Of a stretch of 64,000 nucleotides of DNA, positions 1 to 64,000 are shown piece by piece; within the stretch, counting starts at the first letter, position 1, and the number at the start of each line of letters is the position of its first letter. The stretch covers positions 16,177 to 80,176 of the forward strand of contig CAZJAT010000004.1 of the NCBI GenBank assembly GCA_964544145.1, read 5' to 3'. The notes beneath the pieces are model-generated. The model saw nothing but the letters and a program-made list of their open reading frames with translations, searched no databases and was not told the origin of the DNA. This DNA comes from an uncultured Bacteroidales bacterium (GTDB lineage Bacteria > Hydrothermota > 32-111). A program made the translations under genes and the position numbers.

Positions 1-1
1 T

Positions 2-493
2 CCGCTTCAATCAGGTCAGAAATCATTTGTTACCCCATATCTCACCGATTTGAATGATAATGGTTTTATGGATATTATAACTGTTGGCAGTAATGAATTA
101 TATGTATATGAAATCAATACTGCACACAATCAATTCAATTGGCCTTCATATCATTATAATAATTTTAATAACAGATATTATCCGTTTGCATCACATGCAG
201 CAGTAAATGAAGATTTGATTATTGAAGGCAATAATAATTATATATATCCGAATCCTGCTTCAGATCAGTTTACATTAAGATTTGAGTCAGGCACCGGAGG
301 GTCATATGAAATCAGGATATTTGATGCATCCGGTAATATGAAAAAGCTTATTGACGGAAATGCTGAATCAGGTGTAAATGAAATCCCTGTATATACGCGC
401 GATATGGGCGCAGGATTTTACATATTAAAACTGAAAATCACTTCATCTGATGAAACATATATAAAGACATTCAAATTTGTAGTGAGGAAATAA
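2..493 (+). CDS. 5'-truncated secreted protein with an FG-GAP-like repeat and a C-terminal T9SS (Por) type-A sorting domain
   Basis: The frame is open from nt 2 with no upstream stop, so the gene continues off the window. It contains DLNDNGFMDI (FG-GAP/VCBS-like). The C-terminal motifs IYPNPASDQF, YEIRIFDASGN and GFYILKLKI are typical of TIGR04183-type CTDs. The stop is at 491-493, with a 1-nt TAATG overlap onto the next gene. Confidence 0.55.
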   Translation, partial: PLQSGQKSFVTPYLTDLNDNGFMDIITVGSNELYVYEINTAHNQFNWPSYHYNNFNNRYYPFASHAAVNEDLIIEGNNNYIYPNPASDQFTLRFESGTGGSYEIRIFDASGNMKKLIDGNAESGVNEIPVYTRDMGAGFYILKLKITSSDETYIKTFKFVVRK

Positions 494-1146
494 TGAGAAG
501 ATATATTATTTTAATAATAGTTATTCTGATGGCTTTTAATCTGTTCGGGAATACTTCATATTCTCTGAAAAACGCGGGCTTATCTCTTCTTCTGCCCGGA
601 ACAGGTTTGCACAGTACAGGTAATACAAAAGCAGGTTTTGTCTTCAATGGTATTGAAATGGCGGCAGTATTATCTTCAGGTATGTTCTATTTTTCATCAA
701 TTAATACGGATAATAATGCTATTGATTTTGCTTCAGTAACATTGAATGAACCTGTACACACATTCCCTGAGCATATTCTGAGTAAAATGGAGATTTACTA
801 CAGCTCTGACTATTATAATTCATTATTGCCGTCAAAGGCAAGGGACCTCTATCCTGATGATGTTGATAAGCAGAATGAATATATAAATGCAAACACTATA
901 GCTGATTCATTGGCATGGACATGGCAGTATCAGGATGATATTGATGATTATTATACAATGAGGAAATTATCCAGAGCATATTATCAGTATTTCATATATG
1001 CAGCATCATCTGTTGTGCTTAATCACCTTGTATCCGGAATATTTACATTTTTCGATGTTGAAAAGCGTTTCAATGTGGAATTGGACAATGCGGTTGGGTA
1101 TTCTGACGGGAAGAGATTTATATTCAATATCGGATTGAGGTTTTAG
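493..1146 (+). CDS. hypothetical secreted or membrane-anchored protein
   Basis: The N-terminal hydrophobic segment MRRYIILIIVILMAFNLFG looks like a signal peptide or anchor. The gene is translationally coupled to its flanking genes (TAATG at 493; TAG/GTG at 1146). I recognise no family. Confidence 0.4.
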   Translation: MRRYIILIIVILMAFNLFGNTSYSLKNAGLSLLLPGTGLHSTGNTKAGFVFNGIEMAAVLSSGMFYFSSINTDNNAIDFASVTLNEPVHTFPEHILSKMEIYYSSDYYNSLLPSKARDLYPDDVDKQNEYINANTIADSLAWTWQYQDDIDDYYTMRKLSRAYYQYFIYAASSVVLNHLVSGIFTFFDVEKRFNVELDNAVGYSDGKRFIFNIGLRF

Positions 1147-1523
1147 TGAGCAGAATAGGCACATTTTTCAAGGCATATTGGAAGATTTTTCTATATTTCC
1201 TGGGTGTCTTGCTGCTTATATGGATTGCATTTCTCCTTCATATTGATAAAAGGGTTATCGCTTTTTCTGTTATAATCATCGGATTTATCACACAATTATT
1301 TGCTGAAATTCTGGGTATTGTGGCTCTAATACCTATTTTAGGTCCCGTACTTGTCAAGATAATTTCATTACCATTTATAATCATTATTAATGGTATTGGC
1401 TATATAGTTACTTTTTTTGCATTCAAGAAGGGATACAAGGTTGAAGTGGCAAAATCAAAGATGTTTACTACAGCATTACTGATTGGAATTGTATTAGGTT
1501 TTATATTGGGGAAATTATTATGA
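1146..1523 (+). CDS. small polytopic membrane protein (3-4 predicted TM helices), GTG start
   Basis: The protein is hydrophobic throughout, with a GTG start at 1146. It is coupled to the downstream gene by an ATGA overlap at 1520-1523. Confidence 0.4.
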   Translation: MSRIGTFFKAYWKIFLYFLGVLLLIWIAFLLHIDKRVIAFSVIIIGFITQLFAEILGIVALIPILGPVLVKIISLPFIIIINGIGYIVTFFAFKKGYKVEVAKSKMFTTALLIGIVLGFILGKLL

Positions 1524-4381
1524 AAAAATTATTTATTTTCTTTACAGTACTATTGACCTTTGTTTTAATGAATGCTCAGTCATATTACTTTGGACAAAAC
1601 AAAGTGAATTATACTGCCAAGAAGTGGGAGTATGTAAAGACAGAACATTTTGATATTTATTTTTATCAGGGCAGTCAGAATCTGGTTTCCTTTGCCGCAA
1701 TGGTTGCAGAGTCATCAATAACATATATGGAAAATGTATTCAAATATTCTCTTAAAAACAGGGTGCCCATAATAATATATAAATCTCACAAGGATTTTGA
1801 AGAAACAAATATCACCATTGAAATACTTGATGAGTTTGTCGGAGGTTTTACTGAATCTCTCAAAAACAGAGTTGTTGTACCATTTGACGGTTCATATGCG
1901 GATTTCAGACATGTCATAAATCATGAACTTACACATGCCTTGCAGTTTGATATTCTTTACGGAAAGGGCGGTGCGGGAATAGTAGTAAGCAGCATTTCTT
2001 ATGATATACCCCTTTGGTTTATTGAAGGCAGTGCGGAGTATTTTTCCAGAGAATGGGACAGGGAAACAGATATGTATATGAGGGATGCGGTTTTCAATGA
2101 TGAATTTGTCGATTTGGAGACATTGGGTTATTATTATGGCGGTTATATTATATATAAAGAAGGCCAGGCTGTTCATAAGTATATAGCCGATACATATGGT
2201 GAGCAAAAAATTGTTGCAATATACAGGAGTATTAAAAATACAAGATCATTCAATAAATCATTAAGAGATGTAATAGGCATAGATATCAAGGAACTTGATA
2301 AGGACTTCAAATTATATCTGAAGAAACGATATGCGGCTCTCTATAATACTAAAGATGATGAATTGAAAAACTCAAAATCATTGCTGGGCAAATTCAAGGA
2401 GACATCACCATATAATGTATCCCCCTCATTGTCTCCGGATGGAAATTATGTGGCATTTATTTCTGAAAAATACGGGTTTTTTGACATATATATGATGAGA
2501 ACGGGAAATCCTGAGTATAAATGGAGAATATCTCCGAGAACTCTGATAAGGAATTATGAGAGTTTTCATCTCAAGCAGGGTAATCTCAATTGGTCATCTG
2601 ACAGCAAATGGATGCTATATTCAGTCAGGAATAAGGGTAATGAGAGGATTGCAGTATATGATATTGAAAAGAAAAAGCAGGTACTGACTGTTGATATTAA
2701 AGCTGATGGTCTTTTCTCACCGGTTTGTAATATGGAAAAAACAGAGATTGCATTTACTGTTATGAGAGACGGAAAAACAGATATATCTCTATATGATATA
2801 GAATCCAAAGAAGAAATAAATATTACAAATGACATATATGATGATATTAATCCGCATTTTTACAGAGACCAGATTATCATCTTTTCAAGTACAAGGCCAT
2901 TTGGAGATGATGAATGGGATTATCAGACATACAGATTGTTTGAATACAATTTAAATACAGGGAATATTCGTTTATTGACTGACTCGGAAATGGGAAGCAT
3001 AGTGAATTTCAATTTGTTCCGGGATTCAATGATTGTATTTGAAAGTGATATAACTGATATTTCCAATATATTCACAATGAATATGAATTCAGGAGAGGTG
3101 AAGCAGCTCACTGATGTAATGACAGGTGTTTTTGATCCTTCCATTTCTCAGGATGGCAGCACCATGACAGTGCGTTTTCTGAAGAGTATGGAGATGGATA
3201 TATGTCTTATTACAAATCCTCTAAAAAACAGCAAACCTGTTGATTTCTCGGTAAGCATGCAGGATTATGCCAGAATCTTCTTTCCATATACATATACATC
3301 CATACAGGGAGTGAAACCTCCTCTGAGGATATCATTTGACTGGCTTGCAGGAGCTTTCTCATATTCTCCGGGATACGGATTTATCGGTTTACTTGATGCA
3401 GCTGTCAGTGATATTATGGGGAATAACAGATTATATGTTCAGATGGAAAAGCTTTCAACTACAGGTAATGGATTTATTACAGTTCAATACTGGAATATGA
3501 AAAACAGAATCAATTATGCTCTTATGTATTTGAATCTTCAGTCAGAATATATGGAATATTATTATAATCCCCTTTTATACAGAACCAAAATCAATATATA
3601 TAATGGAGTTGGTGGAATAATTTCTTACCCATTTGATAGATTTAACCGATTTGATTTTGAACTTGATTTTTATGATTATTCTGTTTATACAAATGATGTT
3701 GTCTATGGGTACAGCACAAGGTATAAAAATTATGATTATTTTTCCACTTCAGTTATATGCTCATATGTGCATGATAATACAGTATGGGGATATTATGGAC
3801 CGGTTAATGGTGAAGTGTGGAGAATCGATGTGGGGAATGCATTTATGGGACCCGGCATTACCAACACCCCCTCGCTTGCCTTTATTGCACCTGAATACAG
3901 ATTTACATATATAAATACAGATTTCAGAAAATACATAATTCTGACTTCACGTTCTCAGATTGCATTAAAATTCGCAGGTATATCCTACTTTGGTCCGGAG
4001 TATTATCCCGCTATGCTGGGAGGAACAGGTACTATCAGAGGATATCCTTATGGAATGTATTATGGCCAGAATGTATATTATTCGAACATAGAACTCAGAT
4101 TTCCCTTAATTGACCAAATACGCTTTTCACTACCGGGATTTATTTTCGGCAATATCAGGGGAGTTGTTTTCACGGATTTCGGATTTGCAAAGGATGATTT
4201 AAGCGATTTAAGAATATTTACCGAACAATATGTGCTTGATGATCTGAAAATGGGTTATGGAGCAGGTATAAGGATGGATATATGGTTTGCCATATTGAAG
4301 TTGGATGTTGCAAAACATACAGATTTAAGAACAGCTTCGTCAGATTATTACTGGCATTTGGACTTTGGTGCGGAATTCTGA
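1520..4381 (+). CDS. outer-membrane Omp85-family beta-barrel protein fused to an N-terminal HExxH zinc-metallopeptidase domain and a TolB/PD40-like beta-propeller
   Basis: The signal peptide is MKKLFIFFTVLLTFVLMNAQS. A gluzincin-like HELTHALQFD...EGSAEY motif is present. SPDGNYVAFISEKYGFFDIYMM matches a PD40/TolB repeat. The C-terminus carries Omp85 hallmarks: LGGTGTIRGYPYG (the loop-6 VRGF/Y motif), FTDFG, GYGAGIRMD and a terminal ...DFGAEF. Confidence 0.6.
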   Translation: MKKLFIFFTVLLTFVLMNAQSYYFGQNKVNYTAKKWEYVKTEHFDIYFYQGSQNLVSFAAMVAESSITYMENVFKYSLKNRVPIIIYKSHKDFEETNITIEILDEFVGGFTESLKNRVVVPFDGSYADFRHVINHELTHALQFDILYGKGGAGIVVSSISYDIPLWFIEGSAEYFSREWDRETDMYMRDAVFNDEFVDLETLGYYYGGYIIYKEGQAVHKYIADTYGEQKIVAIYRSIKNTRSFNKSLRDVIGIDIKELDKDFKLYLKKRYAALYNTKDDELKNSKSLLGKFKETSPYNVSPSLSPDGNYVAFISEKYGFFDIYMMRTGNPEYKWRISPRTLIRNYESFHLKQGNLNWSSDSKWMLYSVRNKGNERIAVYDIEKKKQVLTVDIKADGLFSPVCNMEKTEIAFTVMRDGKTDISLYDIESKEEINITNDIYDDINPHFYRDQIIIFSSTRPFGDDEWDYQTYRLFEYNLNTGNIRLLTDSEMGSIVNFNLFRDSMIVFESDITDISNIFTMNMNSGEVKQLTDVMTGVFDPSISQDGSTMTVRFLKSMEMDICLITNPLKNSKPVDFSVSMQDYARIFFPYTYTSIQGVKPPLRISFDWLAGAFSYSPGYGFIGLLDAAVSDIMGNNRLYVQMEKLSTTGNGFITVQYWNMKNRINYALMYLNLQSEYMEYYYNPLLYRTKINIYNGVGGIISYPFDRFNRFDFELDFYDYSVYTNDVVYGYSTRYKNYDYFSTSVICSYVHDNTVWGYYGPVNGEVWRIDVGNAFMGPGITNTPSLAFIAPEYRFTYINTDFRKYIILTSRSQIALKFAGISYFGPEYYPAMLGGTGTIRGYPYGMYYGQNVYYSNIELRFPLIDQIRFSLPGFIFGNIRGVVFTDFGFAKDDLSDLRIFTEQYVLDDLKMGYGAGIRMDIWFAILKLDVAKHTDLRTASSDYYWHLDFGAEF

Positions 4382-7300
4382 CATCTGCATTAATTATTAA
4401 TGCAGACATTATAGACCCTGTTTATCATATTGAGGAAGACGGGAATTATTCCTTTATTCGGGGTGAATATCAATTGATTGCTGAAAGACCGGGTTATCCT
4501 GCAATTCCTGTTATAAGACTGAATTTGAGCAGAGGAAGTGAAATATCATATTTTAAAATCATTGAAACAGATACAATTTTACTTTCATTGCCTTTGGTTC
4601 CCATAGGGGAGTATATTGAGAAAAAGTCTGAATTGCAGAACATATATATACCGGATAAAGAATTGTATATAGAAGACAGGATGCTTATAAGAACTGATTA
4701 CAATGAATATACAATGGGTAAAGGGAAGATTGTTGAGCTATTCCCCTTCAATTACAATCCGTCAGAGAATATGCTGATAGTCAATAAAATAGAGATTCAT
4801 TATTCCTCAATTCCGGCTTTGCCGGAAATCAGTGATAATAATATAGTGATAATATATAATGAGCAATTCAGTGATATCTATGATGAAACAGAGAGTTTTT
4901 TCATTAGGCGCGGAAAGATACCATATATGTACTCAATGACACAGACAGGCAGAACGGCAGACAGTATAGGTATATTTATTGATAGTATTTTCAGTGAAAA
5001 ACCCTTTTCATATCTTCTGCTTATGGGCAGCTCATCAATGCTTCCCGGTAATTGGGGACTGGGCGATGGGAATCCCTATACTGACTTATCATATGCATTG
5101 ATTGATACCCTGGATTATTTACCTGATATTATTTTGTCACGCCTGCCATTTGATTCATCAGCGCAGTTTTTGCATTATTATAATAAAATGGAACAATCAA
5201 TGAATGCAAATGCACTAACAATGAGGGATAATGCATATTTTATGGCTTCAAATGATTACGGATATCACACTTTGGCTGAAAGCACACAGATATATTCAAT
5301 GGAAAAATTCCGTGCAATTGATTATGAAACTGATTCTCTCTTCTATTATTACAATACGGGAACACCTGTTGATGAGGCAATAGATGAGGGGAGAGCCTTA
5401 CTCTTCTATACAGGACATGGATTAACTTATGAATGGAATGGACCCTCATTTGACAGAGATGATATTGATTCTCTGAAGAATGCACCATTTTATCCTTTTA
5501 TATTTTCATTTGCCTGTCTTACCGGCAATTATTATTATGGAGGTTTTTTCGGTAATCACTGGTTGAAATTGGAGGATAAGGGAGCCATTGGTTTTATGGG
5601 GTCATCAAAGGAGACATTTTGGGAACAGGATGATTTATTCCAACGATTCATGGTGGATTCCCTTGTGCAGGGTGACTACATATTTAATGCAGTGAATAAA
5701 GGCAAAATCAATTTCTTTAATTATTATGGTAATTCATCTGTTACGAGAAGATACTTTGAACAATACAATTATTTTGCAGTGCCTGATATATATGTTGGAA
5801 ATACGGATGTGAGTAATATTTCCATATCCGTTGACAGATACATTCCTCTTTCATCAGGTAATATTGACTGCACTATCGGATATGACGGTATTCTTGGGGA
5901 ACCCGGTTTCCTGGTTGTCTGCGGAGATTCACTTATTGACTCATCAAGAATTTCAGCGCAGGGTGAATATATACTCAATCATTCAATCCTATTATCAGAT
6001 ACATTGGCCTTATCACTGTATATTCCGGGGCAGCAGCTGTTTAAAGAGGATATTGTGCTCATTGACAATGGCCCCTTTGTTGCGCTGAAAGACCAATTTA
6101 TTTCGGATATAAAAACAGATACATTGTTTATTGATATGGATATAAAAAATTATGGGAATAATACTGCATATAATATTTCATCCTATATGAAACATTTGCC
6201 CATTTATATGACTGTATTGAATAATAGTATTTACATAGACAGCATGCTTCCGGAATCTATAGAATCGATTGGTGATGCCCTTGTTCTTTTGACAGGCGAT
6301 AATTCGGGCTCCGGAGCAGATACGCTCTGCACTTTAGGTTTTGTTTTTGACTATGACACAGTGTTTTCAGTATTCTCTGTAGCTGATCTTGCGCCCTCAT
6401 TTGATGCGGTATTTATTGAAGCAATATGCACCAATGACACTTCTTCCTCAATAACACTGGGTATTGCAACAGACATTTTTTTCCAAGTCCGTAATACATC
6501 CAAGATAAAAGCAAAAAACATATCAATTACTATAGATGGCGAATTCAATACTGTATATTCTAGCGGGGAATGTGATTCATTACTGTCAATGCAGACATTC
6601 AATCCTGCATTCGGTATTATTGTTGAAGATTCAGAGGATGATGAGGTCATAATAAACATGACTGTCAGTATGGGGTCATATTCTGAAGGGAAAATATTCA
6701 GAATACCTCTTAAACTCAAGAATTCCTATTCATTCATAGGTCCAATGTCCGGTTATTATATCTATACTTCAGATATGATTGACCTTGAAAACAGGCCGGA
6801 ATTCAAGGATATACGAAGCGATTCGTCAGGATGGAGTTTGATTGATGTCAGAGATGATGAAACTGTCAGTTTATCTCTGCCATTCACATTTAAAACAGGG
6901 GATGATTCATTTGATATATTGTACCTGAATGCAAATGGCATTATCTCAACAGATTCAATAGAAAGTTCATTATTCGGGGTTACTGCATTGCCAAACAGCG
7001 GAATAACTGGTAAAGCATTTATTTTCGGATGGCATGACTTCAGATTTCCTGAATTGACATATATATCGGATTATCTTGGGGATCTTAGAGGCAGTGCGCT
7101 CTACAAAATCAATGCATTAAATACGGAATTCCAGATATTGTACAATAGGGTGACAGATTATAATAATGATACATTTACATTTTCAGTATGCATAGATACA
7201 ACAAATATACTGATTAATTTCTATGAAATTCCCTATGATAATAATCTGGTAAATGGGATTCAGTTCAGCAATAGTGAATATATTTCATTCACAGGTGATT

Positions 7301-7674
7301 CATTCTCAGATGTGCAGGGGAATCCGCTGATAAGGGATTCATTCGCAATGATATTCACAAGAGATTTACCTGTTATGATGACAAAATTCAGCAATGAGAA
7401 ATATACAGGCACCCATGCACCTATACTCATGTCGGGAATAATGTACAGACAATCTACAAGTTTCATTATCGGTGTATTTGAACCCGGTATATATGAAATC
7501 AGATTATATGACATAGCAGGCAGATTACAGTCAGAACTTTATTCCGGATTTCTGAACAGAGGTAATATTGTTTTGCCAAATACTGCAGAAACTGATGGTA
7601 TTTATTTTATTACAATGTCAGGTAATAAAGGAACAGTCCTTTCCCGAAAAATCATTATACTGGGTGAGCATTAA
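4282..7674 (+). CDS. C25 (gingipain-like, clan CD) cysteine peptidase with a T9SS C-terminal sorting domain, of PorU-like size
   Basis: The His-Gly/Ala-Cys dyad context is LLFYTGHGLTYEWNG ... FIFSFACLTGNY. The C-terminal CTD motifs are GIYEIRLYDIAGRL and GIYFITMSGNKG...KIIILGEH. An N-terminal Sec-like signal (KTYRFKNSFVRLLLAFGLWCGILTSALIINA) is encoded in a 100-nt out-of-frame overlap with the preceding gene. The next in-frame ATG is at 4681 and would remove that signal. Confidence 0.55.
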   Translation: MVCHIEVGCCKTYRFKNSFVRLLLAFGLWCGILTSALIINADIIDPVYHIEEDGNYSFIRGEYQLIAERPGYPAIPVIRLNLSRGSEISYFKIIETDTILLSLPLVPIGEYIEKKSELQNIYIPDKELYIEDRMLIRTDYNEYTMGKGKIVELFPFNYNPSENMLIVNKIEIHYSSIPALPEISDNNIVIIYNEQFSDIYDETESFFIRRGKIPYMYSMTQTGRTADSIGIFIDSIFSEKPFSYLLLMGSSSMLPGNWGLGDGNPYTDLSYALIDTLDYLPDIILSRLPFDSSAQFLHYYNKMEQSMNANALTMRDNAYFMASNDYGYHTLAESTQIYSMEKFRAIDYETDSLFYYYNTGTPVDEAIDEGRALLFYTGHGLTYEWNGPSFDRDDIDSLKNAPFYPFIFSFACLTGNYYYGGFFGNHWLKLEDKGAIGFMGSSKETFWEQDDLFQRFMVDSLVQGDYIFNAVNKGKINFFNYYGNSSVTRRYFEQYNYFAVPDIYVGNTDVSNISISVDRYIPLSSGNIDCTIGYDGILGEPGFLVVCGDSLIDSSRISAQGEYILNHSILLSDTLALSLYIPGQQLFKEDIVLIDNGPFVALKDQFISDIKTDTLFIDMDIKNYGNNTAYNISSYMKHLPIYMTVLNNSIYIDSMLPESIESIGDALVLLTGDNSGSGADTLCTLGFVFDYDTVFSVFSVADLAPSFDAVFIEAICTNDTSSSITLGIATDIFFQVRNTSKIKAKNISITIDGEFNTVYSSGECDSLLSMQTFNPAFGIIVEDSEDDEVIINMTVSMGSYSEGKIFRIPLKLKNSYSFIGPMSGYYIYTSDMIDLENRPEFKDIRSDSSGWSLIDVRDDETVSLSLPFTFKTGDDSFDILYLNANGIISTDSIESSLFGVTALPNSGITGKAFIFGWHDFRFPELTYISDYLGDLRGSALYKINALNTEFQILYNRVTDYNNDTFTFSVCIDTTNILINFYEIPYDNNLVNGIQFSNSEYISFTGDSFSDVQGNPLIRDSFAMIFTRDLPVMMTKFSNEKYTGTHAPILMSGIMYRQSTSFIIGVFEPGIYEIRLYDIAGRLQSELYSGFLNRGNIVLPNTAETDGIYFITMSGNKGTVLSRKIIILGEH

Positions 7675-7694
7675 TACAGAGATATTATTTTGCT

Positions 7695-8687
7695 TCAATT
7701 ATTATCTATATACTCAGTAATCACCAATGTTGCTAAAAGTGCCGTGAATAAAAGGATTGTGACAAAATAAATCCTAAATAAAATAATGATAAACCGGATT
7801 ATATTCAGCGGATAATCAGTGTTCAATGAATTAAACGGATTCTTGATTCTCTCATTGAATAGGTGTTTCTGCTCAAGAAATCTGCTTATTATCAGTCTTT
7901 GATCTTCATTCTCATAATCAGCACATATAGTCAGTATAGAATCATTTAAGTAGTCAGAACAAAATGTAAATATAATGCCATTATAAACTCTTGTAGATGA
8001 AATTATCTTTTTGTCTCTATACAGTGCACCCCTGATCTCATATTCAGGATACATTCCCTGAAGATAGAAAATGCTCTGTTGAAATACCTTTGAATAGGAT
8101 GAGTCAGTCAATAAAATGACAGGTTTATTATTTAATATGAAATATTCATTGTATGGATTCAAATCATTTGCTGTCAAACGGATATGCCTTACTTTACTGC
8201 CTTCAAGCGATATCTGTGTGTCATTCATGCAATAAAAGGAGTCATTATATTCAGTTGTGAGGGTGCAGGGAACAAATGAACCGCTGTAGGTTTTCACAAG
8301 TATCTTTAAAACATTACCATCATAGTAGGCAGTATCAATACCTGTATCATTTTCATTTAAATGGATATCATTAAATCCTCTTTCATCAGAGAAGTGCAGA
8401 AATGAATTTGAAAAAGCAGTATCAGACACAATTAATGTGAATAATGATGAATAACGATTAATAATTATTTTTGATTTCTCATATTTACCAAATGTCTTTG
8501 CATAAGAACCGTGACTGCTGTATGTAATAATGGGACCGCAGTGGTTGGTGTTCATTTCATAAATAATCAGCACAGCAATAATAAGAAAAGAAAACAGGCG
8601 AAGAAAGAATCTCCGCCTGTTTTCTTTTAAATAACTCAGAATAAGTGAAGCAATTATTATAACAGCAATAAAAACATATATTATCAT
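7695..8687 (-). CDS. hypothetical membrane protein (N- and C-terminal TM segments)
   Basis: It is coupled to pckA by an ATGA overlap at 8684-8687. TM segments are present at both ends. No conserved motif was recognised. Confidence 0.4.
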   Translation of the reverse strand: MIIYVFIAVIIIASLILSYLKENRRRFFLRLFSFLIIAVLIIYEMNTNHCGPIITYSSHGSYAKTFGKYEKSKIIINRYSSLFTLIVSDTAFSNSFLHFSDERGFNDIHLNENDTGIDTAYYDGNVLKILVKTYSGSFVPCTLTTEYNDSFYCMNDTQISLEGSKVRHIRLTANDLNPYNEYFILNNKPVILLTDSSYSKVFQQSIFYLQGMYPEYEIRGALYRDKKIISSTRVYNGIIFTFCSDYLNDSILTICADYENEDQRLIISRFLEQKHLFNERIKNPFNSLNTDYPLNIIRFIIILFRIYFVTILLFTALLATLVITEYIDNN

Positions 8688-10228
8688 AATTGCAGATTTA
8701 TCTTAGCAATTTGCTTGTCAAAATCGCCTGCAAGTTCTTTTGCCTTCTTTTTATATGCCTCTTTATCAGACCATGTATTAATAGGATTAAATATCTCTGA
8801 AGGTATATCCGGACATTTTGTAGGAATGCTCAGATTGAAAAAATCCTCATTAACAAATTCAATATTCTTGAATTCTCCTGTAATTGCAGCTTTTACCATA
8901 CGTCTTGTATACTTAATTGATATTCTCTCTCCAATACCAAAGGGTCCGCCTGACCAACCTGTATTCAGCAGATAAACATCTGCTTTATATTTATTGATTT
9001 TTTCTCGCAGCATTTCTGCATATCTCTGCGGATGCAGCATCATAAAAGGTGCGCCAAAACACATGGAAAATGTCATTTGAGGCTCTACAATGCCGCGTTC
9101 TGTCCCTGCCAGTTTGCTTGTATAACCAAGCACAAACTGATACATTGCCTGTTTAGGCGTTAATCTGGATATCGGAGGAATTACGCCGAAAGCATCGGCT
9201 GTAAGGAATATTACAGTTTTAGGCTGATTACCTGTTCCCTCTAATACTGCATTTGGAATATAATGAATAGGATATGCACCCCTTGTGTTCTGAGTGTATC
9301 TGTCATCACTGTAATCGGGCATTCTGGTTTTTTCGTCAAGAACAATATTTTCCAATAATGTACCGAATTTTAATGCATCATAAATTTGCGGTTCATTTTC
9401 ATGTTTTAGATTGATAAGCTTTGCATAACAGCCGCCTTCAAAGTTGAAAACTCCGTTTTCCCCCCATCCATGTTCATCATCACCAATGAGTTTTCTTTCA
9501 ATATCAGCTGATAATGTTGTTTTCCCTGTGCCTGACAAACCAAAGAATAGTGCAGTATTACCAGAATCATCTGTATTTGCAGAGCAGTGCATGGGGAAGA
9601 TGTTTTTAAATGGCAGCATATAATTCATTGCCGAGAACATAGCTTTCTTGATTTCTCCCACATATGATGAACCGGCAATAACAATAAGTTTTCGTTTTAA
9701 ATCCAATATCACATATGCCTCGGAATTTGTATTATCCCTCTCAGGTACAGCTTTGAATCCGGGTGCACATATAATGTTGAATTCAGGCTCAAAGTTTTTC
9801 AACTCATCTTCTGTGGGTCTGATAAACAGATTTCTTGATGCAAGATTCTGCCCTGCATATTCATTCACAACTCGTAGGGGAACTCGAAAATCCTTGTCTG
9901 CTCCGACAAATCCGTCAAATACAAAGATGTCCTTATTCTGTAAATATGAAACAAGCAGTGAATGGAGATAATCAAAATGTTCCCTTGTAATGGGTTTATT
10001 TATCTTTCCCCAATTAATGTGTTCATGTGTGAAATCATCATCTACGATAAATCTGTCATTTGGTGAACGGCCTGAATATTTGCCTGTATTGACATTCAAG
10101 GCGCCGTTTGAAGCCAATTCTCCCTCATTTTTCTCTAATGCCTTCTCAATGAGCAGTGCAGGACTAAGATTCCTAAAGATATTTGCTTCATTGATAATAC
10201 CGAGTTTTTCCAATGATATGTTATTCAT
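8684..10228 (-). CDS. pckA: phosphoenolpyruvate carboxykinase (ATP)
   Basis: It has the kinase-1a Walker A FFGLSGTGKTTLS and the LIGDDEHGW motif. The 514-aa length is typical. An SD (GGAGG) lies 9 nt upstream on the minus strand. Confidence 0.9.
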   Translation of the reverse strand: MNNISLEKLGIINEANIFRNLSPALLIEKALEKNEGELASNGALNVNTGKYSGRSPNDRFIVDDDFTHEHINWGKINKPITREHFDYLHSLLVSYLQNKDIFVFDGFVGADKDFRVPLRVVNEYAGQNLASRNLFIRPTEDELKNFEPEFNIICAPGFKAVPERDNTNSEAYVILDLKRKLIVIAGSSYVGEIKKAMFSAMNYMLPFKNIFPMHCSANTDDSGNTALFFGLSGTGKTTLSADIERKLIGDDEHGWGENGVFNFEGGCYAKLINLKHENEPQIYDALKFGTLLENIVLDEKTRMPDYSDDRYTQNTRGAYPIHYIPNAVLEGTGNQPKTVIFLTADAFGVIPPISRLTPKQAMYQFVLGYTSKLAGTERGIVEPQMTFSMCFGAPFMMLHPQRYAEMLREKINKYKADVYLLNTGWSGGPFGIGERISIKYTRRMVKAAITGEFKNIEFVNEDFFNLSIPTKCPDIPSEIFNPINTWSDKEAYKKKAKELAGDFDKQIAKINLQL

Positions 10229-10503
10229 TTATAAAACCTCCTATTATAAAAAAATCAGTATAACATAAAGGCAAAAAATGACAAGATGGAAAAATAAAAT
10301 GATTTTCAATCATAATTACAGCAATATTGACCAATTGTTCAGTTATTATATTTTCTTTTTATACTATTATATTTTGACTTTTATTGTATTTCTTCCATTT
10401 TCCTTTGTACTTTGCATGTCTTCTCCTGTGTAAAGTGATCATTGTATTTATTCTTTTTAGTTATACCTTTTCCTTTCTTCTTGTACCCTTTTTTTTACAT
10501 GTG

Positions 10504-10530
10504 TTGACATAATGTATTTAATATGATAAT
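10504..10530 (+). promoter_or_regulatory. candidate sigma70-type promoter (TTGACA -35, GATAAT/TAATTT -10) in the 349-bp AT-rich pckA / 10578-gene divergent intergenic region
   Basis: TTGACA is at 10504-10509, with imperfect -10 candidates 15-17 nt downstream. A strong SD (AGGAGG) sits 8 nt before the ATG at 10578. Confidence 0.3.
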
Positions 10531-10577
10531 TTAAATTGTCTTAATTTAATATTTATAAACATCATAGGAGGTATGAT

Positions 10578-11918
10578 ATGAAAAAGCGTGTACTTATTAT
10601 GGGTGCCGCGGGAAGAGATTTCCATAATTTTAACACCTATTTCAGGGATAATAAGGATTATGAGGTCATCTGTTTCACTGCAACACAGATACCCGATATT
10701 TATGGCAGAAAATATCCTGCATCATTAGCAGGGAAACTGTACAGTAAGGGTATTCCTATTTATGATGAGAAGAATCTTGAATCACTCATCAAGAAGCATA
10801 AGATTGATATCGTTGTATTTGCATATTCTGATGTGCCTCATCAGTATATCATGTCAAAAGCGTCTGATGTGCAGAATGCAGGAGCATCATTTATGCTGCT
10901 TGGTCCGAATGATACAATGGTAAAATCAAAAAAACCTGTTATTTCAATAGTGGCAACCAGAACGGGATGCGGAAAATCCCAGACAACACGGAGAGTATCG
11001 GAGATATTGAAAGAAAAGGGTTTTAAACTTGTTGCAATAAGACATCCAATGCCTTATGGTGATTTGGCCAAACAGAAAGTACAGAGATTCGCATCAATAG
11101 CAGATTTGAAAAAGCATAAATGTACAATTGAAGAAATGGAAGAGTATGAACCGCATATCAGCAGAGGTACTATTGTGTATGCCGGTGTTGATTATGAGGC
11201 AATTGTCAGGGAAGCAGAAAAAGAAGCTGATATTATTCTCTGGGATGGCGGGAATAATGATTTTTCATTCTATAAAAGTGATTTAACCATTACAGTGGTT
11301 GACCCCCATAGACCAGGACATGAATTGGAATATTATCCCGGAGCAGTTAATACACGTCTGGCAGATGTTATTGTTATCAATAAGATCGATTCAGCTGAAC
11401 CCGATTATGTGCAGGAAGTCAGAGAAAATATTGCACAAGTCAATCCCAATGCCATCGTAGTTGATGCAGCATCCCCTGTCAGTGTGGAAAATACCTCAAT
11501 AATAAGGAATAAGAGAGTTCTGGTTGTTGAGGATGGTCCTACATTGACTCATGGTGAAATGCAGTATGGAGCCGGTGTTGTCGCTGCAATGAGATTCGGT
11601 GCAAAAGAAATCGTTGATCCGCATCCTTATGCAGTCGGGGAAATCAAAAAGACATTTGAAAAATATTCAGAAGCCGGTCCAATCCTTCCTGCAATGGGAT
11701 ATTCACCCAAGCAGATTAAGGATTTACAGACAACAATAAATAAGGTTAAATGTGATTCTGTTGTTATTGCTACACCTATTGATCTGAGACGCCTTATTAA
11801 AATAAACAAGCCGTCTGTAAGAGTCGGCTATGATCTTCAGGAAATCGGAAAACCCGAACTTAACGGTATTATCAGCGATTTCCTTAAGAAGAAAAAGATT
11901 AAAACAAAGAAAAAATGA
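10578..11918 (+). CDS. cyclic 2,3-diphosphoglycerate synthetase-like protein (DTBS/CobQ-class deviant P-loop)
   Basis: N-terminal VLIMGAAGRDFHNF and ISIVATRTGCGKSQTT (a GT-x-x-GKS type P-loop) resemble the cpgS family from memory. I could not verify this without a search. It is the first gene of a 5-gene coupled operon. Confidence 0.45.
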   Translation: MKKRVLIMGAAGRDFHNFNTYFRDNKDYEVICFTATQIPDIYGRKYPASLAGKLYSKGIPIYDEKNLESLIKKHKIDIVVFAYSDVPHQYIMSKASDVQNAGASFMLLGPNDTMVKSKKPVISIVATRTGCGKSQTTRRVSEILKEKGFKLVAIRHPMPYGDLAKQKVQRFASIADLKKHKCTIEEMEEYEPHISRGTIVYAGVDYEAIVREAEKEADIILWDGGNNDFSFYKSDLTITVVDPHRPGHELEYYPGAVNTRLADVIVINKIDSAEPDYVQEVRENIAQVNPNAIVVDAASPVSVENTSIIRNKRVLVVEDGPTLTHGEMQYGAGVVAAMRFGAKEIVDPHPYAVGEIKKTFEKYSEAGPILPAMGYSPKQIKDLQTTINKVKCDSVVIATPIDLRRLIKINKPSVRVGYDLQEIGKPELNGIISDFLKKKKIKTKKK

Positions 11919-12853
11919 AGAAAGCTGTACTTGCATTAGGCGGTAATGCCTTGATTCAAGAAGGACAGAAAGGTGTTGTCCGGGAACAGTTTGCTAATAC
12001 AAGAATGTCCCTTGACGGAGCAGTTGAATTGCTCCGTCAGGGATTTTCAGTTGTAGTAACACATGGGAATGGGCCTCAAGCAGGACATGAAATGCTCAAG
12101 AATGAATTGGCATCAGCAGAAACGCCGTCATTGCCTTTAGGTGTTATTGTTGCTGAAACACAGGGATTTATAGGATATATGATAGCTCAATCTCTGATGA
12201 ATCGACTCAGGAGAGAGGGAATTGAAAAGAATGTGAGTGTTGTAGTTACTCAGGTGCTAGTATCACAGGATGACCCCTCTATACTTAATCCATCAAAATT
12301 TGTAGGTAAATTTTATATGGAAGAGGATACACATGAATTGCTTAATAGAGGATGGCATATCAAGAAAGATGCAGGAAGAGGATTCAGAAGGGTTGTTCCT
12401 TCACCTGAACCGATTGATATTATTGAAAAAGATGCAATCAATGAACTCTTGAACAAAGGGGATATCGTTGTTGCTGTAGGTGGAGGCGGGATTCCGGTTT
12501 TCAGGGATAAAAACGGATTTTTAGAAGGAATGGATGCAGTTATTGATAAAGATAAAGCATCTTCATTGCTGGCAAAACAAATTAATGCTGAAAAATTTAT
12601 TATAATGACTGCTGAGAAATATGTATGTATTAATTATAGAAAACATGATGAAAGAATGCTCACTGAGCTTACTGTAAATGATGCTGAGAAATATTTGAGA
12701 CAGGGACAATTTCCTGCAGGTTCAATGGGACCGAAGATTAAATCAATGATTGACTATGTAAGAGATACAGGATACGAAGGCAGAATAGGATCCATTGATC
12801 TGGCAAAGGATGTTGTTAACGGTAAGTCAGGGACAGCTATCATCAATGGATGA
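11915..12853 (+). CDS. arcC: carbamate kinase
   Basis: MKKAVLALGGNAL...VVVTHGNGPQ and a length of about 310 aa fit carbamate kinase. It overlaps the upstream gene by ATGA. Confidence 0.85.
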   Translation: MKKAVLALGGNALIQEGQKGVVREQFANTRMSLDGAVELLRQGFSVVVTHGNGPQAGHEMLKNELASAETPSLPLGVIVAETQGFIGYMIAQSLMNRLRREGIEKNVSVVVTQVLVSQDDPSILNPSKFVGKFYMEEDTHELLNRGWHIKKDAGRGFRRVVPSPEPIDIIEKDAINELLNKGDIVVAVGGGGIPVFRDKNGFLEGMDAVIDKDKASSLLAKQINAEKFIIMTAEKYVCINYRKHDERMLTELTVNDAEKYLRQGQFPAGSMGPKIKSMIDYVRDTGYEGRIGSIDLAKDVVNGKSGTAIING

Positions 12854-13263
12854 TTATGGAATATACACTGCTGTTAATAAAACCAGACGCAGTTGAACGA
12901 AATCTCATAGGACATATTCTGGAGCGTATTGAAAACGAGGGATTTAAAGTAATTAATTTGAGAATGGAACAGATGAACAGAGCAAAGGCAGAAGAATTCT
13001 ATTCAGTTCACAAAGAAAAAGATTTTTTCCATGGGCTTGTCGATTATATGGTTTCGGGGAAAACAGTGGGAGTTCTTCTTCAAAGGGAAAATGCTGTTAA
13101 TCATCTGAGACATTTTATAGGCAATACAGATCCTGCAGATGCTGAAAAAGGCACAATAAGAAATCAATTCGGACAGACACTCAGAAGGAATTCGGTTCAT
13201 GCAAGTGATTGCAGAATATCTGCTGAACGCGAAATAGATGTATTCTTTAAGGAGTATAAATGA
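12850..13263 (+). CDS. ndk: nucleoside diphosphate kinase
   Basis: LLLIKPDAVERNLIGHILERIENEGFKV and the active-site His context NSVHASD are present. It is 137 aa. Confidence 0.8.
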   Translation: MIMEYTLLLIKPDAVERNLIGHILERIENEGFKVINLRMEQMNRAKAEEFYSVHKEKDFFHGLVDYMVSGKTVGVLLQRENAVNHLRHFIGNTDPADAEKGTIRNQFGQTLRRNSVHASDCRISAEREIDVFFKEYK

Positions 13264-14111
13264 AAATATCAAAGATCGGATTCTATGGCATCAGAAATAC
13301 GGGGGCAGGACTTGTGCAGACAGTGGCATCTGAGGGATTGGCTGCTGTTGTTTATGAAAAAAATGATGATATTTATCACAATGCTTTATCAGTTATCGAG
13401 AATAATGTTGATTATGAGATTGAACATTGGGGTATGACAAGAAAAGATAAGAAAATACTCATGTCGAGAATTGAACATATTGATTCTTTTTCAGATTTTA
13501 TGAAAAATGATATTGATATTATTGTGGAGAGTGTGGAAGAACAGATTGAAATAAAAAAACATGCAATAGAGAAAATTGAAAATGAATTGACTCTCAATAT
13601 TCCGGTGGTATTAACGGCTCAGATAAACACATTGAAGGATATACTGAAAGACAGTAATCTGGCCTCAAGAGCAGTCAATATTCACCCTGTGCCGTCAGTG
13701 CCGACATTTAAGATAGTTGAGATGGTGAGAAGCTGCTCTGTCAATGAGGCGTCAATGGAGATCCTGAAGAGCTTCTTTGACAGACTTGATTTAAAGGTTA
13801 TGGAAATAGCAGATTGTCCCGGAGGTATTGGCCCGAGAATATTTATTTCAGCTGTAATTGAATCATGTAATGCCATAAGCCAGTATGGCATTGATGAGAT
13901 TATGGCAGATAATATTTTGAAAATAGGTTTGAGAATGTATAAGGGACCTTTGAAAATGGCGGATGAACTCGGTTTGGATACTGTGAAAACATGGATTGAG
14001 GAGATGAACAGAATTGCAGGAACAAGATATGAAGTTCCTCAATTGCTTACTGATATGATGAATAGCGGATTAAATGGTTTAGTGAATAAAAAAGGATTTT
14101 TAACATATTAA
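13260..14111 (+). CDS. 3-hydroxyacyl-CoA dehydrogenase-family protein with an altered dinucleotide-binding motif (GxRxxG)
   Basis: It shows collinear similarity to Hbd. The central NIHPVPS matches HFFNP with the catalytic His. The C-terminal GPLKMADELGLDTV matches the 3HCDH_C motif. In the N-terminal motif GIRNTGAG the second Gly of GxGxxG is replaced by Arg. Confidence 0.6.
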   Translation: MKISKIGFYGIRNTGAGLVQTVASEGLAAVVYEKNDDIYHNALSVIENNVDYEIEHWGMTRKDKKILMSRIEHIDSFSDFMKNDIDIIVESVEEQIEIKKHAIEKIENELTLNIPVVLTAQINTLKDILKDSNLASRAVNIHPVPSVPTFKIVEMVRSCSVNEASMEILKSFFDRLDLKVMEIADCPGGIGPRIFISAVIESCNAISQYGIDEIMADNILKIGLRMYKGPLKMADELGLDTVKTWIEEMNRIAGTRYEVPQLLTDMMNSGLNGLVNKKGFLTY

Positions 14112-14123
14112 AAGCAGGGTTTT

Positions 14124-15329
14124 ATGAAGATATTAGTGTTGAATTCAGGTTCATCATCATTGAAATATCAGATAATTGACACAGAGAAAGAAGAGTGCCT
14201 TGTAAAGGGGCTTGCAGAAAAAATCGGTATGGTTGATTCATCAATTAAACAGAAACGTTTTGATGGTGATGAGATTATAGTTCAGCAGGAGATTATCAGT
14301 CACACAAAAGCCATAGCTCAGATGCAGAATCTGATCCTGGACAAAAAACATGGTGTGCTGATGAGTATCAATGAGATTGATGCAGTGGGTCACAGGGTTG
14401 TGCATGGAGGTGAAAAATTCTCAGCTTCTGTTCTTATTGATGATACTGTTATTGATGCAATTGAGGAATACTCAGAAATTGCACCATTACATAATCCGTA
14501 TAATCTCAAGGGAATATATGCTGCCATGAAAGAATTGCCTGATGTACCGCAGGTTGCTGTCTTTGATACAGCTTTCCATCAGTCATTACCGGAACATGCA
14601 TATATTTATCCCATACCATATATCTTTTATGAAAAGCACAAAATAAGAAAATACGGCTTCCACGGCACATCTCATTATTTTGTTTCACGCAGGGGCGCAG
14701 AAATATTTGGAATGGACATAAAGGATACAAAGATTATTACCTGCCATATAGGGAATGGGGCATCTATAGCAGCAGTTGAAGGCGGTCGTTCGATTGATAC
14801 CTCTTTGGGATTCAGCACTATTGCAGGTGTAATGATGGGAACCAGAAGCGGAAATCTTGATCCTGATGTGATACTTAAAATTATGGATAAGGAGGACCTT
14901 ACAATTGAACAGGCAGAATCTCTGCTTACAAAACATTCGGGATTAATGGGCGTGAGCGGTATATCCAGTGACATGAGAGAGGTTATCAAAGCATCTGAAA
15001 ATAATAATAAAAGGGCAAAATTAGCAATAAAGATGTTTGCTTACAGAATCAGGAATTATATTGCATCATATGCTGCTGTGCTGGGAGGTCCTCAGATGAT
15101 AATATTTACTGCCGGTATAGGTGAGAATGTACCTCTAATAAGAGAATTATCGCTTGAAGGTTTAGAATTTATGGGAATAAAACTTGATAAAGAAAAGAAT
15201 GAGCAGGTGAGAGGAACTGAAGATGTAATTAGTACAGATGACTCTCCTGTAAAGATATATGTTATTCCAACAAATGAGGAACTTGTCATTGCTAAGGATA
15301 CAGAACGGATTGCTCATAAAGAGAATTGA
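14124..15329 (+). CDS. ackA: acetate kinase
   Basis: MKILVLNSGSSSLKYQIID is the acetate/propionate kinase N-terminal signature. It is 401 aa. Confidence 0.9.
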   Translation: MKILVLNSGSSSLKYQIIDTEKEECLVKGLAEKIGMVDSSIKQKRFDGDEIIVQQEIISHTKAIAQMQNLILDKKHGVLMSINEIDAVGHRVVHGGEKFSASVLIDDTVIDAIEEYSEIAPLHNPYNLKGIYAAMKELPDVPQVAVFDTAFHQSLPEHAYIYPIPYIFYEKHKIRKYGFHGTSHYFVSRRGAEIFGMDIKDTKIITCHIGNGASIAAVEGGRSIDTSLGFSTIAGVMMGTRSGNLDPDVILKIMDKEDLTIEQAESLLTKHSGLMGVSGISSDMREVIKASENNNKRAKLAIKMFAYRIRNYIASYAAVLGGPQMIIFTAGIGENVPLIRELSLEGLEFMGIKLDKEKNEQVRGTEDVISTDDSPVKIYVIPTNEELVIAKDTERIAHKEN

Positions 15330-15370
15330 CAGTATAGATTCCAGAATTATATTTCCTATAAAGGAGATAT

Positions 15371-15571
15371 ATGAAAATCAATGGTGATATGTATGTTGAG
15401 GATATTGTACAGGAATATCCAAAATCTGTAGCATTTTTAATGGATAAAGATATTATATGTATTAAATGCGGAGCGCCCGTATGGGGATCGCTCAATGAAT
15501 TGCTTGAGGAAAAGGGGATTGAAGACAAGCAGAAGCTTATTGATGAGCTGAATGCCTATCTTCAGACATAA
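15371..15571 (+). CDS. DUF1858-type small redox/disulfide domain protein (hybrid-cluster-protein-associated family)
   Basis: The 66-aa protein has VEDIVQEYPKSVAFLMDKDIICIKCGAP, with a CxxC motif. An SD (AAGGAGA) lies upstream. Confidence 0.55.
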   Translation: MKINGDMYVEDIVQEYPKSVAFLMDKDIICIKCGAPVWGSLNELLEEKGIEDKQKLIDELNAYLQT

Positions 15572-15919
15572 ATGCTTATTAAGGTAATTGAGAAAAAGAA
15601 TAATAAGACTGTTTTTGAAATAAAGGCTGATGATAGTCAGTTTGAATCTATTATGAATATGATAAAAAATAATTATCCTGCTGATCATTTCCAAATCACA
15701 ATTGACAATATGCATAATGATGCAGATACAGGCAATATTCATGATGCTTTTAAGTCTATTATTCCTGTAATTACAATATTCCTTATTCCAATATCCAATA
15801 TAATTGTGATTATTTCAATATTCTTGCTGAAGGATATGAGTCAGAAGATTATAGGTTCTGGAGCAGCAGCAATTATCTTTCTGATATCAGTTATTCTACT
15901 GCTGAGAGGCAGGAAATGA
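15572..15919 (+). CDS. hypothetical small membrane protein (soluble N-domain plus 2 TM)
   Basis: The C-terminal half is hydrophobic. An ATGA overlap couples it to the GT4 gene at 15916. Confidence 0.35.
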   Translation: MLIKVIEKKNNKTVFEIKADDSQFESIMNMIKNNYPADHFQITIDNMHNDADTGNIHDAFKSIIPVITIFLIPISNIIVIISIFLLKDMSQKIIGSGAAAIIFLISVILLLRGRK

Positions 15920-17031
15920 ATATTCTTATAATCAATTGGAGAGACATGAAAAATCCTCTCTATGGAGGAGCCGAGATACATATGGAGAAGATAGCTCAGT
16001 ATCTAGGCATGGAAAATAATATATATTACCTGACTTCCATGTATAATGGTGCAGATGAAAGGGAAACAATTGACAATATTCACTATATTCGCATTGGTAA
16101 TGAATATTTATTCAATTTTGCGGTTATGATGAATATCAAAGGCCTATTGAGAGAAATTCAACCGGATATTATTCTGGAGGATATCAATAAGGTGCCATTC
16201 TATACCCCTTTATTTACAGATATTCCTGTGATTGCTGTTATTCCCCATATATTCGGTAAGACAATATTCAGACAAACAGGTCTTATCCCTGCCCTGTATG
16301 TGTATATAATGGAGATGCCCTTAAAACATGTGTATAGAAGAGCTTACTATGAAGTGATTTCACAGTCCACAAAAGAGGATTTAATAAGGCGCGGCATTGA
16401 CGGAAACAGAATCAAAGTGATTGAATGCGGTATAGATAGAGATTATGAATATCTGTCAAAAATTGAGAAATTTGAATCGCCTGTTATGGTTTATATCGGC
16501 AGATTAAAAAAATACAAATCCATTGAGCATATAATAGAAACAATGCCGAGACTGAAGACCGTATTCCCTGATATAAGATTGATAATAGCAGGAAGAGGGG
16601 ATTATGAGGAAAATTTGAAAAGAAGAACAAGAGAACTGAATGTAGGTGACTATGTTGAATTCAGGGGATATATAAGTGAGGATGAGAAATGGGAACTTCT
16701 CAGAAGAGCATGGGTATCTGTATATCCTTCACTTATTGAGGGATGGGGTATAGTCAATATTGAAGCAAATCTTGTTCATACACCTGTAATATGTGCAGAT
16801 GTACCCGGATTGCGTGATTCTGTTAAAAACGGATATTCAGGATTGCTCTATGAGTATGGGAATACGCAGCATATGGCAGAGCAGATTATCACATTATTTG
16901 ATGAATATAATTATAAAAACTACTGCAGGCAGGCTTATGAGTGGTCAAAACATTTTAATTGGCAATATACAGGAAAGGCAACAGAAGAATTTATTCAGCA
17001 GACACTTGAAAACTGCCCTATTATCAAATAA
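15916..17031 (+). CDS. glycosyltransferase family 4 (GT-B, group 1)
   Basis: The EX7E region is LIEGWGIVNIEA. The length and layout are typical of GT4. Confidence 0.75.
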   Translation: MNILIINWRDMKNPLYGGAEIHMEKIAQYLGMENNIYYLTSMYNGADERETIDNIHYIRIGNEYLFNFAVMMNIKGLLREIQPDIILEDINKVPFYTPLFTDIPVIAVIPHIFGKTIFRQTGLIPALYVYIMEMPLKHVYRRAYYEVISQSTKEDLIRRGIDGNRIKVIECGIDRDYEYLSKIEKFESPVMVYIGRLKKYKSIEHIIETMPRLKTVFPDIRLIIAGRGDYEENLKRRTRELNVGDYVEFRGYISEDEKWELLRRAWVSVYPSLIEGWGIVNIEANLVHTPVICADVPGLRDSVKNGYSGLLYEYGNTQHMAEQIITLFDEYNYKNYCRQAYEWSKHFNWQYTGKATEEFIQQTLENCPIIK

Positions 17032-17050
17032 ACACTTGATATTCTATAAC

Positions 17051-17078
17051 TTGACAAGTATTGACAAATCCATATATT
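17051..17078 (+). promoter_or_regulatory. candidate sigma70 promoter TTGACA-N16-TATATT upstream of the 17096 gene
   Basis: TTGACA is at 17051-17056 and TATATT at 17073-17078. The ATG lies 18 nt further on. Confidence 0.4.
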
Positions 17079-17095
17079 AAATTAAAATAATACAG

Positions 17096-18502
17096 ATGAG
17101 AAAAATATATATTTTTCTATTATTTATTACTGCATATATTACTGTATTAGCTCAATGGTCTTCCATCAGAACTGTATGGTTTTATGCAAATGCATATTTT
17201 CCTCCGACATCAACTCATGTTGCAGGTGTGGATACTTCAGGTAATACATATCTTGTCTGGCATGACCATATATTTGAGTTTGAATTTGATATTGTGCAGC
17301 ATAAGTTTAATGGTACAAGCTGGTCAGGCTGGCAGAGAGTAGATGATGCATTATCCGGTCAGGGATATTACGGACTTTCGAGAATGCCGTCTATCTCAGT
17401 AGAACCTGATGGTAAACGTCTGATTGTCTGGGAGGATATGAAAACAGGATATTTTGAATTACATTCCAAATATTACAATAACATTGATATACCTTCCCAG
17501 AGGCAATTGACTGACGACAGTGCTTATACTTGGTATCCTAAATTACAGTATGCAGATAACAGGCATCATCTCTTCTATATAGACAGTAAAAGCGGAGTAT
17601 TTAATATTTATTACAATTATTATGATTCATTATGGCATAATGAAGAGCATGTGATTGCAGTAGATAGTGCATGTAATGATTTCTCATTCTATGCTTACAA
17701 TGATTCAACAATGGTGCTTTCTTTTCTGATGAAACCTTATGAATATGACAATCTCTATTATTCAGTTAAATCAAATGGCATATGGAATACGCTGCATCCC
17801 CTGTTCACAGGGAATTTTGATGTAACTTATCCGAATATAATAAGTAATAGCACCAACACGTTTATTCTGTTTACTGCTAATATTAATGGTCTTTATCAGC
17901 TTTTCATGTCAAAATTCAATGGAATATCATGGTCAATGCCGGAGCTGATAAGCAATAATGAGACAAATATCATGCATCCTACAGGTATTATCAATGGCAA
18001 TGATTTTCACATATTTTTCATTTCAGATGAATTCCCTAATGGTATTATCAAACATTCTGTTTATGATATTATCAGTGACAGTATTGTAAGCACAGAAACA
18101 GCAGTGGAGGTGAGAGAGGGACCGATATATTCACCCAAAGTTGTTATTGATTCAAATGGCAATCTTCAGCTGATGTTCACATGTGCTGATGGCGAAAGGA
18201 CTTCAAACAGGGGGCCGAACAATATCTATCATCTTACTCTGAGCGGAGTTAAGAGCAATATTACTGAAACTGTTAAACCATATGCTTTGAGCAATTATGG
18301 GAATTATTATAGTATATCAATGACAGATGATAATGATTACTCTATAAGCATACTTGATAAGACGGGCAGATGCATTGCTGATATGCCGGGTGATAAGAGA
18401 CTGATACTTGATAATAGTTATTTTAAACGCAATGATATATATTTTCTGATAATAAAAACTAATAAAAACATTTACACTGAAAAGGTCTTATGGTTAAACT
18501 GA
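17096..18502 (+). CDS. secreted Trp/Tyr-rich beta-propeller-like protein with a T9SS CTD-like C-terminus
   Basis: The signal peptide is MRKIYIFLLFITAYITVLAQ. Repeated NG(T/I)SWS, GIWNT elements are BNR/propeller-like. The C-terminal SISILDKTGRCI and IYFLIIKT...KVLWLN look like CTD motifs D and E. Confidence 0.45.
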   Translation: MRKIYIFLLFITAYITVLAQWSSIRTVWFYANAYFPPTSTHVAGVDTSGNTYLVWHDHIFEFEFDIVQHKFNGTSWSGWQRVDDALSGQGYYGLSRMPSISVEPDGKRLIVWEDMKTGYFELHSKYYNNIDIPSQRQLTDDSAYTWYPKLQYADNRHHLFYIDSKSGVFNIYYNYYDSLWHNEEHVIAVDSACNDFSFYAYNDSTMVLSFLMKPYEYDNLYYSVKSNGIWNTLHPLFTGNFDVTYPNIISNSTNTFILFTANINGLYQLFMSKFNGISWSMPELISNNETNIMHPTGIINGNDFHIFFISDEFPNGIIKHSVYDIISDSIVSTETAVEVREGPIYSPKVVIDSNGNLQLMFTCADGERTSNRGPNNIYHLTLSGVKSNITETVKPYALSNYGNYYSISMTDDNDYSISILDKTGRCIADMPGDKRLILDNSYFKRNDIYFLIIKTNKNIYTEKVLWLN

Positions 18503-21500
18503 GAATATCCTTACTGATTTTTGCTGTTGTCTATTTGAGTGTAATGGCAGATTTTTCAATTATCAGCAATGAAGGCAATAATATCTCTGTTTTTTACAAT
18601 GGTATTTACAGTGAAGGCGGGAAAGCAATAATATTGCCTCCGAATGATAATTATTCAATCTCCGTATCTCCATCAAATGCATTTGATAAAAATCAGTATA
18701 GAGCAATTTATTCAGGTGATATGCATTTGCTGCCTCTTCCACAGACTGATGAGGCATACACAATTAGTGTAAATTATGATAATACAAGGGTGTTTGGAAA
18801 GAGGATTATTCCTGAAAGCGATATAATGTCTTCATTTTCAGACATAATTATTAATAGTGAGAATATTGCGGAGTTTATCAAACCGAGAACGCCTATTCAT
18901 TTTAAAGCTTCATATACAGGATTGCCTGTATTGAAAATGAGGATAGACAGTAGTGGAATATACAGGGTATATTACAGTCAGCTCAATGCTGTGACTGATA
19001 TTGAGCTTTCAGGGATTAACCCGCGAAACATACAGCTGTTTTGCAAGAATAAGGAAATACCTTTATATATTAGCAATATTGCTGATTCTTCATTTAATGC
19101 AGGTGATTTCATTGAATTCTTTGCAGAGAGGAATGATGGAGAAGGATACCGTTATTTTGATAAATACAATATTGAAAATGTATATATACTTACAGTGGAA
19201 GGAAATCCGGGTTCCAGATATGTTCAATTCACATCAACCATTTCACATGACTCATTGATAGCAGCGAATATAGAATCTCATTACAGAACAGTTCATGTTG
19301 AAGCAGACAGTTTCTTCTACAGATTCCAGACAGTATCTGCGGATACCAGTGATTTTTGGTTTGACAGATATATGAATGACCCGAACACATATGATATAAA
19401 TATTGATTTAAATGACAGAATTGCGGACAGTCCTTTAATATTGACATCATATTTACATGGTGTATCCCATTTGGGTATAAACCCTGACCATCCGCTTGAT
19501 ATATATATGAATGACAGCATCATAGAATCAATCAATTGGAATGACCAATTGCCTTATTATTATAAGAGTGATTCCATTGTTCTTCCGGATACAAATGAGA
19601 TATGTGTAACATATCATGTGAAATCAATTCCGGGAGATACATCAAGCAGTGATTCCCTTCTGTTCAATGATATAATGCTTAATTGGACAGAATTGACATA
19701 TGAGAGGGCATTGAGGCCTGAAAACGGTTATCTGGTTTTTTCAATGGATCCGAGAGAAGGATATGGCAGATTCAGATTCCGGATTACGGGTTTTGCCAAT
19801 AGCAATGTTGAAATTCTACGAAAAGACTTAAAGAGAATTATCGGTTTCAATGTATTATATGATACACTTACATTTACATATACTGTAATCTTTGAGGATG
19901 ATATATATACCACGGGTGTTCAATATGGTGTTTATGAAAGATCAAATTTGCATACACCCGATGAAATTGAAAGATATGAATATGCAGATTTAGCATCATC
20001 GCTGAATAGGGGTAAATTTGTTATTATATGTCCTCAGGAATTAAAAGAGGAATCTGCTGAGATAGCCAATCTATTTGATGAGGATGTTTTTATTGCCGGA
20101 ACGGAAGATATCTATAATGAATTCTCAGATGGATTTGTACGTCCATCGGGAATAAGGGATTTCCTTCGTGCGGCATATAATAATTGGGAAATAGCTCCGA
20201 CACATGTTCTTCTGCTTGGGGATGCTTCCAGAGACCAGAATAATCATTTAAACAAAAAACAGTATTATATACCTAATGGATATGTATACGGTCTAGTGGA
20301 TTTCGGCTATTCATGCTCAGATAACTATTATGGCAGAGTAGTGGGTGAGGATGTACTTGAAGATATCTCTGTATCAAGATATCCGGTTAAAACAATAAAT
20401 GATATTTATAATCTCAAATCAAAAATTATTCACTACACAGATCCTCGAAATATGGGTACGCATTATCTGAGAGCTTTAATGGTCTATGACACCACAGAAT
20501 ACATACGCAGTGAAAATGATTCAAAAACGCTGGGAAGTATGCTGCCTTTTTATCTCTATCCCAAATATATGCACACATTCCAAAGCTGGGGCCCCGATTT
20601 TATTCCGGAACTGTATAAAGGTGCATTTGTAATGAATGTGCTTGCACATGGAGCAATACGTTCAATTGGCTATGGAATGTATTTGAGGATTTTTGATGTA
20701 TATAGATATAACAACATATCCCGTCTGCCGCTTGTCAATGTTTTTTCATGCAATACAACGGAATTTGATTTTGTTGCTCCAGATACTATATCAATAGGTG
20801 AAGCATTTGCAACTGCTCCAGGCGGAGGCGCTATTGGATATTACGGAGCAACCGGGACATCAGAAGCAGGTGTCAATTTTGTTTTATCCAGAGCGATATT
20901 CAGACAGTTTACTGAAAAGGGATTGAAAAATATTGGTGATATTCTCCGTATAGGGGAAACAGAATTTTTCCTTGAAGCCAGCAATAATAATCCATACAAT
21001 TTTTTATATTATAGGTCTCAGGAGATAATGAATTATAATCTCCTTGGCATTGGTTTTCTTGATCTCAATATTCCCAAACCTTCAAATGATGAACTGTTAT
21101 TATCAAGTGAAGACCTGGGAGCCGGGGATACTCTGACTGTAGAACTCAATTCTCAGCATATTCAAAATGGCAATATGGAAAGTATAATTCTGGATATTGA
21201 CAAAAACGCTATTTCACATAATCACAGCGAGATATTTGATTCTACCGGGACAAACAATCTTATAATGCCTGATACAGTTAATATCGGTTCAATGACAGTA
21301 TTGACAGTTTCATCATCATCAGACACATCATTATTACAATATGCTTTTCCCTCTATAGGACGTGTCGGCATGTCAACTTTCGGTATGCTGCCTGCTGAAC
21401 CGGATACAAGTAGCAGATTTATTATATATGCAAAGATCAAGAATGCAGGTGCGCTTACAGAGCAGTATGCATATTATAAAAAGGAAACAGCAGGAAATTA

Positions 21501-22977
21501 TACATTTGTTTTACTGAAAAGGGATTCCAGTGATACAACCATGTTCAAATCAGATTCATTGGGACCGCTGACAGCCGGCTCATCAGATTATAAATTTCTT
21601 TATTATATATCAATGAAAGACAGCACCAGCAATATAATAAATTCTGCTAAAAAATATTATTTAGTGAAATCCCTTCCTGATTTCGGATTGAAGACAAACT
21701 CATTGGAGATAAATTCTGTAAACAGAACACCGGTAATTGAATATTATATTGAAAACTTCAGGGGCCTTTCCATACCGGGATTTGCGGTTGAGTTTTATGA
21801 AATCGGCACAGATTCAGCTATCATAACCATTGATTCTATTGCCGGTATAAATGAAATACTTTCAAAGAATTATGCTACTCTTAATGAAGATGTCTATTTA
21901 AATGATTTTACTGTGACAATGGATATCTATAATCAAATCAATGAAGCTGCTGAAGATAATAATAAAATAGTATTTGAAAATTATGACCATCTGATTATTT
22001 TAATCGATGATGATGTTGAAGATAAAAATCCGGATTTTCATCTATTGTCAGCTGATATTGAAGACAGATTCAGTAATCTTGGGTCTTTCTTATGTTTTTC
22101 AAGGAATGAATTCACTGATTCATTAAGCACTATGAAGATGTTTTCTGAAAGTGATGGAAATGTATATGAATATAATATTTTTAATGGCGATACAGTAAAA
22201 TGTGATATTAATCTCTCATTTAATGATTCCACGCTTAATGATGAAGATTATAATTTATATGCTTATGATTTTAATGACAGTGTTTATGTGAAGGTATCTG
22301 ATATTCTGGATTATGTGAATGTAAGTCTTAACACCGGTCTTAATAAGTTTACAATTGCAGATCACACAGATTCATTATCACCATATATAGCAATACTGAT
22401 TGAAAACAGTGATTATGTGGGCAATGTAATATTATCCGAAGAATGTGAATTATCATTTGTTATTGAGGATGAGAGCGGAGTAAGACCGGATGATATAACT
22501 ATCATTCTAAATAATGATACATTGACGCGGGGTGAATATTCAATATCAGAGAACACTGATATCAGAAATATTCCAATACAGATGACCAAAAACCTTGATG
22601 ACGGGATATATGATATTACTGTTATCGCAAAGGATATTTACAGTAATGAAAGCACTGAAATAATGGAGTTTAAAGTTGCTCAGACATTTGCAATACTGTC
22701 TGCAGCAAATTTCCCCAATCCTGTTTCAGGCTCATCCACTGTTTTAGCCTGCAGGCTGACTGAAAATGCAGATGAATTAATATTTCATTTATTTGATTCA
22801 TCAGGCAGAAAAATAAGACAACAATCATTTATTCCGGGTAGCGATAATATTTTCACATATGATTTTGATGTTTCAAATTTATCAAATGGAACGTATTTAT
22901 ATTACTTTGAAGCATATAAGAATGGCGGCAGTGAAAAAGTTAAATCAAAGATTCAGAAAATGAGTGTGCTTAAATGA
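18490..22977 (+). CDS. 1495-aa C25-like (clan CD) peptidase-domain protein with a T9SS CTD, a PorU-like candidate
   Basis: The signal peptide is MVKLRISLLIFAVVYLSVMA. The His-Gly/Ser-Cys dyad context is MNVLAHGAIRS ... LVNVFSCNTTEFD. The C-terminal region FPNPVSGSSTV...IFHLFDSSGRKI...GTYLYYFEAY is a classic type-A CTD. Confidence 0.55.
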   Translation: MVKLRISLLIFAVVYLSVMADFSIISNEGNNISVFYNGIYSEGGKAIILPPNDNYSISVSPSNAFDKNQYRAIYSGDMHLLPLPQTDEAYTISVNYDNTRVFGKRIIPESDIMSSFSDIIINSENIAEFIKPRTPIHFKASYTGLPVLKMRIDSSGIYRVYYSQLNAVTDIELSGINPRNIQLFCKNKEIPLYISNIADSSFNAGDFIEFFAERNDGEGYRYFDKYNIENVYILTVEGNPGSRYVQFTSTISHDSLIAANIESHYRTVHVEADSFFYRFQTVSADTSDFWFDRYMNDPNTYDINIDLNDRIADSPLILTSYLHGVSHLGINPDHPLDIYMNDSIIESINWNDQLPYYYKSDSIVLPDTNEICVTYHVKSIPGDTSSSDSLLFNDIMLNWTELTYERALRPENGYLVFSMDPREGYGRFRFRITGFANSNVEILRKDLKRIIGFNVLYDTLTFTYTVIFEDDIYTTGVQYGVYERSNLHTPDEIERYEYADLASSLNRGKFVIICPQELKEESAEIANLFDEDVFIAGTEDIYNEFSDGFVRPSGIRDFLRAAYNNWEIAPTHVLLLGDASRDQNNHLNKKQYYIPNGYVYGLVDFGYSCSDNYYGRVVGEDVLEDISVSRYPVKTINDIYNLKSKIIHYTDPRNMGTHYLRALMVYDTTEYIRSENDSKTLGSMLPFYLYPKYMHTFQSWGPDFIPELYKGAFVMNVLAHGAIRSIGYGMYLRIFDVYRYNNISRLPLVNVFSCNTTEFDFVAPDTISIGEAFATAPGGGAIGYYGATGTSEAGVNFVLSRAIFRQFTEKGLKNIGDILRIGETEFFLEASNNNPYNFLYYRSQEIMNYNLLGIGFLDLNIPKPSNDELLLSSEDLGAGDTLTVELNSQHIQNGNMESIILDIDKNAISHNHSEIFDSTGTNNLIMPDTVNIGSMTVLTVSSSSDTSLLQYAFPSIGRVGMSTFGMLPAEPDTSSRFIIYAKIKNAGALTEQYAYYKKETAGNYTFVLLKRDSSDTTMFKSDSLGPLTAGSSDYKFLYYISMKDSTSNIINSAKKYYLVKSLPDFGLKTNSLEINSVNRTPVIEYYIENFRGLSIPGFAVEFYEIGTDSAIITIDSIAGINEILSKNYATLNEDVYLNDFTVTMDIYNQINEAAEDNNKIVFENYDHLIILIDDDVEDKNPDFHLLSADIEDRFSNLGSFLCFSRNEFTDSLSTMKMFSESDGNVYEYNIFNGDTVKCDINLSFNDSTLNDEDYNLYAYDFNDSVYVKVSDILDYVNVSLNTGLNKFTIADHTDSLSPYIAILIENSDYVGNVILSEECELSFVIEDESGVRPDDITIILNNDTLTRGEYSISENTDIRNIPIQMTKNLDDGIYDITVIAKDIYSNESTEIMEFKVAQTFAILSAANFPNPVSGSSTVLACRLTENADELIFHLFDSSGRKIRQQSFIPGSDNIFTYDFDVSNLSNGTYLYYFEAYKNGGSEKVKSKIQKMSVLK

Positions 22978-23939
22978 AAAATATTTTTATAATTTTAATC
23001 ATATGTCCTATATTTTTATTCAGTACAGAATCTTTTCTGGATATTTACATGTTTTCATCAGGGGAAGCAAATGCAGGGAACACTTTCTCAAGCACAGGCG
23101 ATTATATTGCAGTAAATAACCCTGCGGGTAATTTGAATGTGATGACATTTAAAATGCTCTATGAACATAAATTCCTTATGGATAATATCAGCTCATACAA
23201 TGCAGCATCAGTAACAATACCTATATTCAATACTATAAGTACAGGTATCTCTTATATAAATCAGAATATTGATAATATACCCATTTACGGCGAATATCCG
23301 GGTAATCCGGATTCACTGGATTTTGAACCGCTTGGTTATTTCAGTGATAATGCTCATGCATTTTATTTCAATATTGCTTATACTTATGTGCCATCACTAT
23401 ATACAGTATATGAATTGGCAGTGGGAACAAATATAAAATATATATATCATAATATTTATAATAATACCGGAATGGGTTCAGGATTTGATATTGCAGCAGA
23501 TTTACTGCTGTATATGAATAGAATAAATTATAAATGGATTGGATTAATGGACTTTTTCATAATAATGCAGGATGTGGGAACAACCGAAATTAAATGGAAT
23601 ACACTTAGTGAAAATATTGACCAGAGAGGGTATCAACTAGTAACAGGTATAGGATATTCACTGCCTGTTGATGTGCTAAAAACAGAGTTTAATACAGAAG
23701 TGAATGCTAAATACGGAAGGAACAATGGAATGGGCGCTGCGATAAGTATGAATTATAACAATATGGCAGGTATAACTACAGGAATCAATTATGAGGAAGG
23801 ATTGAACAATTACTCATTTAGTGAACCGCGAGCCGGTGTTTTTATTCTATTCTCGGGATTTGAGGTGCATTACAGCATATCATCATCAGAATTAGGTTTG
23901 AATCATTCAGTAACAGTTGGTTATTCATATGATAAATAA
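22974..23939 (+). CDS. predicted outer-membrane beta-barrel protein coupled to the upstream CTD peptidase (PorV/PorP-like candidate)
   Basis: An ATGA overlap at 22974-22977 couples it to the upstream gene. It has a signal peptide and alternating hydrophobic and Tyr-rich strands. The N-terminal GEANAGNTFSSTGDYIAVNNPAG is reminiscent of the PorV N-terminal NPA region, which I recall only vaguely. Confidence 0.35.
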   Translation: MKNIFIILIICPIFLFSTESFLDIYMFSSGEANAGNTFSSTGDYIAVNNPAGNLNVMTFKMLYEHKFLMDNISSYNAASVTIPIFNTISTGISYINQNIDNIPIYGEYPGNPDSLDFEPLGYFSDNAHAFYFNIAYTYVPSLYTVYELAVGTNIKYIYHNIYNNTGMGSGFDIAADLLLYMNRINYKWIGLMDFFIIMQDVGTTEIKWNTLSENIDQRGYQLVTGIGYSLPVDVLKTEFNTEVNAKYGRNNGMGAAISMNYNNMAGITTGINYEEGLNNYSFSEPRAGVFILFSGFEVHYSISSSELGLNHSVTVGYSYDK

Positions 23940-24867
23940 GGAATCAGTTCTCAAGATTACTGATAAGAATAATTTTCTTGTATTTGCAGGCACAAATGAA
24001 GACAATATAAAATCAATATTGTCAGCTATAAAGGATAAATATGTTGATCCGTCATTTGAGGATTTGGACTATATTGAAATATATGGTGATGAATTCAATA
24101 TGGAAGAGTTCTCACAGTCGGCAATGGCTATGCCAATGATCTCAGCAAAGAAGGTAATAGTAGTTAGAAATGCTGTACGATTGAGTTCAGCAGATGCTAA
24201 GGATCTCAATAAAATCGCGGAGAGTATGAGCGAAAGCGTAGTACTTGTTCTGATTTATGTTGATCCGAATAAATACCATTCTCAGATAGTCAGGCAGTCA
24301 GAGGATTTATTCCAAAATGCTAAGATAATACTTATGGCAAGAGAAAGACAATTAACCTTTGATGACATCAGGGTCATTTCATCTGAAAAAAATCTCAATT
24401 TAAGTGAAAACGCAATAAGAAGAATATTAGATATCTCTGATTCTAATCCGGATATTGCAATGAATCTGCTTAATACTGCATGGATGCTTAACAATAATGA
24501 ATCATTTGACAGTATGATAGAGGATAAATCAGGATTTGAAATTTATCCTACTATGCATAATGAATTTCTCAATTTTTTTTCAATGTATCAAAAGGAAAAA
24601 TGTTTTGAATTCTACAGACGTTTAATAAAGTGGCATGTGATTTCCCCGGAGGGTTTAATCATGATATTATTGAGTCATATTGAAAAAATGAAAAAATCGG
24701 CCTGTGGGAATGGAAATATAAGGTATAATAAAAATAAATGGAATTTATCTGAAATTGACAGGGCATATTATTTGTTTTATAATGTGCTTAGAAATTTCAG
24801 AACAATCAAAAAAGAATATGCAATTTTATCATTTGAACAGGTGCTCTTAAACGTATTAAAAGCTTAA
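23917..24867 (+). CDS. holA: DNA polymerase III delta subunit
   Basis: The N-terminal layout matches HolA from memory: LVFAGTNEDN..., IEIYGDE..., KKVIVVRNAVRLSSADAKDL, VVLVLIY. The start may instead be the MINK codon at 23929. Confidence 0.5.
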   Translation: MVIHMINKESVLKITDKNNFLVFAGTNEDNIKSILSAIKDKYVDPSFEDLDYIEIYGDEFNMEEFSQSAMAMPMISAKKVIVVRNAVRLSSADAKDLNKIAESMSESVVLVLIYVDPNKYHSQIVRQSEDLFQNAKIILMARERQLTFDDIRVISSEKNLNLSENAIRRILDISDSNPDIAMNLLNTAWMLNNNESFDSMIEDKSGFEIYPTMHNEFLNFFSMYQKEKCFEFYRRLIKWHVISPEGLIMILLSHIEKMKKSACGNGNIRYNKNKWNLSEIDRAYYLFYNVLRNFRTIKKEYAILSFEQVLLNVLKA

Positions 24868-24876
24868 GGGGGAAGT

Positions 24877-25803
24877 ATGGACCTAAGAGAATTATTGTCA
24901 GCAAAAGAGAGTGTTAAGGAAAAATTAGAAAAACTGGAACACATCAAGTCGGATATAAGAGAAGCTGTGTATGACAAGATTAAAGCTGAATATACAGAAA
25001 AGATGACTGAAATTGACAAGGCTATTGATGAGAACAAATTACAGGTTGAAGAAGAGCTCAGCAGCATTAAAGAGGAAATAGCTGAGGTCAATTCATTCCT
25101 TGAGAAATACGAATCAGAATATGAGGAAATCAGTGTTCGCATCCAGATTGGAGAATTCAGCGAGGATGAGTATGGTGAAAAAAGGGATGAATTGAAAAAT
25201 CAGATTGACATGTACATAATGAGGCAGAAAGAATTGAATCAGAAAATGGCAGAATTGGGTGTGACTGGAGATGCAGAAGAATTAGAGGAAAGCAGTCTTG
25301 ATGATACACAGAAAGAAGAGGATATTGAATCGGTATTTGATGAGATAAGCACACTTGAAGAAAAACCCGATTTCAGTACTGAAATTGTTGAAGATGAAAC
25401 GGATGTTGCTGATAACACGGAACCAGAAATTATGCCTGATTTTAATGCTGAGATTACTGAATCAGAAGCTGTTGATTTATCTGAAAAGGATAAAGATGAT
25501 GCGGCATTTGAACTGGCAACTGATTTGACACCTGATGTTGAAGAGGAGAAGAACCCATTCGAAGATGCATTGAAGGATCCGATTAATGATATATTACAGC
25601 CTATTATCACTGAGGAATTTAATGAAAATGAAAACAGTGACGGCATACAGCCGATAGAGACCAATTTGAATGAGTTTTTCAATGCAGCAGAAGAAAATGA
25701 TGAAGAGCAGAATGACATTGAGGGTATTACATGCCCAAAATGCGGTCATGTAAATAATCCTAATTTGATGAATTGCGAAAAATGCGGTGCTGAGCTGTTC
25801 TAA
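24877..25803 (+). CDS. highly acidic coiled-coil protein with a C-terminal double-CxxC zinc ribbon
   Basis: The N-terminal 130 aa have coiled-coil heptad character. A D/E-rich low-complexity centre follows. The C-terminus is CPKCGHVNNPNLMNCEKCGAEL. Confidence 0.5.
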   Translation: MDLRELLSAKESVKEKLEKLEHIKSDIREAVYDKIKAEYTEKMTEIDKAIDENKLQVEEELSSIKEEIAEVNSFLEKYESEYEEISVRIQIGEFSEDEYGEKRDELKNQIDMYIMRQKELNQKMAELGVTGDAEELEESSLDDTQKEEDIESVFDEISTLEEKPDFSTEIVEDETDVADNTEPEIMPDFNAEITESEAVDLSEKDKDDAAFELATDLTPDVEEEKNPFEDALKDPINDILQPIITEEFNENENSDGIQPIETNLNEFFNAAEENDEEQNDIEGITCPKCGHVNNPNLMNCEKCGAELF

Positions 25804-25820
25804 ATAATTATTAATAATTT

Positions 25821-27182
25821 ATGAGATTACGTCATGCACCTCTATATACAATAAGCATATATATAAACACCATACTTGCAGCATTGCAGGGTATTGTGGC
25901 AGCAACCCTTTTAGATCCCTATTATATGGGCTATTTCTCACAGATTAAGGTAATACTTGCTTATTTAATGATGATTAATGTCGGTTTTATAAATGGTTTG
26001 CTCATTGTACTTCCCAAATCAGACAGACAAACGCAGCAAGAATATATTAATGCAGGTTTCTGGATGAGCCTTGCATTATACTCATTGGGTGCATTTGTTT
26101 TTCTGATTCTTTATTTTATTATGCATGAGAAGTCATTTCTCTTTGTAGCCATTGTATTCCCCATATATGGCATAAAAGAGATACCGATATATATAATGAG
26201 AGGAAAGGGTGATTTTAAGAGTTTGTCCATAATGTATATCATATCATCAATAGTATCCTTTGCCCTTATAACAGGTTTGATTTATTATTTCAAGTTCATA
26301 GGTGCATTGGGAGCTCTCTCCTTAACTGTCATTCTAATGCTTGTGCTGGGCCTTGGAGTCGGGAAAATCAGGGTTTCACTCAAAATAAAAAAACAACGAA
26401 TAGTGGGGCTTTTCCGGAACGGCATATTTATATATATAAAGGATTTTTTCAGATTTCTGAAGAGTTCAATGGAAAAGCTTATCATGATGTTTATTATGCC
26501 AAAAGAGGTTTATGCAGTTTACACTGTCGGCATTGTGATGATATCATTTTTTGATATTCTACCATCAACAATATTTCAGTATCTGCTTCCGGATTTTATC
26601 AGAGAAGGGACAAAATGGTCTGAAGAAAGAATGTCAAAAACTATTTCCATAATTACATACATAATGACTGTCCTTCTTCTGGGAGGTATATATGTGTTTT
26701 CAATGCTTATACCAAAGATTCTTCCTGCTTACACATCATCCCTTATCATTTTTTATTTGTTAACATTCACATGTTATATAAATATATGGAATTATATAAT
26801 ATATAATAAATTTGTTTCAGAAAATAAGATCAAATATATGTATGCATCACAATTCATCGGCTTATTTGCATTACTTGTTTCAATTGCTGTCTTCTATGGA
26901 TTAATGAATGTGAATGTATCAGATATGATTTTCGCCGCATATTCAATACTTATAGCAAGAACTGCCTACATAATTTCACTTATAATCATATTCAGGGCAA
27001 GTACAAGTCTTAATCTATTTACACCCGAAACAAGTATAATCAGCGGAAGCAGTATTCTGACTATTATAGCTGCGCTTCTGCTTGTATCCAGAAATATACA
27101 TATAATTCCTCTTCTCCTTTTTGCATACAGTATAATATATTTTAAAAGGCTTAGGGCATGGATACGAGAATTGACATTATAG
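25821..27182 (+). CDS. polysaccharide biosynthesis protein / oligosaccharide flippase (Wzx, MOP superfamily)
   Basis: A 453-aa protein with about 12-14 TM helices is followed by glycosyltransferase genes. Confidence 0.5.
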   Translation: MRLRHAPLYTISIYINTILAALQGIVAATLLDPYYMGYFSQIKVILAYLMMINVGFINGLLIVLPKSDRQTQQEYINAGFWMSLALYSLGAFVFLILYFIMHEKSFLFVAIVFPIYGIKEIPIYIMRGKGDFKSLSIMYIISSIVSFALITGLIYYFKFIGALGALSLTVILMLVLGLGVGKIRVSLKIKKQRIVGLFRNGIFIYIKDFFRFLKSSMEKLIMMFIMPKEVYAVYTVGIVMISFFDILPSTIFQYLLPDFIREGTKWSEERMSKTISIITYIMTVLLLGGIYVFSMLIPKILPAYTSSLIIFYLLTFTCYINIWNYIIYNKFVSENKIKYMYASQFIGLFALLVSIAVFYGLMNVNVSDMIFAAYSILIARTAYIISLIIIFRASTSLNLFTPETSIISGSSILTIIAALLLVSRNIHIIPLLLFAYSIIYFKRLRAWIRELTL

Positions 27183-28024
27183 TAGTTGCATATAAGAATA
27201 TTCAGCGTTTTATGAAGAAGAATTATTCACTTATTTCAGATAATAATATTAGGATAATTATTGCTGACAATAACAATAATAATATTAAGGAATGCAGGAA
27301 TGATAATGTAATATATGTAAATATGGGTGCAAATATGGGATATGGAACTGCAGTTAACAGGGTTCTGAAATACTCCAAAAGCAAATTTGTTATGATTTGC
27401 AATGATGATATTGTGTTTAAAAAGGATTTTTTTACAACAATATACAGAGAGATGGAATTTTATGAAAGGGGCAATATAGGATTAATAGGATTCAATGTAA
27501 TTAGTGAGAAAACGGAAAGAAGGGGATTACACAGACAATTATACAGCATTCCGCTTATTTTATTCCATTTTTCAATTTTTCCTCTCATATTATCGCTTTT
27601 TTCCAGGGGGAATGGATACATTGGAGGATATGAAACCATTCATTATCATAAATCCTCAAAATATGTGAAGGGCGTCTCCGGCTCCTGTTTTATGTGCGGC
27701 AGGGATATACTTCTTGGTTTAGGCGGTTTTGATGAGAAATTTTTCTTGACATATGAGGAAACGGAATTATTCAGGCGAGTACTAAAAGCGGGATATCTCA
27801 TATATTATGAAAGCAGCGCAATTGTATATCACAAACATGGCTTTTCAGCATCAGGTATATCCTTAAGAGAATCATACAGGTCAATGCATGTTTATCTTGA
27901 AAAACACTATCCAAAATGGGCAGTTATATCAGCTAAACTATATATATTTATATGGCTGTCAATAAGGGCACTTTTTTCAAAAAAGAAGAGAAATGAAATT
28001 AAATACTTTCTGCTTAAACAATAG
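27158..28024 (+). CDS. glycosyltransferase family 2
   Basis: It has the N-terminal GT-A layout IDIIVVAYKN ... IIIADNN ... MICNDDIVF, which contains the DxD motif. Confidence 0.6.
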   Translation: MDTRIDIIVVAYKNIQRFMKKNYSLISDNNIRIIIADNNNNNIKECRNDNVIYVNMGANMGYGTAVNRVLKYSKSKFVMICNDDIVFKKDFFTTIYREMEFYERGNIGLIGFNVISEKTERRGLHRQLYSIPLILFHFSIFPLILSLFSRGNGYIGGYETIHYHKSSKYVKGVSGSCFMCGRDILLGLGGFDEKFFLTYEETELFRRVLKAGYLIYYESSAIVYHKHGFSASGISLRESYRSMHVYLEKHYPKWAVISAKLYIFIWLSIRALFSKKKRNEIKYFLLKQ

Positions 28025-29324
28025 AAACAGATTTATACTTCTATCTGTTATCAATGCTGTAATAATTACTATATCTCTAATATTGGGCAATTATTCATTA
28101 CTGATTCTTGCAGTTTTCCTGTCATGTGCAGCAATGTGGAATATCAGTAAAAACAATCACACTGTATTTTTCAGCATATTGCTTTTCTATGGTTTATTTT
28201 CAAGGATTATCAGTTATTATTTCCCTGCAGAATATAATCCAATATTCCTGTTCACAGCATTTTATCTGATACTGTATGGAGATCATATAATCAGCAGACT
28301 GATGAATCTGAGAAAAAAAACATGGGCAGGCATCATTGTTTACACATGTATTGCACTTTTCTACACAATATGCATAAACAAATCCTATATATTTACTCAA
28401 ATGATATCTTTTAATATAATGATACTACCTGTATTTGCAGTACTGCTTATAAGGGAAAACAGGGAATTGATAGACATTATTATATATTCAGCTCCATTAA
28501 TCCTGATTTATTCAATATTTCAGTATGGAGGCGCTTTTTTTCAGTCAGATGCAGTTTGGATTGCAGAAAATGCGTTAAAAACATATGATTCCATGAAAAT
28601 TGCAGGTAATTTAAGGCCATTCTCTGTATTTTCGTCAGTAGAGGAATTTGGATTTTTTCTGATGATATTGGCTATACTGCCATCGTACAGGAAAAGCAGG
28701 TATACATTCTCTTTATCGGCAATTTCAGTTATTATGCTTTTTATATATTCAATAAGATTGCCTCTTATAATGATAATTGTATTTGCAGTGTATTATATGC
28801 TAAGAAAGAAATATTATCGTGCAGTTCTAATCTGTATAAGTGCTATGCTTCTGATAACTGTTATCCTGAATATAATCCCATTTAAGGAAAAACTGCATGT
28901 CAGCGAAACGGGACCCAAGGTTTTCATAACTCATTCATTAGAACCATTCAGGAATATCTTTTCATCATATTCGTTTAAAAAAAGAATTGAATATTTTTCC
29001 GAGAACTCTATCAATTTCATTAAATATCCCTGGGGTATGGGTATTAACAATAATCCGAGAATTCTTGTTCACAATAAAAATATATATGACTCAGAAAGTG
29101 CATTTATGATGCTCATACTTTCCTGTGGAATACTGATGCTAATATTTATAATTGCAGTGTATGTAAATTTGATTAAAAAAGTTATTTTCGGAAGGATGAA
29201 CTTTATACTGTATTTAACATTCCTTGGATTATTTATGCTTGTATTCTCTCATGTATTATCTTTTCATTTTATCAATTTGATTTATTATTATGCAATAATA
29301 AGGAGTATTGATGATAGGTATTGA
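27993..29324 (+). CDS. O-antigen polymerase/ligase-like polytopic membrane protein (Wzy/WaaL family candidate)
   Basis: A 443-aa protein with 10 or more TM helices and a larger loop, lying inside a glycosyltransferase cluster. Confidence 0.4.
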   Translation: MKLNTFCLNNRNRFILLSVINAVIITISLILGNYSLLILAVFLSCAAMWNISKNNHTVFFSILLFYGLFSRIISYYFPAEYNPIFLFTAFYLILYGDHIISRLMNLRKKTWAGIIVYTCIALFYTICINKSYIFTQMISFNIMILPVFAVLLIRENRELIDIIIYSAPLILIYSIFQYGGAFFQSDAVWIAENALKTYDSMKIAGNLRPFSVFSSVEEFGFFLMILAILPSYRKSRYTFSLSAISVIMLFIYSIRLPLIMIIVFAVYYMLRKKYYRAVLICISAMLLITVILNIIPFKEKLHVSETGPKVFITHSLEPFRNIFSSYSFKKRIEYFSENSINFIKYPWGMGINNNPRILVHNKNIYDSESAFMMLILSCGILMLIFIIAVYVNLIKKVIFGRMNFILYLTFLGLFMLVFSHVLSFHFINLIYYYAIIRSIDDRY

Positions 29325-30570
29325 AATACGGGACAGACAGGATGAAAATGAACACAAGGCAATAACAATTACTGATGAGTATACAGCTAAATATCCCGAA
29401 AAATCATATATGCGTTACTCATTTCTCTGGGCAGCATTCAATACGCTTAATAACAGTGAATTTAGAGTCAGGAAAAGGGAATATAAAAAATTTATTTTCG
29501 CAAACAATATATCCGTTAATAAGCGTTATTTTATAAATTGGGGTATTGATAATAAGAAAATACTCAATCAGTTTGAAAGGGCCGGCTATTCGGCAATCAA
29601 AATTAAATTGACCCAGAGAGCATTCGGCTTAATGATTAAGAACACAATATATTATCCCATGCATAGAGGAAGATATAAAAGTTCTAATAATCAGGATGCC
29701 TCCATTGAAGAGAATTTTAATTCAATTGAAGAGAATATGAAGTATGATGAAGTACATTTGAGGAACTCATTCAGAACACTGATGGAAGGCAAGAGACCCG
29801 AATTTATAATAGTCAATGAAGACAGAACAAAGTATGTAAGGTTATTGATTGAGACAGCAGGTGCTCTGGGTATAAAGGTTTTCACAGTTCAGCATGGTCT
29901 GACACCTATTGTAATGGACAATCATATACCATTTGCCAATGAATCATTTGCTCCTTTGAATGGGGATTACATATGCTGCTGGGGAGAAAATTCTAAAAAA
30001 TATCTTATAGATAATAATGTGCCGCAGGAAAAAATTATTATCACCGGAAATGCTGATGCGGACATTCATGTAAAGCAGACAGAATCATCACATAGGCGTA
30101 TTCTCGTTATTGATCAGCAATATATCGGCCAGGATGAGGAGATGATATATACATACAATAAGCTTCTCAAATGCCTGGATTCAAATGAAATTGACTATTA
30201 TATATATATGAGAGGACAATATAATTATGATTATTTAAAAAATGTCTGTAAACCGGGAAGCCTTATTAAATGGCAGAAGGGCATGATACATCATTATATG
30301 AATTTGGCTGACAAAGTAGTCGGATTTTATTCAACAGCAGTTTTGGAATCACTGTTATCAGGTACTGATGCTGTTTCATTTGATGCTTTGCAGAGAGGAG
30401 ATGTAATGGGATTTAAAGAATCGGGAATCCCTGTAGTATCAGATTGCAGAGAACTGGCAGACATATTAGCAAGCGGTCCATTGAAAAAAACATATCTTGA
30501 TAATCATTTCAGTCAAATAAGCGATTATGCAGCGAAGAATATTTTTGATGCAGTAATGGAACGGATATGA
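29308..30570 (+). CDS. hypothetical polysaccharide-cluster protein (possible GT-B-fold / capsule biosynthesis-type transferase)
   Basis: It is a soluble 420-aa protein coupled to the flanking GT genes. I recognise no signature motif with confidence. Confidence 0.3.
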   Translation: MMIGIEIRDRQDENEHKAITITDEYTAKYPEKSYMRYSFLWAAFNTLNNSEFRVRKREYKKFIFANNISVNKRYFINWGIDNKKILNQFERAGYSAIKIKLTQRAFGLMIKNTIYYPMHRGRYKSSNNQDASIEENFNSIEENMKYDEVHLRNSFRTLMEGKRPEFIIVNEDRTKYVRLLIETAGALGIKVFTVQHGLTPIVMDNHIPFANESFAPLNGDYICCWGENSKKYLIDNNVPQEKIIITGNADADIHVKQTESSHRRILVIDQQYIGQDEEMIYTYNKLLKCLDSNEIDYYIYMRGQYNYDYLKNVCKPGSLIKWQKGMIHHYMNLADKVVGFYSTAVLESLLSGTDAVSFDALQRGDVMGFKESGIPVVSDCRELADILASGPLKKTYLDNHFSQISDYAAKNIFDAVMERI

Positions 30571-31583
30571 ATATTATTTACCTAGATTTTGCTTTAAACA
30601 GAGGGGGCGCAGAGGTGTCCCTTGAGCATTTAATATCTGCATTAAATCCGTTTTACAGACAGGTGGTATATGCACCTACTGATACAAAATTAACAAGAGA
30701 ATGTATTGATTTGGAGCATTTAGAGTGTAATAATAAAATATTCAATATAAAACGGTTTTCACCATTCTCTCTGTTTGCTGTGATTCAATTGATTGTAATT
30801 TCAAGAAGAATAGATAGAAAGGGCATTATTGTATCTAATACATATAAAGCTCATATAACAGGTATGGCATTGAAATTATTGTTTAAAAGAAAATGGGTTC
30901 TTATTGAGAGGGATATTGCAGAAAATAGGGCAGAAAAGATTATGAAGCGGATATTATATCATATAGCAGATAGAACGGTTTTTGTCTCAAATTTCTGCAG
31001 GTATACAAATGGCGGAAAGGGAATTGTGATACACAATATAATTAAAATATGCAGAAATGATGAGAAAAAAAAGTATATATTATATGCGGGTGATTTTACA
31101 AGGGATAAGGGTTTTGACAGGATAATTGATATAATGGATTCCCCGGTTCACCAGTCTGCGATGAAATTTGCCGTAATGGGCAAAGTACCCGAATACAGCA
31201 ATGAGCATTTTGAAATACCGGGCCATGTTGAACATATTGATTATAATTACAATCCATACAGCATTTTGAGAAAAACTGCAGCAATACTCATGCTTAACAG
31301 AAAGGCGGAAAGTTTTTCAAGGGTTACTGCTGAGGCAATGGCATGCGGGGCAATACCGATTGTGATTAAGGGTAATGGTATGGATGATTATGTGAAAAAC
31401 GGAAAAAATGGGATTGTATTAGATCTTTATGATAGAGAAAGCGTGTATTCTGAGATTGGCAAATTATTCAGTAATGAAAATATTAGAAAACGATTGTCTG
31501 CAAATGCAATTAATTCAATCAGTCACTTTAATGAGAATAATGCTGTAATAAAGTGGAAAGAGATGTTTTCAGAAATGATCTGA
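30567..31583 (+). CDS. glycosyltransferase family 4
   Basis: The EX7E region is RVTAEAMACGAIPIV. An ATGA overlap lies at 30567. Confidence 0.65.
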   Translation: MNIIYLDFALNRGGAEVSLEHLISALNPFYRQVVYAPTDTKLTRECIDLEHLECNNKIFNIKRFSPFSLFAVIQLIVISRRIDRKGIIVSNTYKAHITGMALKLLFKRKWVLIERDIAENRAEKIMKRILYHIADRTVFVSNFCRYTNGGKGIVIHNIIKICRNDEKKKYILYAGDFTRDKGFDRIIDIMDSPVHQSAMKFAVMGKVPEYSNEHFEIPGHVEHIDYNYNPYSILRKTAAILMLNRKAESFSRVTAEAMACGAIPIVIKGNGMDDYVKNGKNGIVLDLYDRESVYSEIGKLFSNENIRKRLSANAINSISHFNENNAVIKWKEMFSEMI

Positions 31584-31658
31584 ATACTCATATATTTCAA
31601 ACAGAACAATATTCAAAATGATTATTAGCAATATATAAAGTATTTGTGCTGATAGGGG

Positions 31659-31682
31659 CATACCCGCCATAAGGCGGGTATG
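31659..31682. terminator. perfect 10-bp stem / 4-nt loop hairpin between the convergent GT4 (+) and ftsZ (-) genes
   Basis: The stem is CATACCCGCC ATAA GGCGGGTATG. On the plus strand it is followed by TTGGGGGAGTTTTATTT. It lies 15 nt beyond the ftsZ stop. Confidence 0.45.
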
Positions 31683-31697
31683 TTGGGGGAGTTTTAT

Positions 31698-32834
31698 TTA
31701 ATCAATGGCTCTTCTGAGAAAAGCCGGTGTATCTAAATCAGATGATTTTGCTTTTGACCTCTTATAACCCATATCGGGATTATCATTATCAAATATAATA
31801 TGTTCATCATTTTTTATACTATCGGTTTTTGCATTGAAAAGATCCAATGCCTCAGTATTCTCGAGAACCGGTTCTCTGTCTCGGTTAATGCCTGTTGCAA
31901 CAAGTGTAATTTTGATTTCATCATCAAGATTCTCATCAATTATGGCGCCAAAGATAACTTCTGTCTCTTCGCCTGTTCTTTCCCGGATAACCTCCATACT
32001 TTCATTGATATCGCTGATTGATAAATTTGAAGGACCGGTTATTGTTGCGAGCATTGCAGATGCACCTTCGACTGAACTGTCTTCAAGAATAGGACAATCA
32101 AGAGCAATCTGAGCAGCGCTTGCGCCGCGTGATTCACCTTTAGCATATCCCATTCCAATAACTGCATCGCCTCTGAATGACATCACAGTCTGTACATCAG
32201 CGAAATCCCTGTTGATAAGACCGGGAGTAATGATGATATCTGAAATACCCTTTGCAGCTTTATAGAGTATATTGTCGGCTTCTTCAAATACCTTTGTTAA
32301 TGGTGTGCTTCCTTCGCTTATCTCAACAAGCTTTTCATTGGGTATAATAAGTGTTGTATCAGCCATATCCTTAAGCAGATCAATACCTTCCTGAGCTTGT
32401 TTCATCCTTCTCTTACCCTCAAAATGGAAGGGTTTGGTTATGATCGCAACTGTAAGAATACCGAGTTCTTTTGCAACTTCAGCAATAACCGGTGAAGCAC
32501 CGGTTCCTGTACCGCCGCCCATTCCTGCTGTTATAAAAAGCATATCAGTACCTTCAAGATATTCCTTTATCTCATCCTTGCTTTCTTCTGCTGATTTTTT
32601 ACCCTTATCAGGATTTCCTCCAACCCCTAATCCGCTTGCAACGGATTTTCCTAATTGAATTCTCTGGCTTGCTTTTGATACTGACAGAATTTGCAGATCA
32701 GTATTTGCAGCAACAAAATCGACTCCTTTAAAACCATAAGATATCATTCTGTTGACTGCATTGCCGCCTGCTCCGCCGACGCCGATTATCTTGATCCTTG
32801 CAGGCTGTATCGCATCTTTTACTGGAATAAACAT
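31698..32834 (-). CDS. ftsZ: cell division GTPase FtsZ
   Basis: [18 protein letters not shown] and the tubulin signature GGGTGTG are present. Confidence 0.9.
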
Positions 32835-32847
32835 TTGTCTCCCCCTT

Positions 32848-34098
32848 TTATAAATTAAATAAATCTTTTATTGATTTCATCATTTTACCGAATGTATCTC
32901 GTGCATTTGTATTATTTGCTTTCTGCATTATTCTCGGTTTTTTCATCATATCATGTACATAAACAACCATACCTGTAGCAACTGCAAATGAAGGATCATA
33001 GATATTGTCGGCAAGACCTGACAATTTTCTGGGATATCCTATCTTGACAGGTATATCGAGATGTTTCTCAGATAATTCTCTCAATCCCTTCAATGATGCA
33101 GTACCGCCTGTGAGTACAATGCCTGTATTGAGTTTATCATAGAGCATTGATTTATGCAGGCTGTCTTTAATCAAGTCCAGCATTTCCAGAACACGCGGCT
33201 GCACTATGTCTATAATTTGATCCATAGTAACCTTTCTGTCTTCTCTGTCATGTATGCCGGGAATAATTATCTCACCTGATGTATCATTAAAATCCTTTAT
33301 GCAGTTTGCATATTCGGTTTTGATCCTTTCAGCATCTTCTTTGGGTGTTCTCAAACCGATTGATAAATCCTGAGTAATATTGTCTCCTCCGATTTTTATT
33401 GTATCAACATAACGCAGAGAATCATTATAAAAAACAGATACCTTAATTGTTCCTCCTCCGATATCTACCAATGCAACACCCAATTCCTTTTCTTCAGAAT
33501 CAAGGACCGAATTATATGCAGCAACATGCTGTACAATAAAATCTTCATAATTATAACCTGCCCTGTCAATTGCGCTGCTGAAGTTCTGAATGGTAATATT
33601 GGGAACAGCAATAATGAGTGTTTCTGTTTGCAGTTTATTGCCTGTTAGGCCGACAGGATTCTTAATGTCAGGCTGCTCATCAACAGTATATGATACAGGC
33701 AGTATGTGAAGTATATTGTCATCCATATTTGTTGATGTCTTTGTCTGCTCAATAACCCTCAGCACATCATTATGAGAGATTCCGCCCGAATTTGAAATAA
33801 CTACCATACCTGTCGCTGTAAAACCAAGCACATTTTCTCCCCCAATGCTGGCATAGAGAGGAAGATTCTTCACCCCTGCCATCAACTCTGCTTCGGCAAC
33901 AGATCGTTTAACAGCTGATATTGTAGTATCAATATCCACAATATTGCTCTTCCTGAGTCCTGTATTTTTAACTCTGGAAAAACCGATTATATTAAGCTGG
34001 CCATTTTCTTCTTCCTTAGCTATTAATGTTTTGATAGTGCTTGTTCCAATATCAATAACAGCAATTGTCATAACACCTTCCTTGTTATTTTTTAACAA
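32848..34098 (-). CDS. ftsA: cell division protein FtsA
   Basis: It has the actin-like ATPase start VIDIGTSTIKTLIA and sits just upstream of ftsZ. Confidence 0.85.
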   Translation of the reverse strand: MLKNNKEGVMTIAVIDIGTSTIKTLIAKEEENGQLNIIGFSRVKNTGLRKSNIVDIDTTISAVKRSVAEAELMAGVKNLPLYASIGGENVLGFTATGMVVISNSGGISHNDVLRVIEQTKTSTNMDDNILHILPVSYTVDEQPDIKNPVGLTGNKLQTETLIIAVPNITIQNFSSAIDRAGYNYEDFIVQHVAAYNSVLDSEEKELGVALVDIGGGTIKVSVFYNDSLRYVDTIKIGGDNITQDLSIGLRTPKEDAERIKTEYANCIKDFNDTSGEIIIPGIHDREDRKVTMDQIIDIVQPRVLEMLDLIKDSLHKSMLYDKLNTGIVLTGGTASLKGLRELSEKHLDIPVKIGYPRKLSGLADNIYDPSFAVATGMVVYVHDMMKKPRIMQKANNTNARDTFGKMMKSIKDLFNL

Positions 34099-34738
34099 AT
34101 ATCGAATTTCTAAATCTTACATCAACATATTTAAAATCACCTTCCAGCTGATCTATAGGAGGTAAAATATTACCCGGTTTCAGTATAATTGTGATTCCAT
34201 TATATGTATAAACTGTATATTTATTCTTTTTAAAATTGATTTTTTTAATACTTGATTTCTGGTTGATCAAACTATTGAAAATAGTTGCAAAACCCGGGAT
34301 ATCAAATGCTGTTTTATAATTATTATTATCAGTATACATATGTATAATACTAGCATCGCTCTTTATGGGTTTCATGGAAAAATCCTGATAGACAGTATAT
34401 TTATCATTCACTGAGATAACCGGTATTTTCTTATATAGAATTATTTTAATATTTGACGGGTATTCCCTGATAACAGAACGCAGTCCATAATGTGAATACT
34501 CTGCTGCAATGATACTGTCAATAACCCTTTCTTTTACAGAGAGGATATGTGTGCCCAGGAAACAGTCAAATATATTGAATGGAACAATATCAGGATTATT
34601 TGATATTACAACTGTGACATTTGATACCTTGAACATACTGCTTGATCTGACAAAGATAACCGCACTGATAACAATAAATACAGTTATGGCTGATATTACA
34701 CAGAAACGGATAAATACCTCATTCAGTTTTTTTCTCAT
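34085..34738 (-). CDS. ftsQ: cell division protein FtsQ/DivIB-like (N-terminal TM plus POTRA)
   Basis: A basic N-terminus is followed by the TM segment FIRFCVISAITVFIVISAVIFV. It lies between murB and ftsA. The longest ORF reaches 34900 and would overlap murB by 100 nt. The internal ATG at 34738 is the more likely start. Confidence 0.5.
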   Translation of the reverse strand: MRKKLNEVFIRFCVISAITVFIVISAVIFVRSSSMFKVSNVTVVISNNPDIVPFNIFDCFLGTHILSVKERVIDSIIAAEYSHYGLRSVIREYPSNIKIILYKKIPVISVNDKYTVYQDFSMKPIKSDASIIHMYTDNNNYKTAFDIPGFATIFNSLINQKSSIKKINFKKNKYTVYTYNGITIILKPGNILPPIDQLEGDFKYVDVRFRNSIFVKK

Positions 34739-34799
34739 TTTTTTCTTACTTTTTTTGCTGTGTCTCTGCTGCCTGTAGAGTATTTCAGTATGATTTGAA

Positions 34800-35612
34800 T
34801 TATAGTATTTCAATTTCTTTCTCCAGAGTAATTCCAAATGTATTGAAAACTGTTTTCTCAATTTTATCTGTAAGTTCAAGAAAATCACTATATCTTCCAT
34901 TGCCTTTATTTATTATAAAATTTGTATGTTTCTCTGATATACATATATCATTGATACAGAAACCGCGCATATGAACTTTGTCTATCAATTCCCAAGCATT
35001 ATAATCCTTATTCTTATAGACAGAACCGAGAGACCTCTCATTCATCGGCTGGATTTTATTACGGGTTTTCATTATAGAGTCAATGTTTTTTCTTATAGAA
35101 TGTTTGTCTATATTTTTCAGTAATAAAACACAGGATATTAAAATACTGTTAATGGAAGATTTTCTATATGAGAAATCAATATCATTTCTTTTAAGGATTC
35201 CATCTGATGCATGCACCTCATATATGAAATCTGATAGATTGATATTACCAGCTCCTGCATTCATTTTAATCATTCCTCCGATTGAGCCGGGGATTGGGAA
35301 TAGCTGTTCAAGACCGCCTATATTTATTTCAGCCAGTTTGTTTATAGCAGATTTGATTGTCATTTCACAGGGAATGCTTACAAGGGGACCGCTGGGGTCA
35401 ATGATCTCTATTGTATTAGCTGTTTGAATCCTTGCTAAATTCAAATTACGGGCATTTTCTGTAAATAGTATATTGGATGCATTGCCTATTACCTTAATAT
35501 TATCGGCATAATTCATATCATCTGTATTTTCCATTATTGTCATTCTGTCTATTACCGGCCCGATACCAATATATGATATGGAAGCCAGGTCAAAATTTTC
35601 AATGATTTGCAT
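34800..35612 (-). CDS. murB: UDP-N-acetylenolpyruvoylglucosamine reductase
   Basis: The N-terminal region looks like the MurB FAD-binding domain (KVIGNASNILF). Its position in the dcw cluster supports the call. At 270 aa it is short for MurB. Confidence 0.65.
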   Translation of the reverse strand: MQIIENFDLASISYIGIGPVIDRMTIMENTDDMNYADNIKVIGNASNILFTENARNLNLARIQTANTIEIIDPSGPLVSIPCEMTIKSAINKLAEINIGGLEQLFPIPGSIGGMIKMNAGAGNINLSDFIYEVHASDGILKRNDIDFSYRKSSINSILISCVLLLKNIDKHSIRKNIDSIMKTRNKIQPMNERSLGSVYKNKDYNAWELIDKVHMRGFCINDICISEKHTNFIINKGNGRYSDFLELTDKIEKTVFNTFGITLEKEIEIL

Positions 35613-36987
35613 TATTCATTTCCTCAGCAAACTGCTTGCTTATACTATTAATGTCTCCTGCGCCAATGAAGAGAAAAACAGTATTGTCTTCAGCAATGCC
35701 TGTCAGATATGCTGATATTTTGTTTTTGTCTTCTATATATGCAATATTATGATAATCCTTACTTTTTATACTGTTATAGAGTAAAGCACCGTTTACACCT
35801 TCAATGGGTTTTTCCCTTGCCGGATATATATCGGTTATAACAATATGATCGGATAGTATAAGGGATTCGGCAAATTGATCAAGGAATTGCAGCGTGCGTG
35901 AAAACAAATGTGGCTGGAATACTGAAATGATTCTGAATTTTCCGAAATTATGAGCTGATTTAATCACTGTAAGTATTTCAGCCGGATGATGAGCATAATC
36001 ATCTATAATGTAAATATTCTTGGCCTTATCTGCATATACTATGTCAAAACGTCTCTCAACTCCGTCAAATTGCTTAATACCTCTCTTTATCATATCAAAA
36101 TCCAATCCGATCTCCATTGCCGTACATATTGCACCCAGAGAATTGATTACATTATGCTGTCCGGGTACATTCAGTTCAATCTTGCCCAAAGGCATATCAT
36201 TACATATAAAATCGTATTTTGAAGACATAGGCATAAGGTCAACATTGATTGCCCTGATATTATTATTAGGATTGAAACCGAAATACAGTATTCTTCTGTC
36301 TATATGTTCAACAGCATTTTTAGTATTATCATCATCACCATTGGCAATAATTGTGCCGTCAAAAGGAACGGATGAAGTGAATTGCCTGAAATGCTCAATG
36401 ATCTCATTTATATCTGAATAATTGTCCATGTGATCTTCATCTATGTTTGTAACAAGTATTATATTCGGATATAAACGCAGGAATGATTTATCACTCTCAT
36501 CTGCTTCGGTGATAAGAAATTTTCCCTTACCTAATTTTGCATTATTATTATCCATTGATTTTACTATTCCGCCCACTATCATTGTAGGGTCCAGACCGGC
36601 AGAATGAAGGATCTTCGCAACCATTGATGTAGTGGTTGTTTTCCCGTGTGTACCTGAAACAGCAATGGAGTATTTAAGCCTCATTAGCTCTGCCAGCATT
36701 TCAGCTCTTGGTATTACAGGTATTTTCAGTGATTTTGCTTCGGTCATTTCTATGTTATCTTCCTTAACAGCTGACGAATAAACAACTATATCTGCATCAT
36801 TAATATTTTCGCGCCTGTGGCCTATATTGATATTGATACCCATTTCATTGAGATTATCAATTATCTTTGAACCCTTCATATCAGAACCCGATATCATATA
36901 GCCCATACCTCTCATAATGGCTGCAATAGAGCTCATTCCAATGCCGCCTATTCCAATAAAATGAATATGTCTTATATTTTTAAACAT
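35599..36987 (-). CDS. murC: UDP-N-acetylmuramate--L-alanine ligase
   Basis: IHFIGIGGIGMSSIAAIM and GTHGKTTTTSMVA are present. Confidence 0.85.
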   Translation of the reverse strand: MFKNIRHIHFIGIGGIGMSSIAAIMRGMGYMISGSDMKGSKIIDNLNEMGININIGHRRENINDADIVVYSSAVKEDNIEMTEAKSLKIPVIPRAEMLAELMRLKYSIAVSGTHGKTTTTSMVAKILHSAGLDPTMIVGGIVKSMDNNNAKLGKGKFLITEADESDKSFLRLYPNIILVTNIDEDHMDNYSDINEIIEHFRQFTSSVPFDGTIIANGDDDNTKNAVEHIDRRILYFGFNPNNNIRAINVDLMPMSSKYDFICNDMPLGKIELNVPGQHNVINSLGAICTAMEIGLDFDMIKRGIKQFDGVERRFDIVYADKAKNIYIIDDYAHHPAEILTVIKSAHNFGKFRIISVFQPHLFSRTLQFLDQFAESLILSDHIVITDIYPAREKPIEGVNGALLYNSIKSKDYHNIAYIEDKNKISAYLTGIAEDNTVFLFIGAGDINSISKQFAEEMNNANH

Positions 36988-37996
36988 AATGCAGTGTCTC
37001 TTTTATGATTTTATCAGTATTCTCTATAATCATAGTATCACTTTTATTATTAATATATTTCTCAATCAGAGAGATGATTCTTTCCTTGCTGAGACTGTTT
37101 TCATTCAGTGATGTTATATTGTGAGTTTTTTTCACATAATAATCTATATTCTTCTGCTGATGATTATCGGCAGCACTGGGTAATGGTATGAATATTGCAG
37201 GTTTTCCTGAATTGTAAATTTCAGCCAGGGACATAGCTCCTGCTCGGGATATAATAATATCAGCCTGATAATACAGTGAGCCCATATCTTCGGTGAAGGG
37301 AATCATTCTTACATATTCATTTTCCGTGACTTCATTCTTCAGCTTTGAACCGACAATTAAAATATTATATTTATCAATATCATTTAGAATTTCATAAATA
37401 TGCTTAAACATATTAAATGCTCCTTGAGATCCACCGCAAATTAGTATTACAGGCCTTGTGTTATTAAAGATGAGCTTGCCATTACTGTGAGGTTCTGCAT
37501 GTGAGCCTATAAAATGCCCTGTGAAAACATTTCTGTTTTTATTTATACCCCTGTATGGGACATCAAATCCTGTGAAAATATATTTTGCAGCAAGTGAAAA
37601 GAATCTGATATTTTTACCTGCAATAATATCCTGTTCCATCAGTATAATAGGTCTTGCCGTTATAAATGCGGCTAAACCTGCAGAGAATGACATATAAGAG
37701 CCCATAAGGAATACAGTGTCTATTCGGTTTCGCAAAATATATGCAATTACAATGAAAACAGAGAGGAAAATATTTAATACATCATTAAAGGATCCATACC
37801 CCTTATACTTAAGAATAAGCGGTTTGATATCTCTGCTTTCATATATTCTCTTTTCAATGTCTCTATTTCCGCAGACAAAGAATATACTGCTATTACTGAA
37901 TATTTTACTCAGCTCCAAAGCAGGTATTATATGGCCTCCTGTGCCTCCGGCGGCAATTAGAATATTCTCATGCATATTTTTTCTCATTTTTTGCAA
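36980..37996 (-). CDS. murG: UDP-GlcNAc:undecaprenyl-PP-MurNAc-pentapeptide GlcNAc transferase
   Basis: ILIAAGGTGGHIIPALEL is the MurG N-terminal signature. Confidence 0.85.
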   Translation of the reverse strand: MQKMRKNMHENILIAAGGTGGHIIPALELSKIFSNSSIFFVCGNRDIEKRIYESRDIKPLILKYKGYGSFNDVLNIFLSVFIVIAYILRNRIDTVFLMGSYMSFSAGLAAFITARPIILMEQDIIAGKNIRFFSLAAKYIFTGFDVPYRGINKNRNVFTGHFIGSHAEPHSNGKLIFNNTRPVILICGGSQGAFNMFKHIYEILNDIDKYNILIVGSKLKNEVTENEYVRMIPFTEDMGSLYYQADIIISRAGAMSLAEIYNSGKPAIFIPLPSAADNHQQKNIDYYVKKTHNITSLNENSLSKERIISLIEKYINNKSDTMIIENTDKIIKETLHYV

Positions 37997-39047
37997 TATT
38001 AATTAATAATCCCACAGCAATCATATTCATCAGAATGGAAGAACCGCCATAGGATATAAATGGTAATCCTAATCCTGTTGTGGGCAATAATTTCAATGAT
38101 ATGGCTATATGAATAAATGCTTTCATAACGATGAAAAAAGTAATGCCATATGCCAACATCTTATTAAATGGAGAATAAGCTCTTTTTGCTACATTCATGC
38201 CTGTATAGAAGAAAAAGAAAAATACCAGAATAATAATCAGTCCGCCTAAAAATCCGAGTTCCTCTCCTATTATAGAGAATATAAAATCGGAATATGCTTC
38301 CGGTATATAGAGAAGTTTTAATTTCCCCATGCCCAGGCCTTCTCCGAGAAAACCTCCATTCCCCATTGCAAGTATAGATGCTTGTGTCTGCTGTGATACG
38401 GGACTCTTGTTGACAAAAGACATCAATCGTGCCATTGCATGGGAATATCTCGGTATCATTGCAGCCCCAATACCGGCAATTGAAAGCACGGGAATGAGGA
38501 TATATTTTTTTGATATATCAGACATGAGAAACATGATAAATACGAAAAATCCCATAAGAAGTGCTGAAGATATGTTTGGTTCAACAAATATCAGACCCAA
38601 AACCGATACAATCATGATAAATATTACTGCAAACTGCTTAGGCGAATTATTCCTTATATCAGGAATTATTCTTGCAAGGAATATAATCATAGAAATCTCA
38701 GCCAGCTCGGACGGCTGAAATGTAAAAATCAAGATTTTAAACCATCTCCTTGCACCATTTATTTCCTTTCCCGCAAGCAGTACAGTGAAGAGAAGTATGA
38801 TTGATATTATAATAAGTAAAGGAGCAATGCGTTTTAAGAACTGAAGGGGAATAGATTTGGCTATAAAGAGACATACTATGCCGATAATTATAAAAATAAA
38901 CTGCCTTCTGAAAAAGTAGAATGGGTCATTATTGAAATTTTTATTCTGATAAGCGATAAAAGAGGATGAACTAAACAGCATAATCATACCAATAAGCAGA
39001 AGTATCATCACTATAATAAATATCTGCTGTTCTGTTTTCATTCCCAT
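37968..39047 (-). CDS. ftsW: SEDS-family peptidoglycan glycosyltransferase FtsW
   Basis: It is a polytopic membrane protein with the conserved FtsW/RodA layout. It lies between murD and murG. Confidence 0.75.
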   Translation of the reverse strand: MGMKTEQQIFIIVMILLLIGMIMLFSSSSFIAYQNKNFNNDPFYFFRRQFIFIIIGIVCLFIAKSIPLQFLKRIAPLLIIISIILLFTVLLAGKEINGARRWFKILIFTFQPSELAEISMIIFLARIIPDIRNNSPKQFAVIFIMIVSVLGLIFVEPNISSALLMGFFVFIMFLMSDISKKYILIPVLSIAGIGAAMIPRYSHAMARLMSFVNKSPVSQQTQASILAMGNGGFLGEGLGMGKLKLLYIPEAYSDFIFSIIGEELGFLGGLIIILVFFFFFYTGMNVAKRAYSPFNKMLAYGITFFIVMKAFIHIAISLKLLPTTGLGLPFISYGGSSILMNMIAVGLLINIAKNEKKYA

Positions 39048-40360
39048 TCTTTTATTTCCTCTTTAAATTTATTTCCTCTATCTGCAAAATCAGTGAACAT
39101 GTCAAATGATGCAAATCCCGGTGAGAAATTAATGGGCGCATCACTTACAGTGATTGAAAAAGCTTTTTTCACAGCATCATGAAGAGACTCAGCTTCAAAG
39201 ATGTTTTTATAATTTTTACTTATTAAATATTCTTTGACTACAGAAGTCGATTCTCCTATGAGAATAGCATTATGAGTATTCTTAATGACTGCATCAATAA
39301 TTATATCAATATCAAAATCTTTATTCCTTCCGCCCAGAATAACGGTTTGTCTCCCAGAGAGGGATTCTACCGAATTTTTGAAAGCTACGGGATTAGTGCA
39401 CATGGAATTATTGTAGATCCGGTGATTGTTTATGGTGCCGATATATTCCATCCTGTGGGGCATTGAAACGAGAGAATTTATATATTGCTGCGTATTTGAT
39501 TCGTTTTCATTAATTATATTGAATACGGCAATAGCCTGCATAAGATTTTCAATATTATGATTTCCCGGCAGCTTGAATTTAGTAATGTCAATTCTATCTT
39601 TACCAAAGTGTATGGAATTTCCTGAGTAGAAAATATCAGCATTTGTTTTCAATAATGATGTATATACAGTATTGGAATGTAAATTAACAGCATTAAGTAT
39701 ATCATCATCCATATTCAGCACAGCATAATCAGATTTATCCTGATTTCGGAAAATATTCATTTTGCAGTTTATATATGTTTCCATATCACCATGTCTGTTT
39801 AAGTGGTCAGGTGAGATATTTGTTATTACACCTATATGAGGATTGAATTTATCAACAGTTTCCAGTTGAAATGAGGATAATTCACATATTATTATTTCGG
39901 GTGAATGATTTAAGACAATTTCGCTCAGAGGTGTCCCGGGGCTTATGTTGCCGCCCAATTCAACATCTTTACCTGATGATTTCAATAATTGATAAGTGAG
40001 AAACGCAGTTGTTGATTTACCATTCGTACCTGTAATTCCAATAAAAACAGCATTGCTGAAATTGTAGGCAAATTCTATTTCAGGTATTACATGAATACCG
40101 GATTCAGATGCTTTTTGAATGAATGTATTGGAATACGGGATACCCGGACTTGTCACAATTATGTCATTATTGAGTATATTATCAGAATGCAGTGTTTCAT
40201 ATTCTGCATTGATTGATTTCATTATATTTCTCTCTTCAGCATTATAATCTGAATCAGAGGAAACAAACACATGGCCGCCTTTGCTGAATGCAAGTTTTGC
40301 AGCAGCTTGACCGCTTTTCTTAAATCCGAGAATGCATACTTGTTTGTTCCTGATATCCAT
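39038..40360 (-). CDS. murD: UDP-N-acetylmuramoylalanine--D-glutamate ligase
   Basis: AVFIGITGTNGKSTTA is the Mur ligase P-loop. Its position follows mraY. Confidence 0.85.
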   Translation of the reverse strand: MDIRNKQVCILGFKKSGQAAAKLAFSKGGHVFVSSDSDYNAEERNIMKSINAEYETLHSDNILNNDIIVTSPGIPYSNTFIQKASESGIHVIPEIEFAYNFSNAVFIGITGTNGKSTTAFLTYQLLKSSGKDVELGGNISPGTPLSEIVLNHSPEIIICELSSFQLETVDKFNPHIGVITNISPDHLNRHGDMETYINCKMNIFRNQDKSDYAVLNMDDDILNAVNLHSNTVYTSLLKTNADIFYSGNSIHFGKDRIDITKFKLPGNHNIENLMQAIAVFNIINENESNTQQYINSLVSMPHRMEYIGTINNHRIYNNSMCTNPVAFKNSVESLSGRQTVILGGRNKDFDIDIIIDAVIKNTHNAILIGESTSVVKEYLISKNYKNIFEAESLHDAVKKAFSITVSDAPINFSPGFASFDMFTDFADRGNKFKEEIKEWE

Positions 40361-40361
40361 T

Positions 40362-41432
40362 TTACCTCAATTTTAATGTACTTAATGCAAGAATGCCGAA
40401 TAATATTGAAATTATCCAGAATCTGACAACTATCTTAGATTCCGGAATACCCTTTAATTCAAATGTATGGTGAATCGGGGCCATAGGGAATATTCTCTTT
40501 TTGGTTAATTTAAAAGATATGACCTGAAGAACAACAGACATTGTTTCAATAGCAAACATACCACCTGCAATAAGCAGGAGAATCTCCTGTTTCAATAGCA
40601 CAGCAGATGCGCCCAGAATACCGCCTAATGTCAATGAACCCGTATCACCCATGAATATTTCTGCCGGATGTGTGTTATACCAGAGAAAACCCAGTGATGA
40701 TGCAGCAGCAGCAGCCAAATATACTGAAATTTCCCCACTGCCGGGAATATACTTCATATTAAGATATGTGCAAAATACAGCATTGCCCGATACATAGGCA
40801 ATTGCTGTGAAAACCGTGAATATTATTCCAAGCATGCCGGCTGCAAGGCCATCAAGTCCATCGGATAAATTAACGGAATTTGAAGCTACAGTCAGAACAA
40901 GCATAACAAAGGGAATAAAGAATACAGACAGATTAATCATCATATTCTTTAGCAGAATTATATTTGTCATTGTCCATATTCCATTATATGCAGGGCTATT
41001 GAGAACAAATAATGAAACAACAGTCCCCAAAGCCAATTGTGTAATAAGCTTATACCTCGGTATAACACCTGTTTTATTCTTTTTTTTCAGAATATCATCA
41101 ATCAGCCCCAATATACCTAAAGTGAGAGTAATTAAAATAAGCAAAATTATGAATGTATTGCTGAGATTTGCCCAAAGCAAAACACCTGTCAATATACTTA
41201 AAATGATTATTATACCGCCCATTGTCGGCGTTCCCGCTTTACTCATATGACGTTCGGGTCCATCACTCCTGATTGTTTCTCTTATATTGAGTTTTTTAAT
41301 AATTCTGATAATGTATTTTCCGACAAAGAAAGAAAAAAGCAGTGAGCTGACGGCTGCCATTGCAGCCCTGAATGTAATGTATGTAAATAATGCAATATTA
41401 TCTGATAAAGGCAATAATAATTTATAAAGCAT
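40362..41432 (-). CDS. mraY: phospho-N-acetylmuramoyl-pentapeptide transferase
   Basis: It is a polytopic membrane protein with the MraY loops NLSDGLDGLA and HHTFE. Confidence 0.85.
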   Translation of the reverse strand: MLYKLLLPLSDNIALFTYITFRAAMAAVSSLLFSFFVGKYIIRIIKKLNIRETIRSDGPERHMSKAGTPTMGGIIIILSILTGVLLWANLSNTFIILLILITLTLGILGLIDDILKKKNKTGVIPRYKLITQLALGTVVSLFVLNSPAYNGIWTMTNIILLKNMMINLSVFFIPFVMLVLTVASNSVNLSDGLDGLAAGMLGIIFTVFTAIAYVSGNAVFCTYLNMKYIPGSGEISVYLAAAAASSLGFLWYNTHPAEIFMGDTGSLTLGGILGASAVLLKQEILLLIAGGMFAIETMSVVLQVISFKLTKKRIFPMAPIHHTFELKGIPESKIVVRFWIISILFGILALSTLKLR

Positions 41433-41434
41433 AA

Positions 41435-42748
41435 TTACATATCCTTTAAGTGATTAATAATTTCTTCCATAGCCATTCCTCTGCTTCCTTTGATTAATAT
41501 TACATCGTTTTTTTCCAGTTTAATGGATACATAATCGGATAATTCATCTTTGCTGTTAAAATGTCTGTCCCTGTAATCCCGTATATAATTCTCACTGAAT
41601 TTACCAATAGCCCATATCATATCAATGTTTTTTTCATTTGCATATAATGCAATTTCTTTATGCAATTCCGCACTCTGTTTTCCCAATTCAAGCATATCAC
41701 CGAGAATTGCAATTTTCCTGCCTTTAAATCTTGACAATACATCTAATGCATTTTTCATTGATGCAGGGGATGCATTATATGTGTCATCAATCATTAGTAT
41801 ATCGCCTGTCTGTGAAATATTCAGCCTGCTGTGAGGCATTGAAAAGTTTTTCAATGCATATTCAATATTTACCGGAACATCCTTATATTCATTCTTAAAT
41901 GCATATAGAGCCAGAATCATCTGTAAAGCTCCTGAGCCGGGAATGTTTATTTTATATTCATTGCCATTGATGACGAGTTCTGCATTATCCTGATTTAATT
42001 TAAATGAGCAAGGATGATAATCATTGTCAGGGCCTATGCCGAATGTTCTATATCTGACATGACCGGGTATATGTTTCAATACCATTCTATTATCACCATT
42101 TATAAGAAGAACAGAGGATGTATTCATTGATTCAAGGATTTCCATTTTTGCTTCAATCAAATCTTCAAATGATGCAAACATTCCAATATGTGAATCATTT
42201 ATTGTTGTTATTATTACTGCATGCGGCTTTATCATTTGAGAGATTTCATTTAATTCTCCTTTTTGATTCATGCCTGCTTCCAATACTGCAAATTCGGTCT
42301 CTTTTTCTATTCTCAGTATATTCTGTGTCACACCTATAAGATTGTTTGTATTGCCTTTTGTCTTTATTTTATTCTTGCTTTCTATTGCATCATAGAGCAG
42401 ATCTTTTAAAGAGGTTTTCCCCGTAGAACCGGTTATTGCAATATTCATTGAATTCATTTGAGATGCATAATGAGCTGCAATTTTGTTATATGCAGACAAT
42501 GTATTATTGACAAGAACATAGGGATAATCTGATTGTATGTTTTTTTCAGAAATAAAGCATGTGCAGCCGTTTTTCAATGCACTATCAATAAAATCATGGC
42601 CATCATAATGAACTCCCTTTATCGGTATAAATAGGGTGTCAATGGATTCCTGTCTTGAATCAGTGCATATATTCCTTATGCATATATCGTTATTATTCAG
42701 AGTGCCGCCTGTTATACGGGCAATTGAGGATAATTGATAATCAATCAT
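41435..42748 (-). CDS. murF: UDP-MurNAc-tripeptide--D-Ala-D-Ala ligase
   Basis: The Mur ligase P-loop is IAITGSTGKTS. Confidence 0.8.
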   Translation of the reverse strand: MIDYQLSSIARITGGTLNNNDICIRNICTDSRQESIDTLFIPIKGVHYDGHDFIDSALKNGCTCFISEKNIQSDYPYVLVNNTLSAYNKIAAHYASQMNSMNIAITGSTGKTSLKDLLYDAIESKNKIKTKGNTNNLIGVTQNILRIEKETEFAVLEAGMNQKGELNEISQMIKPHAVIITTINDSHIGMFASFEDLIEAKMEILESMNTSSVLLINGDNRMVLKHIPGHVRYRTFGIGPDNDYHPCSFKLNQDNAELVINGNEYKINIPGSGALQMILALYAFKNEYKDVPVNIEYALKNFSMPHSRLNISQTGDILMIDDTYNASPASMKNALDVLSRFKGRKIAILGDMLELGKQSAELHKEIALYANEKNIDMIWAIGKFSENYIRDYRDRHFNSKDELSDYVSIKLEKNDVILIKGSRGMAMEEIINHLKDM

Positions 42749-44188
42749 TTACAGATACTTCCTTATTTCTTCGCTATCATCAAAATGGTGTTTTTTATTA
42801 TTAATTATCTGATATGTCTCATGTCCTTTTCCTGCAATAACTACAGTATCACCGTGTTTTGCCATACGCATAGCCATCTCTATTGCTTTTTTTCTGTTTA
42901 ATTCAATCATATAGTTTCTTTCTTTTATTCCGGAGAGAATGTGATTGATAATACTGGCCGGATTTTCAAATCTTGGATTATCTGTAGTTATAATAACAGA
43001 ATCTGAATAATGGGAAGCTATTTTACCCATAATAGGTCTTTTTTCCCTGTCTCTGTCGCCTCCGCATCCGAATACGGTTATAAGATTGCCCTCAGTAAGA
43101 CGTTTGGCTGTTTTTAAAACCCTTTCAAGTGCGTCAGGCGTATGTGCATAATCCACTATTCCGGTGACACCTTTGTCGGATGAGAATGTTTCAAAGCGTC
43201 CGGGAACAACAAATGTACTATTATTGATAATGGAACATAATTTATCCGCATCAAATCCCATATAAAAAGCGCTGAGAAACGCAAAACATGTATTATATAT
43301 ATTATAATCGCCAATAATGTTGATGCTAAGCTCAAATGATTTATTTAATTCTTCATTCTTTAGAACAAAAGAGCTGCCTGTGATAGAAATACGTTTAATA
43401 TCAATTGTCCATTGAGCTTTACGATTTCTGAGTCCCAATGAATGATAAATAGTGTATGCATCTTCAAATTGTTTATGATATTTATCATCTGCATTAACTA
43501 TTGTGTGTGCATCTTCCTTCATCATGCCGAACAGTTTTAATTTGGATAGCATATAGTCATCCATTGTTTTGTGATAATCCATATGGTCCTGGGTGAGATT
43601 TGTGAATACTGCGCTGTCAAACAGAATGCCATCAACTCTTTTCTGTTTTAATCCGTGAGAACTTATCTCCATAATAATATATTTGACATTTTCATTCTTC
43701 ATTTGTTCAAAAAGCCTGTATATTGTCAGAGAGTCAGGTGTGGTATTTTTGGCTTCTATGATGCTGTCGCCGATCATATGCTTGATTGTGCCGATTAAAC
43801 CCGTTTTGCCGTATTTATCCAATATGCCCTTGAGTATATATGAAGTGGTTGTTTTGCCGTTTGTACCTGTAATGCCGATTATTCGGAAATCATTATTATT
43901 AAAACCGTAAAAGCGTTTAGCTATTATTGCAGTGGTCTTGGCGATTTGGTCTGTCACCAATTGCGTAGAATCAACATTCATATGTTCCTGTTCACTAATC
44001 ACTGCAATAGCACCATTTTTAACCGCTTCTTCTATATGGGTATTACCATCTTCAATACTTCCTTTAATTGCTATAAAAATATATCCCTGTTTTATTTCTC
44101 TGGAATCAGAACTTATACCGCAAATAATATGATCAGAGAAATGAACTTTTTTAAGTGAAATGCCTTCAATTAAATGACTCAATTTCAT
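42749..44188 (-). CDS. murE: UDP-MurNAc-L-Ala-D-Glu--2,6-diaminopimelate (or Lys) ligase
   Basis: IGITGTNGKTTTSYIL is present. The longest ORF extends to 44293, inside ftsI. The internal ATG at 44188 gives an ATGA overlap with the ftsI stop and is the more likely start. Confidence 0.8.
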   Translation of the reverse strand: MKLSHLIEGISLKKVHFSDHIICGISSDSREIKQGYIFIAIKGSIEDGNTHIEEAVKNGAIAVISEQEHMNVDSTQLVTDQIAKTTAIIAKRFYGFNNNDFRIIGITGTNGKTTTSYILKGILDKYGKTGLIGTIKHMIGDSIIEAKNTTPDSLTIYRLFEQMKNENVKYIIMEISSHGLKQKRVDGILFDSAVFTNLTQDHMDYHKTMDDYMLSKLKLFGMMKEDAHTIVNADDKYHKQFEDAYTIYHSLGLRNRKAQWTIDIKRISITGSSFVLKNEELNKSFELSINIIGDYNIYNTCFAFLSAFYMGFDADKLCSIINNSTFVVPGRFETFSSDKGVTGIVDYAHTPDALERVLKTAKRLTEGNLITVFGCGGDRDREKRPIMGKIASHYSDSVIITTDNPRFENPASIINHILSGIKERNYMIELNRKKAIEMAMRMAKHGDTVVIAGKGHETYQIINNKKHHFDDSEEIRKYL

Positions 44189-45948
44189 GTCTGAATGTCC
44201 TTTGTGGGTTTTATTAAGTGTCTGTATTGCTTCATTCCCAGAAGTCCCTGTGCAATATCTCTGAATAATGGTGCTGCAACCTCTGATCCCCAATAAACAC
44301 CACGCGGCTCATCAACCGTTACTATCATTATTATCTCGGGATTTTCTGCAGGGAAATAACCGGCAAAAGATGAAACAAATTGTCCTTTCTGATATCCGCC
44401 TGATGATGAACTTTTCTCAGCAGTACCTGTTTTACCAGCTATTGTTATACCCGGTATGGATGCCTTTATTCCTGTACCGCATAGAACAACATCAATGAGC
44501 ATTTCATTCAATTTGTCTGCTGTGGATTCTTTTAGGATACGTTTCTTTGAAGAATTTGAGTAATTTTCCTTATCAACTGTTTTTATGATTGTCGGTTTAA
44601 CATAATAACCTTTATTTGCAACAATATTGTATGCGGCAATCATCTGTAATGCAGTTACGCTAACCCCTTGACCAAAACAGATATTTGCCTGATGAATTGG
44701 TATCCACTCCCTTTCATTGAGAAGAAGACCTTTCTGTTCACCCGGTAATCCGATATTTATCCGCTTATTGATACCCATTGCATTAATCATTACATAGAGG
44801 AGACGTTTTCCCACTTTATTGCCAATATTAACAAAACCGATATTGCTAGATTCAATAAAACTCTCTTTGAATGTAAGCTGACCACTTTCATGAGCATCAG
44901 TAATTATATGACCATTTATAATGAGTGAATCCTCGCCAGCTTTTTTTACAATATCTTGCTCATCAATAACATTATATTCAAGGGCAGCAGCTGCAGTGAT
45001 AAGTTTGAATATAGATCCCGGTTCATAGAGCGAAAGAATGGAATAATTCTTACATGCAGATGGATCCCCTCTGCCAAGCAGATTGGATTCATATGAGGGA
45101 TAGTTTGCCATTGCGAGAATTTCTCCTGTCTTCACATTCATAATGATGACATTCCCGCTTTTTGCTTTATACTTATCAACATAATTCTGCAGATTGAAAT
45201 ATGCAATCTGCTGTATCTTTGAATCAAGGGTAAGTACTATAGGAGCTCCTTTTTGAGCCAATTTGTCCTTATATGATGGATGCTTAAATATCTTTCCATT
45301 GGGTTTCCTCTGATATTGGATATATCCGTTCTCTCCCTTCAGCTGATCATCAAATCCGTATTCAAGACCTTCAAGTCCTGAATAATCAATACCGACAAAT
45401 CCTATTACACCGGAAAATACCTCTGCATTATTGTAATAGCGGATTTTCTCCCTTTTTATTATGATTGCATCGGAATGGATGTCTGATATCATTGCCACAT
45501 ATGATTGCGGAATATTGTAATAGAGGGGAATATAATCAAAGGATTCATTGAGTTTACTTATTATCTCCTGATAGGGCATCAATCCTGTATTGGCAATCTT
45601 ATGAGCAAGACCTTCTGTATCCTTAATCATCTTTTTTGTGATATACAGATTATCACATAATATATTTGTTGCAATTATGTTTCCCTGTCTATCCATAATA
45701 TCGCCTCTCTCAGCTCTATCTATCATAATAAGGCGATTTTTCTGCAGGCAAATCTTTTCAATTCTCTTATTATCAATCAATTGAATTGTAATCATTTTTG
45801 CAATAATTATAGCTGTAAACACAGTCAACATGATAACAGTTATGGCGATTTTTTTATTAATTTTCTTGGAGTATTGCTGTATATTCTTTATCATCATCTC
45901 AGGGTGCATAATCATCTCCAGTAGGGAAGTGCATGGATAATGAATCAA
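44185..45948 (-). CDS. ftsI: peptidoglycan D,D-transpeptidase FtsI (class B PBP)
   Basis: It has an N-terminal TM and the motifs SIFK (SxxK), SSN and KTGTA. The true start is probably one of the ATGs at 45894-45915 rather than 45948, which overlaps ftsL. Confidence 0.8.
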   Translation of the reverse strand: MIHYPCTSLLEMIMHPEMMIKNIQQYSKKINKKIAITVIMLTVFTAIIIAKMITIQLIDNKRIEKICLQKNRLIMIDRAERGDIMDRQGNIIATNILCDNLYITKKMIKDTEGLAHKIANTGLMPYQEIISKLNESFDYIPLYYNIPQSYVAMISDIHSDAIIIKREKIRYYNNAEVFSGVIGFVGIDYSGLEGLEYGFDDQLKGENGYIQYQRKPNGKIFKHPSYKDKLAQKGAPIVLTLDSKIQQIAYFNLQNYVDKYKAKSGNVIIMNVKTGEILAMANYPSYESNLLGRGDPSACKNYSILSLYEPGSIFKLITAAAALEYNVIDEQDIVKKAGEDSLIINGHIITDAHESGQLTFKESFIESSNIGFVNIGNKVGKRLLYVMINAMGINKRINIGLPGEQKGLLLNEREWIPIHQANICFGQGVSVTALQMIAAYNIVANKGYYVKPTIIKTVDKENYSNSSKKRILKESTADKLNEMLIDVVLCGTGIKASIPGITIAGKTGTAEKSSSSGGYQKGQFVSSFAGYFPAENPEIIMIVTVDEPRGVYWGSEVAAPLFRDIAQGLLGMKQYRHLIKPTKDIQT

Positions 45949-46147
45949 CAGCTACCCTATGTAATCTCTCATATGACATAAGGTGATTTATTTCAAGGGA
46001 GAGTTTCATATATCTGCCTTTTGCACTTTCATATTCCTTTTCATGTTCATTTATCAGCATTGTAAGCTGTAATACATAGAATCTGGTCCAGGTTATCATA
46101 AAGAGAATTATTGCAATAATTAAAATATTCATTGCCTGTTTCTTCAT
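45899..46147 (-). CDS. ftsL: cell division protein FtsL-like (TM plus coiled coil)
   Basis: The small bitopic protein MKKQAMNILIIAIILFMITW... lies between rsmH and ftsI. The start is chosen to give an ATGA overlap with rsmH. Confidence 0.55.
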   Translation of the reverse strand: MKKQAMNILIIAIILFMITWTRFYVLQLTMLINEHEKEYESAKGRYMKLSLEINHLMSYERLHRVAVDSLSMHFPTGDDYAP

Positions 46148-46992
46148 GCAATCCTCTCTGCGCATCTGAGTTTAGCACTTCTTGCACGCTTATTACGTTT
46201 GACTTCCTCATAATGAGGTTTAACGGTTTTTTTATTGATCAATATGAAATCATCATTATTCTTAAAAAAATATTTGACAATTCTATCCTCAAGCGAATGA
46301 TAGGATATTACAACAATTCTGCCGTTTCCTTTCAGCAATTGAGGTGCTTTTTCCAGAAATTTCTCAAGACTGCCTAATTCATCATTGATAAATATACGTA
46401 ATGCCTGGAATACCCTGCGCAAAGCAAATTTGACACCCCTGCCTCTGCATCCTTCAATAATTGCATTCTTCAAGTCAAATGTTGTATTCATTTTGTTGTG
46501 CATTGCTGCTTTCTTAATTGCAATAGCAATATCAGCGGCATTATGCTGTTCCGAATAACGCTCAATAATTGAAGCAATCTTCTCAGCAGGGACATTGTGA
46601 AGAAAATCAATGAGTGACAGATTCTCTGTATTATTCATCCTCATATCAAGAGGTGCATTGAAACGAAATGAAAAACCTCTGTCAGCATTATCAATCTGAT
46701 ATGAAGAAACACCCAAATCAAGCAATATCCCGTCAAATGTTATTTCAGAATCAAAATCTGCAAAATTCATATGCATAATCTCAATATTGGATGATGTGAA
46801 GTGGTCATTCAGGTAATCAATAGCCTGAGCATCCCTGTCAATCATAATCAATCGACCTTCTTTTTCTAATCGTTTAAAAATCTCTACAGAGTGTCCGCCA
46901 AAGCCGGCTGTACAGTCAAGATAAATACCGTTTTTTCTGATATTGAGAAAATCAATTGTATCATTCAATAATACAGGTATATGAATGTTCAT
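46144..46992 (-). CDS. rsmH: 16S rRNA (cytosine1402-N4)-methyltransferase
   Basis: The N-terminal HIPVLLNDTIDFL ... GIYLDCTAGFGGHS is the MraW/RsmH signature. Confidence 0.85.
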   Translation of the reverse strand: MNIHIPVLLNDTIDFLNIRKNGIYLDCTAGFGGHSVEIFKRLEKEGRLIMIDRDAQAIDYLNDHFTSSNIEIMHMNFADFDSEITFDGILLDLGVSSYQIDNADRGFSFRFNAPLDMRMNNTENLSLIDFLHNVPAEKIASIIERYSEQHNAADIAIAIKKAAMHNKMNTTFDLKNAIIEGCRGRGVKFALRRVFQALRIFINDELGSLEKFLEKAPQLLKGNGRIVVISYHSLEDRIVKYFFKNNDDFILINKKTVKPHYEEVKRNKRARSAKLRCAERIA

Positions 46993-47336
46993 ATGAACAT
47001 TTTGCCGGATATTGCATGCTTTGCAGACAGCAAATCCGGAGTAATATCATAAAAAAAACGATAATGAACCAAACTGAAGATAGCTATTATATAGGGGTCT
47101 GTACAAATGATTTTCAAATCGCGGCCATTGATCTTTAATTGCTCTCTCATATGCTCCAGTCTATGAGCAAATCTGTAATGCATATGATTTATATGTCTCA
47201 GATCTATGATAACGGATTTTTCTGAGCACATCAGCTGTCTATTAAGACGTGTCATATCAGCAGAGTCATGTGCGTCAATTGTTCCCTTGATGCTGAGCAG
47301 GAAGTATCTGTTTTTTTCACAAATACTGTAATGCAT
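46989..47336 (-). CDS. STAS-domain (anti-sigma-factor-antagonist-like) protein inserted between mraZ and rsmH
   Basis: At 115 aa it fits the SpoIIAA/STAS layout: YFLLSIKGTIDAHDSADMTRLNRQL then SVIIDLRHINHMHYRFAHRL then LKINGRDLKII. No Ser or Thr sits at the usual phospho-site. Its stop overlaps the rsmH start (ATGA). Its start lies 1 nt after the mraZ stop. Confidence 0.55.
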   Translation of the reverse strand: MHYSICEKNRYFLLSIKGTIDAHDSADMTRLNRQLMCSEKSVIIDLRHINHMHYRFAHRLEHMREQLKINGRDLKIICTDPYIIAIFSLVHYRFFYDITPDLLSAKHAISGKMFI

Positions 47337-47337
47337 T

Positions 47338-47775
47338 TTATAGTCCTATAGATTTGAGGGTTTTCTTGTGCTTTTCTTCTATTGTGCGCATATTCTTATC
47401 AAATTCTTCGGGTTTCCATAACTCAATTCTGTCCATTGCTCCAATGATGAGGACTTCATCCTCAATACCCGCTTTCTTCATCAGATTTGCAGGGATCTTG
47501 ATTCTTCCATGAGAATCTGCCTGTGTATCCTCTGCTGATGAATATATATAGTTTTTGATTATTGTTTTATCCTCTTCATTTAATGTTTCCATAAGCTTCT
47601 GCTCAAAAGCCCTGAATGCATCATCAGGATATAGAATGAGATGATTCTCTGATGATGGTATTACAGTAAAGTCATTGGTCATGATCTGTTTTCTCAATTT
47701 AGAGGGAATAATCACTCTTCCCTTGTTATCTATCTTGAACCCGTAGGTTCCTTTGAATGAATATCTGCTCTCCAT
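47338..47775 (-). CDS. mraZ: transcriptional regulator MraZ
   Basis: MESRYSFKGTYGFKIDNKGRVIIPSKLR and a second DxxGR-type repeat (DSHGRIKIP) are present. The longest ORF starts with GTG at 47805. The ATG at 47775 is favoured. Confidence 0.8.
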   Translation of the reverse strand: MESRYSFKGTYGFKIDNKGRVIIPSKLRKQIMTNDFTVIPSSENHLILYPDDAFRAFEQKLMETLNEEDKTIIKNYIYSSAEDTQADSHGRIKIPANLMKKAGIEDEVLIIGAMDRIELWKPEEFDKNMRTIEEKHKKTLKSIGL

Positions 47776-47834
47776 ATTACTCCACTTTGTTCCATTTTTT
47801 ACCACATTCTACTAATTTTAACCCATTATGTCAA
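47776..47834 (-). promoter_or_regulatory. mraZ/dcw promoter (TTGACA-N17-TAGAAT) with three 10-bp-phased (A/G)TGG(A/T) direct repeats (candidate MraZ operator)
   Basis: The minus strand reads cTTGACAtaatgggttaaaattagTAGAATgtggtaaaaaatggaacaaagtggagtaatATG. GTGGT, ATGGA and GTGGA are spaced exactly 10 nt apart. Confidence 0.45.
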
Positions 47835-47923
47835 GTAAAAAATATAATTATTATTATGTAGTTATTATTATGCTCAATATGGTTATATTTTCATATGGTA
47901 TTTATACTATTTCATATATATAC

Positions 47924-47951
47924 TTGACAATCAATAATTTATTCATATAAT
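47924..47951 (+). promoter_or_regulatory. consensus sigma70 promoter TTGACA-N16-TATAAT divergent from mraZ, driving the M23 peptidase operon with a near-leaderless start
   Basis: TTGACA is at 47924-47929 and TATAAT at 47946-47951. The ATG is at 47961, only about 3 nt after the predicted TSS, and no SD is present. Confidence 0.5.
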
Positions 47952-47960
47952 TCTTATTGT

Positions 47961-48881
47961 ATGAAAAAATGGACAATTATTATTGAGAATGAGTTCATGG
48001 GAAACCATAAACCCAAAATATTTTGTATAACATCCAGTCAGATGCGTAATATTGCTGTTGTGCTTATATCAATTGCAGTCTTTTCTGCAGGTGTTTTTGT
48101 TATTGCAAAAGTCAATCATCTTGACCCCAATGCAAAATTCTCATTGAATGCAAGAAAATATATGCTCATACGTGATGTACAGAATAAGAATACACATATT
48201 GATAATTTGATTGGGAATATGGAATCCTTTGTTATGATGGAAAAATCATTACGAACACTGGCCAATCTTGAGCCGGTTCCCGAGGATGTGCGCAAGCTTG
48301 GTATAGGCGGTTATACTGTTTCTGACAGCAGGATTGAACATATTGACGGTTCAATGAAAAAAGTACTGACAAATCTTGATAACAGACTCTTCCAGGCACA
48401 GAATATTATTGATTTTGAAGTGGATAATGTTGATGACATTAATATCAATCTTTCAGAGCAGTATAATCTATTAAAACACAAACCATCAATTATGCCTACA
48501 TATGGATGGATCACCTCAAAATTCGGTGAGAGAAAGGATCCTTTTACCGGTAAGAAAGAATTCCATCCGGGTATTGATATTGCCAATGATTACAATACAC
48601 CTATTTATGCATCTGCAGATGGTGAAGTGATATATGCAGGCGTTCTTTCGGGCTATGGCAATGTGATTAAAATTGACCATGGATATGGATATATAACTAT
48701 GTATGCACACCTTAAAAAGATACTTGTAAGTAATGGAACAAAGGTTTCCAGGCATCAATTAATTGCAAAAATGGGCAGCACTGGAAAATCCACAGGTCCT
48801 CATCTGCACTATGAGGTGAGACTCTTCAATAAAAAAACAGATCCATTTAAATTTATTGACAGAGACACTGTTGTTCGCTAA
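47961..48881 (+). CDS. M23 family (LytM-domain) peptidoglycan endopeptidase, membrane anchored
   Basis: HPGIDIA (HxxxD) and HLHYEV (HxH) are the zinc ligand motifs. An N-terminal TM is present. Confidence 0.85.
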   Translation: MKKWTIIIENEFMGNHKPKIFCITSSQMRNIAVVLISIAVFSAGVFVIAKVNHLDPNAKFSLNARKYMLIRDVQNKNTHIDNLIGNMESFVMMEKSLRTLANLEPVPEDVRKLGIGGYTVSDSRIEHIDGSMKKVLTNLDNRLFQAQNIIDFEVDNVDDININLSEQYNLLKHKPSIMPTYGWITSKFGERKDPFTGKKEFHPGIDIANDYNTPIYASADGEVIYAGVLSGYGNVIKIDHGYGYITMYAHLKKILVSNGTKVSRHQLIAKMGSTGKSTGPHLHYEVRLFNKKTDPFKFIDRDTVVR

Positions 48882-49813
48882 TGGACATTTCTGGAAAGTT
48901 ATTTCTTGCCCCTTTAGCCGGGATCACCGATTCAATATTCAGAAAAATATGTAAACAGAATGGTGCTGATTTTGTATGTACTGAGCTGGTTTCCGTAGAA
49001 GCGCTTTTATATGAGAATGAGAGAACAATGAGTATGCTTGATTTCTCTGCTGATGAAAAGCCTATAGGTGTTCAGCTCTTCGGAAGCAAAGCATCCTCTT
49101 TCAAAACGGCAGTTAAATCAATTGAACACCTTGATTATGATTATTTAGATATCAATATGGGATGTTCAGTGAAAAAGGTTCTGAAAACAGGCAGTGGTGC
49201 GGCATTACTCAAAGATACAGGGAATATATTCCAAATTGTTAATGCAGTAAAAAAAGTTTCAAAAAAACCTGTATCCTGTAAAATACGGCTTGGATTCAGT
49301 GAAAATAATGGAATTGAAATAGCAAAAGCAATTGAAGAGGCAGGGGCTGATTTCATAACAGTTCACGGACGTCTGGCTATTCAAAAATTTAATGGTATGT
49401 CCGATTGGGATTCCATTGGAAGAATAAGGGATAGTATACAAATACCGGTTATAGGGAATGGCGATATATTCACTTACAATGATGCTTTGAATAAAATCGG
49501 AAAAACTGATGCAATCATGATTGGAAGAGGTGCCATGGGAAATCCATGGATATTCAGGCAGATAAAGGAATGTATATCAAAAAAAGAGACAATTTTTGTT
49601 CCTAATACGCATGACAGAATAATGCTTCTGAAATCTCATTATGAAATGGGAGATACAGAAAATGACAATTATATCCGTACAATGAGAAAGTATTTTCACT
49701 GGTATTCAAAGGGTATACATAGTATTAGAAAATACAGGGAGAAGATAAACAATACAACTGATTATTCTGTAATAAAGGAAATTATACATGAAATCGACCA
49801 AGAAGTGGTTTGA
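48881..49813 (+). CDS. dus: tRNA-dihydrouridine synthase
   Basis: DINMGCSVKKV (the NxGCP-type motif) and a TIM-barrel FMN layout are present. A TAATG overlap couples it to the upstream gene. Confidence 0.8.
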   Translation: MDISGKLFLAPLAGITDSIFRKICKQNGADFVCTELVSVEALLYENERTMSMLDFSADEKPIGVQLFGSKASSFKTAVKSIEHLDYDYLDINMGCSVKKVLKTGSGAALLKDTGNIFQIVNAVKKVSKKPVSCKIRLGFSENNGIEIAKAIEEAGADFITVHGRLAIQKFNGMSDWDSIGRIRDSIQIPVIGNGDIFTYNDALNKIGKTDAIMIGRGAMGNPWIFRQIKECISKKETIFVPNTHDRIMLLKSHYEMGDTENDNYIRTMRKYFHWYSKGIHSIRKYREKINNTTDYSVIKEIIHEIDQEVV

Positions 49814-50531
49814 TTACAATGAAGTTGCTGCATATTACAATGAATTAATGAGATATATTCCATATGATAAATGGGCACATTATATTGTAAAGATGTTTTT
49901 TCTCCATAATGGCAGGGGAAATAAAACTGCAGACTTGGGATGCGGCACATGTTCGCTTGATAGGGAATTGTCACAGAGAGGTATGGAAATAACAGGTATT
50001 GACATATCTTTTCAGATGCTTTCAGAGGCAATGAGAGGTGCTGAACGGATAAATCATAATATGATCAATGGTAATATTACAGATATGCCGGTTAAGAATG
50101 AATCATTCAATCTTCTTGTGAGTATGTATGATACTGTCAATCACCTTAATGATAATCAATTCCGCTTATTTGCATCTGAGAGTCACAGAATACTTGCTGA
50201 TAGCGGAATTTTAATGTTTGATTTTAATACAAAGGAAGGATTGCAGTCATTTGCTTCAGATGATTTTATAAGAAAAGGCAATGAATTCACATCATTCTGG
50301 AATATGAAAACTGATGAAAATTATGAATTCTGTACATTGCATCTATCAATAAAAAATACTGATGGAACATTCAAAGAAATGAAGTTTTCCGAGAGGGCTA
50401 TTGAATCAGAGGAAATACTTAAAGTAATGAATGAAAGCGGCTTTAGTGAAATTCATCTATATGATTTCCTCACTGAAGATGTAATGAACAAAATGGATGA
50501 AAGAGGATTTGCGGTATGTATAAAGACATAG
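49788..50531 (+). CDS. class I SAM-dependent methyltransferase
   Basis: Motif I is ADLGCGTCSL. The post-I acidic residue context is present. Confidence 0.7.
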   Translation: MKSTKKWFDYNEVAAYYNELMRYIPYDKWAHYIVKMFFLHNGRGNKTADLGCGTCSLDRELSQRGMEITGIDISFQMLSEAMRGAERINHNMINGNITDMPVKNESFNLLVSMYDTVNHLNDNQFRLFASESHRILADSGILMFDFNTKEGLQSFASDDFIRKGNEFTSFWNMKTDENYEFCTLHLSIKNTDGTFKEMKFSERAIESEEILKVMNESGFSEIHLYDFLTEDVMNKMDERGFAVCIKT

Positions 50532-51691
50532 CTGTATTGGACCTTCATATTCACACAAAATATTCCATTGCATGTTCAAGGGATGCTGATCTAGAAGGGT
50601 ATTCTCAACTGGGATTGAAAAAAGGAATAGATTATCTTGGTACAGGGGATATGTTTAAATCAGAGCATCTTGATGATATGAAAAAACATTTGTCAGAATG
50701 TGATAAGGGTGTTTATGAATATCATAAGCAGAAATTTTTTATTACAGGTGAAATATCACTAATATACAGGGAACATGATATTGTTAAAAAGGTTCATCTT
50801 CTGCTGATATTGTCTTCAGTAAAATCCGCATATGCTTTAAAGAAAATATTTTCTGCTTATGGAAAGCTGGAGTCAAATGGAAGACCGATTCTCAAAATAT
50901 CTGTCAGGGATGCTGTCCGAATGGTCAAGGATTTAGATAATGATGCAATCATTATTCCTGCACATATCTGGACACCTCATTTCGGAATTTTAGGGAAAAA
51001 ATCAGGATATGATTCGCTTCATGAATCAATTGAACACATTGAGTATTTCAGTGCATTGGAAACAGGATTATCATCTGACCCTGCAATGAATAGATATGTG
51101 GAAGAATTGGATGTTTTTAATCTGGTATCATTCTCTGATGCCCATTCTCCAGGCAGAATCGGCCGTGAATTTACATATGTAAAGAGTAAAGGCTTAAATA
51201 TAAATACATTAAAAGATGCATTAGAGAATAAAAATGATATGCTGATAGGAACAGCCGAATTCTATCCGCAGGAAGGGAAATATTTTGCATCAGGTCACAG
51301 AAAATGCAATTATTCAACATTGAATAATGAGCACATCTGTCCTGTATGCAATAAAACGCTTACAGATGGCGTGATGAGCCGTATAAAACAATTATCTTCA
51401 AGAAAATCACCTATTGCCCATAATAAAGAAGTGATATATGTATTACCTCTTGAATTGATTGCAAAGATGCTGAAAAAGAGAAAAATGGGTAAATCGGAAA
51501 AATCCATTCTTAAAATACTAGGTGATGCAATGCCTGAATCTCATCTTAAGGCATTTGCAGATAAAATTGAAATTGACAGGATACTGCCTTATGGTATAGG
51601 ATATATGATAGAAAAAATTAGAAAGGGAAAACTGAAATTTAATCCCGGATTTGACGGTGTATATGGTCAGCCTGTATTCAAGGAGGAATAA
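50516..51691 (+). CDS. PHP-domain metal-dependent phosphoesterase family protein
   Basis: The N-terminal LDLHIHTKYS (HxH) is the PHP signature. A Cys pair CPVCNK is present. It is about 390 aa. Confidence 0.5.
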   Translation: MYKDIAVLDLHIHTKYSIACSRDADLEGYSQLGLKKGIDYLGTGDMFKSEHLDDMKKHLSECDKGVYEYHKQKFFITGEISLIYREHDIVKKVHLLLILSSVKSAYALKKIFSAYGKLESNGRPILKISVRDAVRMVKDLDNDAIIIPAHIWTPHFGILGKKSGYDSLHESIEHIEYFSALETGLSSDPAMNRYVEELDVFNLVSFSDAHSPGRIGREFTYVKSKGLNINTLKDALENKNDMLIGTAEFYPQEGKYFASGHRKCNYSTLNNEHICPVCNKTLTDGVMSRIKQLSSRKSPIAHNKEVIYVLPLELIAKMLKKRKMGKSEKSILKILGDAMPESHLKAFADKIEIDRILPYGIGYMIEKIRKGKLKFNPGFDGVYGQPVFKEE

Positions 51692-52164
51692 TGGAACATA
51701 AATGGGCTCCATGGCGTATGGAATATATAGAGCAGAAGAAATCAGAAGATTGTATTTTCTGCAATAAAGAAGAGGAAATGGTAATAATGGATAATGAAGA
51801 GTTTATAATAATGATGAATAAGTTTCCATACAATAATGGACATATTATGGTGGCCCCACTGAAACATAATACAATGCTTGAAGCTTTATCCGAAGATGAG
51901 AGTAATAATTTAATGAGAGGTATTCAATTGGGCATTTCAATAATTAAGCGGGCATATCAACCTGATGGAATTAATGTCGGAATCAATATGGGGCAGAGTG
52001 CAGGAGCGGGAATAGATGATCATCTTCATGTACACATAGTCCCCAGATGGAATGGAGATACAAATTTTATGCCTATTTTTGCAGATACAAAATTGATATC
52101 TGAAGGACTGGCACAGACAAAAATCAGATTACAGAAAGCATTAAAGGAGCTGCAGAATGAATGA
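51691..52164 (+). CDS. HIT-family nucleotide hydrolase/transferase
   Basis: HLHVHIVPR is the histidine triad. It is 157 aa. Confidence 0.8.
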   Translation: MEHKWAPWRMEYIEQKKSEDCIFCNKEEEMVIMDNEEFIIMMNKFPYNNGHIMVAPLKHNTMLEALSEDESNNLMRGIQLGISIIKRAYQPDGINVGINMGQSAGAGIDDHLHVHIVPRWNGDTNFMPIFADTKLISEGLAQTKIRLQKALKELQNE

Positions 52165-52585
52165 ATCATTCCAATGGGTTTCCCATCCTGTCAAGGAATC
52201 ACCTAAAAAGAATCTGATTGCATTTGGAGGTATAATAGTTATTCTGGTCGGCGGTTACATATGGCTTTATATACCCGGTGTATTGTTGGGTTTAATAATA
52301 ATATCATTAACACTGCTGCCTTATTTCATGCCTACCAGATATATCATAAAAGATTCAGGCATAGAAGTTCATTATCTTTTCCAGAAAAAGACATATAATT
52401 GGAGTACATTCAGGTCATATTATAATGATGAAAACGGTATTCTTCTTTCCCCATTCAGGGTTCCCAACAGATTGGAGAATTTCAGGGGTCTATATGTGAG
52501 ATTCGGAAGTGAAAAAGAAAAAATACAGACATTAATATCCCATTATATGGATAATAATGCTAAAGAAAATCCCGAAAAAACTTAA
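52157..52585 (+). CDS. small membrane protein, bacterial PH-domain (YdbS/bPH_2-like) candidate
   Basis: Two N-terminal TM helices are followed by a soluble domain of about 80 aa. An ATGAATGA overlap couples it to the HIT gene. Confidence 0.35.
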   Translation: MNESFQWVSHPVKESPKKNLIAFGGIIVILVGGYIWLYIPGVLLGLIIISLTLLPYFMPTRYIIKDSGIEVHYLFQKKTYNWSTFRSYYNDENGILLSPFRVPNRLENFRGLYVRFGSEKEKIQTLISHYMDNNAKENPEKT

Positions 52586-52645
52586 TCATATATTGATTGG
52601 CAGAGCATCAATTAATGTCTCATAAGACTTGACACTTATTCTGCT

Positions 52646-54307
52646 TTGAGTACAATGATTATTATGGGAAATAGAAAGAGGTTAATCTATAGTTTATTTA
52701 CTATTGCACTAATTGCCATTATTCTTATAGGGATAAATCAGATCTTCATCAGTGACTATATATTCCGTTCTATTATGAGGAATCATAATAATACCATGAA
52801 ATCAGTGCTCAGTATATCAAAGACAGGTATATATCAATATCTCAGTTCATTAAAGTCGAATATTGAAACATTGACGGATCAGAATGATATAATGGATTTC
52901 AATGAGAATGGCAAGCATATTCTGGAACGGTTTCAATTAAAGTATAGAGATGTTTTTTCCAATGTTACCCGTATTGATGAAAAAGGCAATATACAGTATA
53001 CTGTTCCATTTGATGAAAAAGCAGTCGGGCGCAATGTGCTCTTTCAGGAACATAATAAGAAATTATTCCGTTTGAAAATCCCTATTATTTCAGCTCCTTT
53101 TGATGCTGTTCAGGGGTATAAAGCAATTGCAATTGCCATACCTGTTTTCAGGGATAGTATCATGATAGGTTCTGTAACAGGATTAATTCCATTTGATGTA
53201 ATATGGGATCTTTACATTTCACGCATAAATATTATGGAAAAGTCATTATTTATTGTATGTGATAATGATGGAAATATTATATATGGAATTGGAGGGGAAT
53301 GGAATGGCAATATTGATAATTTGAAGGATATAGAGTATTCATATACATTTTCACCTGATACAGGTGATTGCCCATTCATTTCCGAAGAGATTGTCTTTAT
53401 ACCTGAATGGAAGGGTGAATATGCTGTTATTGCTGACAAGATGGATATAAATGGCAATACATGGCATATCATATCATTGACATCTACTGATGATCTTAAA
53501 TTAAGGGGTATTAATATAGCCAGTACTCAGAGGGTTTTCACATATATTATCATTATTTTATTTGTACTTTTATCTGCAATTTTTCTAATTATATACAGTA
53601 TGGAATCAGAGAGAATGAGTTTGAAGATGAGAAATGCAATGGATATGAGTATTAAGATGGGCAAAGAAAAACAATTTTTTGAAGATGTGCTCAACAATTT
53701 ATTGGCAATGAAGCAGATTCTGATAATAATTATTGATGCTCACGGCGGGATTCATTTTATATCAAGACAGTATAAATATATCAATGATAATTTTTATAAA
53801 TTGATTGACAATAAACAAGCAGAAAAAATACGAAAAAATATTGAATTTTCACGCATTGCCAAGCAGGGATTTATGTCTATATTGAATCTTGGCAATGATA
53901 AAAGTAAAAACAGGTTTTTATTTTCAATTACCCCTGTATCAATGAATGAAGATGAGTATTCTGTTCTGATTGGTTTCCCTTATAATGAAAAAATGCCCCT
54001 TGCGACAAATGATATGAGTATTCATATCTTAGAGTGGTTCAATAGCGGCAATCCTAAAGCACTTTTAGATACATCCGGCAATATCATTATAGCAAATAAT
54101 ATGTTTACTTCTATGTTCCGACAAAACACTGCTTCTGTATGGGGAAATGAGAGCAAAAGGGTTATTAATGCCATAAAATGTTCAGTTAATGATATTCAGG
54201 ATATTACATTGAATATTCAATATGCCGGTAAGGGTATTATATTGAGAATATCTCCTATTATCAGTCCAATGCTGAAGGTCAATTATATTGCTGTTGATAT
54301 TCAGTAA
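52646..54307 (+). CDS. membrane sensor-like protein (TM - periplasmic Cache-like domain - TM - cytoplasmic PAS-like region) with no recognisable output domain
   Basis: TM1 is LIYSLFTIALIAIILIGINQIF. A soluble segment of about 260 aa follows. TM2 is VFTYIIIILFVLLSAIFLIIY. A cytoplasmic domain of about 230 aa follows. I see no HATPase, GGDEF or MCP motifs. Confidence 0.35.
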   Translation: MSTMIIMGNRKRLIYSLFTIALIAIILIGINQIFISDYIFRSIMRNHNNTMKSVLSISKTGIYQYLSSLKSNIETLTDQNDIMDFNENGKHILERFQLKYRDVFSNVTRIDEKGNIQYTVPFDEKAVGRNVLFQEHNKKLFRLKIPIISAPFDAVQGYKAIAIAIPVFRDSIMIGSVTGLIPFDVIWDLYISRINIMEKSLFIVCDNDGNIIYGIGGEWNGNIDNLKDIEYSYTFSPDTGDCPFISEEIVFIPEWKGEYAVIADKMDINGNTWHIISLTSTDDLKLRGINIASTQRVFTYIIIILFVLLSAIFLIIYSMESERMSLKMRNAMDMSIKMGKEKQFFEDVLNNLLAMKQILIIIIDAHGGIHFISRQYKYINDNFYKLIDNKQAEKIRKNIEFSRIAKQGFMSILNLGNDKSKNRFLFSITPVSMNEDEYSVLIGFPYNEKMPLATNDMSIHILEWFNSGNPKALLDTSGNIIIANNMFTSMFRQNTASVWGNESKRVINAIKCSVNDIQDITLNIQYAGKGIILRISPIISPMLKVNYIAVDIQ

Positions 54308-54327
54308 CATTTTCCTATAATTATTAC

Positions 54328-55335
54328 ATGAAAAAAATTATTGTCGGATATTCCGGCGGTCTTGATTCAACGGCAATATTACTGGATTTTGTTCAGCAGA
54401 ATTATAAGGTATATGCTGTGTATATAAAACTCAATGAAGATGAGGATATACCATTATTGCCTGAACAATTGCAGGAAATGGGCGTAGAGCTCATTGTTCT
54501 GGATAAAAGGGATCTATTCCGCAGATCTGTGATCAGATATTTTGCTGATTCATACAAAAAGGGGATTACACCAAATCCCTGCGCTATGTGCAACAGATAT
54601 ATCAAATTTGCCTTACTGAGTGAATATGCAGATGAACATTCCTATGACGGTTTCTCTACAGGCCATTATATTTGTATAAATAACGGTTTTATTGAAAACG
54701 CAGCTGACAGAGGAAAGGATCAGTCATATTTTGTATCAACTGTAAAAAAACAACATTTGGGTAATTTTATTAATAGCAGAAATTGCAATGCATTGAAAGA
54801 GGAGAATAGGAAATATGTAACAGAAGCCGGTATATCCATATCAGGCAGAGAATCACAGGATATCTGTTTTATTAAGCATAATTATATTGAATTTCTGGAA
54901 AGGAATATGGGATTCAGACCAATACCCGGTGATTTTATTGATGAGCATGGGAATCAATTGGGCAGATATGATGAATATTACAGGTTCACAATAGGAATGA
55001 GGAAGGGTTTTAAGCAGGGTTTCAATAAAAAAATGTATGTAAAAAAAATTGACATTAAAAACAGATGCATTGTGCTGACAGATAAAGATAAAATGAAATT
55101 TAGGGGTTTCCGGGCATTGATTATAAGCAGATTCTCTGATAATATTATACCGGATTCTGTAAAAACACGCTATAGGCAAAAAGCACTGCAAATTGACAGA
55201 TTGAATGCAGAAAATAATATGGCTGAATGTTTTCTTAAATCAGATGCCAATGATATTACACCGGGTCAGATTGCAGTTTTTTACAAAAACAATAGGGTGA
55301 TTATGTCTGCTGAGATTATAAAAGCAATAGAATAG
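54328..55335 (+). CDS. mnmA: tRNA-specific 2-thiouridylase
   Basis: The PP-loop is VGYSGGLDST. NPCAMCNRYIKF matches the MnmA catalytic Cys motif. Confidence 0.8.
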   Translation: MKKIIVGYSGGLDSTAILLDFVQQNYKVYAVYIKLNEDEDIPLLPEQLQEMGVELIVLDKRDLFRRSVIRYFADSYKKGITPNPCAMCNRYIKFALLSEYADEHSYDGFSTGHYICINNGFIENAADRGKDQSYFVSTVKKQHLGNFINSRNCNALKEENRKYVTEAGISISGRESQDICFIKHNYIEFLERNMGFRPIPGDFIDEHGNQLGRYDEYYRFTIGMRKGFKQGFNKKMYVKKIDIKNRCIVLTDKDKMKFRGFRALIISRFSDNIIPDSVKTRYRQKALQIDRLNAENNMAECFLKSDANDITPGQIAVFYKNNRVIMSAEIIKAIE

Positions 55336-55457
55336 AAGAATAGGGCTATGAGGAAAGTATTCAATCTAAACGAATTTATGGAATATCATTTTAATAGAGA
55401 TAATAGATAATTGTAAGAAAGAAATCAATTAATAGGGTGCAAATATTTTCATATGGA

Positions 55458-55486
55458 TTGACAAACATGCAAAAATTACATATAAT
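55458..55486 (+). promoter_or_regulatory. consensus sigma70 promoter TTGACA-N17-TATAAT
   Basis: TTGACA is at 55458-55463 and TATAAT at 55481-55486. It lies about 110 nt upstream of the 55595 ATG. Confidence 0.5.
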
Positions 55487-55543
55487 GATATGTATAAAAT
55501 ATGATAAATTAAATAATAGTGTGATATACACAAATTGTTAAAC

Positions 55544-55559
55544 TGGCACGCAAATTGCT
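55544..55559 (+). promoter_or_regulatory. perfect sigma54 (RpoN) -24/-12 promoter element TGGCACG-N4-TTGCT
   Basis: The sequence is ctGGCACGcaaaTTGCTa. It is positioned about 25-35 nt upstream of a strong SD (GGGAGGT at 55584-55590) and the ATG at 55595. Confidence 0.55.
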
Positions 55560-55594
55560 ATTTTAATTTGTAAATATATTACCGGGAGGTAAGG

Positions 55595-57559
55595 ATGAAA
55601 AGACTAATTGTCTTTCTGATAATTATTTTAACAGGATTGAGTATATTTTCGCAGAATTTTGCGAATATGGAAGTATTTATTTGGGATAATGATGATGGCA
55701 GGGCATTCCGCAATCCTGATAATCCTGAGAAATTCATTGGATTTGAAACAAATCTTATTAAGGCATTTGAAGATGTAGGATTTGATACTGATAATAAAAA
55801 CTTGACAATAGGCAGTGATTTCCCTGCTGACCCTTCCAGATATGCGGCGATTTTCATTATCAGCGGTGACAGACCATATACTGATCAATTATTCAAACCT
55901 GAAACTGTTGAAAGGATGATCAATTATTTGGAAAACTGGCATGGCTGTCTATATATAGAGGGTAATAATTATATTCACTGGTTTGCAGTCAATGGATATT
56001 CAGATTTTATGAAAAAGTATTTTAATATTGTATTATTGAATCCCGGAGATGGTTATGCAGGGTATGATACAATAAAAACAGATACATCCTGCACAATATT
56101 CCGCTCATATGAGATTGTATATCCGGAAGGCACTGCCCTTGATTTTAGTGTGGATGTATTCGGTGCTGCTGAACCGGATGATACATTCTATCATTCAGTC
56201 ATGGTCTATGATGCAAAGCAGAAACTCTATAAATCTACTGCTGCTGCATATACACCGCCTGATGATAAAAAGGAAATCGGTTCCAAATTTAAGACATTTA
56301 TGTCTGCTGTTGATTTTGGCGGATATTCAGCGCCTCACAGAAAATATGAGCAATTACCTGATTCAATTGAGAACCAATTAATTAGGACAGCATATCTGAG
56401 GGATATTATGCGTCTATTTTCTATAGGTAAGATATTGGTAATTAATCACACAGATAAGATAGATAATGACAGAATTGCGCAAGCATTGCAGAAGAATCGT
56501 CTTGAATTTGATTATATATATGTTGAACCGGGAAAGAGTGGTCCCTCATTTGATACATACAGTAAATATTCGGGTGTGATTTGGTATTCAATGAATTGTG
56601 ATATGGGAAAAAATATCAATTCATTTGATATTGATCAATTATCCATATATATGGATTATGGAGGAGCATTACTGCTCTCCGGGGAGGATATTGCTGAACA
56701 GATAGGTAATCCTGCCAAGGATGTTGAGATAGCGTTTTTGTCACATTATTTTGGTATTGACTATGTTGGTGAGAATCTGAATGACAAACAGCATAAAGCT
56801 GAACCTTCAAACATATATGGTCCTATGGGCGGTGTGGATATTTCGGTAGCACCTTCAGGTGATCTGTTCAATATTTGGAGATTCTCTGATGCTGAGCCTG
56901 CATTCTATTATAAATCCACAACAAAGGCTCCATTGCCATCAGCAGCGATTAATGATGCACCCGGATTTGAAGCTGCATTCTTTGCATTCCCTGTTGAGAA
57001 TATCATTGATAATGGTGCATTGGAATACTTTACTGCAATTACTGCAGTTGACTTCTTTGATTTTGATACAATGTTTGCCATTCATACAAATATTGAAGAG
57101 ATCAATGTATCATATACAAAGAATATCAATGATATAACATTCAATATTACATTGAATAATCCCGGTAATGGTGTATTGAAATTACAGAGGAATAATGATA
57201 TAGAAGAAACAGTGATAACATCTGATAATCAGACAATATATAAAATGACCAGCAATTATATCAGCGGTCTCTATGTAATTGAGTACAGTGTTGACGGAGC
57301 ATTGCAGACAGCTTTTTCAGTGAATATATCAGGCAGCGGAGAAACAGGTGAAAGGGTATATATGCTTAATAATATAATGTATATTGAATCAGAATCGGAT
57401 AATAGTGAAGTGGAGATATTTGATATAACAGGACAGCATATTGATAATATTACAGTTAATACAAAAACAGTATGGAATAGATATAATATAATGCCTTCAG
57501 GCATATATTTTATACGATTTAATGATAGCGGAAGTGTTCATAAAATATTGAAATACTGA
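55595..57559 (+). CDS. secreted 654-aa protein with a T9SS C-terminal sorting domain (function unknown)
   Basis: The signal peptide is MKRLIVFLIIILTGLSIFSQ. The C-terminal VEIFDITGQHI and GIYFIRFNDSGSVHKILKY look like CTD motifs D and E. Confidence 0.5.
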   Translation: MKRLIVFLIIILTGLSIFSQNFANMEVFIWDNDDGRAFRNPDNPEKFIGFETNLIKAFEDVGFDTDNKNLTIGSDFPADPSRYAAIFIISGDRPYTDQLFKPETVERMINYLENWHGCLYIEGNNYIHWFAVNGYSDFMKKYFNIVLLNPGDGYAGYDTIKTDTSCTIFRSYEIVYPEGTALDFSVDVFGAAEPDDTFYHSVMVYDAKQKLYKSTAAAYTPPDDKKEIGSKFKTFMSAVDFGGYSAPHRKYEQLPDSIENQLIRTAYLRDIMRLFSIGKILVINHTDKIDNDRIAQALQKNRLEFDYIYVEPGKSGPSFDTYSKYSGVIWYSMNCDMGKNINSFDIDQLSIYMDYGGALLLSGEDIAEQIGNPAKDVEIAFLSHYFGIDYVGENLNDKQHKAEPSNIYGPMGGVDISVAPSGDLFNIWRFSDAEPAFYYKSTTKAPLPSAAINDAPGFEAAFFAFPVENIIDNGALEYFTAITAVDFFDFDTMFAIHTNIEEINVSYTKNINDITFNITLNNPGNGVLKLQRNNDIEETVITSDNQTIYKMTSNYISGLYVIEYSVDGALQTAFSVNISGSGETGERVYMLNNIMYIESESDNSEVEIFDITGQHIDNITVNTKTVWNRYNIMPSGIYFIRFNDSGSVHKILKY

Positions 57560-57564
57560 ATACA

Positions 57565-58596
57565 TTATTGATTGGAAATGGCCCTGAAGAGATATTCTTT
57601 TTTCAGGGCTATTTTTTTGATACCCCTGTAAATATCCATTGAATCAAGAAGACCTTTCTCATACCAAGTGAGAATAGAATCTACCATTGGCTCATATAAT
57701 GTGTGATCCATGAGAATGAACATATCATTCCCGGCTTTTAGAGCATGAAATAGTGTATTAAACGGATCTTCATAGGCCTTGCATGCAATATCATCTGTTA
57801 GAATAATACTATTTACATTATCAAGCAATGATACTATTTTACCGGACATTACAGCAGGTATTGAATCAAGGAAAGGATAGATGAGATTGGATACCATTAT
57901 AAAATCAGCATATTGAGATAGATGCATAAATATTGAATATTCGGTTAAAAAATGCATCATATCACCTTTATATGTATGTATATCAGCATCAGAATTGTAG
58001 TAGGTATTGCCATAGCCGGGAAAATGTTTGAGTGTTGCCAGTATTCTATTGCTCTTATGATATGAGATAAAATATTTGGCAAATAATTCAATGGAATCAG
58101 GATCCCTGGATATATTCCTCTTAATCCTGTTCATATTTGCTCCATTTAATGTGCTGTAATCAATAACAGGAGCAAAATTAACATTAATGTGTGAGAGAGT
58201 CATCAGATTGCACTGATAATTCAATATTGAATCAATGACATTTATATGCATATGCGCCAGTTCATACATAGTGGGAAAATCCGATATAAAATGATATCTG
58301 TTAACCTTTCCTCCTTCCTGATCAATGCCGATAAATGGGGGAATGGAAAATTGAGCAAGTTTTGTATCATATTCTCTGTTAAGCATTTTTTCCAATACCT
58401 TAATGGATGGTATAATACCTCCAGGCTCAGTTTTAAATGATAAATTCTGAGGTGCATAGACAAAGAATCTCTGTCCGATAATATCTCTGAGTGAAAATGA
58501 CTTAATATACCTGTTTAATTGTGATGTCTTTATAGTATATGTAAATGCAGAGACTGCAAATAGAAAACACATGAAAATACAAATGATTTTTTTCAT
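57565..58596 (-). CDS. glycoside hydrolase family 3 N-terminal domain protein (beta-N-acetylglucosaminidase NagZ-like)
   Basis: ATLKHFPGYGNT matches the KHFPGHG motif of the GH3 catalytic region. A signal peptide is present. It is 343 aa. Confidence 0.65.
   Translation of the reverse strand: MKKIICIFMCFLFAVSAFTYTIKTSQLNRYIKSFSLRDIIGQRFFVYAPQNLSFKTEPGGIIPSIKVLEKMLNREYDTKLAQFSIPPFIGIDQEGGKVNRYHFISDFPTMYELAHMHINVIDSILNYQCNLMTLSHINVNFAPVIDYSTLNGANMNRIKRNISRDPDSIELFAKYFISYHKSNRILATLKHFPGYGNTYYNSDADIHTYKGDMMHFLTEYSIFMHLSQYADFIMVSNLIYPFLDSIPAVMSGKIVSLLDNVNSIILTDDIACKAYEDPFNTLFHALKAGNDMFILMDHTLYEPMVDSILTWYEKGLLDSMDIYRGIKKIALKKEYLFRAISNQ
57581..57618 (+). terminator. rho-independent terminator-like hairpin (8-bp stem GCCCTGAA/TTCAGGGC, 13-nt loop) followed by TATTTTTTT
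   Basis: It lies 22 nt after the stop of the 55595 gene. It overlaps the last codons of the convergent GH3 gene. Confidence 0.45.
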
Positions 58597-58665
58597 ATAT
58601 CTATTCTATGAGAGTATAATTTACTGTCAAGCATATTATTTGCATTGAAGAGATTTTGAAAGTAT

Positions 58666-58693
58666 TTGACAATTAACAGTATGTATATATAAT
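58666..58693 (+). promoter_or_regulatory. consensus sigma70 promoter TTGACA-N16-TATAAT for panD-lipA
   Basis: TTGACA is at 58666-58671 and TATAAT at 58688-58693. An SD (GTGAGG) lies before the ATG at 58719. Confidence 0.5.
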
Positions 58694-58718
58694 AATAAAC
58701 TAATTAAGTGAGGTACAG

Positions 58719-59090
58719 ATGCAAAGAATAATGACAAAGTCAAAATTACATAAGGGTATTGTCACATTTACTGATATTAATTATGAAGGCAGTATTTCCA
58801 TTGACAGAGATATGATGGATAAAGCTGATCTATATGCCGGTGAGAAAGTACTTGTCATTGATATAAACAATGGAAACAGATTTGAAACCTATGTAATTGA
58901 AGCTGATAGAGGAAGCAAAGAGATAGGCATAAACGGCGGTGCTGCGCGTTTAGTGCAGAAGGGTGATCAATGTATTATTCTGTCATTCGGACTTTATTCA
59001 GAAGATGAATTGGATGCTTATAGGATGAAGGTAATTGTATTAAATGATAACAATGAGATAATCAATGAGTTTGCCAAGGGAATACATTAA
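58719..59090 (+). CDS. panD: aspartate 1-decarboxylase (pyruvoyl-dependent)
   Basis: KSKLHKGIVTFTDINYEGSISID carries the Gly-Ser self-cleavage site. The GINGGAARL region is present. It is 123 aa. Confidence 0.85.
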   Translation: MQRIMTKSKLHKGIVTFTDINYEGSISIDRDMMDKADLYAGEKVLVIDINNGNRFETYVIEADRGSKEIGINGGAARLVQKGDQCIILSFGLYSEDELDAYRMKVIVLNDNNEIINEFAKGIH

Positions 59091-59913
59091 ACTTCTGACT
59101 CCCAAATCTGCCAATAGTCATGTTAAAGAAATACTTGATATGTCAGGGGTTCTCCACACAGTATGCGAGGAAGCACTATGTCCAAATAGAGGAGAGTGCT
59201 TCAAATCGGGCACAGCTACATTTTTGATAATGGGCAATATCTGCACAAGGGATTGCGCATTCTGTTCAATCAAACATGGCAAACCGGAACAGATTGACAA
59301 AAGGGAAATAGAGGACATTGTACATGCAGTGCACTCAATGAATTTAAGATATGTTGTTATTACATCAGTAACAAGGGATGACCTTACTGACGGCGGGGCA
59401 TTCTATTTCAATGCTGTTGCACGCAGATTGAAGGCATATAATAAAAATATTATTATTGAAATGCTGATACCTGATTTTAAACAGAACATGGATAATCTCA
59501 AATTACTTGAAAACAATTATATTGATGTACTTAATCATAATATTGAAACTTCCGAGGGATTGTATAATATAATAAGAAAAGGAGCTGATTACCGTTTTTC
59601 GCTTTCATTGCTGAAAGAGGCAAAGAAAATGGGTTTTATAACAAAATCAGGTATAATGCTTGGTGTGGGTGAAGATGAGGAAGATATAAAAAAGACAATT
59701 AATGATATTCAGAAAGCTGATGTTGATATTCTGACAATAGGCCAGTATATAAAACCATTGAAGAATAATTATGATGTAAAGAATTATTATTCAGTTGATG
59801 AATATCAATATTATGGTGATTATGCTCATAAATCAGGTATTAGAAAGGTTATTTCAGGTGTTTTTGTGCGTTCATCATATAATGCATATTCAGCATATAA
59901 GGAGATAATGTGA
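59065..59913 (+). CDS. lipA: lipoyl synthase (radical SAM)
   Basis: CEEALCPNRGEC is the auxiliary cluster motif. CTRDCAFC is the radical SAM CxxxCxxC motif. The start may instead be the ATG at 59140. Confidence 0.9.
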   Translation: MSLPREYIKLLTPKSANSHVKEILDMSGVLHTVCEEALCPNRGECFKSGTATFLIMGNICTRDCAFCSIKHGKPEQIDKREIEDIVHAVHSMNLRYVVITSVTRDDLTDGGAFYFNAVARRLKAYNKNIIIEMLIPDFKQNMDNLKLLENNYIDVLNHNIETSEGLYNIIRKGADYRFSLSLLKEAKKMGFITKSGIMLGVGEDEEDIKKTINDIQKADVDILTIGQYIKPLKNNYDVKNYYSVDEYQYYGDYAHKSGIRKVISGVFVRSSYNAYSAYKEIM

Positions 59914-60692
59914 TAGAGGAAAAAAAACGTAATGCAAAAAAAATACTTTTTCTGAGCAGCAAGGGCGGCACAGGGAAAACAACCATAATTGCCAATTTGG
60001 GTTATATGATGGCAACCGGTTATGCAAGAAAGGTGGGACTTATTGATTTGAATTTCAATGCTCCCTATCTGCCTTCGCAGCTTGGTGTCAGTGATAGAAA
60101 ATTGGGAGTTGATAAGGATAAGATATATCCTGTGAAGGTATTGCCGAATCTGTTTATTGTTTCAAATGAAATGATGATAAATGATAAGGAATCTCCCATT
60201 GTAATGAGGAATTATATGTATAAGATTCTTGCTGAACAATTTTTAAAACAGATTGATTGGGGAGAATTTGATTATCTCTTCTTTGATACTCCATCAGTCT
60301 TTAGTGATGAGATTGCAGAGGCATTGAATATATTGAAAACAGTTGATGGTGTTATAATTGTTACACAATCGCAGGATTATTCTATTATACCATTAATGAG
60401 GGTGATATCATATGTTGAACAGCATAATCTTCCAATAATGGGTATTGTTGATAATATGCACAGTTTTTCATGTTCATCGGACAATAATATGCAATCCCTG
60501 TTTAGAAGAGATAAATTCAGAAAATTCATTGATGATAAGAAATTGAATATCATTGCTGAAATTCCATTTGACAGGGATATCCTAAAATCAACGGATAATG
60601 GTATATCATTTGTGCAGCAGAGCAGCAATGAAAATGACATAGCAATATTCAAGAATATTATTGAGGTTATTGAAAAGAAAACGCATGAATAA
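59910..60692 (+). CDS. Mrp/NBP35/ParA-class P-loop ATPase, apparently lacking the CxxC Fe-S ligand pair
   Basis: The deviant Walker A is LSSKGGTGKTTI. In VDNMHSFSCSSD only one Cys sits where Mrp/ApbC proteins carry CxxC. Confidence 0.55.
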   Translation: MIEEKKRNAKKILFLSSKGGTGKTTIIANLGYMMATGYARKVGLIDLNFNAPYLPSQLGVSDRKLGVDKDKIYPVKVLPNLFIVSNEMMINDKESPIVMRNYMYKILAEQFLKQIDWGEFDYLFFDTPSVFSDEIAEALNILKTVDGVIIVTQSQDYSIIPLMRVISYVEQHNLPIMGIVDNMHSFSCSSDNNMQSLFRRDKFRKFIDDKKLNIIAEIPFDRDILKSTDNGISFVQQSSNENDIAIFKNIIEVIEKKTHE

Positions 60693-61434
60693 CACAATTA
60701 TTGTATCAGATAAAATATTTGGTTCGTATTTTGATGTTGAACAATACAGGGCTATTATTGAACATACATTTGTAAATGGTGTCGAGATTAGGACAGATGC
60801 AGTAATTGCGGATAATAATAATGAATTACTGGAAGAATATTATTCTGTTATTAACAGGAATTTAATAAATGTCATATCTGTTCATGCACCATTTAAAGGA
60901 CAGAATATTTCAAGCAATGATGAATATATACGCAGAAGATCAATAAGGGATATTGAGAAATCAATATTAATAGCCGAAAAATTAGATGCCCGATATCTTA
61001 TTATACATGCTTCTGACATAAATGCAGATATCAGTAATTCTTCTGATAAGACATTGATACATTCCCTTAATGAATTACACAATGAGGCTGATAAGCATGA
61101 TATTGAAATCCTTGTTGAGAATACACTGCCGGGTATGATGCTTTATAATAAAGAACATATGATAAGTATTGCTTCATTGGGTTTTAAATTATGTTTCGAC
61201 TGGGGACATGCCAATATATCATGTGATGATTCTTTTGATTTTTATGACTCTATAAAGGAATATGTTAAGATAATTCATTATCACAGTAATGATGGGAAAA
61301 ATGATATGCACTGTTTCAATGCGGGTGAGTTTAAAGATGTAAATACTATTGCTGATGGAAAGATAATTGAAATTGAAACTGACAGTTCATGTTTCAGCAG
61401 TAAGATGTTAATTGAGTCGGGATTATTCATATGA
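60661..61434 (+). CDS. sugar phosphate isomerase/epimerase (xylose isomerase-like TIM barrel) family protein
   Basis: VENTLPGMMLYNKEHM...CFDWGHANI resembles the AP-endonuclease-2 / xylose-isomerase-like TIM-barrel metal site region. Confidence 0.4.
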   Translation: MRLLKRKRMNNTIIVSDKIFGSYFDVEQYRAIIEHTFVNGVEIRTDAVIADNNNELLEEYYSVINRNLINVISVHAPFKGQNISSNDEYIRRRSIRDIEKSILIAEKLDARYLIIHASDINADISNSSDKTLIHSLNELHNEADKHDIEILVENTLPGMMLYNKEHMISIASLGFKLCFDWGHANISCDDSFDFYDSIKEYVKIIHYHSNDGKNDMHCFNAGEFKDVNTIADGKIIEIETDSSCFSSKMLIESGLFI

Positions 61435-62180
61435 ATATTATTATAAAATCAAATAAAGAAATTTCATTGATGCGTATTTCCGGAAAGATATTGGGTCATA
61501 TTTTAGCACAGGTTAAGGATATTATAAAACCGGGCATAAGGACAATGGATATTGAGATATTTATCAGAAAACAGCTTAAATTCAATAAGGTGAAATCACC
61601 TTTTCTCGGATACAGCAATTATCCTGCAGCATCATGTATATCCGTTAATGAGCAGATCGTCCATGGTATACCATCTAACAGGGTTTTGATGGATGGAGAC
61701 CTTGTGAGTGTTGATTTGGGAGTTATTTATAAAGGGTTTATAACAGATGCTGCCAGAACATTCCCGGTTGGCAATATAACTGAGTTGTCTGCTAAACTGA
61801 TTGAAACAACCAGACAGGCCTTCTTTAATGGTGCTCAAAATGCCATTGCAGGTAATCACCTGTATGATATTTCCTATGCAATAATGAATACTGTAGAACC
61901 AGTGGGATTTACACTTGTAAGGGATTTTGTATCACATGGAACAGGTAAAAAACTCCATGAAGATCCATCCTTTCAGAATTTCGGCAATAAAGGGGATGGC
62001 CCTCTGCTTAAGAGAGGAATGACATTGGCCATTGAACCTATGGTAAATGCAGGAACCTGGGAAGTAAAGGTGCTGGATGATGGCTGGACAGCAGTAACTG
62101 CTGATGGTGCATTATCGGCACATTATGAAAATACGGTTTTTATTGATGAAGAGAAAAATGAAATACTAACAGAAATATGA
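61431..62180 (+). CDS. map: type I methionine aminopeptidase
   Basis: The N-terminal IKSNKEISLMRISGKILG is present. Metal ligands sit in DLVSVDLGV, FVSHGTGKKLHEDP and LAIEPMV. Confidence 0.85.
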   Translation: MNIIIKSNKEISLMRISGKILGHILAQVKDIIKPGIRTMDIEIFIRKQLKFNKVKSPFLGYSNYPAASCISVNEQIVHGIPSNRVLMDGDLVSVDLGVIYKGFITDAARTFPVGNITELSAKLIETTRQAFFNGAQNAIAGNHLYDISYAIMNTVEPVGFTLVRDFVSHGTGKKLHEDPSFQNFGNKGDGPLLKRGMTLAIEPMVNAGTWEVKVLDDGWTAVTADGALSAHYENTVFIDEEKNEILTEI

Positions 62181-62189
62181 GGAGAAAAA

Positions 62190-63551
62190 ATGAAAAAAAA
62201 TCTTATGTATAACAAGAAGAATGCCTGGGTGGAATATACTGAGAAACAGATGGATAGCGTTATGAAATACGGTGAAGAGTATAAGAAATTTATTGATTAT
62301 GCAAGAACAGAACGCTTTTCAGTAGAATACCTGAAAAAGGCGGCAGCTAAATTTATATCAAAGAAATCATCAAATAATTTTACCATGGAGAATGCAGGAA
62401 AGAATCTGGCAATCATTGCTATGGGTTCAAAATCACCATTAAAGGGAATCAAATTCATTGGTTCTCATATTGATGTACCGAGAATTGATATGAAACAGAA
62501 TCCTTTATATGAGAAATTCAATATTGCTCAGATGAAAACACATTATTATGGCGGCATTAGGAAATATCACTGGCTTAACAGACCTTTAGGCATTTTTGGA
62601 GTGATATTCACTGAAAAGGGCAAGAAAATTGATGTGCGCATAGGCAGTAAGGACAGTGACCCTGTTTTTGTTATCAGTGACCTATTACCCCATCTTTCAC
62701 GTGCACAGAGCAGTAAGAAGGTGTCTGAGGCATTTGAGGGTGAAAAACTGAATATTATTGTCGGTTCAATACCATTGAAAAAAGAAGAAAAGAGAGCAAT
62801 AGCAGGGAATGTTATGCATATACTCAATAAGGAATATGGTATCGTTGAAGAGGATTTCATATCTGCAGAATTGGAGATTGTACCTGTAGAAAAAGCTCGT
62901 GATGTCGGTTTTGACAGGGGAATGATTGCAGGATACGGACATGATGACAGGGTGTGCGCATATACATCTGCAACAGCATTATTTGAATCAAGCAATAAAT
63001 ATACTGCTGTGGCATTGATGTATGATAAAGAAGAAACCGGTTCAAATGGAAAAACAGGAGCTCAGGGCAGATTTATTGAGGATATAATCATTGAAATACT
63101 GAAGAAAAAGAAGATTGAACCAAATTATGCCAATATTAGAACAGTGATGAATAATAGTGAATTTTTATCATCAGATGTGGGAGCAGGCATCAATCCGGAT
63201 TATCCAAGTGTACATGAGGAAAACAATGCTGCTATTATGGGAAAAGGTGTTGTCATTACCAAGTTTACAGGCAGTTATGGAAAATCAGGCGCAAATGATG
63301 CTAATGCAGAATTTGTTTTCAAAATAAGAAATATATTCAACAAAGCAGGCGTCATATGGCAAACAGCGGAACTGGGTAAAGTGGATGAGGGCGGAGGCGG
63401 CACTATTGCAAAATACATTGCTCAGTATGGTATAGAAGTAATTGATTGCGGTCCCCCGCTTTTAGGTATGCATTCACCATTTGAATTGCTTAGTAAAGCA
63501 GACCTTTATGAGACATTTAAAGCATACAGAGCATTCTTTGAATCTGAATAA
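62190..63551 (+). CDS. M18-family aminopeptidase (aspartyl aminopeptidase-like)
   Basis: The C-terminal GGGGTIAKYIAQYGIEVIDCGPPLLGMHSPFE matches the M18 zinc-site region. It is 453 aa. Confidence 0.7.
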   Translation: MKKNLMYNKKNAWVEYTEKQMDSVMKYGEEYKKFIDYARTERFSVEYLKKAAAKFISKKSSNNFTMENAGKNLAIIAMGSKSPLKGIKFIGSHIDVPRIDMKQNPLYEKFNIAQMKTHYYGGIRKYHWLNRPLGIFGVIFTEKGKKIDVRIGSKDSDPVFVISDLLPHLSRAQSSKKVSEAFEGEKLNIIVGSIPLKKEEKRAIAGNVMHILNKEYGIVEEDFISAELEIVPVEKARDVGFDRGMIAGYGHDDRVCAYTSATALFESSNKYTAVALMYDKEETGSNGKTGAQGRFIEDIIIEILKKKKIEPNYANIRTVMNNSEFLSSDVGAGINPDYPSVHEENNAAIMGKGVVITKFTGSYGKSGANDANAEFVFKIRNIFNKAGVIWQTAELGKVDEGGGGTIAKYIAQYGIEVIDCGPPLLGMHSPFELLSKADLYETFKAYRAFFESE

Positions 63552-63555
63552 TATA

Positions 63556-63583
63556 TTGCAAAATAATGAATAAGTTATATAAT
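63556..63583 (+). promoter_or_regulatory. candidate sigma70 promoter TTGCAA-N16-TATAAT
   Basis: TTGCAA is at 63556-63561 and TATAAT at 63578-63583. An SD (AAGGAGA) lies before the ATG at 63609. Confidence 0.4.
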
Positions 63584-63608
63584 TGCATTAAATTGTAAAG
63601 GAGAAAGT

Positions 63609-64000
63609 ATGAAGAGGATTGTATCAATTATTCTGTTATTAAGTTTTGCATTTGTCTATATTTTCCCTCAGACATTTCCCGGTGACTATTATTTTTCACC
63701 TGAAGAGAGGAATATGCTTCTTATAAGGGTCAATGTATGGGGTAATGTGAAGAGTGCGGGATCTGTACTTGTTCCTGACGGTACTGATGTTATGGGTGCA
63801 ATCTCATTTGCAAATGGCCCTTCACAGGATGCAAATACACAGTCCGTAACTTTAATACATGCAGATGGTAAGAGAGAAAAATTGAATCTGACAAAATACA
63901 GGAATGAATCTGACAGAAGGAATAATCCCATTCTAAAACCAGGCGACACTATCGTTGTCCCTGCAAGCGGGTGGTTTGGTTTTACAAGGGCTGTTTCCTT
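63609..64000 (+). CDS. 3'-truncated polysaccharide export protein (Wza-like Poly_export/SLBB domain), continues beyond the window
   Basis: The signal peptide is MKRIVSIILLLSFAFVYIFPQ. VWGNVKSAGSVLVPDGTDVMGAISFANGP and GDTIVVP are typical of polysaccharide export periplasmic proteins. It is absent from the ORF track because no stop lies within the window. Confidence 0.5.
   Translation, partial: MKRIVSIILLLSFAFVYIFPQTFPGDYYFSPEERNMLLIRVNVWGNVKSAGSVLVPDGTDVMGAISFANGPSQDANTQSVTLIHADGKREKLNLTKYRNESDRRNNPILKPGDTIVVPASGWFGFTRAVS

Follow-up and report, generated by a model that had tools for sequence, protein, structure and literature searches.

The gene at 1520–4381 on the forward strand of the window, that is, of the whole 64,000-nucleotide stretch of DNA analysed here, codes for a 953-residue secreted protein in which a gluzincin peptidase is followed by a TolB-like β-propeller and then by a POTRA-less 16-stranded Omp85 barrel, and it is another member of the catalogued “WD40-like” subfamily of Omp85 proteins defined by Heinz and Lithgow in 2014 (PMC4104836). 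As judged from its residues, the active site is intact, and we consider it somewhat more probable than otherwise that the protein would work as a periplasm-facing metallopeptidase, gated by its propeller and anchored in the outer membrane by its barrel, with a general role in the envelope and not one dedicated to the T9SS. What the window adds is a WOR-3 member whose active site is intact and whose three domains are modelled with confidence. It gives an orphan family that was already known a clean case and a hypothesis that can be tested, and it does not open a new category.

Domain architecture

The open reading frame list and the translation gave exactly the ORF position and the length of 953 residues that had been claimed before, with a complete gene that ends in a stop codon at 4379–4381, and public assemblies hold an identical protein (P0001). 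The arrangement is not a product of chance, given that full-length homologues number in the thousands. The full-length structure model (pLDDT 86.4, pTM 0.85, 16 strands) defines the domains described below, all encoded on the forward strand. From the sequence reading, a Sec-type signal peptide occupies residues 1–20 (MKKLFIFFTVLLTFVLMNAQ; 1520–1579) with an inferred cleavage site, and the N-terminal helix of the model, residues 1–22, has low confidence (pLDDT below 50).

The zinc metallopeptidase domain of the gluzincin type (clan MA) spans residues about 24–276 (1589–2347). The Pfam scan assigned it to Peptidase_MA_2 with E=2.7e-11, over the cut-off of that model, while the profile of the domain gave a marginal value of 0.045 against PDB sequences, so that a fold search was needed to place it; in Foldseek, the best matches of the modelled domain were the peptidase domains of M9 collagenases (4ar9 at 3e-5, with a TM of up to 0.61) and M1 aminopeptidases, with 4ar1, IRAP, APN, and F3 as further templates. 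The HELTH motif at residues 135–139 (1922–1936) carries the zinc-binding and catalytic residues H135, E136, and H139, and it is followed by the LWFIEGSAE segment at residues 165–173 (2012–2038), which resembles the WLNEGFA motif of M1 peptidases and in which E169 (in WFIEGSAE) is presumed to be the third zinc ligand from what is known of gluzincins. In our alignment A1 of 66 homologues with 30–69% identity, H135, E136, H139, and E169 are invariant (66/66), and so are L165, W166, G170, and E173 in the downstream segment, while the HExxH motif is kept in Poribacteria, Ignavibacteria, Marinimicrobia, and other lineages, and together with E169 in every phylum inspected. The domain thus has the HExxH and the downstream Glu of clan MA(E) on a thermolysin-like fold, together with the fold match to M9/M1 catalytic domains, and the gluzincin-like HExxH…E domain of the earlier note is confirmed, along with the invariance of its motif among homologues, Poribacteria included. 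A strict regular expression had suggested the loss of HExxH in Poribacteria, and this was rejected, since the alignment shows YHELIH and WFIEGMAD intact.

The six-bladed TolB-like propeller of PD40 repeats covers residues about 285–565 (2372–3214), and the proposal of such a propeller stands on the Pfam match to PD40 (E=9.8e-11, over its cut-off), on the NCBIfam match to TolB (8.8e-22, under its curated cut-off), and on the model; Tricorn_N and Tricorn_2nd Pfam matches are also precomputed for this protein. A linker of 38 residues (566–603; 3215–3328), modelled with a pLDDT of 82–92, joins the propeller to the barrel. No POTRA domain was found in the Pfam and NCBIfam scans, and the linker in the model has no beta-alpha-alpha-beta-beta unit.

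The predicted C-terminal barrel, with the 16 strands of the Omp85 superfamily, comprises residues 604–953 (3329–4378). Because it begins near residue 604, the non-barrel N-terminal part does exist as had been described, but it measures about 600 residues and not 800. The Omp85 motifs quoted from the C-terminus are all present, namely LGGTGTIRGY at 833–842, FTDFG at 884–888, GYGAGIRMD at 912–920, and a terminal aromatic residue, Phe. In the loop-6 lid motif GGTGTIRGY (residues 834–842; 4019–4045), the A1 alignment shows G834 in 61/66, G835 in 65/66, R840 in 62/66, G841 in 64/66, and Y/F842 in 65/66 of the sequences, and, taken together, I839-R840-G841-Y842, F884-x-D886-x-G888, and G914…R918 are kept in 62–66 of the 66 homologues. 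The FxDxG and GxGxR strands are the contacts of the (V/I/L)RG(F/Y) lid motif of loop 6 in Omp85 proteins. The model has long loops after strands 7, 9, 11, 13, and 15, as is usual for Omp85 barrels, in which strand 1 starts from the periplasmic side; its last strand is short and carries a conserved Gly. The predicted barrel is of the Omp85 type and neither FadL-like nor TonB-dependent. As for the sequence models, NCBIfam Omp85_fam matched residues 831–932 at 4.6e-8 (32.9 bits against a cut-off of 200), and Pfam PF01103 gave no match even at E≤10 when the C-terminal 366 residues were scanned alone, although PF01103 is precomputed for many homologues; hence, the barrel assignment relies on profile, structure, and motifs, with the family profile aligning end to end with the BamA barrel of F. 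nucleatum (3e-15).

Relationship to the WD40-like subfamily and to other Omp85 proteins

The novelty attributed to this architecture did not hold, since the WD40-like subfamily dates from 2014 and its peptidase was already recorded in Table S3 of PMC4104836, under the column “best aminopeptidase hit”, and was restated in PMC11358297. Table S3 lists about 100 members with their BamA/TamA (4k3b/4c00), TolB (2w8b/2ivz), and M1/M9 peptidase (1z5h, 4kxd, 4ar1, 4ar9) templates, and its repeated organism-code accessions indicate several paralogues in many genomes, for which substrate-specialised roles fit better than a single housekeeping role. This WD40-like/peptidase subfamily has been called intriguing but uncharacterised in later literature, and our search for work on Omp85 together with PD40 and a peptidase found the classification paper and passing mentions, with no experiment on any subfamily member.

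Membership was judged by architecture, templates, and taxa. The protein has the propeller placed before a barrel without POTRA that marks the subfamily, and the aminopeptidase/collagenase-like gluzincin ahead of the propeller, here Peptidase_MA_2 with the same template families as in Table S3. Its full-length homologues, with 28–35% identity, include proteins of an Ignavibacterium album MAG (L071), Caldithrix (L041), and Cloacimonas (P0013), taxa shared with the listed members. It differs in coming from a WOR-3 lineage, unsampled in 2014, and in belonging to a clade that keeps the gene in an operon with T9SS cargo genes. It is also of the shorter form (~925–955 residues), without the L6 insertion of 35–45 residues found in the form of ~1030–1090 residues. 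The distribution survey proposed in the earlier note, once run, gave a family of 6,339 clusters (50% identity) at E≤1e-30, with the top 150 all full length, and at least 574 species genomes carry it, chiefly those of FCB-group bacteria and of Poribacteria; many uncultured phyla are represented among these thousands of clusters.

Bacteria and organelles depend on the Omp85 superfamily to build their outer membranes, and all members of known function either insert or translocate proteins or, in the recent case of PlpD, anchor an enzyme. The view that the present protein is not BamA, TamA, or TpsB proved right, since it has peptidase and propeller in place of POTRA domains. BamA has five of these and TamA three, whereas here the 38-residue linker and the propeller come before the barrel, and neither TamB nor genes for partner lipoproteins are conserved beside the gene. 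The TpsB proteins of two-partner secretion (FhaC-type) have a pair of POTRA domains and a plug helix at the N-terminus, and the gene for the TpsA exoprotein lies next to theirs; the present protein, in contrast, lacks the POTRA pair and its neighbours are of the CTD/T9SS type and not TpsA. Unlike TolB of the Tol-Pal system, it has no N-terminal alpha/beta domain, carries a peptidase and a barrel in the same chain as the propeller, and has no tol-pal genes adjacent.

Proposed function

Where the protein faces, how its propeller gates access, what it cleaves, and what it does for the cell are inferred as follows. After Sec export, the barrel would be inserted by the BAM machinery of the cell, with which the C-terminal aromatic β-signal is consistent, and the N-terminal 580 residues would remain in the periplasm, given that strand 1 begins on the periplasmic side. 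The propeller may then act as a gate or as a substrate-binding platform, comparable to tricorn, the DPP-IV-type peptidases, and TolB, through which unfolded polypeptides or oligopeptides would be admitted to the HExxH…E site and cleaved beside the membrane. The role of such an enzyme would be a general one in the envelope, for example the turnover of proteins or peptides, or quality control at the outer membrane, and it would have been kept by vertical descent throughout the FCB group and in several further phyla.

Three kinds of known proteins give analogies for this proposed propeller-gated enzyme. PlpD (PL-Omp85), the one Omp85–enzyme fusion studied by experiment, has its enzyme domain in the periplasm and its barrel as a scaffold (PMC11116518), and it shares with the present protein an enzyme N-terminal to a 16-strand Omp85 barrel; it differs in having a lipase, one POTRA, and no propeller where our protein has a peptidase and a propeller, and the analogy is imperfect precisely because of this POTRA. 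PlpD forms a homodimer. [quoted passage not shown] On the other side, observations that weigh against the envelope-enzyme assignment include the missing PF01103 score on this sequence and the presence of several paralogues in many genomes.

It is unlikely, although worth weighing, that the protein is instead an active insertase, that is, a second β-barrel assembly factor with the propeller as a BamB-like scaffold, the “BamA-BamB fusion” proposed by Heinz and Lithgow (PMC4104836), whose peptidase would serve the quality control of stalled substrates as in BepA, a periplasmic HExxH protease that works at BAM (PMC8423444). The RGY of L6, the FxDxG, and the short last strand with its conserved Gly are functional Omp85 hallmarks that have been kept, but the same motifs are conserved in the enzyme-anchoring PlpD. 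The gene in Ignavibacteria lies near TamB and adjoins a gene for a BamB-like PQQ propeller, but these neighbours are particular to that lineage; the BamB-like gene runs in convergent orientation, and TamB is separated from the gene by RNase R. Furthermore, the propeller has six blades and resembles TolB, whereas a BamB-like one would have eight, and at least one POTRA is present in every characterised Omp85 insertase, whereas here there is none.

A bolder idea, which we hold to be quite unlikely, is that the family carries out a self-contained quality control of outer membrane proteins, in which the POTRA-less barrel would capture the β-signal of stalled or misassembled barrels at its strand-1/strand-16 seam and pass them to its own propeller-gated zinc peptidase, and that in the WOR-3 clade it would also share an operon with a pair of proteases secreted by the T9SS and with a conserved membrane partner of 125 residues. 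If true, this would be a single-polypeptide counterpart of BAM plus BepA.

Gene neighbourhood and the T9SS

Upstream, on the same forward strand, the window opens with the 3′ end (1–493) of a gene for a T9SS cargo of ~1045 residues that is M6-like and FG-GAP-containing, with a C-terminal sorting domain (Por_Secre_tail, 3.2e-10); it matches NF052323, “T9SS-dependent M6-like inactivated metalloprotease”, at 1.4e-15 and is found full-length in the related loci L081–L084. It is followed in the same coupled gene string by a gene (493–1146) for a 217-residue protein of no known family, hydrophobic in one N-terminal segment, whose position is conserved only within the close clade, and by one for a 125-residue polytopic membrane protein with four hydrophobic segments (1146–1523), ATGA-coupled to the Omp85 gene. 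Downstream lies the gene for a C25 cysteine peptidase of 1130 residues (4282–7674, also forward; Peptidase_C25, 6.2e-35) that carries a sorting domain for the T9SS at its C-terminus (TIGR04183, which scores 25.7 bits and has a cut-off of 23); this gene probably starts at the ATG at 4282, with a 100-nt overlap with the Omp85 gene, and a signal peptide is obtained from the 4282 start only. The TAATG (493), TAGTG (1146), and ATGA (1520) junctions indicate tight translational coupling, and so the earlier description of a coupled operon flanked by T9SS-CTD proteins and a C25 peptidase was accurate.

The function that had been drawn from this operon, an outer-membrane assembly or processing module that matures or inserts the neighbouring T9SS cargo (M6-like, C25), fared worse, and we regard it as very improbable. 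It has on its side the translational coupling of the gene to those of two proteases that bear a CTD and of two small membrane proteins, a gene order held in relatives down to 49% identity, and the concentration of the family in FCB-group phyla, where the T9SS occurs. However, the C25/T9SS-cargo order is kept only in the protein’s own WOR-3 clade (≥49% identity; L081–L084), and in the same close relatives an unrelated, convergent PEPCK gene is equally syntenic, so the conserved order may reflect close relatedness and nothing else. Beyond these relatives, the survey of C25 synteny found no conserved linkage, with a C25 gene within 10 kb in 0/80 loci of other lineages (phmmer plus a 4-sequence C25 HMM, E≤0.01), a CTD in just 2/63 downstream neighbours, and, for the 58 neighbours upstream, neither a CTD nor a C25 family in the 25 that occur most often. 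All-against-all clustering of the neighbours gave no family in more than 15/80 loci, all of them lineage-specific; the immediate neighbours in distant loci are varied housekeeping genes, and other WOR-3 loci are flanked by genes for DnaE, a YifB-like ATPase, asparaginase, and an M23 peptidase. Models of T9SS components of the PorU/PorV/PorQ/PorZ type gave no match on the protein, and no conserved T9SS linkage was seen across lineages. The family also occurs in Poribacteria and, judging by the accession codes in Table S3 of 2014, in Myxococcota, Geobacter, and Vibrio, which are not known to have a T9SS. The C25 protein itself scores poorly as a PorU (21 bits, where 420 is the cut-off), the two C25 proteins of the window have no significant mutual similarity in pairwise BLAST, and the best PorU/PorV (PorU/PorV2-like) candidates of the window, at 18490–23939, are 14 kb away. 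Since the active site is universally conserved in our survey and the gene has no fixed partners, the protein more likely acts on its own as an outer-membrane enzyme, as in the propeller-gated peptidase we favour. On the other hand, in the WOR-3 clade the gene is tightly coupled to those of two secreted proteases, which could reflect a real functional link and counts against that assignment.

Equally hard to accept is a type-V-like self-export, in which the barrel would carry its own N-terminal domains to the cell surface, where peptidase and propeller would help to acquire nutrients together with the T9SS proteases presumably co-transcribed in the WOR-3 clade, for although this was the original model for the Omp85–enzyme fusion PlpD, mentioned in PMC4104836, experiment overturned it by locating the PlpD enzyme domain in the periplasm (PMC11116518), the topology of our model also puts the N-terminus of strand 1 there, and no precedent is known for a closed Omp85 barrel that lets ~580 residues pass, among them a propeller of six blades.

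Among the neighbours, it is the 125-residue membrane protein, with no family match in the Pfam and NCBIfam scans, that reaches furthest. Screening by hydrophobicity found no small membrane ORFs ahead of the gene in other phyla, and when the neighbour proteins of the window were searched with phmmer in the 80 related loci, this ORF alone recurred, in 2 loci. In both of these distant loci, L001 (1.3e-14) and L004 (5.6e-17), its homologue lies directly upstream of the Omp85 homologue while the other neighbours differ, and the 125-residue protein is a possible lineage-specific partner of the Omp85 protein.

Domain Architecture and Predicted Structure

The gene at 1520–4381 (+), present in the ORF list and by translation, encodes a protein of 953 residues with a hydrophobic, signal-like N-terminal segment (MKKLFIFFTVLLTFVLMNAQ), which is a new member, most likely of the WOR-3 lineage, of a known but functionally orphan Omp85 subfamily. 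In Pfam, Peptidase_MA_2 on residues 74–268 (E = 2.7e-11) and PD40 (E = 9.8e-11) both scored above gathering, and the TolB-type propeller models of NCBIfam matched at 8.8e-22. The NCBIfam Omp85_fam match (residues 831–932, 4.6e-8) was sub-threshold, and the barrel assignment was tested by other means, since the Omp85 model of Pfam gave no score even at E ≤ 10. The barrel motifs listed in an earlier note were all found, namely LGGTGTIRGY (833–842), FTDFG (884–888), GYGAGIRMD (912–920), and a terminal F, together with HELTH (135–139) followed by WFIEGSAE, which contains E169; the non-barrel part, put there at 800 residues, is actually about 600 long.

The AlphaFold2 model, built from an alignment of 66 homologues (mean pLDDT 86.4, pTM 0.85), is a confident one and comprises an alpha/beta peptidase domain (about residues 24–276), a propeller, six-bladed to judge by its strand pattern (about 285–565), a 38-residue linker without a POTRA fold, and a barrel of 16 beta-strands (604–949). 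Long barrel loops follow strands 7, 9, 11, 13, and 15, with the one after strand 11 being 26 residues long and bearing the RGY motif; as modelled, the layout is the one canonical for Omp85 proteins, L6 joining strands 11 and 12, and it turns the N-terminus of strand 1, and hence the domains ahead of it, towards the periplasm. Foldseek against the PDB ranked TolB best (4e-11), followed by BamA, FhaC, and Toc75, and among PDB sequences the family profile matched F. nucleatum BamA along its entire barrel (3e-15), as well as E. coli BamA (1e-5) and TolB (2e-19). The N-terminal domain, modelled separately (pLDDT 78), came nearest to the M9 collagenase peptidase domains of clostridia and Vibrio (E = 3e-5, TM up to 0.61), and also near the M1 aminopeptidase catalytic domains of IRAP, APN, ERAP, and tricorn factor F3, its sequence-profile match to M9/M1 peptidases being marginal only. 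Model, Foldseek, and profile matches thus bear out the combination of Omp85 barrel, peptidase, and propeller that had been read from the sequence.

Homologues and the Published Subfamily

A word-indexed search found 1,370 related proteins at E ≤ 1e-5, the best 120 of them nearly all full length, and many homologues carry precomputed PF01103 (Omp85), PF13485, PF07676, and Tricorn_N/Tricorn_2nd propeller families. When 1.84 billion cluster representatives were searched exhaustively with the profile, 6,339 proteins passed E ≤ 1e-30; the 150 best all measure 770–1190 aa and align over the whole profile. At least 574 loci in GTDB species genomes encode a relative, in WOR-3, Stahlbacteria, Zixibacteria, Ignavibacteria, Calditrichota, Marinimicrobia, KSB1, Bacteroidota MAGs, Poribacteria, and others.

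In the 66-sequence alignment (30–69% identity), H135, E136, H139, E169, and E173 are invariant, so the peptidase motif, whose conservation the earlier note had made the second of its tests, is kept throughout; G108-G109-F110, ahead of the HExxH helix, is likewise invariant. Barrel residues G834/G835/R840/G841, E858/R860, F884/D886, and G914/R918 vary little or not at all, and the C-terminal residue is aromatic in 65 of the 66 homologues. An apparent loss of HExxH in Poribacteria, from a regex screen, was ruled out by the intact YHELIH and WFIEGMAD in the alignment. A longer family form (about 1030–1090 aa) has a 35–45-residue L6 insertion just ahead of the RG(Y/A/S) motif in Ignavibacteria, Marinimicrobia, Calditrichota, and Zixibacteria (homologue loci L008, L011, L033, L041, and L071), whereas our protein is the shorter form lacking it.

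The architecture had been taken as new, but Heinz and Lithgow (2014, PMC4104836) already defined a “WD40-Omp85” or “WD40-like” subfamily as one of ten in the Omp85/TpsB superfamily. Their Table S2 contains the PF01103+PF07676 architectures, and Table S3 gives, for about 100 members, the top-matching templates from BamA/TamA and from TolB along with the “best aminopeptidase hit” (1z5h, 4kxd, 3qnf, 4ar1, 4ar9, 4fgm), the same template families that our protein matches. A 2024 paper (PMC11358297) ascribes “divergent WD40 and peptidase domains” to the subfamily, Hanson et al. (2024, PMC11116518) call it uncharacterised, and the literature searched yielded no functional study of it. Its remaining interest is that it is large, conserved, and experimentally untouched.

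Proposed Function

The evidence best supports reading the protein as a zinc metallopeptidase anchored in the outer membrane, facing the periplasm, and gated by its propeller. That the HExxH...E site is universally intact speaks for genuine catalysis, and the most plausible substrates would be oligopeptides or unfolded chains close to the outer membrane, by analogy with tricorn, S9-type peptidases, and BepA, the periplasmic HExxH zinc protease working at BAM. In their main text, Heinz and Lithgow (PMC4104836) describe the TolB-like propeller and propose a BamA–BamB-like fusion. We regard an active insertase with a fused BamB, or a device for quality control, as unlikely. Self-export of the protein to the cell surface is quite improbable, since barrel topology and the precedent of PlpD, the one studied Omp85–enzyme fusion, whose enzyme domain stays periplasmic and is not secreted (PMC11116518), both argue for periplasmic enzyme domains.

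Genomic Context

The flanks are as the earlier note described: upstream, a partial ORF ending at 493 bears a T9SS C-terminal sorting domain (CTD), and downstream lies a 1130-aa C25 peptidase with its own CTD. The partial ORF resembles the NCBIfam “T9SS-dependent M6-like inactivated metalloprotease”, and because of that model its product may be a non-catalytic surface protein; the operon-head gene (window 1–493 (+), and relatives L082–L084) encodes an FG-GAP/beta-propeller protein of about 1045 aa with a T9SS CTD. Junctions TAATG (493), TAGTG (1146), and ATGA (1520) indicate tight coupling. One gene string is common to the window's contig and to relatives with 67%, 52%, and 49% identity: in order, the M6-like CTD protein, an ORF of about 215 aa, an ORF of 125–165 aa, the Omp85 gene, the C25 protein, a convergent ORF of about 325 aa, and PEPCK. 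The cluster of the 67% relative bears the name candidate division WOR-3, which makes this the most likely lineage of the window. ATG 4282 is the probable start of the C25 gene. It lies 100 nt inside the Omp85 gene's 3' end (overlap in homologues, 31–55 nt), and no other start yields a signal peptide (…KNSFVRLLLAFGLWCGILTSALIINA), which the public call at 4474 would miss. The convergent 330-aa ORF at 7695–8687 (-), with hydrophobic N- and C-terminal segments, keeps its position within the close clade and matched no Pfam or NCBIfam family.

A module dedicated to the neighbouring T9SS cargo, as originally proposed, is kept alive locally, though not family-wide, by this operon context, and we consider it a poor prospect: the unrelated PEPCK is equally conserved, so the string is close-relative synteny and not functional evidence, and in 80 loci from other lineages (homologues at 27–35% identity) no C25 gene was found within 10 kb by phmmer with the window neighbours or by a C25 HMM. 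Just 2 of 63 downstream neighbours there carry a CTD, and none of the neighbour families reaches beyond 15 of the 80 loci, the recurring ones being lineage-specific housekeeping genes (RNase R, RadA, TGT, UPF0182, prephenate dehydratase, metallophosphoesterase, an EPSP-synthase-family enzyme). In other WOR-3 loci the flanking genes encode DnaE, a YifB-like ATPase, asparaginase, a GGDEF protein, or an M23 peptidase. That the family is widespread, mostly vertical in descent, and without fixed neighbours suggests that the metallopeptidase works autonomously in the envelope.

The sole exception is the 125-aa protein at 1146–1523 (+), whose gene is translationally coupled, through ATGA, to that of the Omp85 protein. 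It has roughly four hydrophobic stretches and matches no known family, and its homologues lie directly upstream in distant loci L001 (8983–9459) and L004 (9573–10001) among otherwise different neighbours; this polytopic membrane protein may be a lineage-specific partner. In eight Ignavibacteria-type loci (L009, L018, L052, L058, L062, L064, L071, L079), RNase R precedes the homologue, with a TamB-like gene further upstream. These eight were chosen by a convergent downstream ORF of about 470 aa, likely a BamB-like PQQ-propeller gene; PQQ_2 matched 7 of 63 downstream neighbours in a Pfam scan that did not name loci and covered six of the eight. The RNase R/TamB/BamB-like pattern is lineage-specific, yet involves envelope-biogenesis genes.

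Other Genes of the Window

A second C25 protein (18490–22977, 1495 aa), without BLAST-detectable pairwise similarity to the first, matches PorU model NF033707 (9e-59, 199 bits) and is the window's best candidate for PorU, the T9SS sortase; the overlapping 321-aa gene after it (pair 18490–23939 (+)) has a weak PorV2 match (6.9e-8). The C25 protein adjoining the Omp85 gene looks like cargo, not sortase, given its 21 bits on the PorU model and its CTD. A glycosyltransferase gene run is found at 15.9–31.6 kb, and the dcw (cell-division/cell-wall) cluster at 31698–45948 (-) includes FtsZ, FtsA, and a penicillin-binding protein of class B.

Follow-up and report, generated by a model that had tools for sequence, protein, structure and literature searches.

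Gene content and layout of the operon

In the window analysed here (the whole 64-kb stretch of DNA), five plus-strand ORFs fill exactly positions 10578-15329, and an earlier sequence-only reading had already proposed that they form one operon. The coordinates were confirmed: three of the junctions are ATGA overlaps and the remaining one is a 12-nt gap (AAGCAGGGTTTT). The first gene, arcE (10578..11918), encodes a 446-aa arginine synthetase ortholog, and its stop codon is overlapped by the start of arcC (11915..12853), which encodes a carbamate kinase of 312 aa. The gene ndk (12850..13263; nucleoside-diphosphate kinase, 137 aa) overlaps arcC and is itself overlapped by a gene for a divergent 3-hydroxyacyl-CoA dehydrogenase (3HCDH)-fold protein of 283 aa (13260..14111), after which, 12 nt further on, ackA (14124..15329; acetate kinase, 401 aa) completes the set.

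Scans with family models bore out the identities suggested for carbamate kinase, NDK, acetate kinase and PEPCK. The arcC product matched Pfam AA_kinase and passed the curated model NF009007 (334.4 bits, cutoff 266), with a score marginally under the cutoff of the TIGR00746 equivalog (355.6 versus 358.25). The ndk product scored 167.7 bits with Pfam NDK and 174.7 with NF001908 (cutoff 155), and the fifth product is an acetate/propionate-family kinase (Pfam Acetate_kinase, 503 bits; TIGR00016, 503.7 versus 293). The divergent neighbour pckA (PEPCK-ATP; PEPCK_ATP, 713 bits) lies on the opposite strand at 8684..10228, as had been pointed out, but its adjacency is not conserved: other upstream neighbours are found in the related loci L001, L087, L088 and L089, and only the same-sequence assemblies L090 and L091 retain it. 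pckA is probably not part of the operon unit.

The observation that carbamate kinase occurs here without arcA, arcB or a transcarbamylase also stood. The transcarbamylase motifs STRTR and HCLP are absent from the whole window, and no arcA, arcB or pta domain, nor any other source of acetyl phosphate, was detected among the scanned window ORFs (those lying outside 36980-42748).

The first gene encodes an arginine synthetase ortholog

Judged by its sequence, the first gene encodes a bacterial protein orthologous to arginine synthetase (ArcE). This enzyme, which replaces arginine deiminase and yields ATP, was reported from archaea by Michimori, Yokooji and Atomi (PNAS 2024; PMC11032458) and followed up by Michimori et al. 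2026 (PMC13260591). The product aligned with a Thermococcus/Palaeococcus 90% cluster over 436 aa with 67% identity, 0 gaps and 629 bits, and gap-free with a P. furiosus protein at 65% identity; in these comparisons Thermococcus kodakarensis ArcE (TK2200) is represented by the genus-level cluster and the P. furiosus protein, rather than by its own sequence retrieved by name. The P. furiosus match was identified as PF0547 through the adjoining hypC and hypD, and PF0547 is entered as arcE, beside PF0548 and PF0549, in Supplementary Table 1 of PMC13260591. All of the blocks that are invariant among the bacterial homologs are retained in the Thermococcus protein. The predicted reaction of the gene product, taken from TK2200p and the identity of the orthologs, is Arg + ADP + Pi <-> citrulline + NH3 + ATP.

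The sequence-only reading had called this protein cpgS-like, allowing that it might be another enzyme, and a resemblance to cyclic 2,3-diphosphoglycerate synthetase (cDPGS) does exist. The protein is folded as a P-loop NTPase, its nucleotide pocket is LpxK-like, and the structures closest to its fold are cDPGS and, after that, LpxK; A. aeolicus LpxK is also the protein that the ArcE authors name for TK2200p (PMC11032458). That the protein is an actual cDPGS, making the extremolyte cDPG from 2,3-DPG, is nevertheless close to refuted. The Methanothermus fervidus enzyme (PDB 8ork, 9sxb), which is of similar length and the best solved-structure match, lacks full-length similarity to the window protein: the match is local (residues 212-320, 32 bits) and the structural alignment reaches 13% identity, compared with 629 bits and 67% identity to the Thermococcus ArcE orthologs. 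cDPGS is only a remote relative, and the ArcE authors place it as the outgroup of their family. Many NCBI-derived names of the protein matches do read 'cyclic 2,3-diphosphoglycerate synthase', but the identical name is also attached to Thermococcales ArcE-family proteins. Substrate, taxa and context differ as well: cDPG is reported solely in hyperthermophilic methanogens (PMC10690619), whereas the surroundings of the window gene relate to arginine and carbamoyl phosphate, and nothing evident connects the gene with 2,3-DPG. The sequence-only reading was to be given up if the first gene matched a well-known enzyme unrelated to cpgS; the match is to ArcE, which is itself distantly related to cDPGS, so 'unrelated' does not strictly apply.

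A second alternative, that the protein is a G3E-type GTPase or metallochaperone (CobW/HypB/UreG-like), is disfavoured and hardly credible. The only Pfam match is cobW, but at a marginal 24 bits over 66 residues (230-295), and the protein has 446 aa in three domains whereas G3E proteins have about 200-300 aa. An NKxD-like INKID motif, 'predicted GTPase' annotations and the hypCD genes adjoining the P. furiosus ortholog would suit such a GTPase; against them stands the preference of TK2200p for ADP (the rate with GDP is 8.4% of that with ADP) in a defined arginine/citrulline reaction. The published traits of ArcE are, moreover, homologs annotated as GTPases, little resemblance to cDPGS and proximity to arcB or arcC, and the window gene agrees in annotation, in cDPGS similarity and in position, with arcC overlapping it and no arcB in the window.

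Conservation of the operon and of the arcE-arcC pair

Ten loci (the one in the window and 9 further loci) share exactly the order arcE-arcC-ndk-3HCDH-like-ackA; all belong to a group of relatives in which the nearest named members are WOR-3. The genes are tightly packed throughout, mostly overlapping or a few nucleotides apart, at 50-91% protein identity. Because the same order recurs in the 9 further loci with differing flanks, the five-gene arrangement is not due to chance. Conservation of the gene neighbourhood, which the sequence-only reading had named as a check, was thus found, but only within these close relatives; beyond the WOR-3-like group, only the arcE-arcC core recurs across phyla. 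ArcE itself is highly conserved over more than 15 bacterial phyla (64-75% identity).

We surveyed the arcE context in 80 species-level genomes, 75 of which provided informative loci. In 25 of these 75, arcC was the next gene after arcE and had the same orientation, and ornithine carbamoyltransferase (OTC) was present in the arcE locus of 9 of the 80 species, seven of them with the order arcE-arcC-arcB. Other genes in the arcE loci of the 80 species were sucCD and ndk (12 loci each), aldehyde dehydrogenase (10), pyrB (9), pyrI (8), adjacent argS (7) and 2-oxoglutarate:ferredoxin oxidoreductase (6), and ackA and Hbd accompanied arcE in two species. A Calditrichaeota genome carries the same gene order with sucCD inserted. 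In Bacteroidales, pyrB-pyrI directly follow arcE and a divergent argS precedes it; the Thermococcales arcE has pyrBI or hypCD in its vicinity (PMC13260591).

The scarcity of ackA and Hbd beside arcE outside the group, where only arcE-arcC is common, would fit five central energy genes that are merely co-transcribed, with no pathway logic tying arginine catabolism to ndk, the fourth gene and ackA; the fourth gene has no connection to arginine metabolism, and neither pta nor OTC is nearby. We consider this improbable, given the identical order and tight packing maintained in 10 loci despite changed flanks, the Calditrichaeota genome that keeps the order around inserted sucCD, and the recurrence of ndk beside arcE clusters in several phyla.

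A proposed ATP-yielding arginine pathway

We propose, with a probability of about 0.75, that the five genes serve substrate-level phosphorylation, with the arginine synthetase pathway at the core of the operon; the nearest named relatives of the bacterium belong to candidate division WOR-3. ArcE would take the place of arginine deiminase, converting arginine, ADP and Pi to citrulline, NH3 and ATP, as TK2200p does. An OTC encoded elsewhere, outside the window, would then split citrulline by phosphorolysis into ornithine and carbamoyl phosphate, and ArcC, on the strength of its family assignment, would convert carbamoyl phosphate and ADP to ATP, NH3 and CO2, so that the ArcE and ArcC steps together would yield 2 ATP per arginine. 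NDK could pass phosphoryl groups on to other NDPs and AckA could draw ATP from acetyl phosphate, both presumably in physiological coupling with these steps, and the 3HCDH-fold protein would be a derived, group-specific member of its family. The pathway is incomplete as seen, since OTC is absent both from the window and from the 9 related loci of the operon.

Carbamate kinase without arcA would be explained because ArcE stands in for ArcA. Since the first gene is arcE, the operon would represent a new bacterial case of a recently discovered pathway and not an unknown one. The sequence-only reading had suggested an unrecognised carbamoyl-phosphate pathway: routine annotation does miss it, but it is now known as the ArcE/ArcB/ArcC pathway (PMC11032458). 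The accompanying suggestion, a hub for NTP regeneration or substrate-level phosphorylation, agrees with the genes present and with the repeated occurrence of ndk and sucCD near arcE; we retain it as a proposal.

The similarities to the T. kodakarensis system lie in the 65-67% full-length, gap-free identity of ArcE to the Thermococcales orthologs, in the predicted replacement of arcA and in the pairing of arcE with arcC, which the authors noted for some genomes. However, the host of the window is a low-GC (~35%) bacterium and not a hyperthermophilic archaeon, and its arcE and arcC are joined by a translational overlap. In T. kodakarensis, the three genes of the pathway (TK2200, TK0871 and TK2158) are unlinked. 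The window operon also adds ndk, the degenerate 3HCDH-fold gene, ackA and an RNA hairpin, with no arcB in view. The arginine deiminase operon arcABC(D) likewise converts arginine to ornithine, NH3 and CO2 with ATP formed by carbamate kinase, and shares arcC. That operon is recognized by arcA together with arcB and arcC, whereas the window operon has no arcA, arcB or arcD (the scanned window ORFs, those of the operon included, gave neither arcA nor arcB), and the unrelated P-loop enzyme ArcE would provide a second ATP.

The ArcE reaction is near equilibrium (dG0' -6.8 kJ/mol at 80 C; PMC11032458), and its direction is therefore not fixed by the sequence. The enzymes could accordingly run mainly in an anabolic or supply direction, with ATP harvest not the main purpose: ArcE and OTC would feed pyrimidine and cofactor synthesis with carbamoyl phosphate, or ArcE would make arginine from citrulline, NH3 and ATP while ArcC forms carbamoyl phosphate. 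In T. kodakarensis, the pathway feeds carbamoyl phosphate to pyrimidines and to [NiFe] hydrogenase maturation, and ArcE is able to make arginine in vivo (PMC13260591, PMC11032458); the pyrB-pyrI and argS neighbours of the Bacteroidales arcE, and the pyrBI or hypCD neighbours in Thermococcales, are in keeping with such roles. The operon loci, however, contain no genes of pyrimidine or arginine biosynthesis; instead, the relatives have arcE in one operon with arcC, ndk and ackA, each of which encodes a step that yields ATP or NTP, and other phyla place arcE-arcC with the energy genes sucCD, kor and ndk. Furthermore, disruption of the archaeal arcC barely altered the supply of carbamoyl phosphate, and for that reason the tight arcE-arcC pairing argues for catabolism. 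We therefore regard a mainly anabolic role as unlikely and favour the ATP-harvesting reading.

With ArcE, the yield of arginine fermentation rises from 1 to 2 ATP. In the literature searched, ArcE has been characterised in one hyperthermophilic archaeon only, and no characterised bacterial or mesophilic ArcE was found. NCBIfam and Pfam contain no ArcE family model, and arcE genes often carry the NCBI-derived names 'cyclic 2,3-diphosphoglycerate synthase' or 'GTPase'; because of this misnaming and the missing models, metabolic reconstructions of such MAGs overlook an ATP-yielding arginine pathway. The loci described here link ArcE, in uncultured peptide-degrading lineages, to carbamate kinase, NDK, succinyl-CoA synthetase and acetate kinase.

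The fourth gene is a divergent member of the 3HCDH family

The fourth gene had been described as Hbd-like, and the qualification proved apt. Its product aligns end to end with Hbd proteins (e.g. PDB 9fbd, 4kug; E 5e-24) and passes the Pfam cutoffs for 3HCDH_N and 3HCDH, but it falls far short of all NCBIfam Hbd and HADH models, the best Hbd score being 110 against a cutoff of 408. In alignment with 9fbd, the nucleotide motif GAGQMG is replaced by GIRNTG, so that the second Gly of GxGxxG is Arg; SNTSS is replaced by AQINT with loss of the Ser, and the substrate Asn is Pro, whereas the catalytic His-Glu dyad is kept. The protein thus lacks the GxGxxG motif, the full Ser/His/Asn(/Glu) catalytic set and a score above the curated cutoff for Hbd. 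The block IGFYGIRN-G-G is nevertheless invariant in the 6 aligned orthologs, and this type of gene was found only within the five-gene operon. We conclude that it is a group-specific, derived member of the 3HCDH family.

Expression signals and a hairpin within arcC

A sigma-70-type promoter (10504..10532, plus strand) precedes the operon, with the -35 element TTGACA at 10504-10509, a 17-nt spacer and an extended -10 element, TGaTAATTT, at 10524-10532. It was read from the sequence, a consensus scan having missed it; TTGAC and TG-n-TA-n-TTT are conserved across the 8 aligned operon upstream regions, whereas their surroundings are not. The Shine-Dalgarno sequence AGGAGGT (10566..10572), located 5 nt before the arcE ATG, is invariant in all eight. 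This single promoter would drive the five genes, with their translation coupled.

Within the arcC coding region, the sense strand can form an RNA hairpin (12011..12041) with a 14-bp stem and a 3-nt loop, followed by GGGAUUUUC. It resembles an intrinsic terminator, ranks first among the terminator-like sites of the region and, at z -6.7, is more stable than any other local fold of the operon. The hairpin was found in all operon loci tested and is missing from the arcC of other phyla; it has no family match in Rfam. Across 9 distinct sequences, 126 of 126 cells are paired, with compensatory double changes in 3 pairs and one-sided G.U variation in 6. L088 and L095 have only a weak 3' U-tract, so it is uncertain whether the hairpin terminates transcription. 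Located about 97 nt into arcC, the hairpin probably adjusts how strongly arcE is expressed compared with the genes after it, which it could do either by partial termination or by stabilising the 3' end of the arcE message.

More speculatively, and with considerable doubt, the WOR-3-like group may have incorporated its arginine synthetase module into an operon that is dedicated to ATP harvest, is coupled in translation and has two features described nowhere: the arcC hairpin, as a translation-sensitive attenuator or message stabiliser, might set the ratio of ArcE to ArcC, Ndk and AckA, and the 3HCDH-fold protein, without canonical NAD(H) binding, might have acquired a new function, catalytic or regulatory, connected with the metabolism of acyl phosphates or of arginine-derived compounds. 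The coupled bacterial arcE-arcC operon, the covarying intragenic hairpin and the degenerate Hbd paralog are experimental targets.

A small ORF of 66 aa with a CxxC motif (15371..15571, plus strand) follows ackA; it has no Pfam match at E<=1e-6 and is preceded by a promoter-like TTGACA-16-TATATT at 15326-15353. Small ORFs also follow ackA in L088, with no domain match, and in L001, L086 and L089, with a weak precomputed match to DUF1858. The window ORF may be a sixth gene of the operon or the first gene of the next unit.

Organization of the arcE operon

The operon occupies the plus strand of the window and comprises arcE (gene 1, 10578-11918, 446 aa), arcC (gene 2, 11915-12853, 312 aa), ndk (gene 3, 12850-13263, 137 aa), a 3HCDH-like gene (gene 4, 13260-14111, 283 aa) and ackA (gene 5, 14124-15329, 401 aa). 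ATGA is found at all three overlaps, and 12 nt separate gene 4 from gene 5; the ORF list agrees exactly with the coordinates of the sequence-only reading, whose description was correct. The same reading had named most of the gene families correctly. Pfam and NCBIfam scans identified gene 3 as NDK, gene 5 as acetate kinase (~503 bits) and the minus-strand neighbour (8684-10228) as PEPCK-ATP, and gene 2 was assigned to carbamate kinase by NCBIfam (NF009007, 334 bits, cutoff 266; TIGR00746, 355.6, slightly below its cutoff of 358.25). Gene 4, described as Hbd-like, indeed falls within the 3HCDH Pfam families and misses all curated Hbd/HADH cutoffs (best 110 bits versus 408). As had also been noted, carbamate kinase occurs here without arcA or a transcarbamylase: the scanned window ORFs included no OTC, arcA or pta, and no OTC was found in the related operon loci. 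A minus-strand ORF without a Pfam or NCBIfam family (7695-8687, 330 aa) has a start that overlaps the pckA stop by 4 nt (8684-8687), and is therefore probably co-transcribed with PEPCK.

Gene 1 is a predicted arginine synthetase

No NCBIfam family was found for gene 1 at E<=0.01, and its sole Pfam match was a marginal one to cobW (24 bits over 66 residues). Among solved structures, cyclic 2,3-diphosphoglycerate (cDPG) synthetase was the only significant sequence match, confined to residues 212-320 (E 5.8e-7); after cDPGS and LpxK, the fold neighbours were UreG, HypB, ParA and BioD. A search of a 5.8-billion-protein collection returned at least 8000 homologs, and those among the matches listed were ~70% identical, came from WOR-3, Bacteroidales, Zixibacteria, Acidobacteriota and others, and were named 'cyclic 2,3-diphosphoglycerate synthase' or 'predicted GTPase' at source.

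TK2200 of T. kodakarensis, earlier annotated as hypothetical and with some homologs annotated as putative GTPases, has been shown to be an 'arginine synthetase' (ArcE) that catalyses Arg + ADP + Pi <-> citrulline + NH3 + ATP (Michimori, Yokooji, Atomi, PNAS 2024, PMC11032458). The ArcE family has remote similarity only to cDPG synthase and is encoded near arcB or arcC in some genomes; ArcE, OTC and carbamate kinase make up the arginine synthetase pathway, with 2 ATP per arginine (PMC11032458).

Gene 1 was connected to this family stepwise. A phmmer search against 1.84 billion 50% representatives gave distant full-length relatives; one of these, an archaeal 'GTPase', was used as a query and retrieved members from Aciduliprofundum, Desulfurococcales and Dictyoglomus, and the Aciduliprofundum protein in turn retrieved Thermococcus and Pyrococcus proteins that were 80-82% identical to it. 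Gene 1 shares 67% identity with the Thermococcus/Palaeococcus cluster over 436 aa with zero gaps, and 65% with the P. furiosus protein. The P. furiosus ortholog is encoded beside hypC and hypD, in divergent orientation to them. Because arcE, hypC and hypD are PF0547, PF0548 and PF0549 (Supplementary Table 1, PMC13260591), we took this protein to be the authors' arcE. TK2200 by name was not among the 15 members listed of the 201-member Thermococcus cluster. Gene 1 is thus an ArcE ortholog, a predicted enzyme whose activity is carried over from the characterized family. The earlier label 'cpgS-like' had picked up a real but distant similarity, and missed the identity of the protein: with a local match of 32 bits set against 65-67% identity to Thermococcales ArcE, a cDPG synthetase is close to excluded. 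A G3E GTPase is nearly excluded as well.

NCBIfam lacks a model for the ArcE family and Pfam gives just an occasional cobW match, so that annotation seems to miss the family systematically. A practical point is that the names derived from NCBI for ArcE orthologs (those of Thermococcus, Pyrococcus and Palaeococcus among them) are often 'cyclic 2,3-diphosphoglycerate synthase' or 'GTPase'. The identity of gene 1 to its counterparts, 63-75% across >15 bacterial phyla and 65-67% without gaps to hyperthermophilic Thermococcales, is unusually high and would imply extreme constraint, inter-domain transfer, or both.

Genomic contexts of arcE

One genome per GTDB species was scanned for arcE, yielding 80 loci (63-75% identity, >15 phyla) in which neighbouring genes were called by tblastn and ORF clustering and representatives were checked with NCBIfam. 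In 75 loci the sequence extended far enough downstream to be informative, and in 25 of them carbamate kinase was the next gene 3' of arcE, on the same strand. OTC was present in 9 of the 80 loci, and in 7 of these 9 (Melioribacteraceae, Lutibacter, Acidobacteriota) the order was arcE-arcC-arcB. The neighbourhoods are all related to arginine or carbamoyl phosphate, and therefore support the assignment to ArcE by a line of evidence separate from sequence identity.

Among the same 80 loci, pyrB was found in 9 and pyrI in 8, directly 3' of arcE in six Bacteroidota-type loci (L007, L011, L014, L034, L051 and L065), and argS adjoined arcE in 7, divergently in 6 (L011, L014, L027, L031, L033 and L065). 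In Bacteroidales-type genomes, pyrB-pyrI (aspartate carbamoyltransferase) directly follows arcE and a divergent arginyl-tRNA synthetase gene often precedes it. The Bacteroidales arrangement parallels that of T. kodakarensis, where arcE is located close to pyrBI (TK2200 versus TK2195/2196), and hints, by analogy, that carbamoyl phosphate may be provided for pyrimidines in bacteria too. These neighbourhoods bear on the main rival explanation for the operon, namely provision of carbamoyl phosphate or arginine by the module. Such supply is known for Thermococcus, and in Bacteroidales the pyrBI and argS neighbours of arcE suggest a similar role, although we consider it improbable here. The best-supported reading is that the operon encodes a predicted catabolic, ATP-yielding arginine synthetase pathway.

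Other neighbours in the 80 loci were sucCD (12 loci), ndk (12), aldehyde dehydrogenase (10) and 2-oxoglutarate:ferredoxin oxidoreductase (6). The Zixibacteria-type cluster has the order aldehyde DH-arcE-arcC-cca-sucCD-kor-ndk, which could be read as taking arginine via glutamate and 2-oxoglutarate to succinate, with ATP formed at several steps. An aldehyde dehydrogenase-arcE-arcC-sucCD-ferredoxin-2-oxoglutarate:ferredoxin oxidoreductase-ndk cluster recurred in seven loci (L002, L005, L009, L016, L023, L029 and L037), with a gene for CCA-adding enzyme between arcC and sucCD in L002, L005 and L029; this recurrent cluster may represent a complete, high-ATP-yield arginine-to-succinate route.

Conservation of the five-gene operon

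Nine loci besides the window (L001/L006, L086-L089 and L092-L095) have precisely the order arcE-arcC-ndk-3HCDH-like-ackA, showing that the operon structure is conserved beyond the window. Identities to the window proteins were 74-91% for ArcE, 65-82% for ArcC, 56-69% for Ndk, 50-77% for the gene 4 protein and 69-81% for AckA. Flanking genes differ among these loci, indicating that the five-gene block is kept as a unit. PEPCK was ruled out as a member because its adjacency varies among relatives. In the Calditrichaeota genome L024, the order is arcE-arcC-sucC-sucD-ndk-hbd-ackA and Hbd is canonical, which suggests that the window operon is a reduced derivative.

Under the catabolic reading, ArcE and ArcC, both of them products of this operon, would be co-expressed with NDK and AckA, and OTC is assumed to be encoded at an unlinked site. 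The sequence-only reading had sensed, from a carbamate kinase without arcA beside a cpgS-like protein, a pathway missed by routine annotation, and the ArcE pathway is what it had sensed. The arginine synthetase pathway has been in the literature since 2024, which makes the locus a new bacterial example of a known pathway; what is new here, modestly, is the operon composition, the degenerate 3HCDH paralog and a covarying intragenic hairpin. We found no literature on WOR-3 together with carbamate kinase, and likewise none on COG2403.

Gene 4 is a divergent 3HCDH-fold protein

Alignment to Hbd structures and orthologs showed that gene 4 retains the catalytic His and Glu. Where Hbd has GAGQMG it has GIRN-x-G, the second Gly of GxGxxG being replaced by Arg, and this Arg (IGFYGIRN) is invariant in the 6 aligned orthologs; the SNTSS serines and the substrate-binding Asn of Hbd are absent. 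Judged from its sequence, gene 4 is a group-specific 3HCDH-fold protein rather than a bona fide Hbd. It is the fastest-evolving of the five genes in the operon loci, and is always intact. A metagenome scan with the single sequence found no relatives, and an alignment-based scan found 4, all within the same operon; in the scans run, this protein type was seen only inside this operon. A single-sequence structure model reached a pLDDT of 40, too low for use.

Promoter and an RNA hairpin inside arcC

Alignment of eight operon upstream regions revealed a shared -35 element TTGAC(A/T), a 17-nt spacer and an extended -10 element TGnTA(A/T)TTT (10504-10532 in the window, plus strand), followed by an invariant Shine-Dalgarno sequence AGGAGGT (10566-10572 in the window, plus strand). 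Conservation was limited to the promoter and SD, and no ARG-box-like element was evident in the alignment.

The best terminator-like site of the region lies inside arcC (12010-12042), where a plus-strand hairpin (12011-12041) with a 14-bp stem and a 3-nt loop is followed by a U-rich tract. No other local fold in the operon comes near it in stability (z -6.7). It was present in every operon locus tested (z -4 to -7.6); arcC genes of other phyla lack it, including those that encode a similar peptide. Pairing was maintained in 126/126 cells in nine distinct sequences; 3 pairs show compensatory double changes, and in 6 a single side varies, with pairing kept by G.U. Such changes indicate that selection acts on the RNA of the sense strand rather than on the peptide or a palindrome in the DNA; a DNA operator palindrome was ruled out because the G.U wobble through which the six pairs vary can pair only in sense-strand RNA. 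No Rfam family was found in the window, hairpin included. The U-tract 3' of the stem is weaker in two relatives, and the hairpin may act as a partial terminator, an attenuator or a 3' stabilizer of the arcE message.

Other features of the window

A plus-strand ORF with a CxxC motif (15371-15571, 66 aa) begins 41 nt after ackA, preceded by a near-consensus promoter-like TTGACA-16-TATATT (15326-15353). It had no Pfam match at E<=1e-6; small ORFs after ackA in three relatives (L001, L086 and L089) gave a weak DUF1858 match. The remainder of the window is housekeeping. Among the scanned ORFs, which in this block were those outside 36980-42748, the minus-strand region 31698-47805 carries ftsZ, ftsA, a murB-like gene, Mur ligases, a penicillin-binding protein, mraW and mraZ, and resembles a dcw cluster. 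The window also encodes several very large predicted proteins, and the other ORFs listed are 50-493, 1520-4381, 4282-7674 and 18490-22977 (+). ORF 50-493 carries a T9SS Por_Secre_tail sorting domain and the L086 relative of ORF 18490-22977 bears Peptidase_C25; this gene content fits an FCB-group or WOR-3-like peptide degrader.

Follow-up and report, generated by a model that had tools for sequence, protein, structure and literature searches.

Do a large C25 peptidase with a T9SS C-terminal domain (CTD) and the small outer-membrane barrel encoded directly after it form a sortase and its partner in candidate division WOR-3? An earlier note on this locus had posed an either/or, between a divergent sortase/shuttle pair and a PorP/SprF-like module. 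Our analysis of the window (the whole 64-kb stretch of DNA) supports the former: PorU homology in protein A and PorV/PorQ membership of protein B bear it out, while the latter found no model match. We consider it probable that A is a PorU-type sortase seated on B, that the two are co-made from coupled genes, and that A processes the CTDs of T9SS cargo. Reading of the sequence located both ORFs exactly where they had been reported, with the ATGA overlap:

18490..22977, + strand: gene for protein A, 1495 aa, a PorU-type C25 cysteine peptidase and putative T9SS C-terminal signal peptidase/sortase
22974..23939, + strand: gene for protein B, 321 aa, a compact PorV/PorQ-family outer-membrane beta-barrel of ~14 strands
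22974..22977, + strand: ATGA stop/start overlap of 4 nt joining A and B, from the sequence read

We judged A and B to be real genes, as orthologues of both occurred in every intact related locus fetched. In all of these WOR-3 loci, gene order and the ATGA overlap were kept, with identities of 34-59% for A (over its full length) and 32-51% for B; full-length A orthologues were present in 10 WOR-3 loci. The pair was single-copy and strictly conserved beside housekeeping genes in all WOR-3 loci, and neither another barrel nor another PorU-like gene turned up in the 64-kb window or any related locus. The ATGA coupling also recurs in outgroup L014. Adjacency of a PorU-like gene and a barrel as a general rule outside WOR-3 was rejected, since only one of four outgroups showed a barrel neighbor. 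The suggestion that this genome uses Shine-Dalgarno sequences is plausible, as SD-like 4-mers preceded 20 of 36 ATG-start ORFs, compared to 8 of 36 when an intragenic position served as the control. Window-wide scans revealed no tRNA or Rfam features.

Among solved structures, A was closest to P. gingivalis PorU (6ZA2), with the gingipains ranking lower: against the PDB, a profile of the catalytic region scored 175 bits with PorU, 134 with RgpB, and 88 with Kgp. In HMM searches, residues 148-835 of A matched positions 8-721 of the NCBIfam PorU model (NF033707) at 199.1 bits, under its curated equivalog cut-off of 420 bits, and the P0009 orthologue was likewise below at 197 bits. On the PorU2 model (NF052324, cut-off 450 bits), A scored lower, at 121 bits. 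The regions concerned are:

18931..19959, + strand: PorU-type pre-catalytic module of A, residues 148-490, from a WOR-3-only profile and the PorU model match
20017..21048, + strand: Peptidase_C25 catalytic domain of A, residues 510-853 (Pfam PF01364, E 1.2e-47)
20647..20649, + strand: codon of His720, putative catalytic residue in the motif LAHGA, aligned with the His of PorU GHGG and RgpB GHGS; codon checked
20749..20751, + strand: codon of Cys754, putative catalytic residue in the motif FSCNT, aligned with the Cys of PorU ATCD and RgpB VACV; codon checked

The His-Gly/Ser-Cys dyad proposed earlier held up. H720, G721, S753, and C754 were invariant across 10 A orthologues, and the putative catalytic residues align with those of both PorU (whose positions were taken from the alignment to 6za2) and RgpB. 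In the pre-catalytic region, the WOR-3-only profile (A residues 130-490) matched the equivalent region of the PorU-type proteins P0010 (4e-42), P0013 (5e-38), and P0011 (2e-37), the last of which clears NCBI's PorU cut-off; 6za2 itself was matched directly over just 22 residues there, without significance. The gingipain propeptide domain PF08126 was not found in A (Pfam, E≤0.1).

Downstream of the catalytic domain, A contains two further regions:

21067..22584, + strand: enlarged middle region of A, residues 860-1365, with Ig-like/CARDB-like domains, ~506 aa versus ~222 aa in PorU
22585..22974, + strand: last Ig-like domain and type-A CTD of A, residues 1366-1495 (CTD ~1408-1495), aligned with PorU 1016-1154

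The middle-region lengths are compared between anchor points of the A-PorU alignment. Pfam detected CARDB at residues 1064-1159 (E 1.5e-3) and, weakly, Big_13; the CARDB-like PDB match was 3idu. At the C-terminus, the "classic CTD" described earlier is present, although its Pfam score is only marginal: Por_Secre_tail reached 23.5 bits (E 7e-5) where its gathering score is 27, and it matched 3 of 10 orthologues. The motifs FPNPV, NGTY.YY, and KSKIQKMSV are conserved among A orthologues, and the best PDB match of the C-terminal profile was a T9SS CTD (8glj_D, E 0.023). The alignment to PorU 1016-1154, which includes PorU's retained CTD (limits per PMC11285876), had modest support (i-E 0.007). 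Considered as a member of the PorU group, A has a C25 domain with the dyad, a pre-catalytic module instead of a gingipain propeptide, and a type-A CTD. At the level of sequence, A shows homology to PorU in three distinct stretches, and the putative dyad is intact.

These data bear on a different reading, in which A is a large gingipain-like T9SS cargo protease, B is a barrel dedicated to anchoring or carrying it, and neither has a role in general cargo processing. True secreted proteases exist within the C25 family, and A is both under the PorU cut-off and equipped with ~280 extra Ig-like/CARDB-like residues typical of surface enzymes and adhesins; moreover, dedicated carrier barrels adjoining cargo genes are known, as for SprB/SprF (PMC10994853). 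However, gingipains ranked below PorU in every comparison with A, A has PorU's pre-catalytic module and lacks a detectable PF08126 propeptide (Pfam, E≤0.1), and its C-terminus aligns to PorU's retained CTD. Strict retention of a single-copy pair beside housekeeping genes in all WOR-3 loci also resembles a core function. B falls in the PorV/PorQ family rather than with PorP/SprF. We find the cargo-protease reading highly doubtful.

Single-sequence PDB searches with A or B returned nothing useful, so profiles were needed for both. By hhalign, the B family matched 40 non-WOR-3 members of the PorV/PorQ family (100%, E 1.5e-46), and the B-family profile matched solved PorV (E 5.5e-22). B, whose fold was compared with the PDB, has ~14 strands in a FadL-like outer-membrane barrel, the count found in PorV. 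The PorV-like N-terminus remarked on earlier was also confirmed, as FLD...GE..GN......NPAG of B aligns with PorV 'FLLVAADARAAGLGD...WNPA' through the family profile. We conclude that B belongs to the PorV/PorQ family and has a roughly 14-strand fold. The PorP/SprF model TIGR03519 had no match in B (E≤0.1) and matched 3 of 100 aligned wider-family sequences; the "dedicated carrier" reading of B was rejected, since its family match is PorV/PorQ. That B is a FadL/OmpG-type small-molecule channel, devoid of secretion function and beside A by chance, is exceedingly improbable. The B-family sequence profile favored PorV over FadL-type channels by 18 orders of magnitude, the PorV/PorQ-family model matched 91 of 100 aligned family sequences (91-92 of 100 for this model and the PorV2 model), and ATGA coupling to a PorU-type gene persists as A identity falls from 59% to 34%, as well as in an outgroup.

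One part of B stands out by its conservation:

23256..23294, + strand: most conserved loop of B, INQNIDNIPIYGE, residues 95-107, aligned to PorV residues 110-120, including Phe115

Invariant columns in this loop are I95-N98, I99, I102, P103, and E107. In PorV, N87 and F115 contact a conserved CTD lysine (PMC10994853); the alignment suggests that the B loop may be functionally equivalent to this CTD-contacting loop.

Among the curated models, B matched only PorV2, at 31.8 bits. Its orthologues scored at most 37 bits on every curated model, with most best on PorV2 (PorVQ2) and one lacking any match. All are under every curated cut-off of the family (90 bits for PorV/PorQ family NF033709, 250 for PorV NF033710, 220 for PorQ NF033711, and 325 for PorV2 NF052325). 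B resembles PorQ and PorV2 in length and PorV in genomic position, and its scores are too low to discriminate between subfamilies.

The same scores raise the prospect that A and B are an accessory "PorU2/PorV2"-type paralogous pair, serving a cargo subset or a separate glycan anchor, with the main PorU/PorV elsewhere. PorV2 is the best model for B and most orthologues, A also matches PorU2 (121 bits), the 321 aa of B are nearer to the PorV2 and PorQ models (354 and 335) than to PorV (367-402), and the PorU2-like relatives P0013 and P0019 likewise lie among glycan genes. Yet A scores higher on PorU (199 bits) than on PorU2, the B scores (≤37 bits) cannot separate subfamilies, and the PorU2-like outgroups examined have no adjacent barrel. 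Moreover, neither the 64 kb nor the related loci contain a second barrel or PorU-like gene, the other C25 protein of the window scoring just 21 bits on PorU. We regard an accessory pair as quite unlikely.

If A is a PorU-type sortase seated on B, their working can be outlined from the reference protein. PorU strips cargo CTDs, transpeptidates cargo to glycolipid, retains its own CTD, and binds PorV (PMC4560394, PMC11285876, PMC12365241). A would be exported by Sec and then through the T9SS via its own CTD, which, by analogy, it would keep and use to sit on B. Production of A and B from one mRNA by stop/start coupling would favor matched amounts. Once outside the cell, A would use its His720/Cys754 dyad to cut the C-terminal sorting domains off other T9SS cargo and, like P. 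gingivalis PorU, might also transpeptidate this cargo onto a surface glycolipid. We infer that A physically binds B and that its chemistry is that of a sortase as opposed to a plain peptidase.

Around the pair lie:

15916..17031, + strand: GT4 glycosyltransferase, conserved upstream neighbor (Pfam Glycos_transf_1, E 1.4e-38)
17096..18502, + strand: up468, a secreted seven-bladed beta-propeller (~residues 25-385) with a C-terminal beta-sandwich/CTD (~residues 396-466)
23917..24867, + strand: holA (DNA polymerase III delta), overlapping the end of B (TIGR01128, E 2.7e-17)

GT4 orthologues, 53-57% identical, lie upstream in 9 loci, and the overlap or abutment of B and holA is conserved in related loci; holA is probably an operon passenger. 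The end of up468 and the start of A share 13 nt, the two genes are translationally coupled, and up468 may be a third partner of A/B or a cargo. The propeller of up468 is similar to those that bind or process glycans; comparison with PorZ revealed no specific similarity in structure or sequence. Together with conserved A/B coupling, CTD cargo is present, as the window encodes at least three CTD-bearing candidate T9SS proteins. A second C25+CTD protein (4282..7674) was rejected as the real PorU: although it keeps the GHG/C motifs, the PorU model gave it 21 bits, the pre-catalytic module is missing, and BLASTP showed no pairwise similarity between it and A. None of sprA/sov, porK/L/M/N, porT, and porW was detected among the ~37 of 49 window ORFs of ≥150 aa scanned.

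Glycan-synthesis genes adjoin PorU-like genes in three independent lineages, a testable lead on the origin of the surface anchor of T9SS cargo in these organisms; up468 or the neighboring glycosyltransferase genes may help supply it. A bolder proposal, which we consider unlikely, is that WOR-3 has a pared-down T9SS attachment module made as one coupled unit. It would comprise a glycan-binding CTD protein with one propeller that replaces PorZ functionally, a PorU-type sortase, and one compact PorV/PorQ-type barrel serving in place of both PorV and PorQ, inside a conserved glycan-synthesis neighborhood that makes the anchor, and could be the ancestral state before the PorV/PorQ duplication of Bacteroidota.

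T9SS studies are nearly all on Bacteroidota and many papers still confine the system to that phylum; in the literature searched, no paper named WOR-3 together with T9SS. These sequences have diverged so far that curated models miss the pair: at 199 of 420 bits for A and 32 of 325 for B, pipelines label A a "C25 peptidase" and B "hypothetical." Public records carry "C25 family cysteine peptidase" or no name. The pair does not overturn current understanding. It shows that PorU and PorV genes are still coupled in an uncultured, deep lineage of the FCB group. Improved HMMs for annotating T9SS attachment components in phyla other than Bacteroidota could be built from the orthologue alignments, and the compact barrel and enlarged sortase are naturally occurring variants with which to ask what PorV loops and PorU domains are essential.

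Among known systems, SprF/PorP, the carriers of type-B CTD cargo, share with our pair a small outer-membrane barrel directly downstream of a large CTD protein, but the CTD of A is type-A-like (Por_Secre_tail), and B has no PorP/SprF model match. The putative second sorting pair PorU2 (NF052324) and PorV2/PorVQ2 (NF052325) likewise associates large C25 proteins with compact barrels; however, A and B fall well short of the 450 and 325 bits that these models require, and P0013 and P0019 lack an adjacent barrel. No description of PorU2/PorV2 as a second sorting pair was found in the literature searched, where string matches were incidental. P. gingivalis PorZ (5M11), which presents A-LPS and is anchored by PorQ, resembles up468 in being a beta-propeller with a T9SS CTD encoded with a sortase-type gene. 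B resembles PorV (LptO; F. johnsoniae and P. gingivalis; 6H3I chain F) and PorQ in its 14-strand barrel and N-terminal motif FL..G....G.....NPA, and PorV in its ..DDIP-type loop, which aligns with the CTD-contacting PorV loop, its aromatic-rich terminal strand, and its place beside a PorU-type gene. As the earlier note had stressed, both proteins depart from canonical sizes. B has 321 aa versus 402 in F. johnsoniae PorV, nearer to the length of PorQ and PorV2, and PorV residues ~245-321 are almost entirely unmatched in the B-family profile alignment. A has 1495 aa versus ~1156-1158 in PorU (PG0026, P. gingivalis; 6ZA2), with ~110 more N-terminal residues and the enlarged middle (~506 versus ~222). 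A and PorU share a C25 domain with a His/Cys dyad in GHG and (S/T)C motifs, the pre-catalytic module, a collinear terminal Ig-like domain and type-A CTD (PorU 1016-1154), and a position directly upstream of a PorV-family barrel gene. PorU is from Bacteroidota, whereas A, a putative sortase, is from the phylum WOR-3. With this pair, a known system reaches a new lineage; the kind of system is not itself new.

Protein A (a PorU-type C25 protein) and protein B (the PorV/PorQ-type barrel encoded directly downstream) are real genes rather than chance ORFs, since orthologues of both were found by word-indexed and exhaustive protein searches, the related loci are collinear, and the ATGA overlap between the two genes is retained in all intact related loci. 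The window is AT-rich (G+C ~34%), and scans of it revealed no tRNA or Rfam features. The block that contains the pair is as follows:

17096..18502, up468, a CTD protein with a seven-bladed β-propeller and a C-terminal β-sandwich in its predicted structure (pLDDT 83, confident)
18490..22977, plus strand, protein A, 1495 aa
22974..23939, plus strand, protein B, 321 aa, with a 4-base ATGA overlap with A
23917..24867, plus strand, holA (DNA polymerase III delta), TTG start by longest ORF
24877..25803, plus strand, highly acidic, coiled-coil-like 308-aa protein with a C-terminal CxxC...CxxC zinc ribbon
25821..31583, plus strand, conserved surface-glycan run: two multi-pass membrane proteins (453 and 443 aa), a GT2 glycosyltransferase, a 420-aa protein and a GT1 glycosyltransferase

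The earlier note had mapped both ORFs and their overlap correctly. All distinct related loci fetched share the order GT4 glycosyltransferase, ~470-aa CTD protein (up468), A, B, holA and zinc-ribbon protein, with identities of 34-59% over the full length of A and 32-51% for B. By their record titles, these loci belong to candidate division WOR-3, one carrying the older label 'TA06'; WOR-3 is a member of the FCB superphylum outside Bacteroidota. The up468 and A genes overlap by 13 or 31 nt. In the WOR-3 MAG CSMAG_462 (locus L007, 1216..5700), the A orthologue is broken, its longest ORF stopping at 4797 and homology running to 5700, which reflects either a frameshift/pseudogene or an assembly error. 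Downstream, the barrel gene overlaps or directly adjoins holA at each of the WOR-3 loci (L001-L013), by 1-4 nt, and in the window by 23 nt as judged by longest ORF. It therefore seems that across the lineage this replication gene shares a transcript with secretion genes. The zinc-ribbon protein is conserved at the corresponding position of every related locus; an antisense 159-aa ORF inside its gene (25239..25718) is probably an artefact of low-complexity sequence.

By sequence comparison, A is a PorU-type enzyme. Its C25 peptidase domain spans residues 510-853 (Pfam, E 1.2e-47), and its best family model was NCBI PorU, at 199 bits (less than half of the 420-bit curated cut-off), matched over model positions 8-721 from A residue 148, well ahead of the catalytic domain. 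The score on PorU2, from the putative second sorting pair of NCBIfam, was 121 bits. The catalytic dyad, read in the sequence, is His720 (LAHGA) and Cys754 (FSCNT). In the profile of A and its relatives, the invariant His and Cys columns align with 'GHGG'/'ATCD' of PorU and 'GHGS'/'VACV' of RgpB, whose aligned dyad residues are His211 and Cys244. H720, G721, S753 and C754 are unchanged in 10/10 WOR-3 orthologues, bearing out the clan-CD His-Gly/Ser-Cys dyad proposed previously.

Comparison of a catalytic-region profile of A and its relatives with solved structures placed P. gingivalis PorU (6ZA2) first (175 bits, E 2e-50), with gingipain R (134 bits) and Kgp (88 bits) both behind it. A profile of WOR-3 orthologues only also matched PorU best (E 1.5e-19; RgpB, E 1.8e-8). 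This ranking speaks against A being a cargo protease with a private anchor, which is unlikely. A further argument for a PorU-type enzyme comes from the pre-catalytic module (A residues 130-490), a region that sets PorU apart from gingipains: its WOR-3-only profile matched the equivalent region of PorU-type proteins with E 4e-42 to 2e-37, among them P0011, which passes the NCBI PorU cut-off. Compared with PorU, A has ~110 more N-terminal residues and a longer middle region (~506 residues, with CARDB/Ig-like signals, versus ~222).

Using the WOR-3-only profile, A 490-821 was collinear with PorU 387-756, and A 1366-1494 with PorU 1016-1154. The second match spans PorU's own CTD region (A1054-Q1158), which stays on after secretion (PMC11285876). 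The CTD that the earlier note called "classic" is present and aligns with that of PorU, but Pfam recognizes the sorting tail only marginally (residues 1408-1478, E 7e-5, under the gathering score).

Profile comparisons identify B as a compact PorV/PorQ-family barrel. Alone, B matched only the PorV2 ('PorVQ2') NCBI model, with 31.8 bits (E 7e-8) against a curated cut-off of 325 bits, and a single-sequence search of solved structures gave no match. Word-indexed search recovered six relatives, and an exhaustive profile search with the B family recovered 299 cluster representatives, mostly of 300-360 aa. Of 100 aligned sequences, comprising B, six close relatives from the WOR-3 clade and 93 remoter matches, 92 matched the PorV2 model, 91 PorV/PorQ-family, 88 PorQ and 74 PorV. 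Only 3/100 matched PorP/SprF, and the alternative of a PorP/SprF-like module was not upheld. In a profile–profile comparison, the six WOR-3-clade barrels (alignment A1) matched 40 non-WOR-3 members with 100% probability (E 1.5e-46, 273 columns). Against solved structures, the 100-sequence profile retrieved F. johnsoniae PorV (6H3I chain F, E 5.5e-22); FadL/TodX-type channels came next, at E 4e-4 or worse, and an unrelated FadL/OmpG-type channel is very improbable. The N-terminal motif FL..G....G...NPA, in the region that had been described as PorV-like, falls within the PorV alignment.

The PorV2 match of B and the PorU2 score of A would both fit an accessory PorU2/PorV2-type pair. We consider this unlikely, with A scoring best on PorU and the WOR-3 orthologues of B reaching at most 37 bits on any curated model, too low to place them in a subfamily (one had no match). 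Apart from the subfamily of B, the divergent sortase/shuttle pair suggested initially is supported.

B is ~80 residues shorter than PorV, and PorV residues ~245-321 are almost without counterpart in the family-profile alignment. The most conserved stretch of B, INQNIDNIPIYGE (residues 95-107), aligns with the PorV segment holding Phe115, which, in the translocon with bound substrate, touches the conserved lysine of the CTD through its backbone (PMC10994853). From this alignment, we infer that CTD binding may be the conserved function of B.

The reading that best accommodates these data is that, in WOR-3, A and B probably correspond to the T9SS attachment pair. The data show the homology, dyad, fold, A/B coupling and presence of cargo; binding of A to B, CTD retention, the chemistry and any part played by up468 or by the glycan genes are inferred from work in P. 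gingivalis and F. johnsoniae (PMC12365241, PMC11285876, PMC10994853). B, in the outer membrane, would bind A and hold its retained CTD; A, via His720/Cys754, would cut the C-terminal sorting domains off other cargo and might transfer the cargo to glycolipid. Stop/start coupling would help keep A and B in step.

At least three CTD-bearing cargo candidates are encoded in the window, among them the following two:

4282..7674, plus strand, second C25 protein, 1130 aa, whose T9SS CTD scores above the TIGR04183 cut-off
55595..57559, plus strand, 654-aa CTD protein whose C-terminal type-A T9SS sorting domain scores 31.5 bits on TIGR04183, above the cut-off

The second C25 protein has the GHG/Cys dyad motifs and a PorU-model score of 21 bits; it lacks the PorU pre-catalytic module, and BLASTP shows no similarity between it and A. 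We regard it as a probable gingipain-like protease that is secreted as cargo. As its longest ORF shares ~100 nt with the gene before it, the true start may lie further downstream. The 654-aa protein is likely another T9SS cargo. Scans of about 37 of the 49 window ORFs of 150 aa or more detected no T9SS core genes, and the remaining genes are housekeeping (pckA, arcC, ackA-like, the dcw cluster, tRNA-modification genes and others). Amid these lies a 391-aa TIGR00375-family protein (50516..51691, plus strand) with a weak match to anti-phage Ppl (E 5e-8). A 953-aa protein (1520..4381, plus strand) has an unusual mix of an N-terminal peptidase MA-like (HExxH-type) domain, TolB/PD40 β-propeller repeats and, in its C-terminal part, a weak match to Omp85-family barrels.

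The nearest folds to the up468 model were carbohydrate-active or -binding propellers (GH145-type hydrolases, rhamnose-glucuronate lyase, sialidases and PLL lectins), and 5/8 up468 orthologues matched Por_Secre_tail. Since PorZ was absent from both nearest-fold lists, a PorZ-like role for up468 would be an architectural analogy only. Each related locus has one PorV/PorQ-type barrel, and no second copy of B was found in the window. A minimal, possibly ancestral single-barrel attachment module in which a glycan-binding propeller replaces PorZ is unlikely.

Around the A/B block lie glycosyltransferases, a GT4 on the upstream side and a GT2 and a GT1 on the downstream side, as well as multi-pass membrane proteins; an orthologue of the 443-aa membrane protein is weakly Wzy-like. 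Beyond the glycan run, on the minus strand, comes the cell-division cluster dcw (ftsZ, ftsA, mur genes, PBP). In three other lineages, too, PorU-like genes adjoin glycan-synthesis genes, a suggestive proximity given that the PorU of P. gingivalis links its cargo to A-LPS (PMC4560394). In two outgroup loci, L015 (P0019) and L017 (P0013), PorU2-like giant C25 genes without an adjacent barrel lie directly among glycosyltransferase, WecA-like and epimerase genes, a hint that PorU-like sortases are repeatedly associated with glycan-synthesis loci. At the locus of P0010, the closest non-WOR-3 relative of A (345 bits on the PorU model), a CTD protein precedes the gene and a 349-aa PorV/PorQ-family barrel follows it, again with an ATGA overlap; an adjacent barrel was not found in three other outgroups.

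In public records, A/B-type proteins appear as 'C25 family cysteine peptidase', as 'hypothetical' or without a name, and the literature searched yielded no mention of WOR-3 together with T9SS. T9SS outside Bacteroidota yet within the FCB superphylum is acknowledged, for example, in PMC11205867 and PMC12398890. The first call on the pair was correct: A and B are a strongly diverged version of a known system, not a new kind of system.

Follow-up and report, generated by a model that had tools for sequence, protein, structure and literature searches.

A STAS-superfamily gene without the phosphorylatable serine lies between mraZ and rsmH in Candidatus Stahlbacteria and relatives

Background

Few bacterial gene pairs are as conserved as mraZ and rsmH. 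Classical anti-sigma antagonists are acidic, and some SLC26 and YtvA-type STAS domains are reported to bind ligands. Nucleotide and anion binding have been reported for STAS domains (PMC5613929, PMC4964975), and the stand-alone STAS proteins covered in the corresponding section of a review, canonical and non-canonical, all retain the serine (PMC8256260). The STAS domain of CapS is fused to a wHTH repressor that is regulated by the kinase CapK and controls the adjacent operon. This domain governs the oligomerisation of the repressor, and phosphorylation of Ser54 serves as the switch (PMC13373217). A definition of the MraZ box has also been published (PMC12957436). Full-text literature searches returned no paper that links STAS to dcw, or to mraZ and rsmH jointly.

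Here we describe a gene for a serine-less STAS protein located between mraZ and rsmH. The window (the whole 64-kb stretch of DNA that was analysed) contains this gene within a co-directional dcw cluster, and the features discussed below are collected in Table 1.

Table 1 Features of the mraZ-rsmH junction and its surroundings in the window
Feature	Position	Strand	Remarks
STAS gene, 115 aa	46989..47336	-	ATG start; no Ser/Thr at the canonical phospho-site
mraZ, 145 aa from ATG 47775 (probable start)	47338..47775	-	stop separated from the STAS ATG by 1 nt
rsmH, 282 aa, short form	46144..46992	-	ATG overlaps the STAS stop as ATGA
Rest of the co-directional dcw cluster	31698..46165	-	ftsL-like through ftsZ
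DLRHINHMHYR, STAS residues 45-55	47172..47204	-	beta3, beta3-alpha2 loop and first alpha2 turn
KIICTDPYIIAIF, STAS residues 75-87	47076..47114	-	beta4 and start of alpha3
Promoter TTGACA-17-TAGAAT, sigma-70-like (11/12)	47806..47834	-	directly upstream of the boxes
MraZ operator, four RTGG boxes with 6-nt spacers at 10-nt phase	47772..47805	-	overlaps the mraZ start codon

Results

The identity of the flanking genes was established by Pfam and NCBIfam. MraZ matched PF02381 with 97 bits and also TIGR00242, and RsmH matched TIGR00006 with 283 bits; FtsL-like, FtsI and MurE come next. The mraZ stop codon TAA occupies positions 47340..47338 and is separated by the single base 47337 from the STAS start codon ATG at 47336..47334. 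At the other end, the STAS stop codon TGA (46991..46989) shares the letters ATGA with the rsmH start codon ATG (46992..46990). This tight packing suggests translational coupling of the STAS gene. The 3' end of mraZ encodes a conserved Ile-Gly-Leu/Ile (ATAGGAnTn-TAA), both in the window (47338..47352, minus strand) and at the corresponding sites of L016-L024. The AGGA within these terminal codons is located about 8 nt upstream of the STAS ATG and could represent a built-in ribosome-binding site for reinitiation.

A promoter and four boxes precede mraZ (Table 1), and the STAS gene is therefore inside a canonical MraZ-autoregulated transcription unit. The four-box pattern has one match in the window with 0 expected, is found once per locus at the mraZ start in related loci, and is also present in gammaproteobacterial and verrucomicrobial controls. 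The mechanically called mraZ ORF extends to a GTG at 47805. This codon falls inside the operator, and therefore the ATG at 47775 is probably the true start. The apparently conserved N-terminal peptide VKNG.KW, encountered at several loci including L012 and L013 from Verrucomicrobia, is translated operator.

Analysis of the 115-aa product demonstrated a match to PF01740 (STAS) of 29.8 bits (curated cutoff 22.6; E 5e-7), in which residues 8-100 align with model positions 7-101 of 106. Individually, 10 of 15 family members match the same model at E <= 0.01. The window sequence alone detects the solved antagonist TM1442 at E 4e-5, and the family profile detects TM1442 at E 2.9e-7 and SpoIIAA at E about 0.008. 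An AlphaFold2 model based on a 16-sequence alignment (pLDDT 90.3, pTM 0.84) has the element order b1-b2-a1-b3-a2-b4-a3-a4, which is that of the STAS superfamily, and can be superposed on solved STAS structures. A Foldseek search of the PDB with this model placed RsbV, TM1442, RsbS and SpoIIAA on top (probability 1.0, TMq 0.75-0.83). By sequence and by fold alike, the protein is a member of the STAS superfamily (PF01740, SpoIIAA-like fold).

Despite this resemblance, the site of phosphorylation is gone. In HMMER alignments, Tyr54 (47175..47177) takes the place of the phosphorylated serine (S59 of TM1442, S58 of SpoIIAA) and His53 takes the place of the preceding aspartate (D58 of TM1442, D57 of SpoIIAA). 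In the model, helix alpha2 begins with Tyr54. The switch position is Y, F, I or Q, never S or T, in 16 of 16 family members, and the family lacks the Ser/Thr after Asp at the alpha2 N-terminus that characterizes a phospho-regulated antagonist. The protein is derived from the SpoIIAA/RsbV type of anti-sigma antagonist and has lost both the phospho-Ser and the Asp before it. Two proposals of the earlier note, a STAS fold and the replacement of the phosphorylatable serine that would preclude a classical SpoIIAA-type switch, are both borne out by these data.

The segment around the former switch displays the family-specific motif DLRxVxHxH[YF]R. The most conserved block of the family is KIICTDPYIxSI (KIICTDPYIIAIF in the window), in which Tyr82 is invariant and Pro81 almost invariant; its counterpart in canonical STAS domains is the segment 'sP.v'. 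The window protein is basic (pI 9.1) and its histidine content of 7.8% is the highest of any window gene. The core clade as a whole has a pI of 8.5-10.1 against a window median of 6.6, with about 24% of window proteins also above pI 9. At pI 5.5-6.1, the two most distant members are acidic, and they look more canonical; the distant members P0009 and P0017 have a DLSSV... motif, an acidic composition and a match to STAS_2. A His-x-His metal site was considered and rejected, as His51 and His53 are both replaced in the Stahlbacteria subgroup.

A word-indexed protein search yielded no sequence other than the protein itself, which was present on four metagenome contigs of a single study. A phmmer search of 1.84 billion representatives returned nine relatives at E <= 0.001 (25-50% identity, 107-131 aa), and a follow-on profile search recovered 12 proteins, one of which comes from an NCBI MAG labelled Candidatus Stahlbacteria (at NCBI now Candidatus Stahliibacteriota). 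Members deposited at NCBI carry the label 'hypothetical protein', and a precomputed Pfam match is lacking for most of the family. To define the genomic context, loci were collected through STAS homologues (P0007, P0015 on two contigs, P0017 and P0006), through the RsmH neighbour and hence independently of the STAS sequence (three relatives, 58-61% identity), and through a metagenome scan (one further partial locus). A family gene of 107-115 aa with 24-50% STAS identity is located between mraZ and rsmH at 9 of 9 of these other loci. Seven of the eight complete loci have a spacing of 1-2 nt from mraZ and a junction of -4 to +3 nt with rsmH. Between sub-lineages, the STAS proteins retain 24-36% identity, which is similar to MraZ (30-52%) and FtsL (26-40%), and RsmH and FtsI identities are higher than that of STAS.

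The limits of the insertion were evaluated from RsmH. The close RsmH group is short (280-283 aa) with 56-61% identity, and all three members examined for context carry the STAS gene. Beyond this group, identity falls to 46% or less (Ignavibacteriota and others). In the outgroup L025, the first RsmH looked up below this gap, mraZ overlaps rsmH directly and the STAS gene is absent. Seven of seven control loci with mraZ next to rsmH, obtained by an RsmH-seeded contig scan (<=44% identity) from MAGs of Proteobacteria, Verrucomicrobia and Firmicutes/Actinobacteria, leave no space for a further gene and gave no STAS match. With its absence from these controls and from L025, the gene does not have the position conserved across phyla that defines the core dcw gene set. 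The insertion is lineage-specific, confined to uncultured Candidatus Stahlbacteria and relatives plus a second, distant lineage.

This second lineage is represented by L019 (1861..2755), a GC-rich locus (55% GC) with a STAS-family gene between mraZ and rsmH. Its RsmH is only 34% identical and its FtsI contains a PASTA domain. The junction gaps are 27 and 42 nt, and the STAS protein is acidic with the more canonical DLSSV motif. The L019 arrangement may be the ancestral state of the insertion. Neighbour-joining (NJ) trees did not group the L019 MraZ and RsmH with the core clade and offer no support for a joint transfer of mraZ and the STAS gene between the two lineages. Either an old arrangement was later lost in some lineages, or it was acquired on two separate occasions.

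Selection was assessed in the closest pair of loci with DNA (L016 and L017, 77% protein identity), in which the STAS gene has a pN of 0.144 and a pS of 0.728, similar to its neighbours mraZ (0.096/0.742) and rsmH (0.174/0.783). By codon statistics, the STAS frame scores highest of the six. At 0.16, its coding score is below that of every other gene among the 50 scored in the window (minimum 0.20), probably because of its odd composition. Taken together, the conserved loci, the pN/pS values and the best frame establish that the STAS ORF is a real gene under purifying selection. A spurious ORF, or a decaying insertion without function, would agree with that lowest score and with a word-indexed search that matched only the protein itself, but gene, length and position are kept at nine more loci and the structure prediction is confident. 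Conservation and selection data refute this reading, to which we assign a negligible probability. The earlier note had described a 115-aa ORF with a 1-nt gap after the mraZ stop and an ATGA shared with rsmH, and had asked if the ORF could be spurious and if related genomes carry it. Its description is exact by coordinates, and both of its questions were answered in favour of the gene by a frame that is the best of six, though with the lowest score of 50, and by homologues at the mraZ-rsmH junction of all nine other loci.

Downstream of rsmH, the cluster continues with ftsL-like, ftsI, murE, murF, mraY, murD, ftsW, murG, murC, murB-like, ftsQ-like, ftsA and ftsZ. The murB-like gene is a 270-aa ORF (34800..35612, minus strand) between murC and the ftsQ-like ORF that appears MurB-like by eye. 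About 100 nt of this ORF overlap the annotated start of the ftsQ-like ORF (34085..34900, minus strand). No Pfam match was obtained for the ftsQ-like protein, whose real start is probably further downstream. In alignment A6, two stretches are missing from the core-clade RsmH: 6 residues following approximately residue 84, and a Cys-rich loop of 18 residues (CxCPP...CxCG) close to the C-terminus. This loop is present in Ignavibacterium, the outgroup P0029 and L019. A co-variation of short RsmH with the STAS gene was rejected since L019 has both the loop and the STAS gene.

Several other features of the window were observed. The divergent block upstream of mraZ (47961..52164, plus strand) is syntenic, in whole or in part, with L016, L020 and L023, and encodes, in this order, an M23 peptidase whose N-terminal part is a TM/coiled region, Dus, a methyltransferase of class I, a protein of 391 aa that belongs to no family, and a HIT protein. 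The M23 gene (EnvC/LytM-like) is back-to-back with the dcw promoter, which may be a division-related pairing. Peptidase C25 (gingipain-family) domains were detected in proteins of 1130 aa (4282..7674, plus strand) and 1495 aa (18490..22977, plus strand). T9SS C-terminal sorting domains occur in the latter protein and in ORFs 50..493 and 55595..57559, and these features point to an FCB-type secretion system. The sorting domains and the affinities of RsmH both suggest that the organism belongs near the FCB group. A 553-aa protein (52646..54307, plus strand) has a sensor domain of the HK/GC/chemotaxis type with no recognisable output domain and a sub-threshold match to a histidine-kinase dimerisation domain (E 0.028).

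Discussion

The conservation of a serine-less STAS gene at this position suggests an extra control step on division genes. The segments DLRxVxHxH[YF]R and KIICTDPYIxSI are presumably the partner-binding face, which we take from the SpoIIAA-SpoIIAB and RsbV-RsbW complexes and have mapped by topology. These most conserved segments of the protein carry family-specific residues. The contact face is conserved but recoded, with a bulky aromatic residue and Arg in place of the small Asp-Ser-Ser-Gly loop; we therefore consider a GHKL kinase improbable as the partner and a protein encoded in the same operon likelier. In the mechanism we propose, the STAS protein would act as a phosphorylation-independent protein-binding regulator. 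It would be produced from one transcript with MraZ and RsmH at a constant ratio. Its dose would depend on dcw transcription and on the tight packing with its neighbours. Binding would occur through the canonical STAS face, formed by the beta3-alpha2 loop with the alpha2 N-terminus and by the beta4-alpha3 turn. We tentatively favour such a phosphorylation-independent binder of an operon-encoded partner, with a confidence slightly short of even.

Among the operon products, MraZ would be the favoured first partner. The STAS protein might tune MraZ oligomerisation or operator binding as an anti-repressor or a co-repressor, which would amount to the CapS type of STAS-controlled repressor acting in trans. 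That it is a dedicated modulator of MraZ in this sense, possibly also an MraZ-RsmH bridge, we consider rather unlikely. Tight packing is general in dcw clusters and therefore singles out neither MraZ nor RsmH as the partner. The 27- and 42-nt gaps of L019, the NJ trees, which give no indication of a joint transfer of MraZ and the STAS gene between the two lineages, and the low coding score of the ORF also count against the proposed mechanism.

Other functions have to be weighed against an operon-encoded partner. The closest relatives in both sequence and structure are all anti-sigma antagonists, and P0009 and P0017 among the distant members have kept a canonical appearance, which would be expected if the protein were the antagonist of a remote RsbW/SpoIIAB-like anti-sigma factor and coupled a sigma regulon to division-gene expression. 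Since the STAS protein is not phosphorylatable, its effect would then be set by abundance, i.e. by dcw transcription. Such an antagonist would have to dock on its kinase with His-Tyr/Phe-Arg in place of the Asp-Ser-Ser-Gly loop, and the core clade is basic. In addition, Pfam analysis of the approximately 55 ORFs of the window found no RsbW/SpoIIAB-type (HATPase) kinase, PP2C phosphatase or sigma factor, and the gene tables of the nine related loci, with their short flanks, contain no kinase, phosphatase or sigma genes. The serine retained by the stand-alone STAS proteins described in the review PMC8256260 likewise argues against an antagonist that dispenses with it. We consider this function unlikely.

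The basic composition of the core family, well above the window median, and a gene position between a DNA-binding repressor and an rRNA methyltransferase could also indicate that the protein contacts operator DNA directly, or rRNA together with RsmH. We know of no STAS domain that binds nucleic acid by itself, and CapS relies on its fused wHTH domain; furthermore, the distant members are acidic and nearly a quarter of the window proteins also have a pI above 9. Direct contact with nucleic acid is accordingly very improbable. A sensor of small molecules or nucleotides that reports the metabolic state to the division machinery would make use of the established STAS fold and perhaps of the unusually high histidine content. 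No nucleotide-binding motif was detected in the STAS protein, the Stahlbacteria subgroup does not retain His51 and His53, and similarity to transporter-type STAS domains is no better than that to anti-sigma antagonists, all of which makes a ligand sensor quite improbable. MlaB, a stand-alone STAS protein that acts through MlaF, is present among the structural matches and raises the idea of an accessory subunit of an ATPase, for instance FtsE or another ABC ATPase. Neither mla nor ABC genes are located nearby and the MlaB matches rank far below those to antagonists, and we regard an MlaB-like role as highly improbable.

A third gene that is held between mraZ and rsmH under purifying selection across deep divergence constitutes a natural experiment, and it provides a candidate interaction partner that can be tested heterologously. 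The insertion is confined to uncultured lineages. If the STAS protein does modulate MraZ, it would be the first known protein-level input to MraZ, the most conserved yet least understood of the regulators of the bacterial division operon, and would represent a partner-switch fold rewired from sigma-factor control to direct repressor control. The family also adds stand-alone STAS proteins without any phospho-site.

Comparison with known systems

The family shares its fold, its stand-alone form and PF01740 with the antagonists SpoIIAA, RsbV and TM1442. It differs from them in having Tyr, Phe, Ile or Gln for the phospho-Ser and His or Tyr for the Asp, in the basic character of the core clade, and in occupying the mraZ-rsmH slot rather than a sigma-factor operon. 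The linkage to a GHKL kinase and/or PP2C phosphatase gene that accompanies such antagonists is absent from the 64-kb window and from the nine related loci. As in CapS, a STAS module is tied to the repressor of its own operon, physically in CapS and by adjacency here. Unlike CapS, it is a separate polypeptide beside MraZ, which is of the AbrB/SpoVT type, with no Ser and no kinase nearby, and the likeness is at the level of the fold. MlaB of the MlaFEDB system is likewise a stand-alone STAS protein and stably binds a partner from its own operon. The STAS domains of SLC26/SulP transporters are a different case from this ORF, which stands alone and is bounded by the mraZ stop and the rsmH start, and whose homologues all measure 107-131 aa. 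The closest counterpart of the locus as a whole is the canonical mraZ-rsmH-ftsL-ftsI head of the dcw cluster, with which it shares the promoter, the four GTG(G/T)-type boxes at 10-nt phase, the gene order and the tight packing, and from which it differs by one extra gene between mraZ and rsmH.
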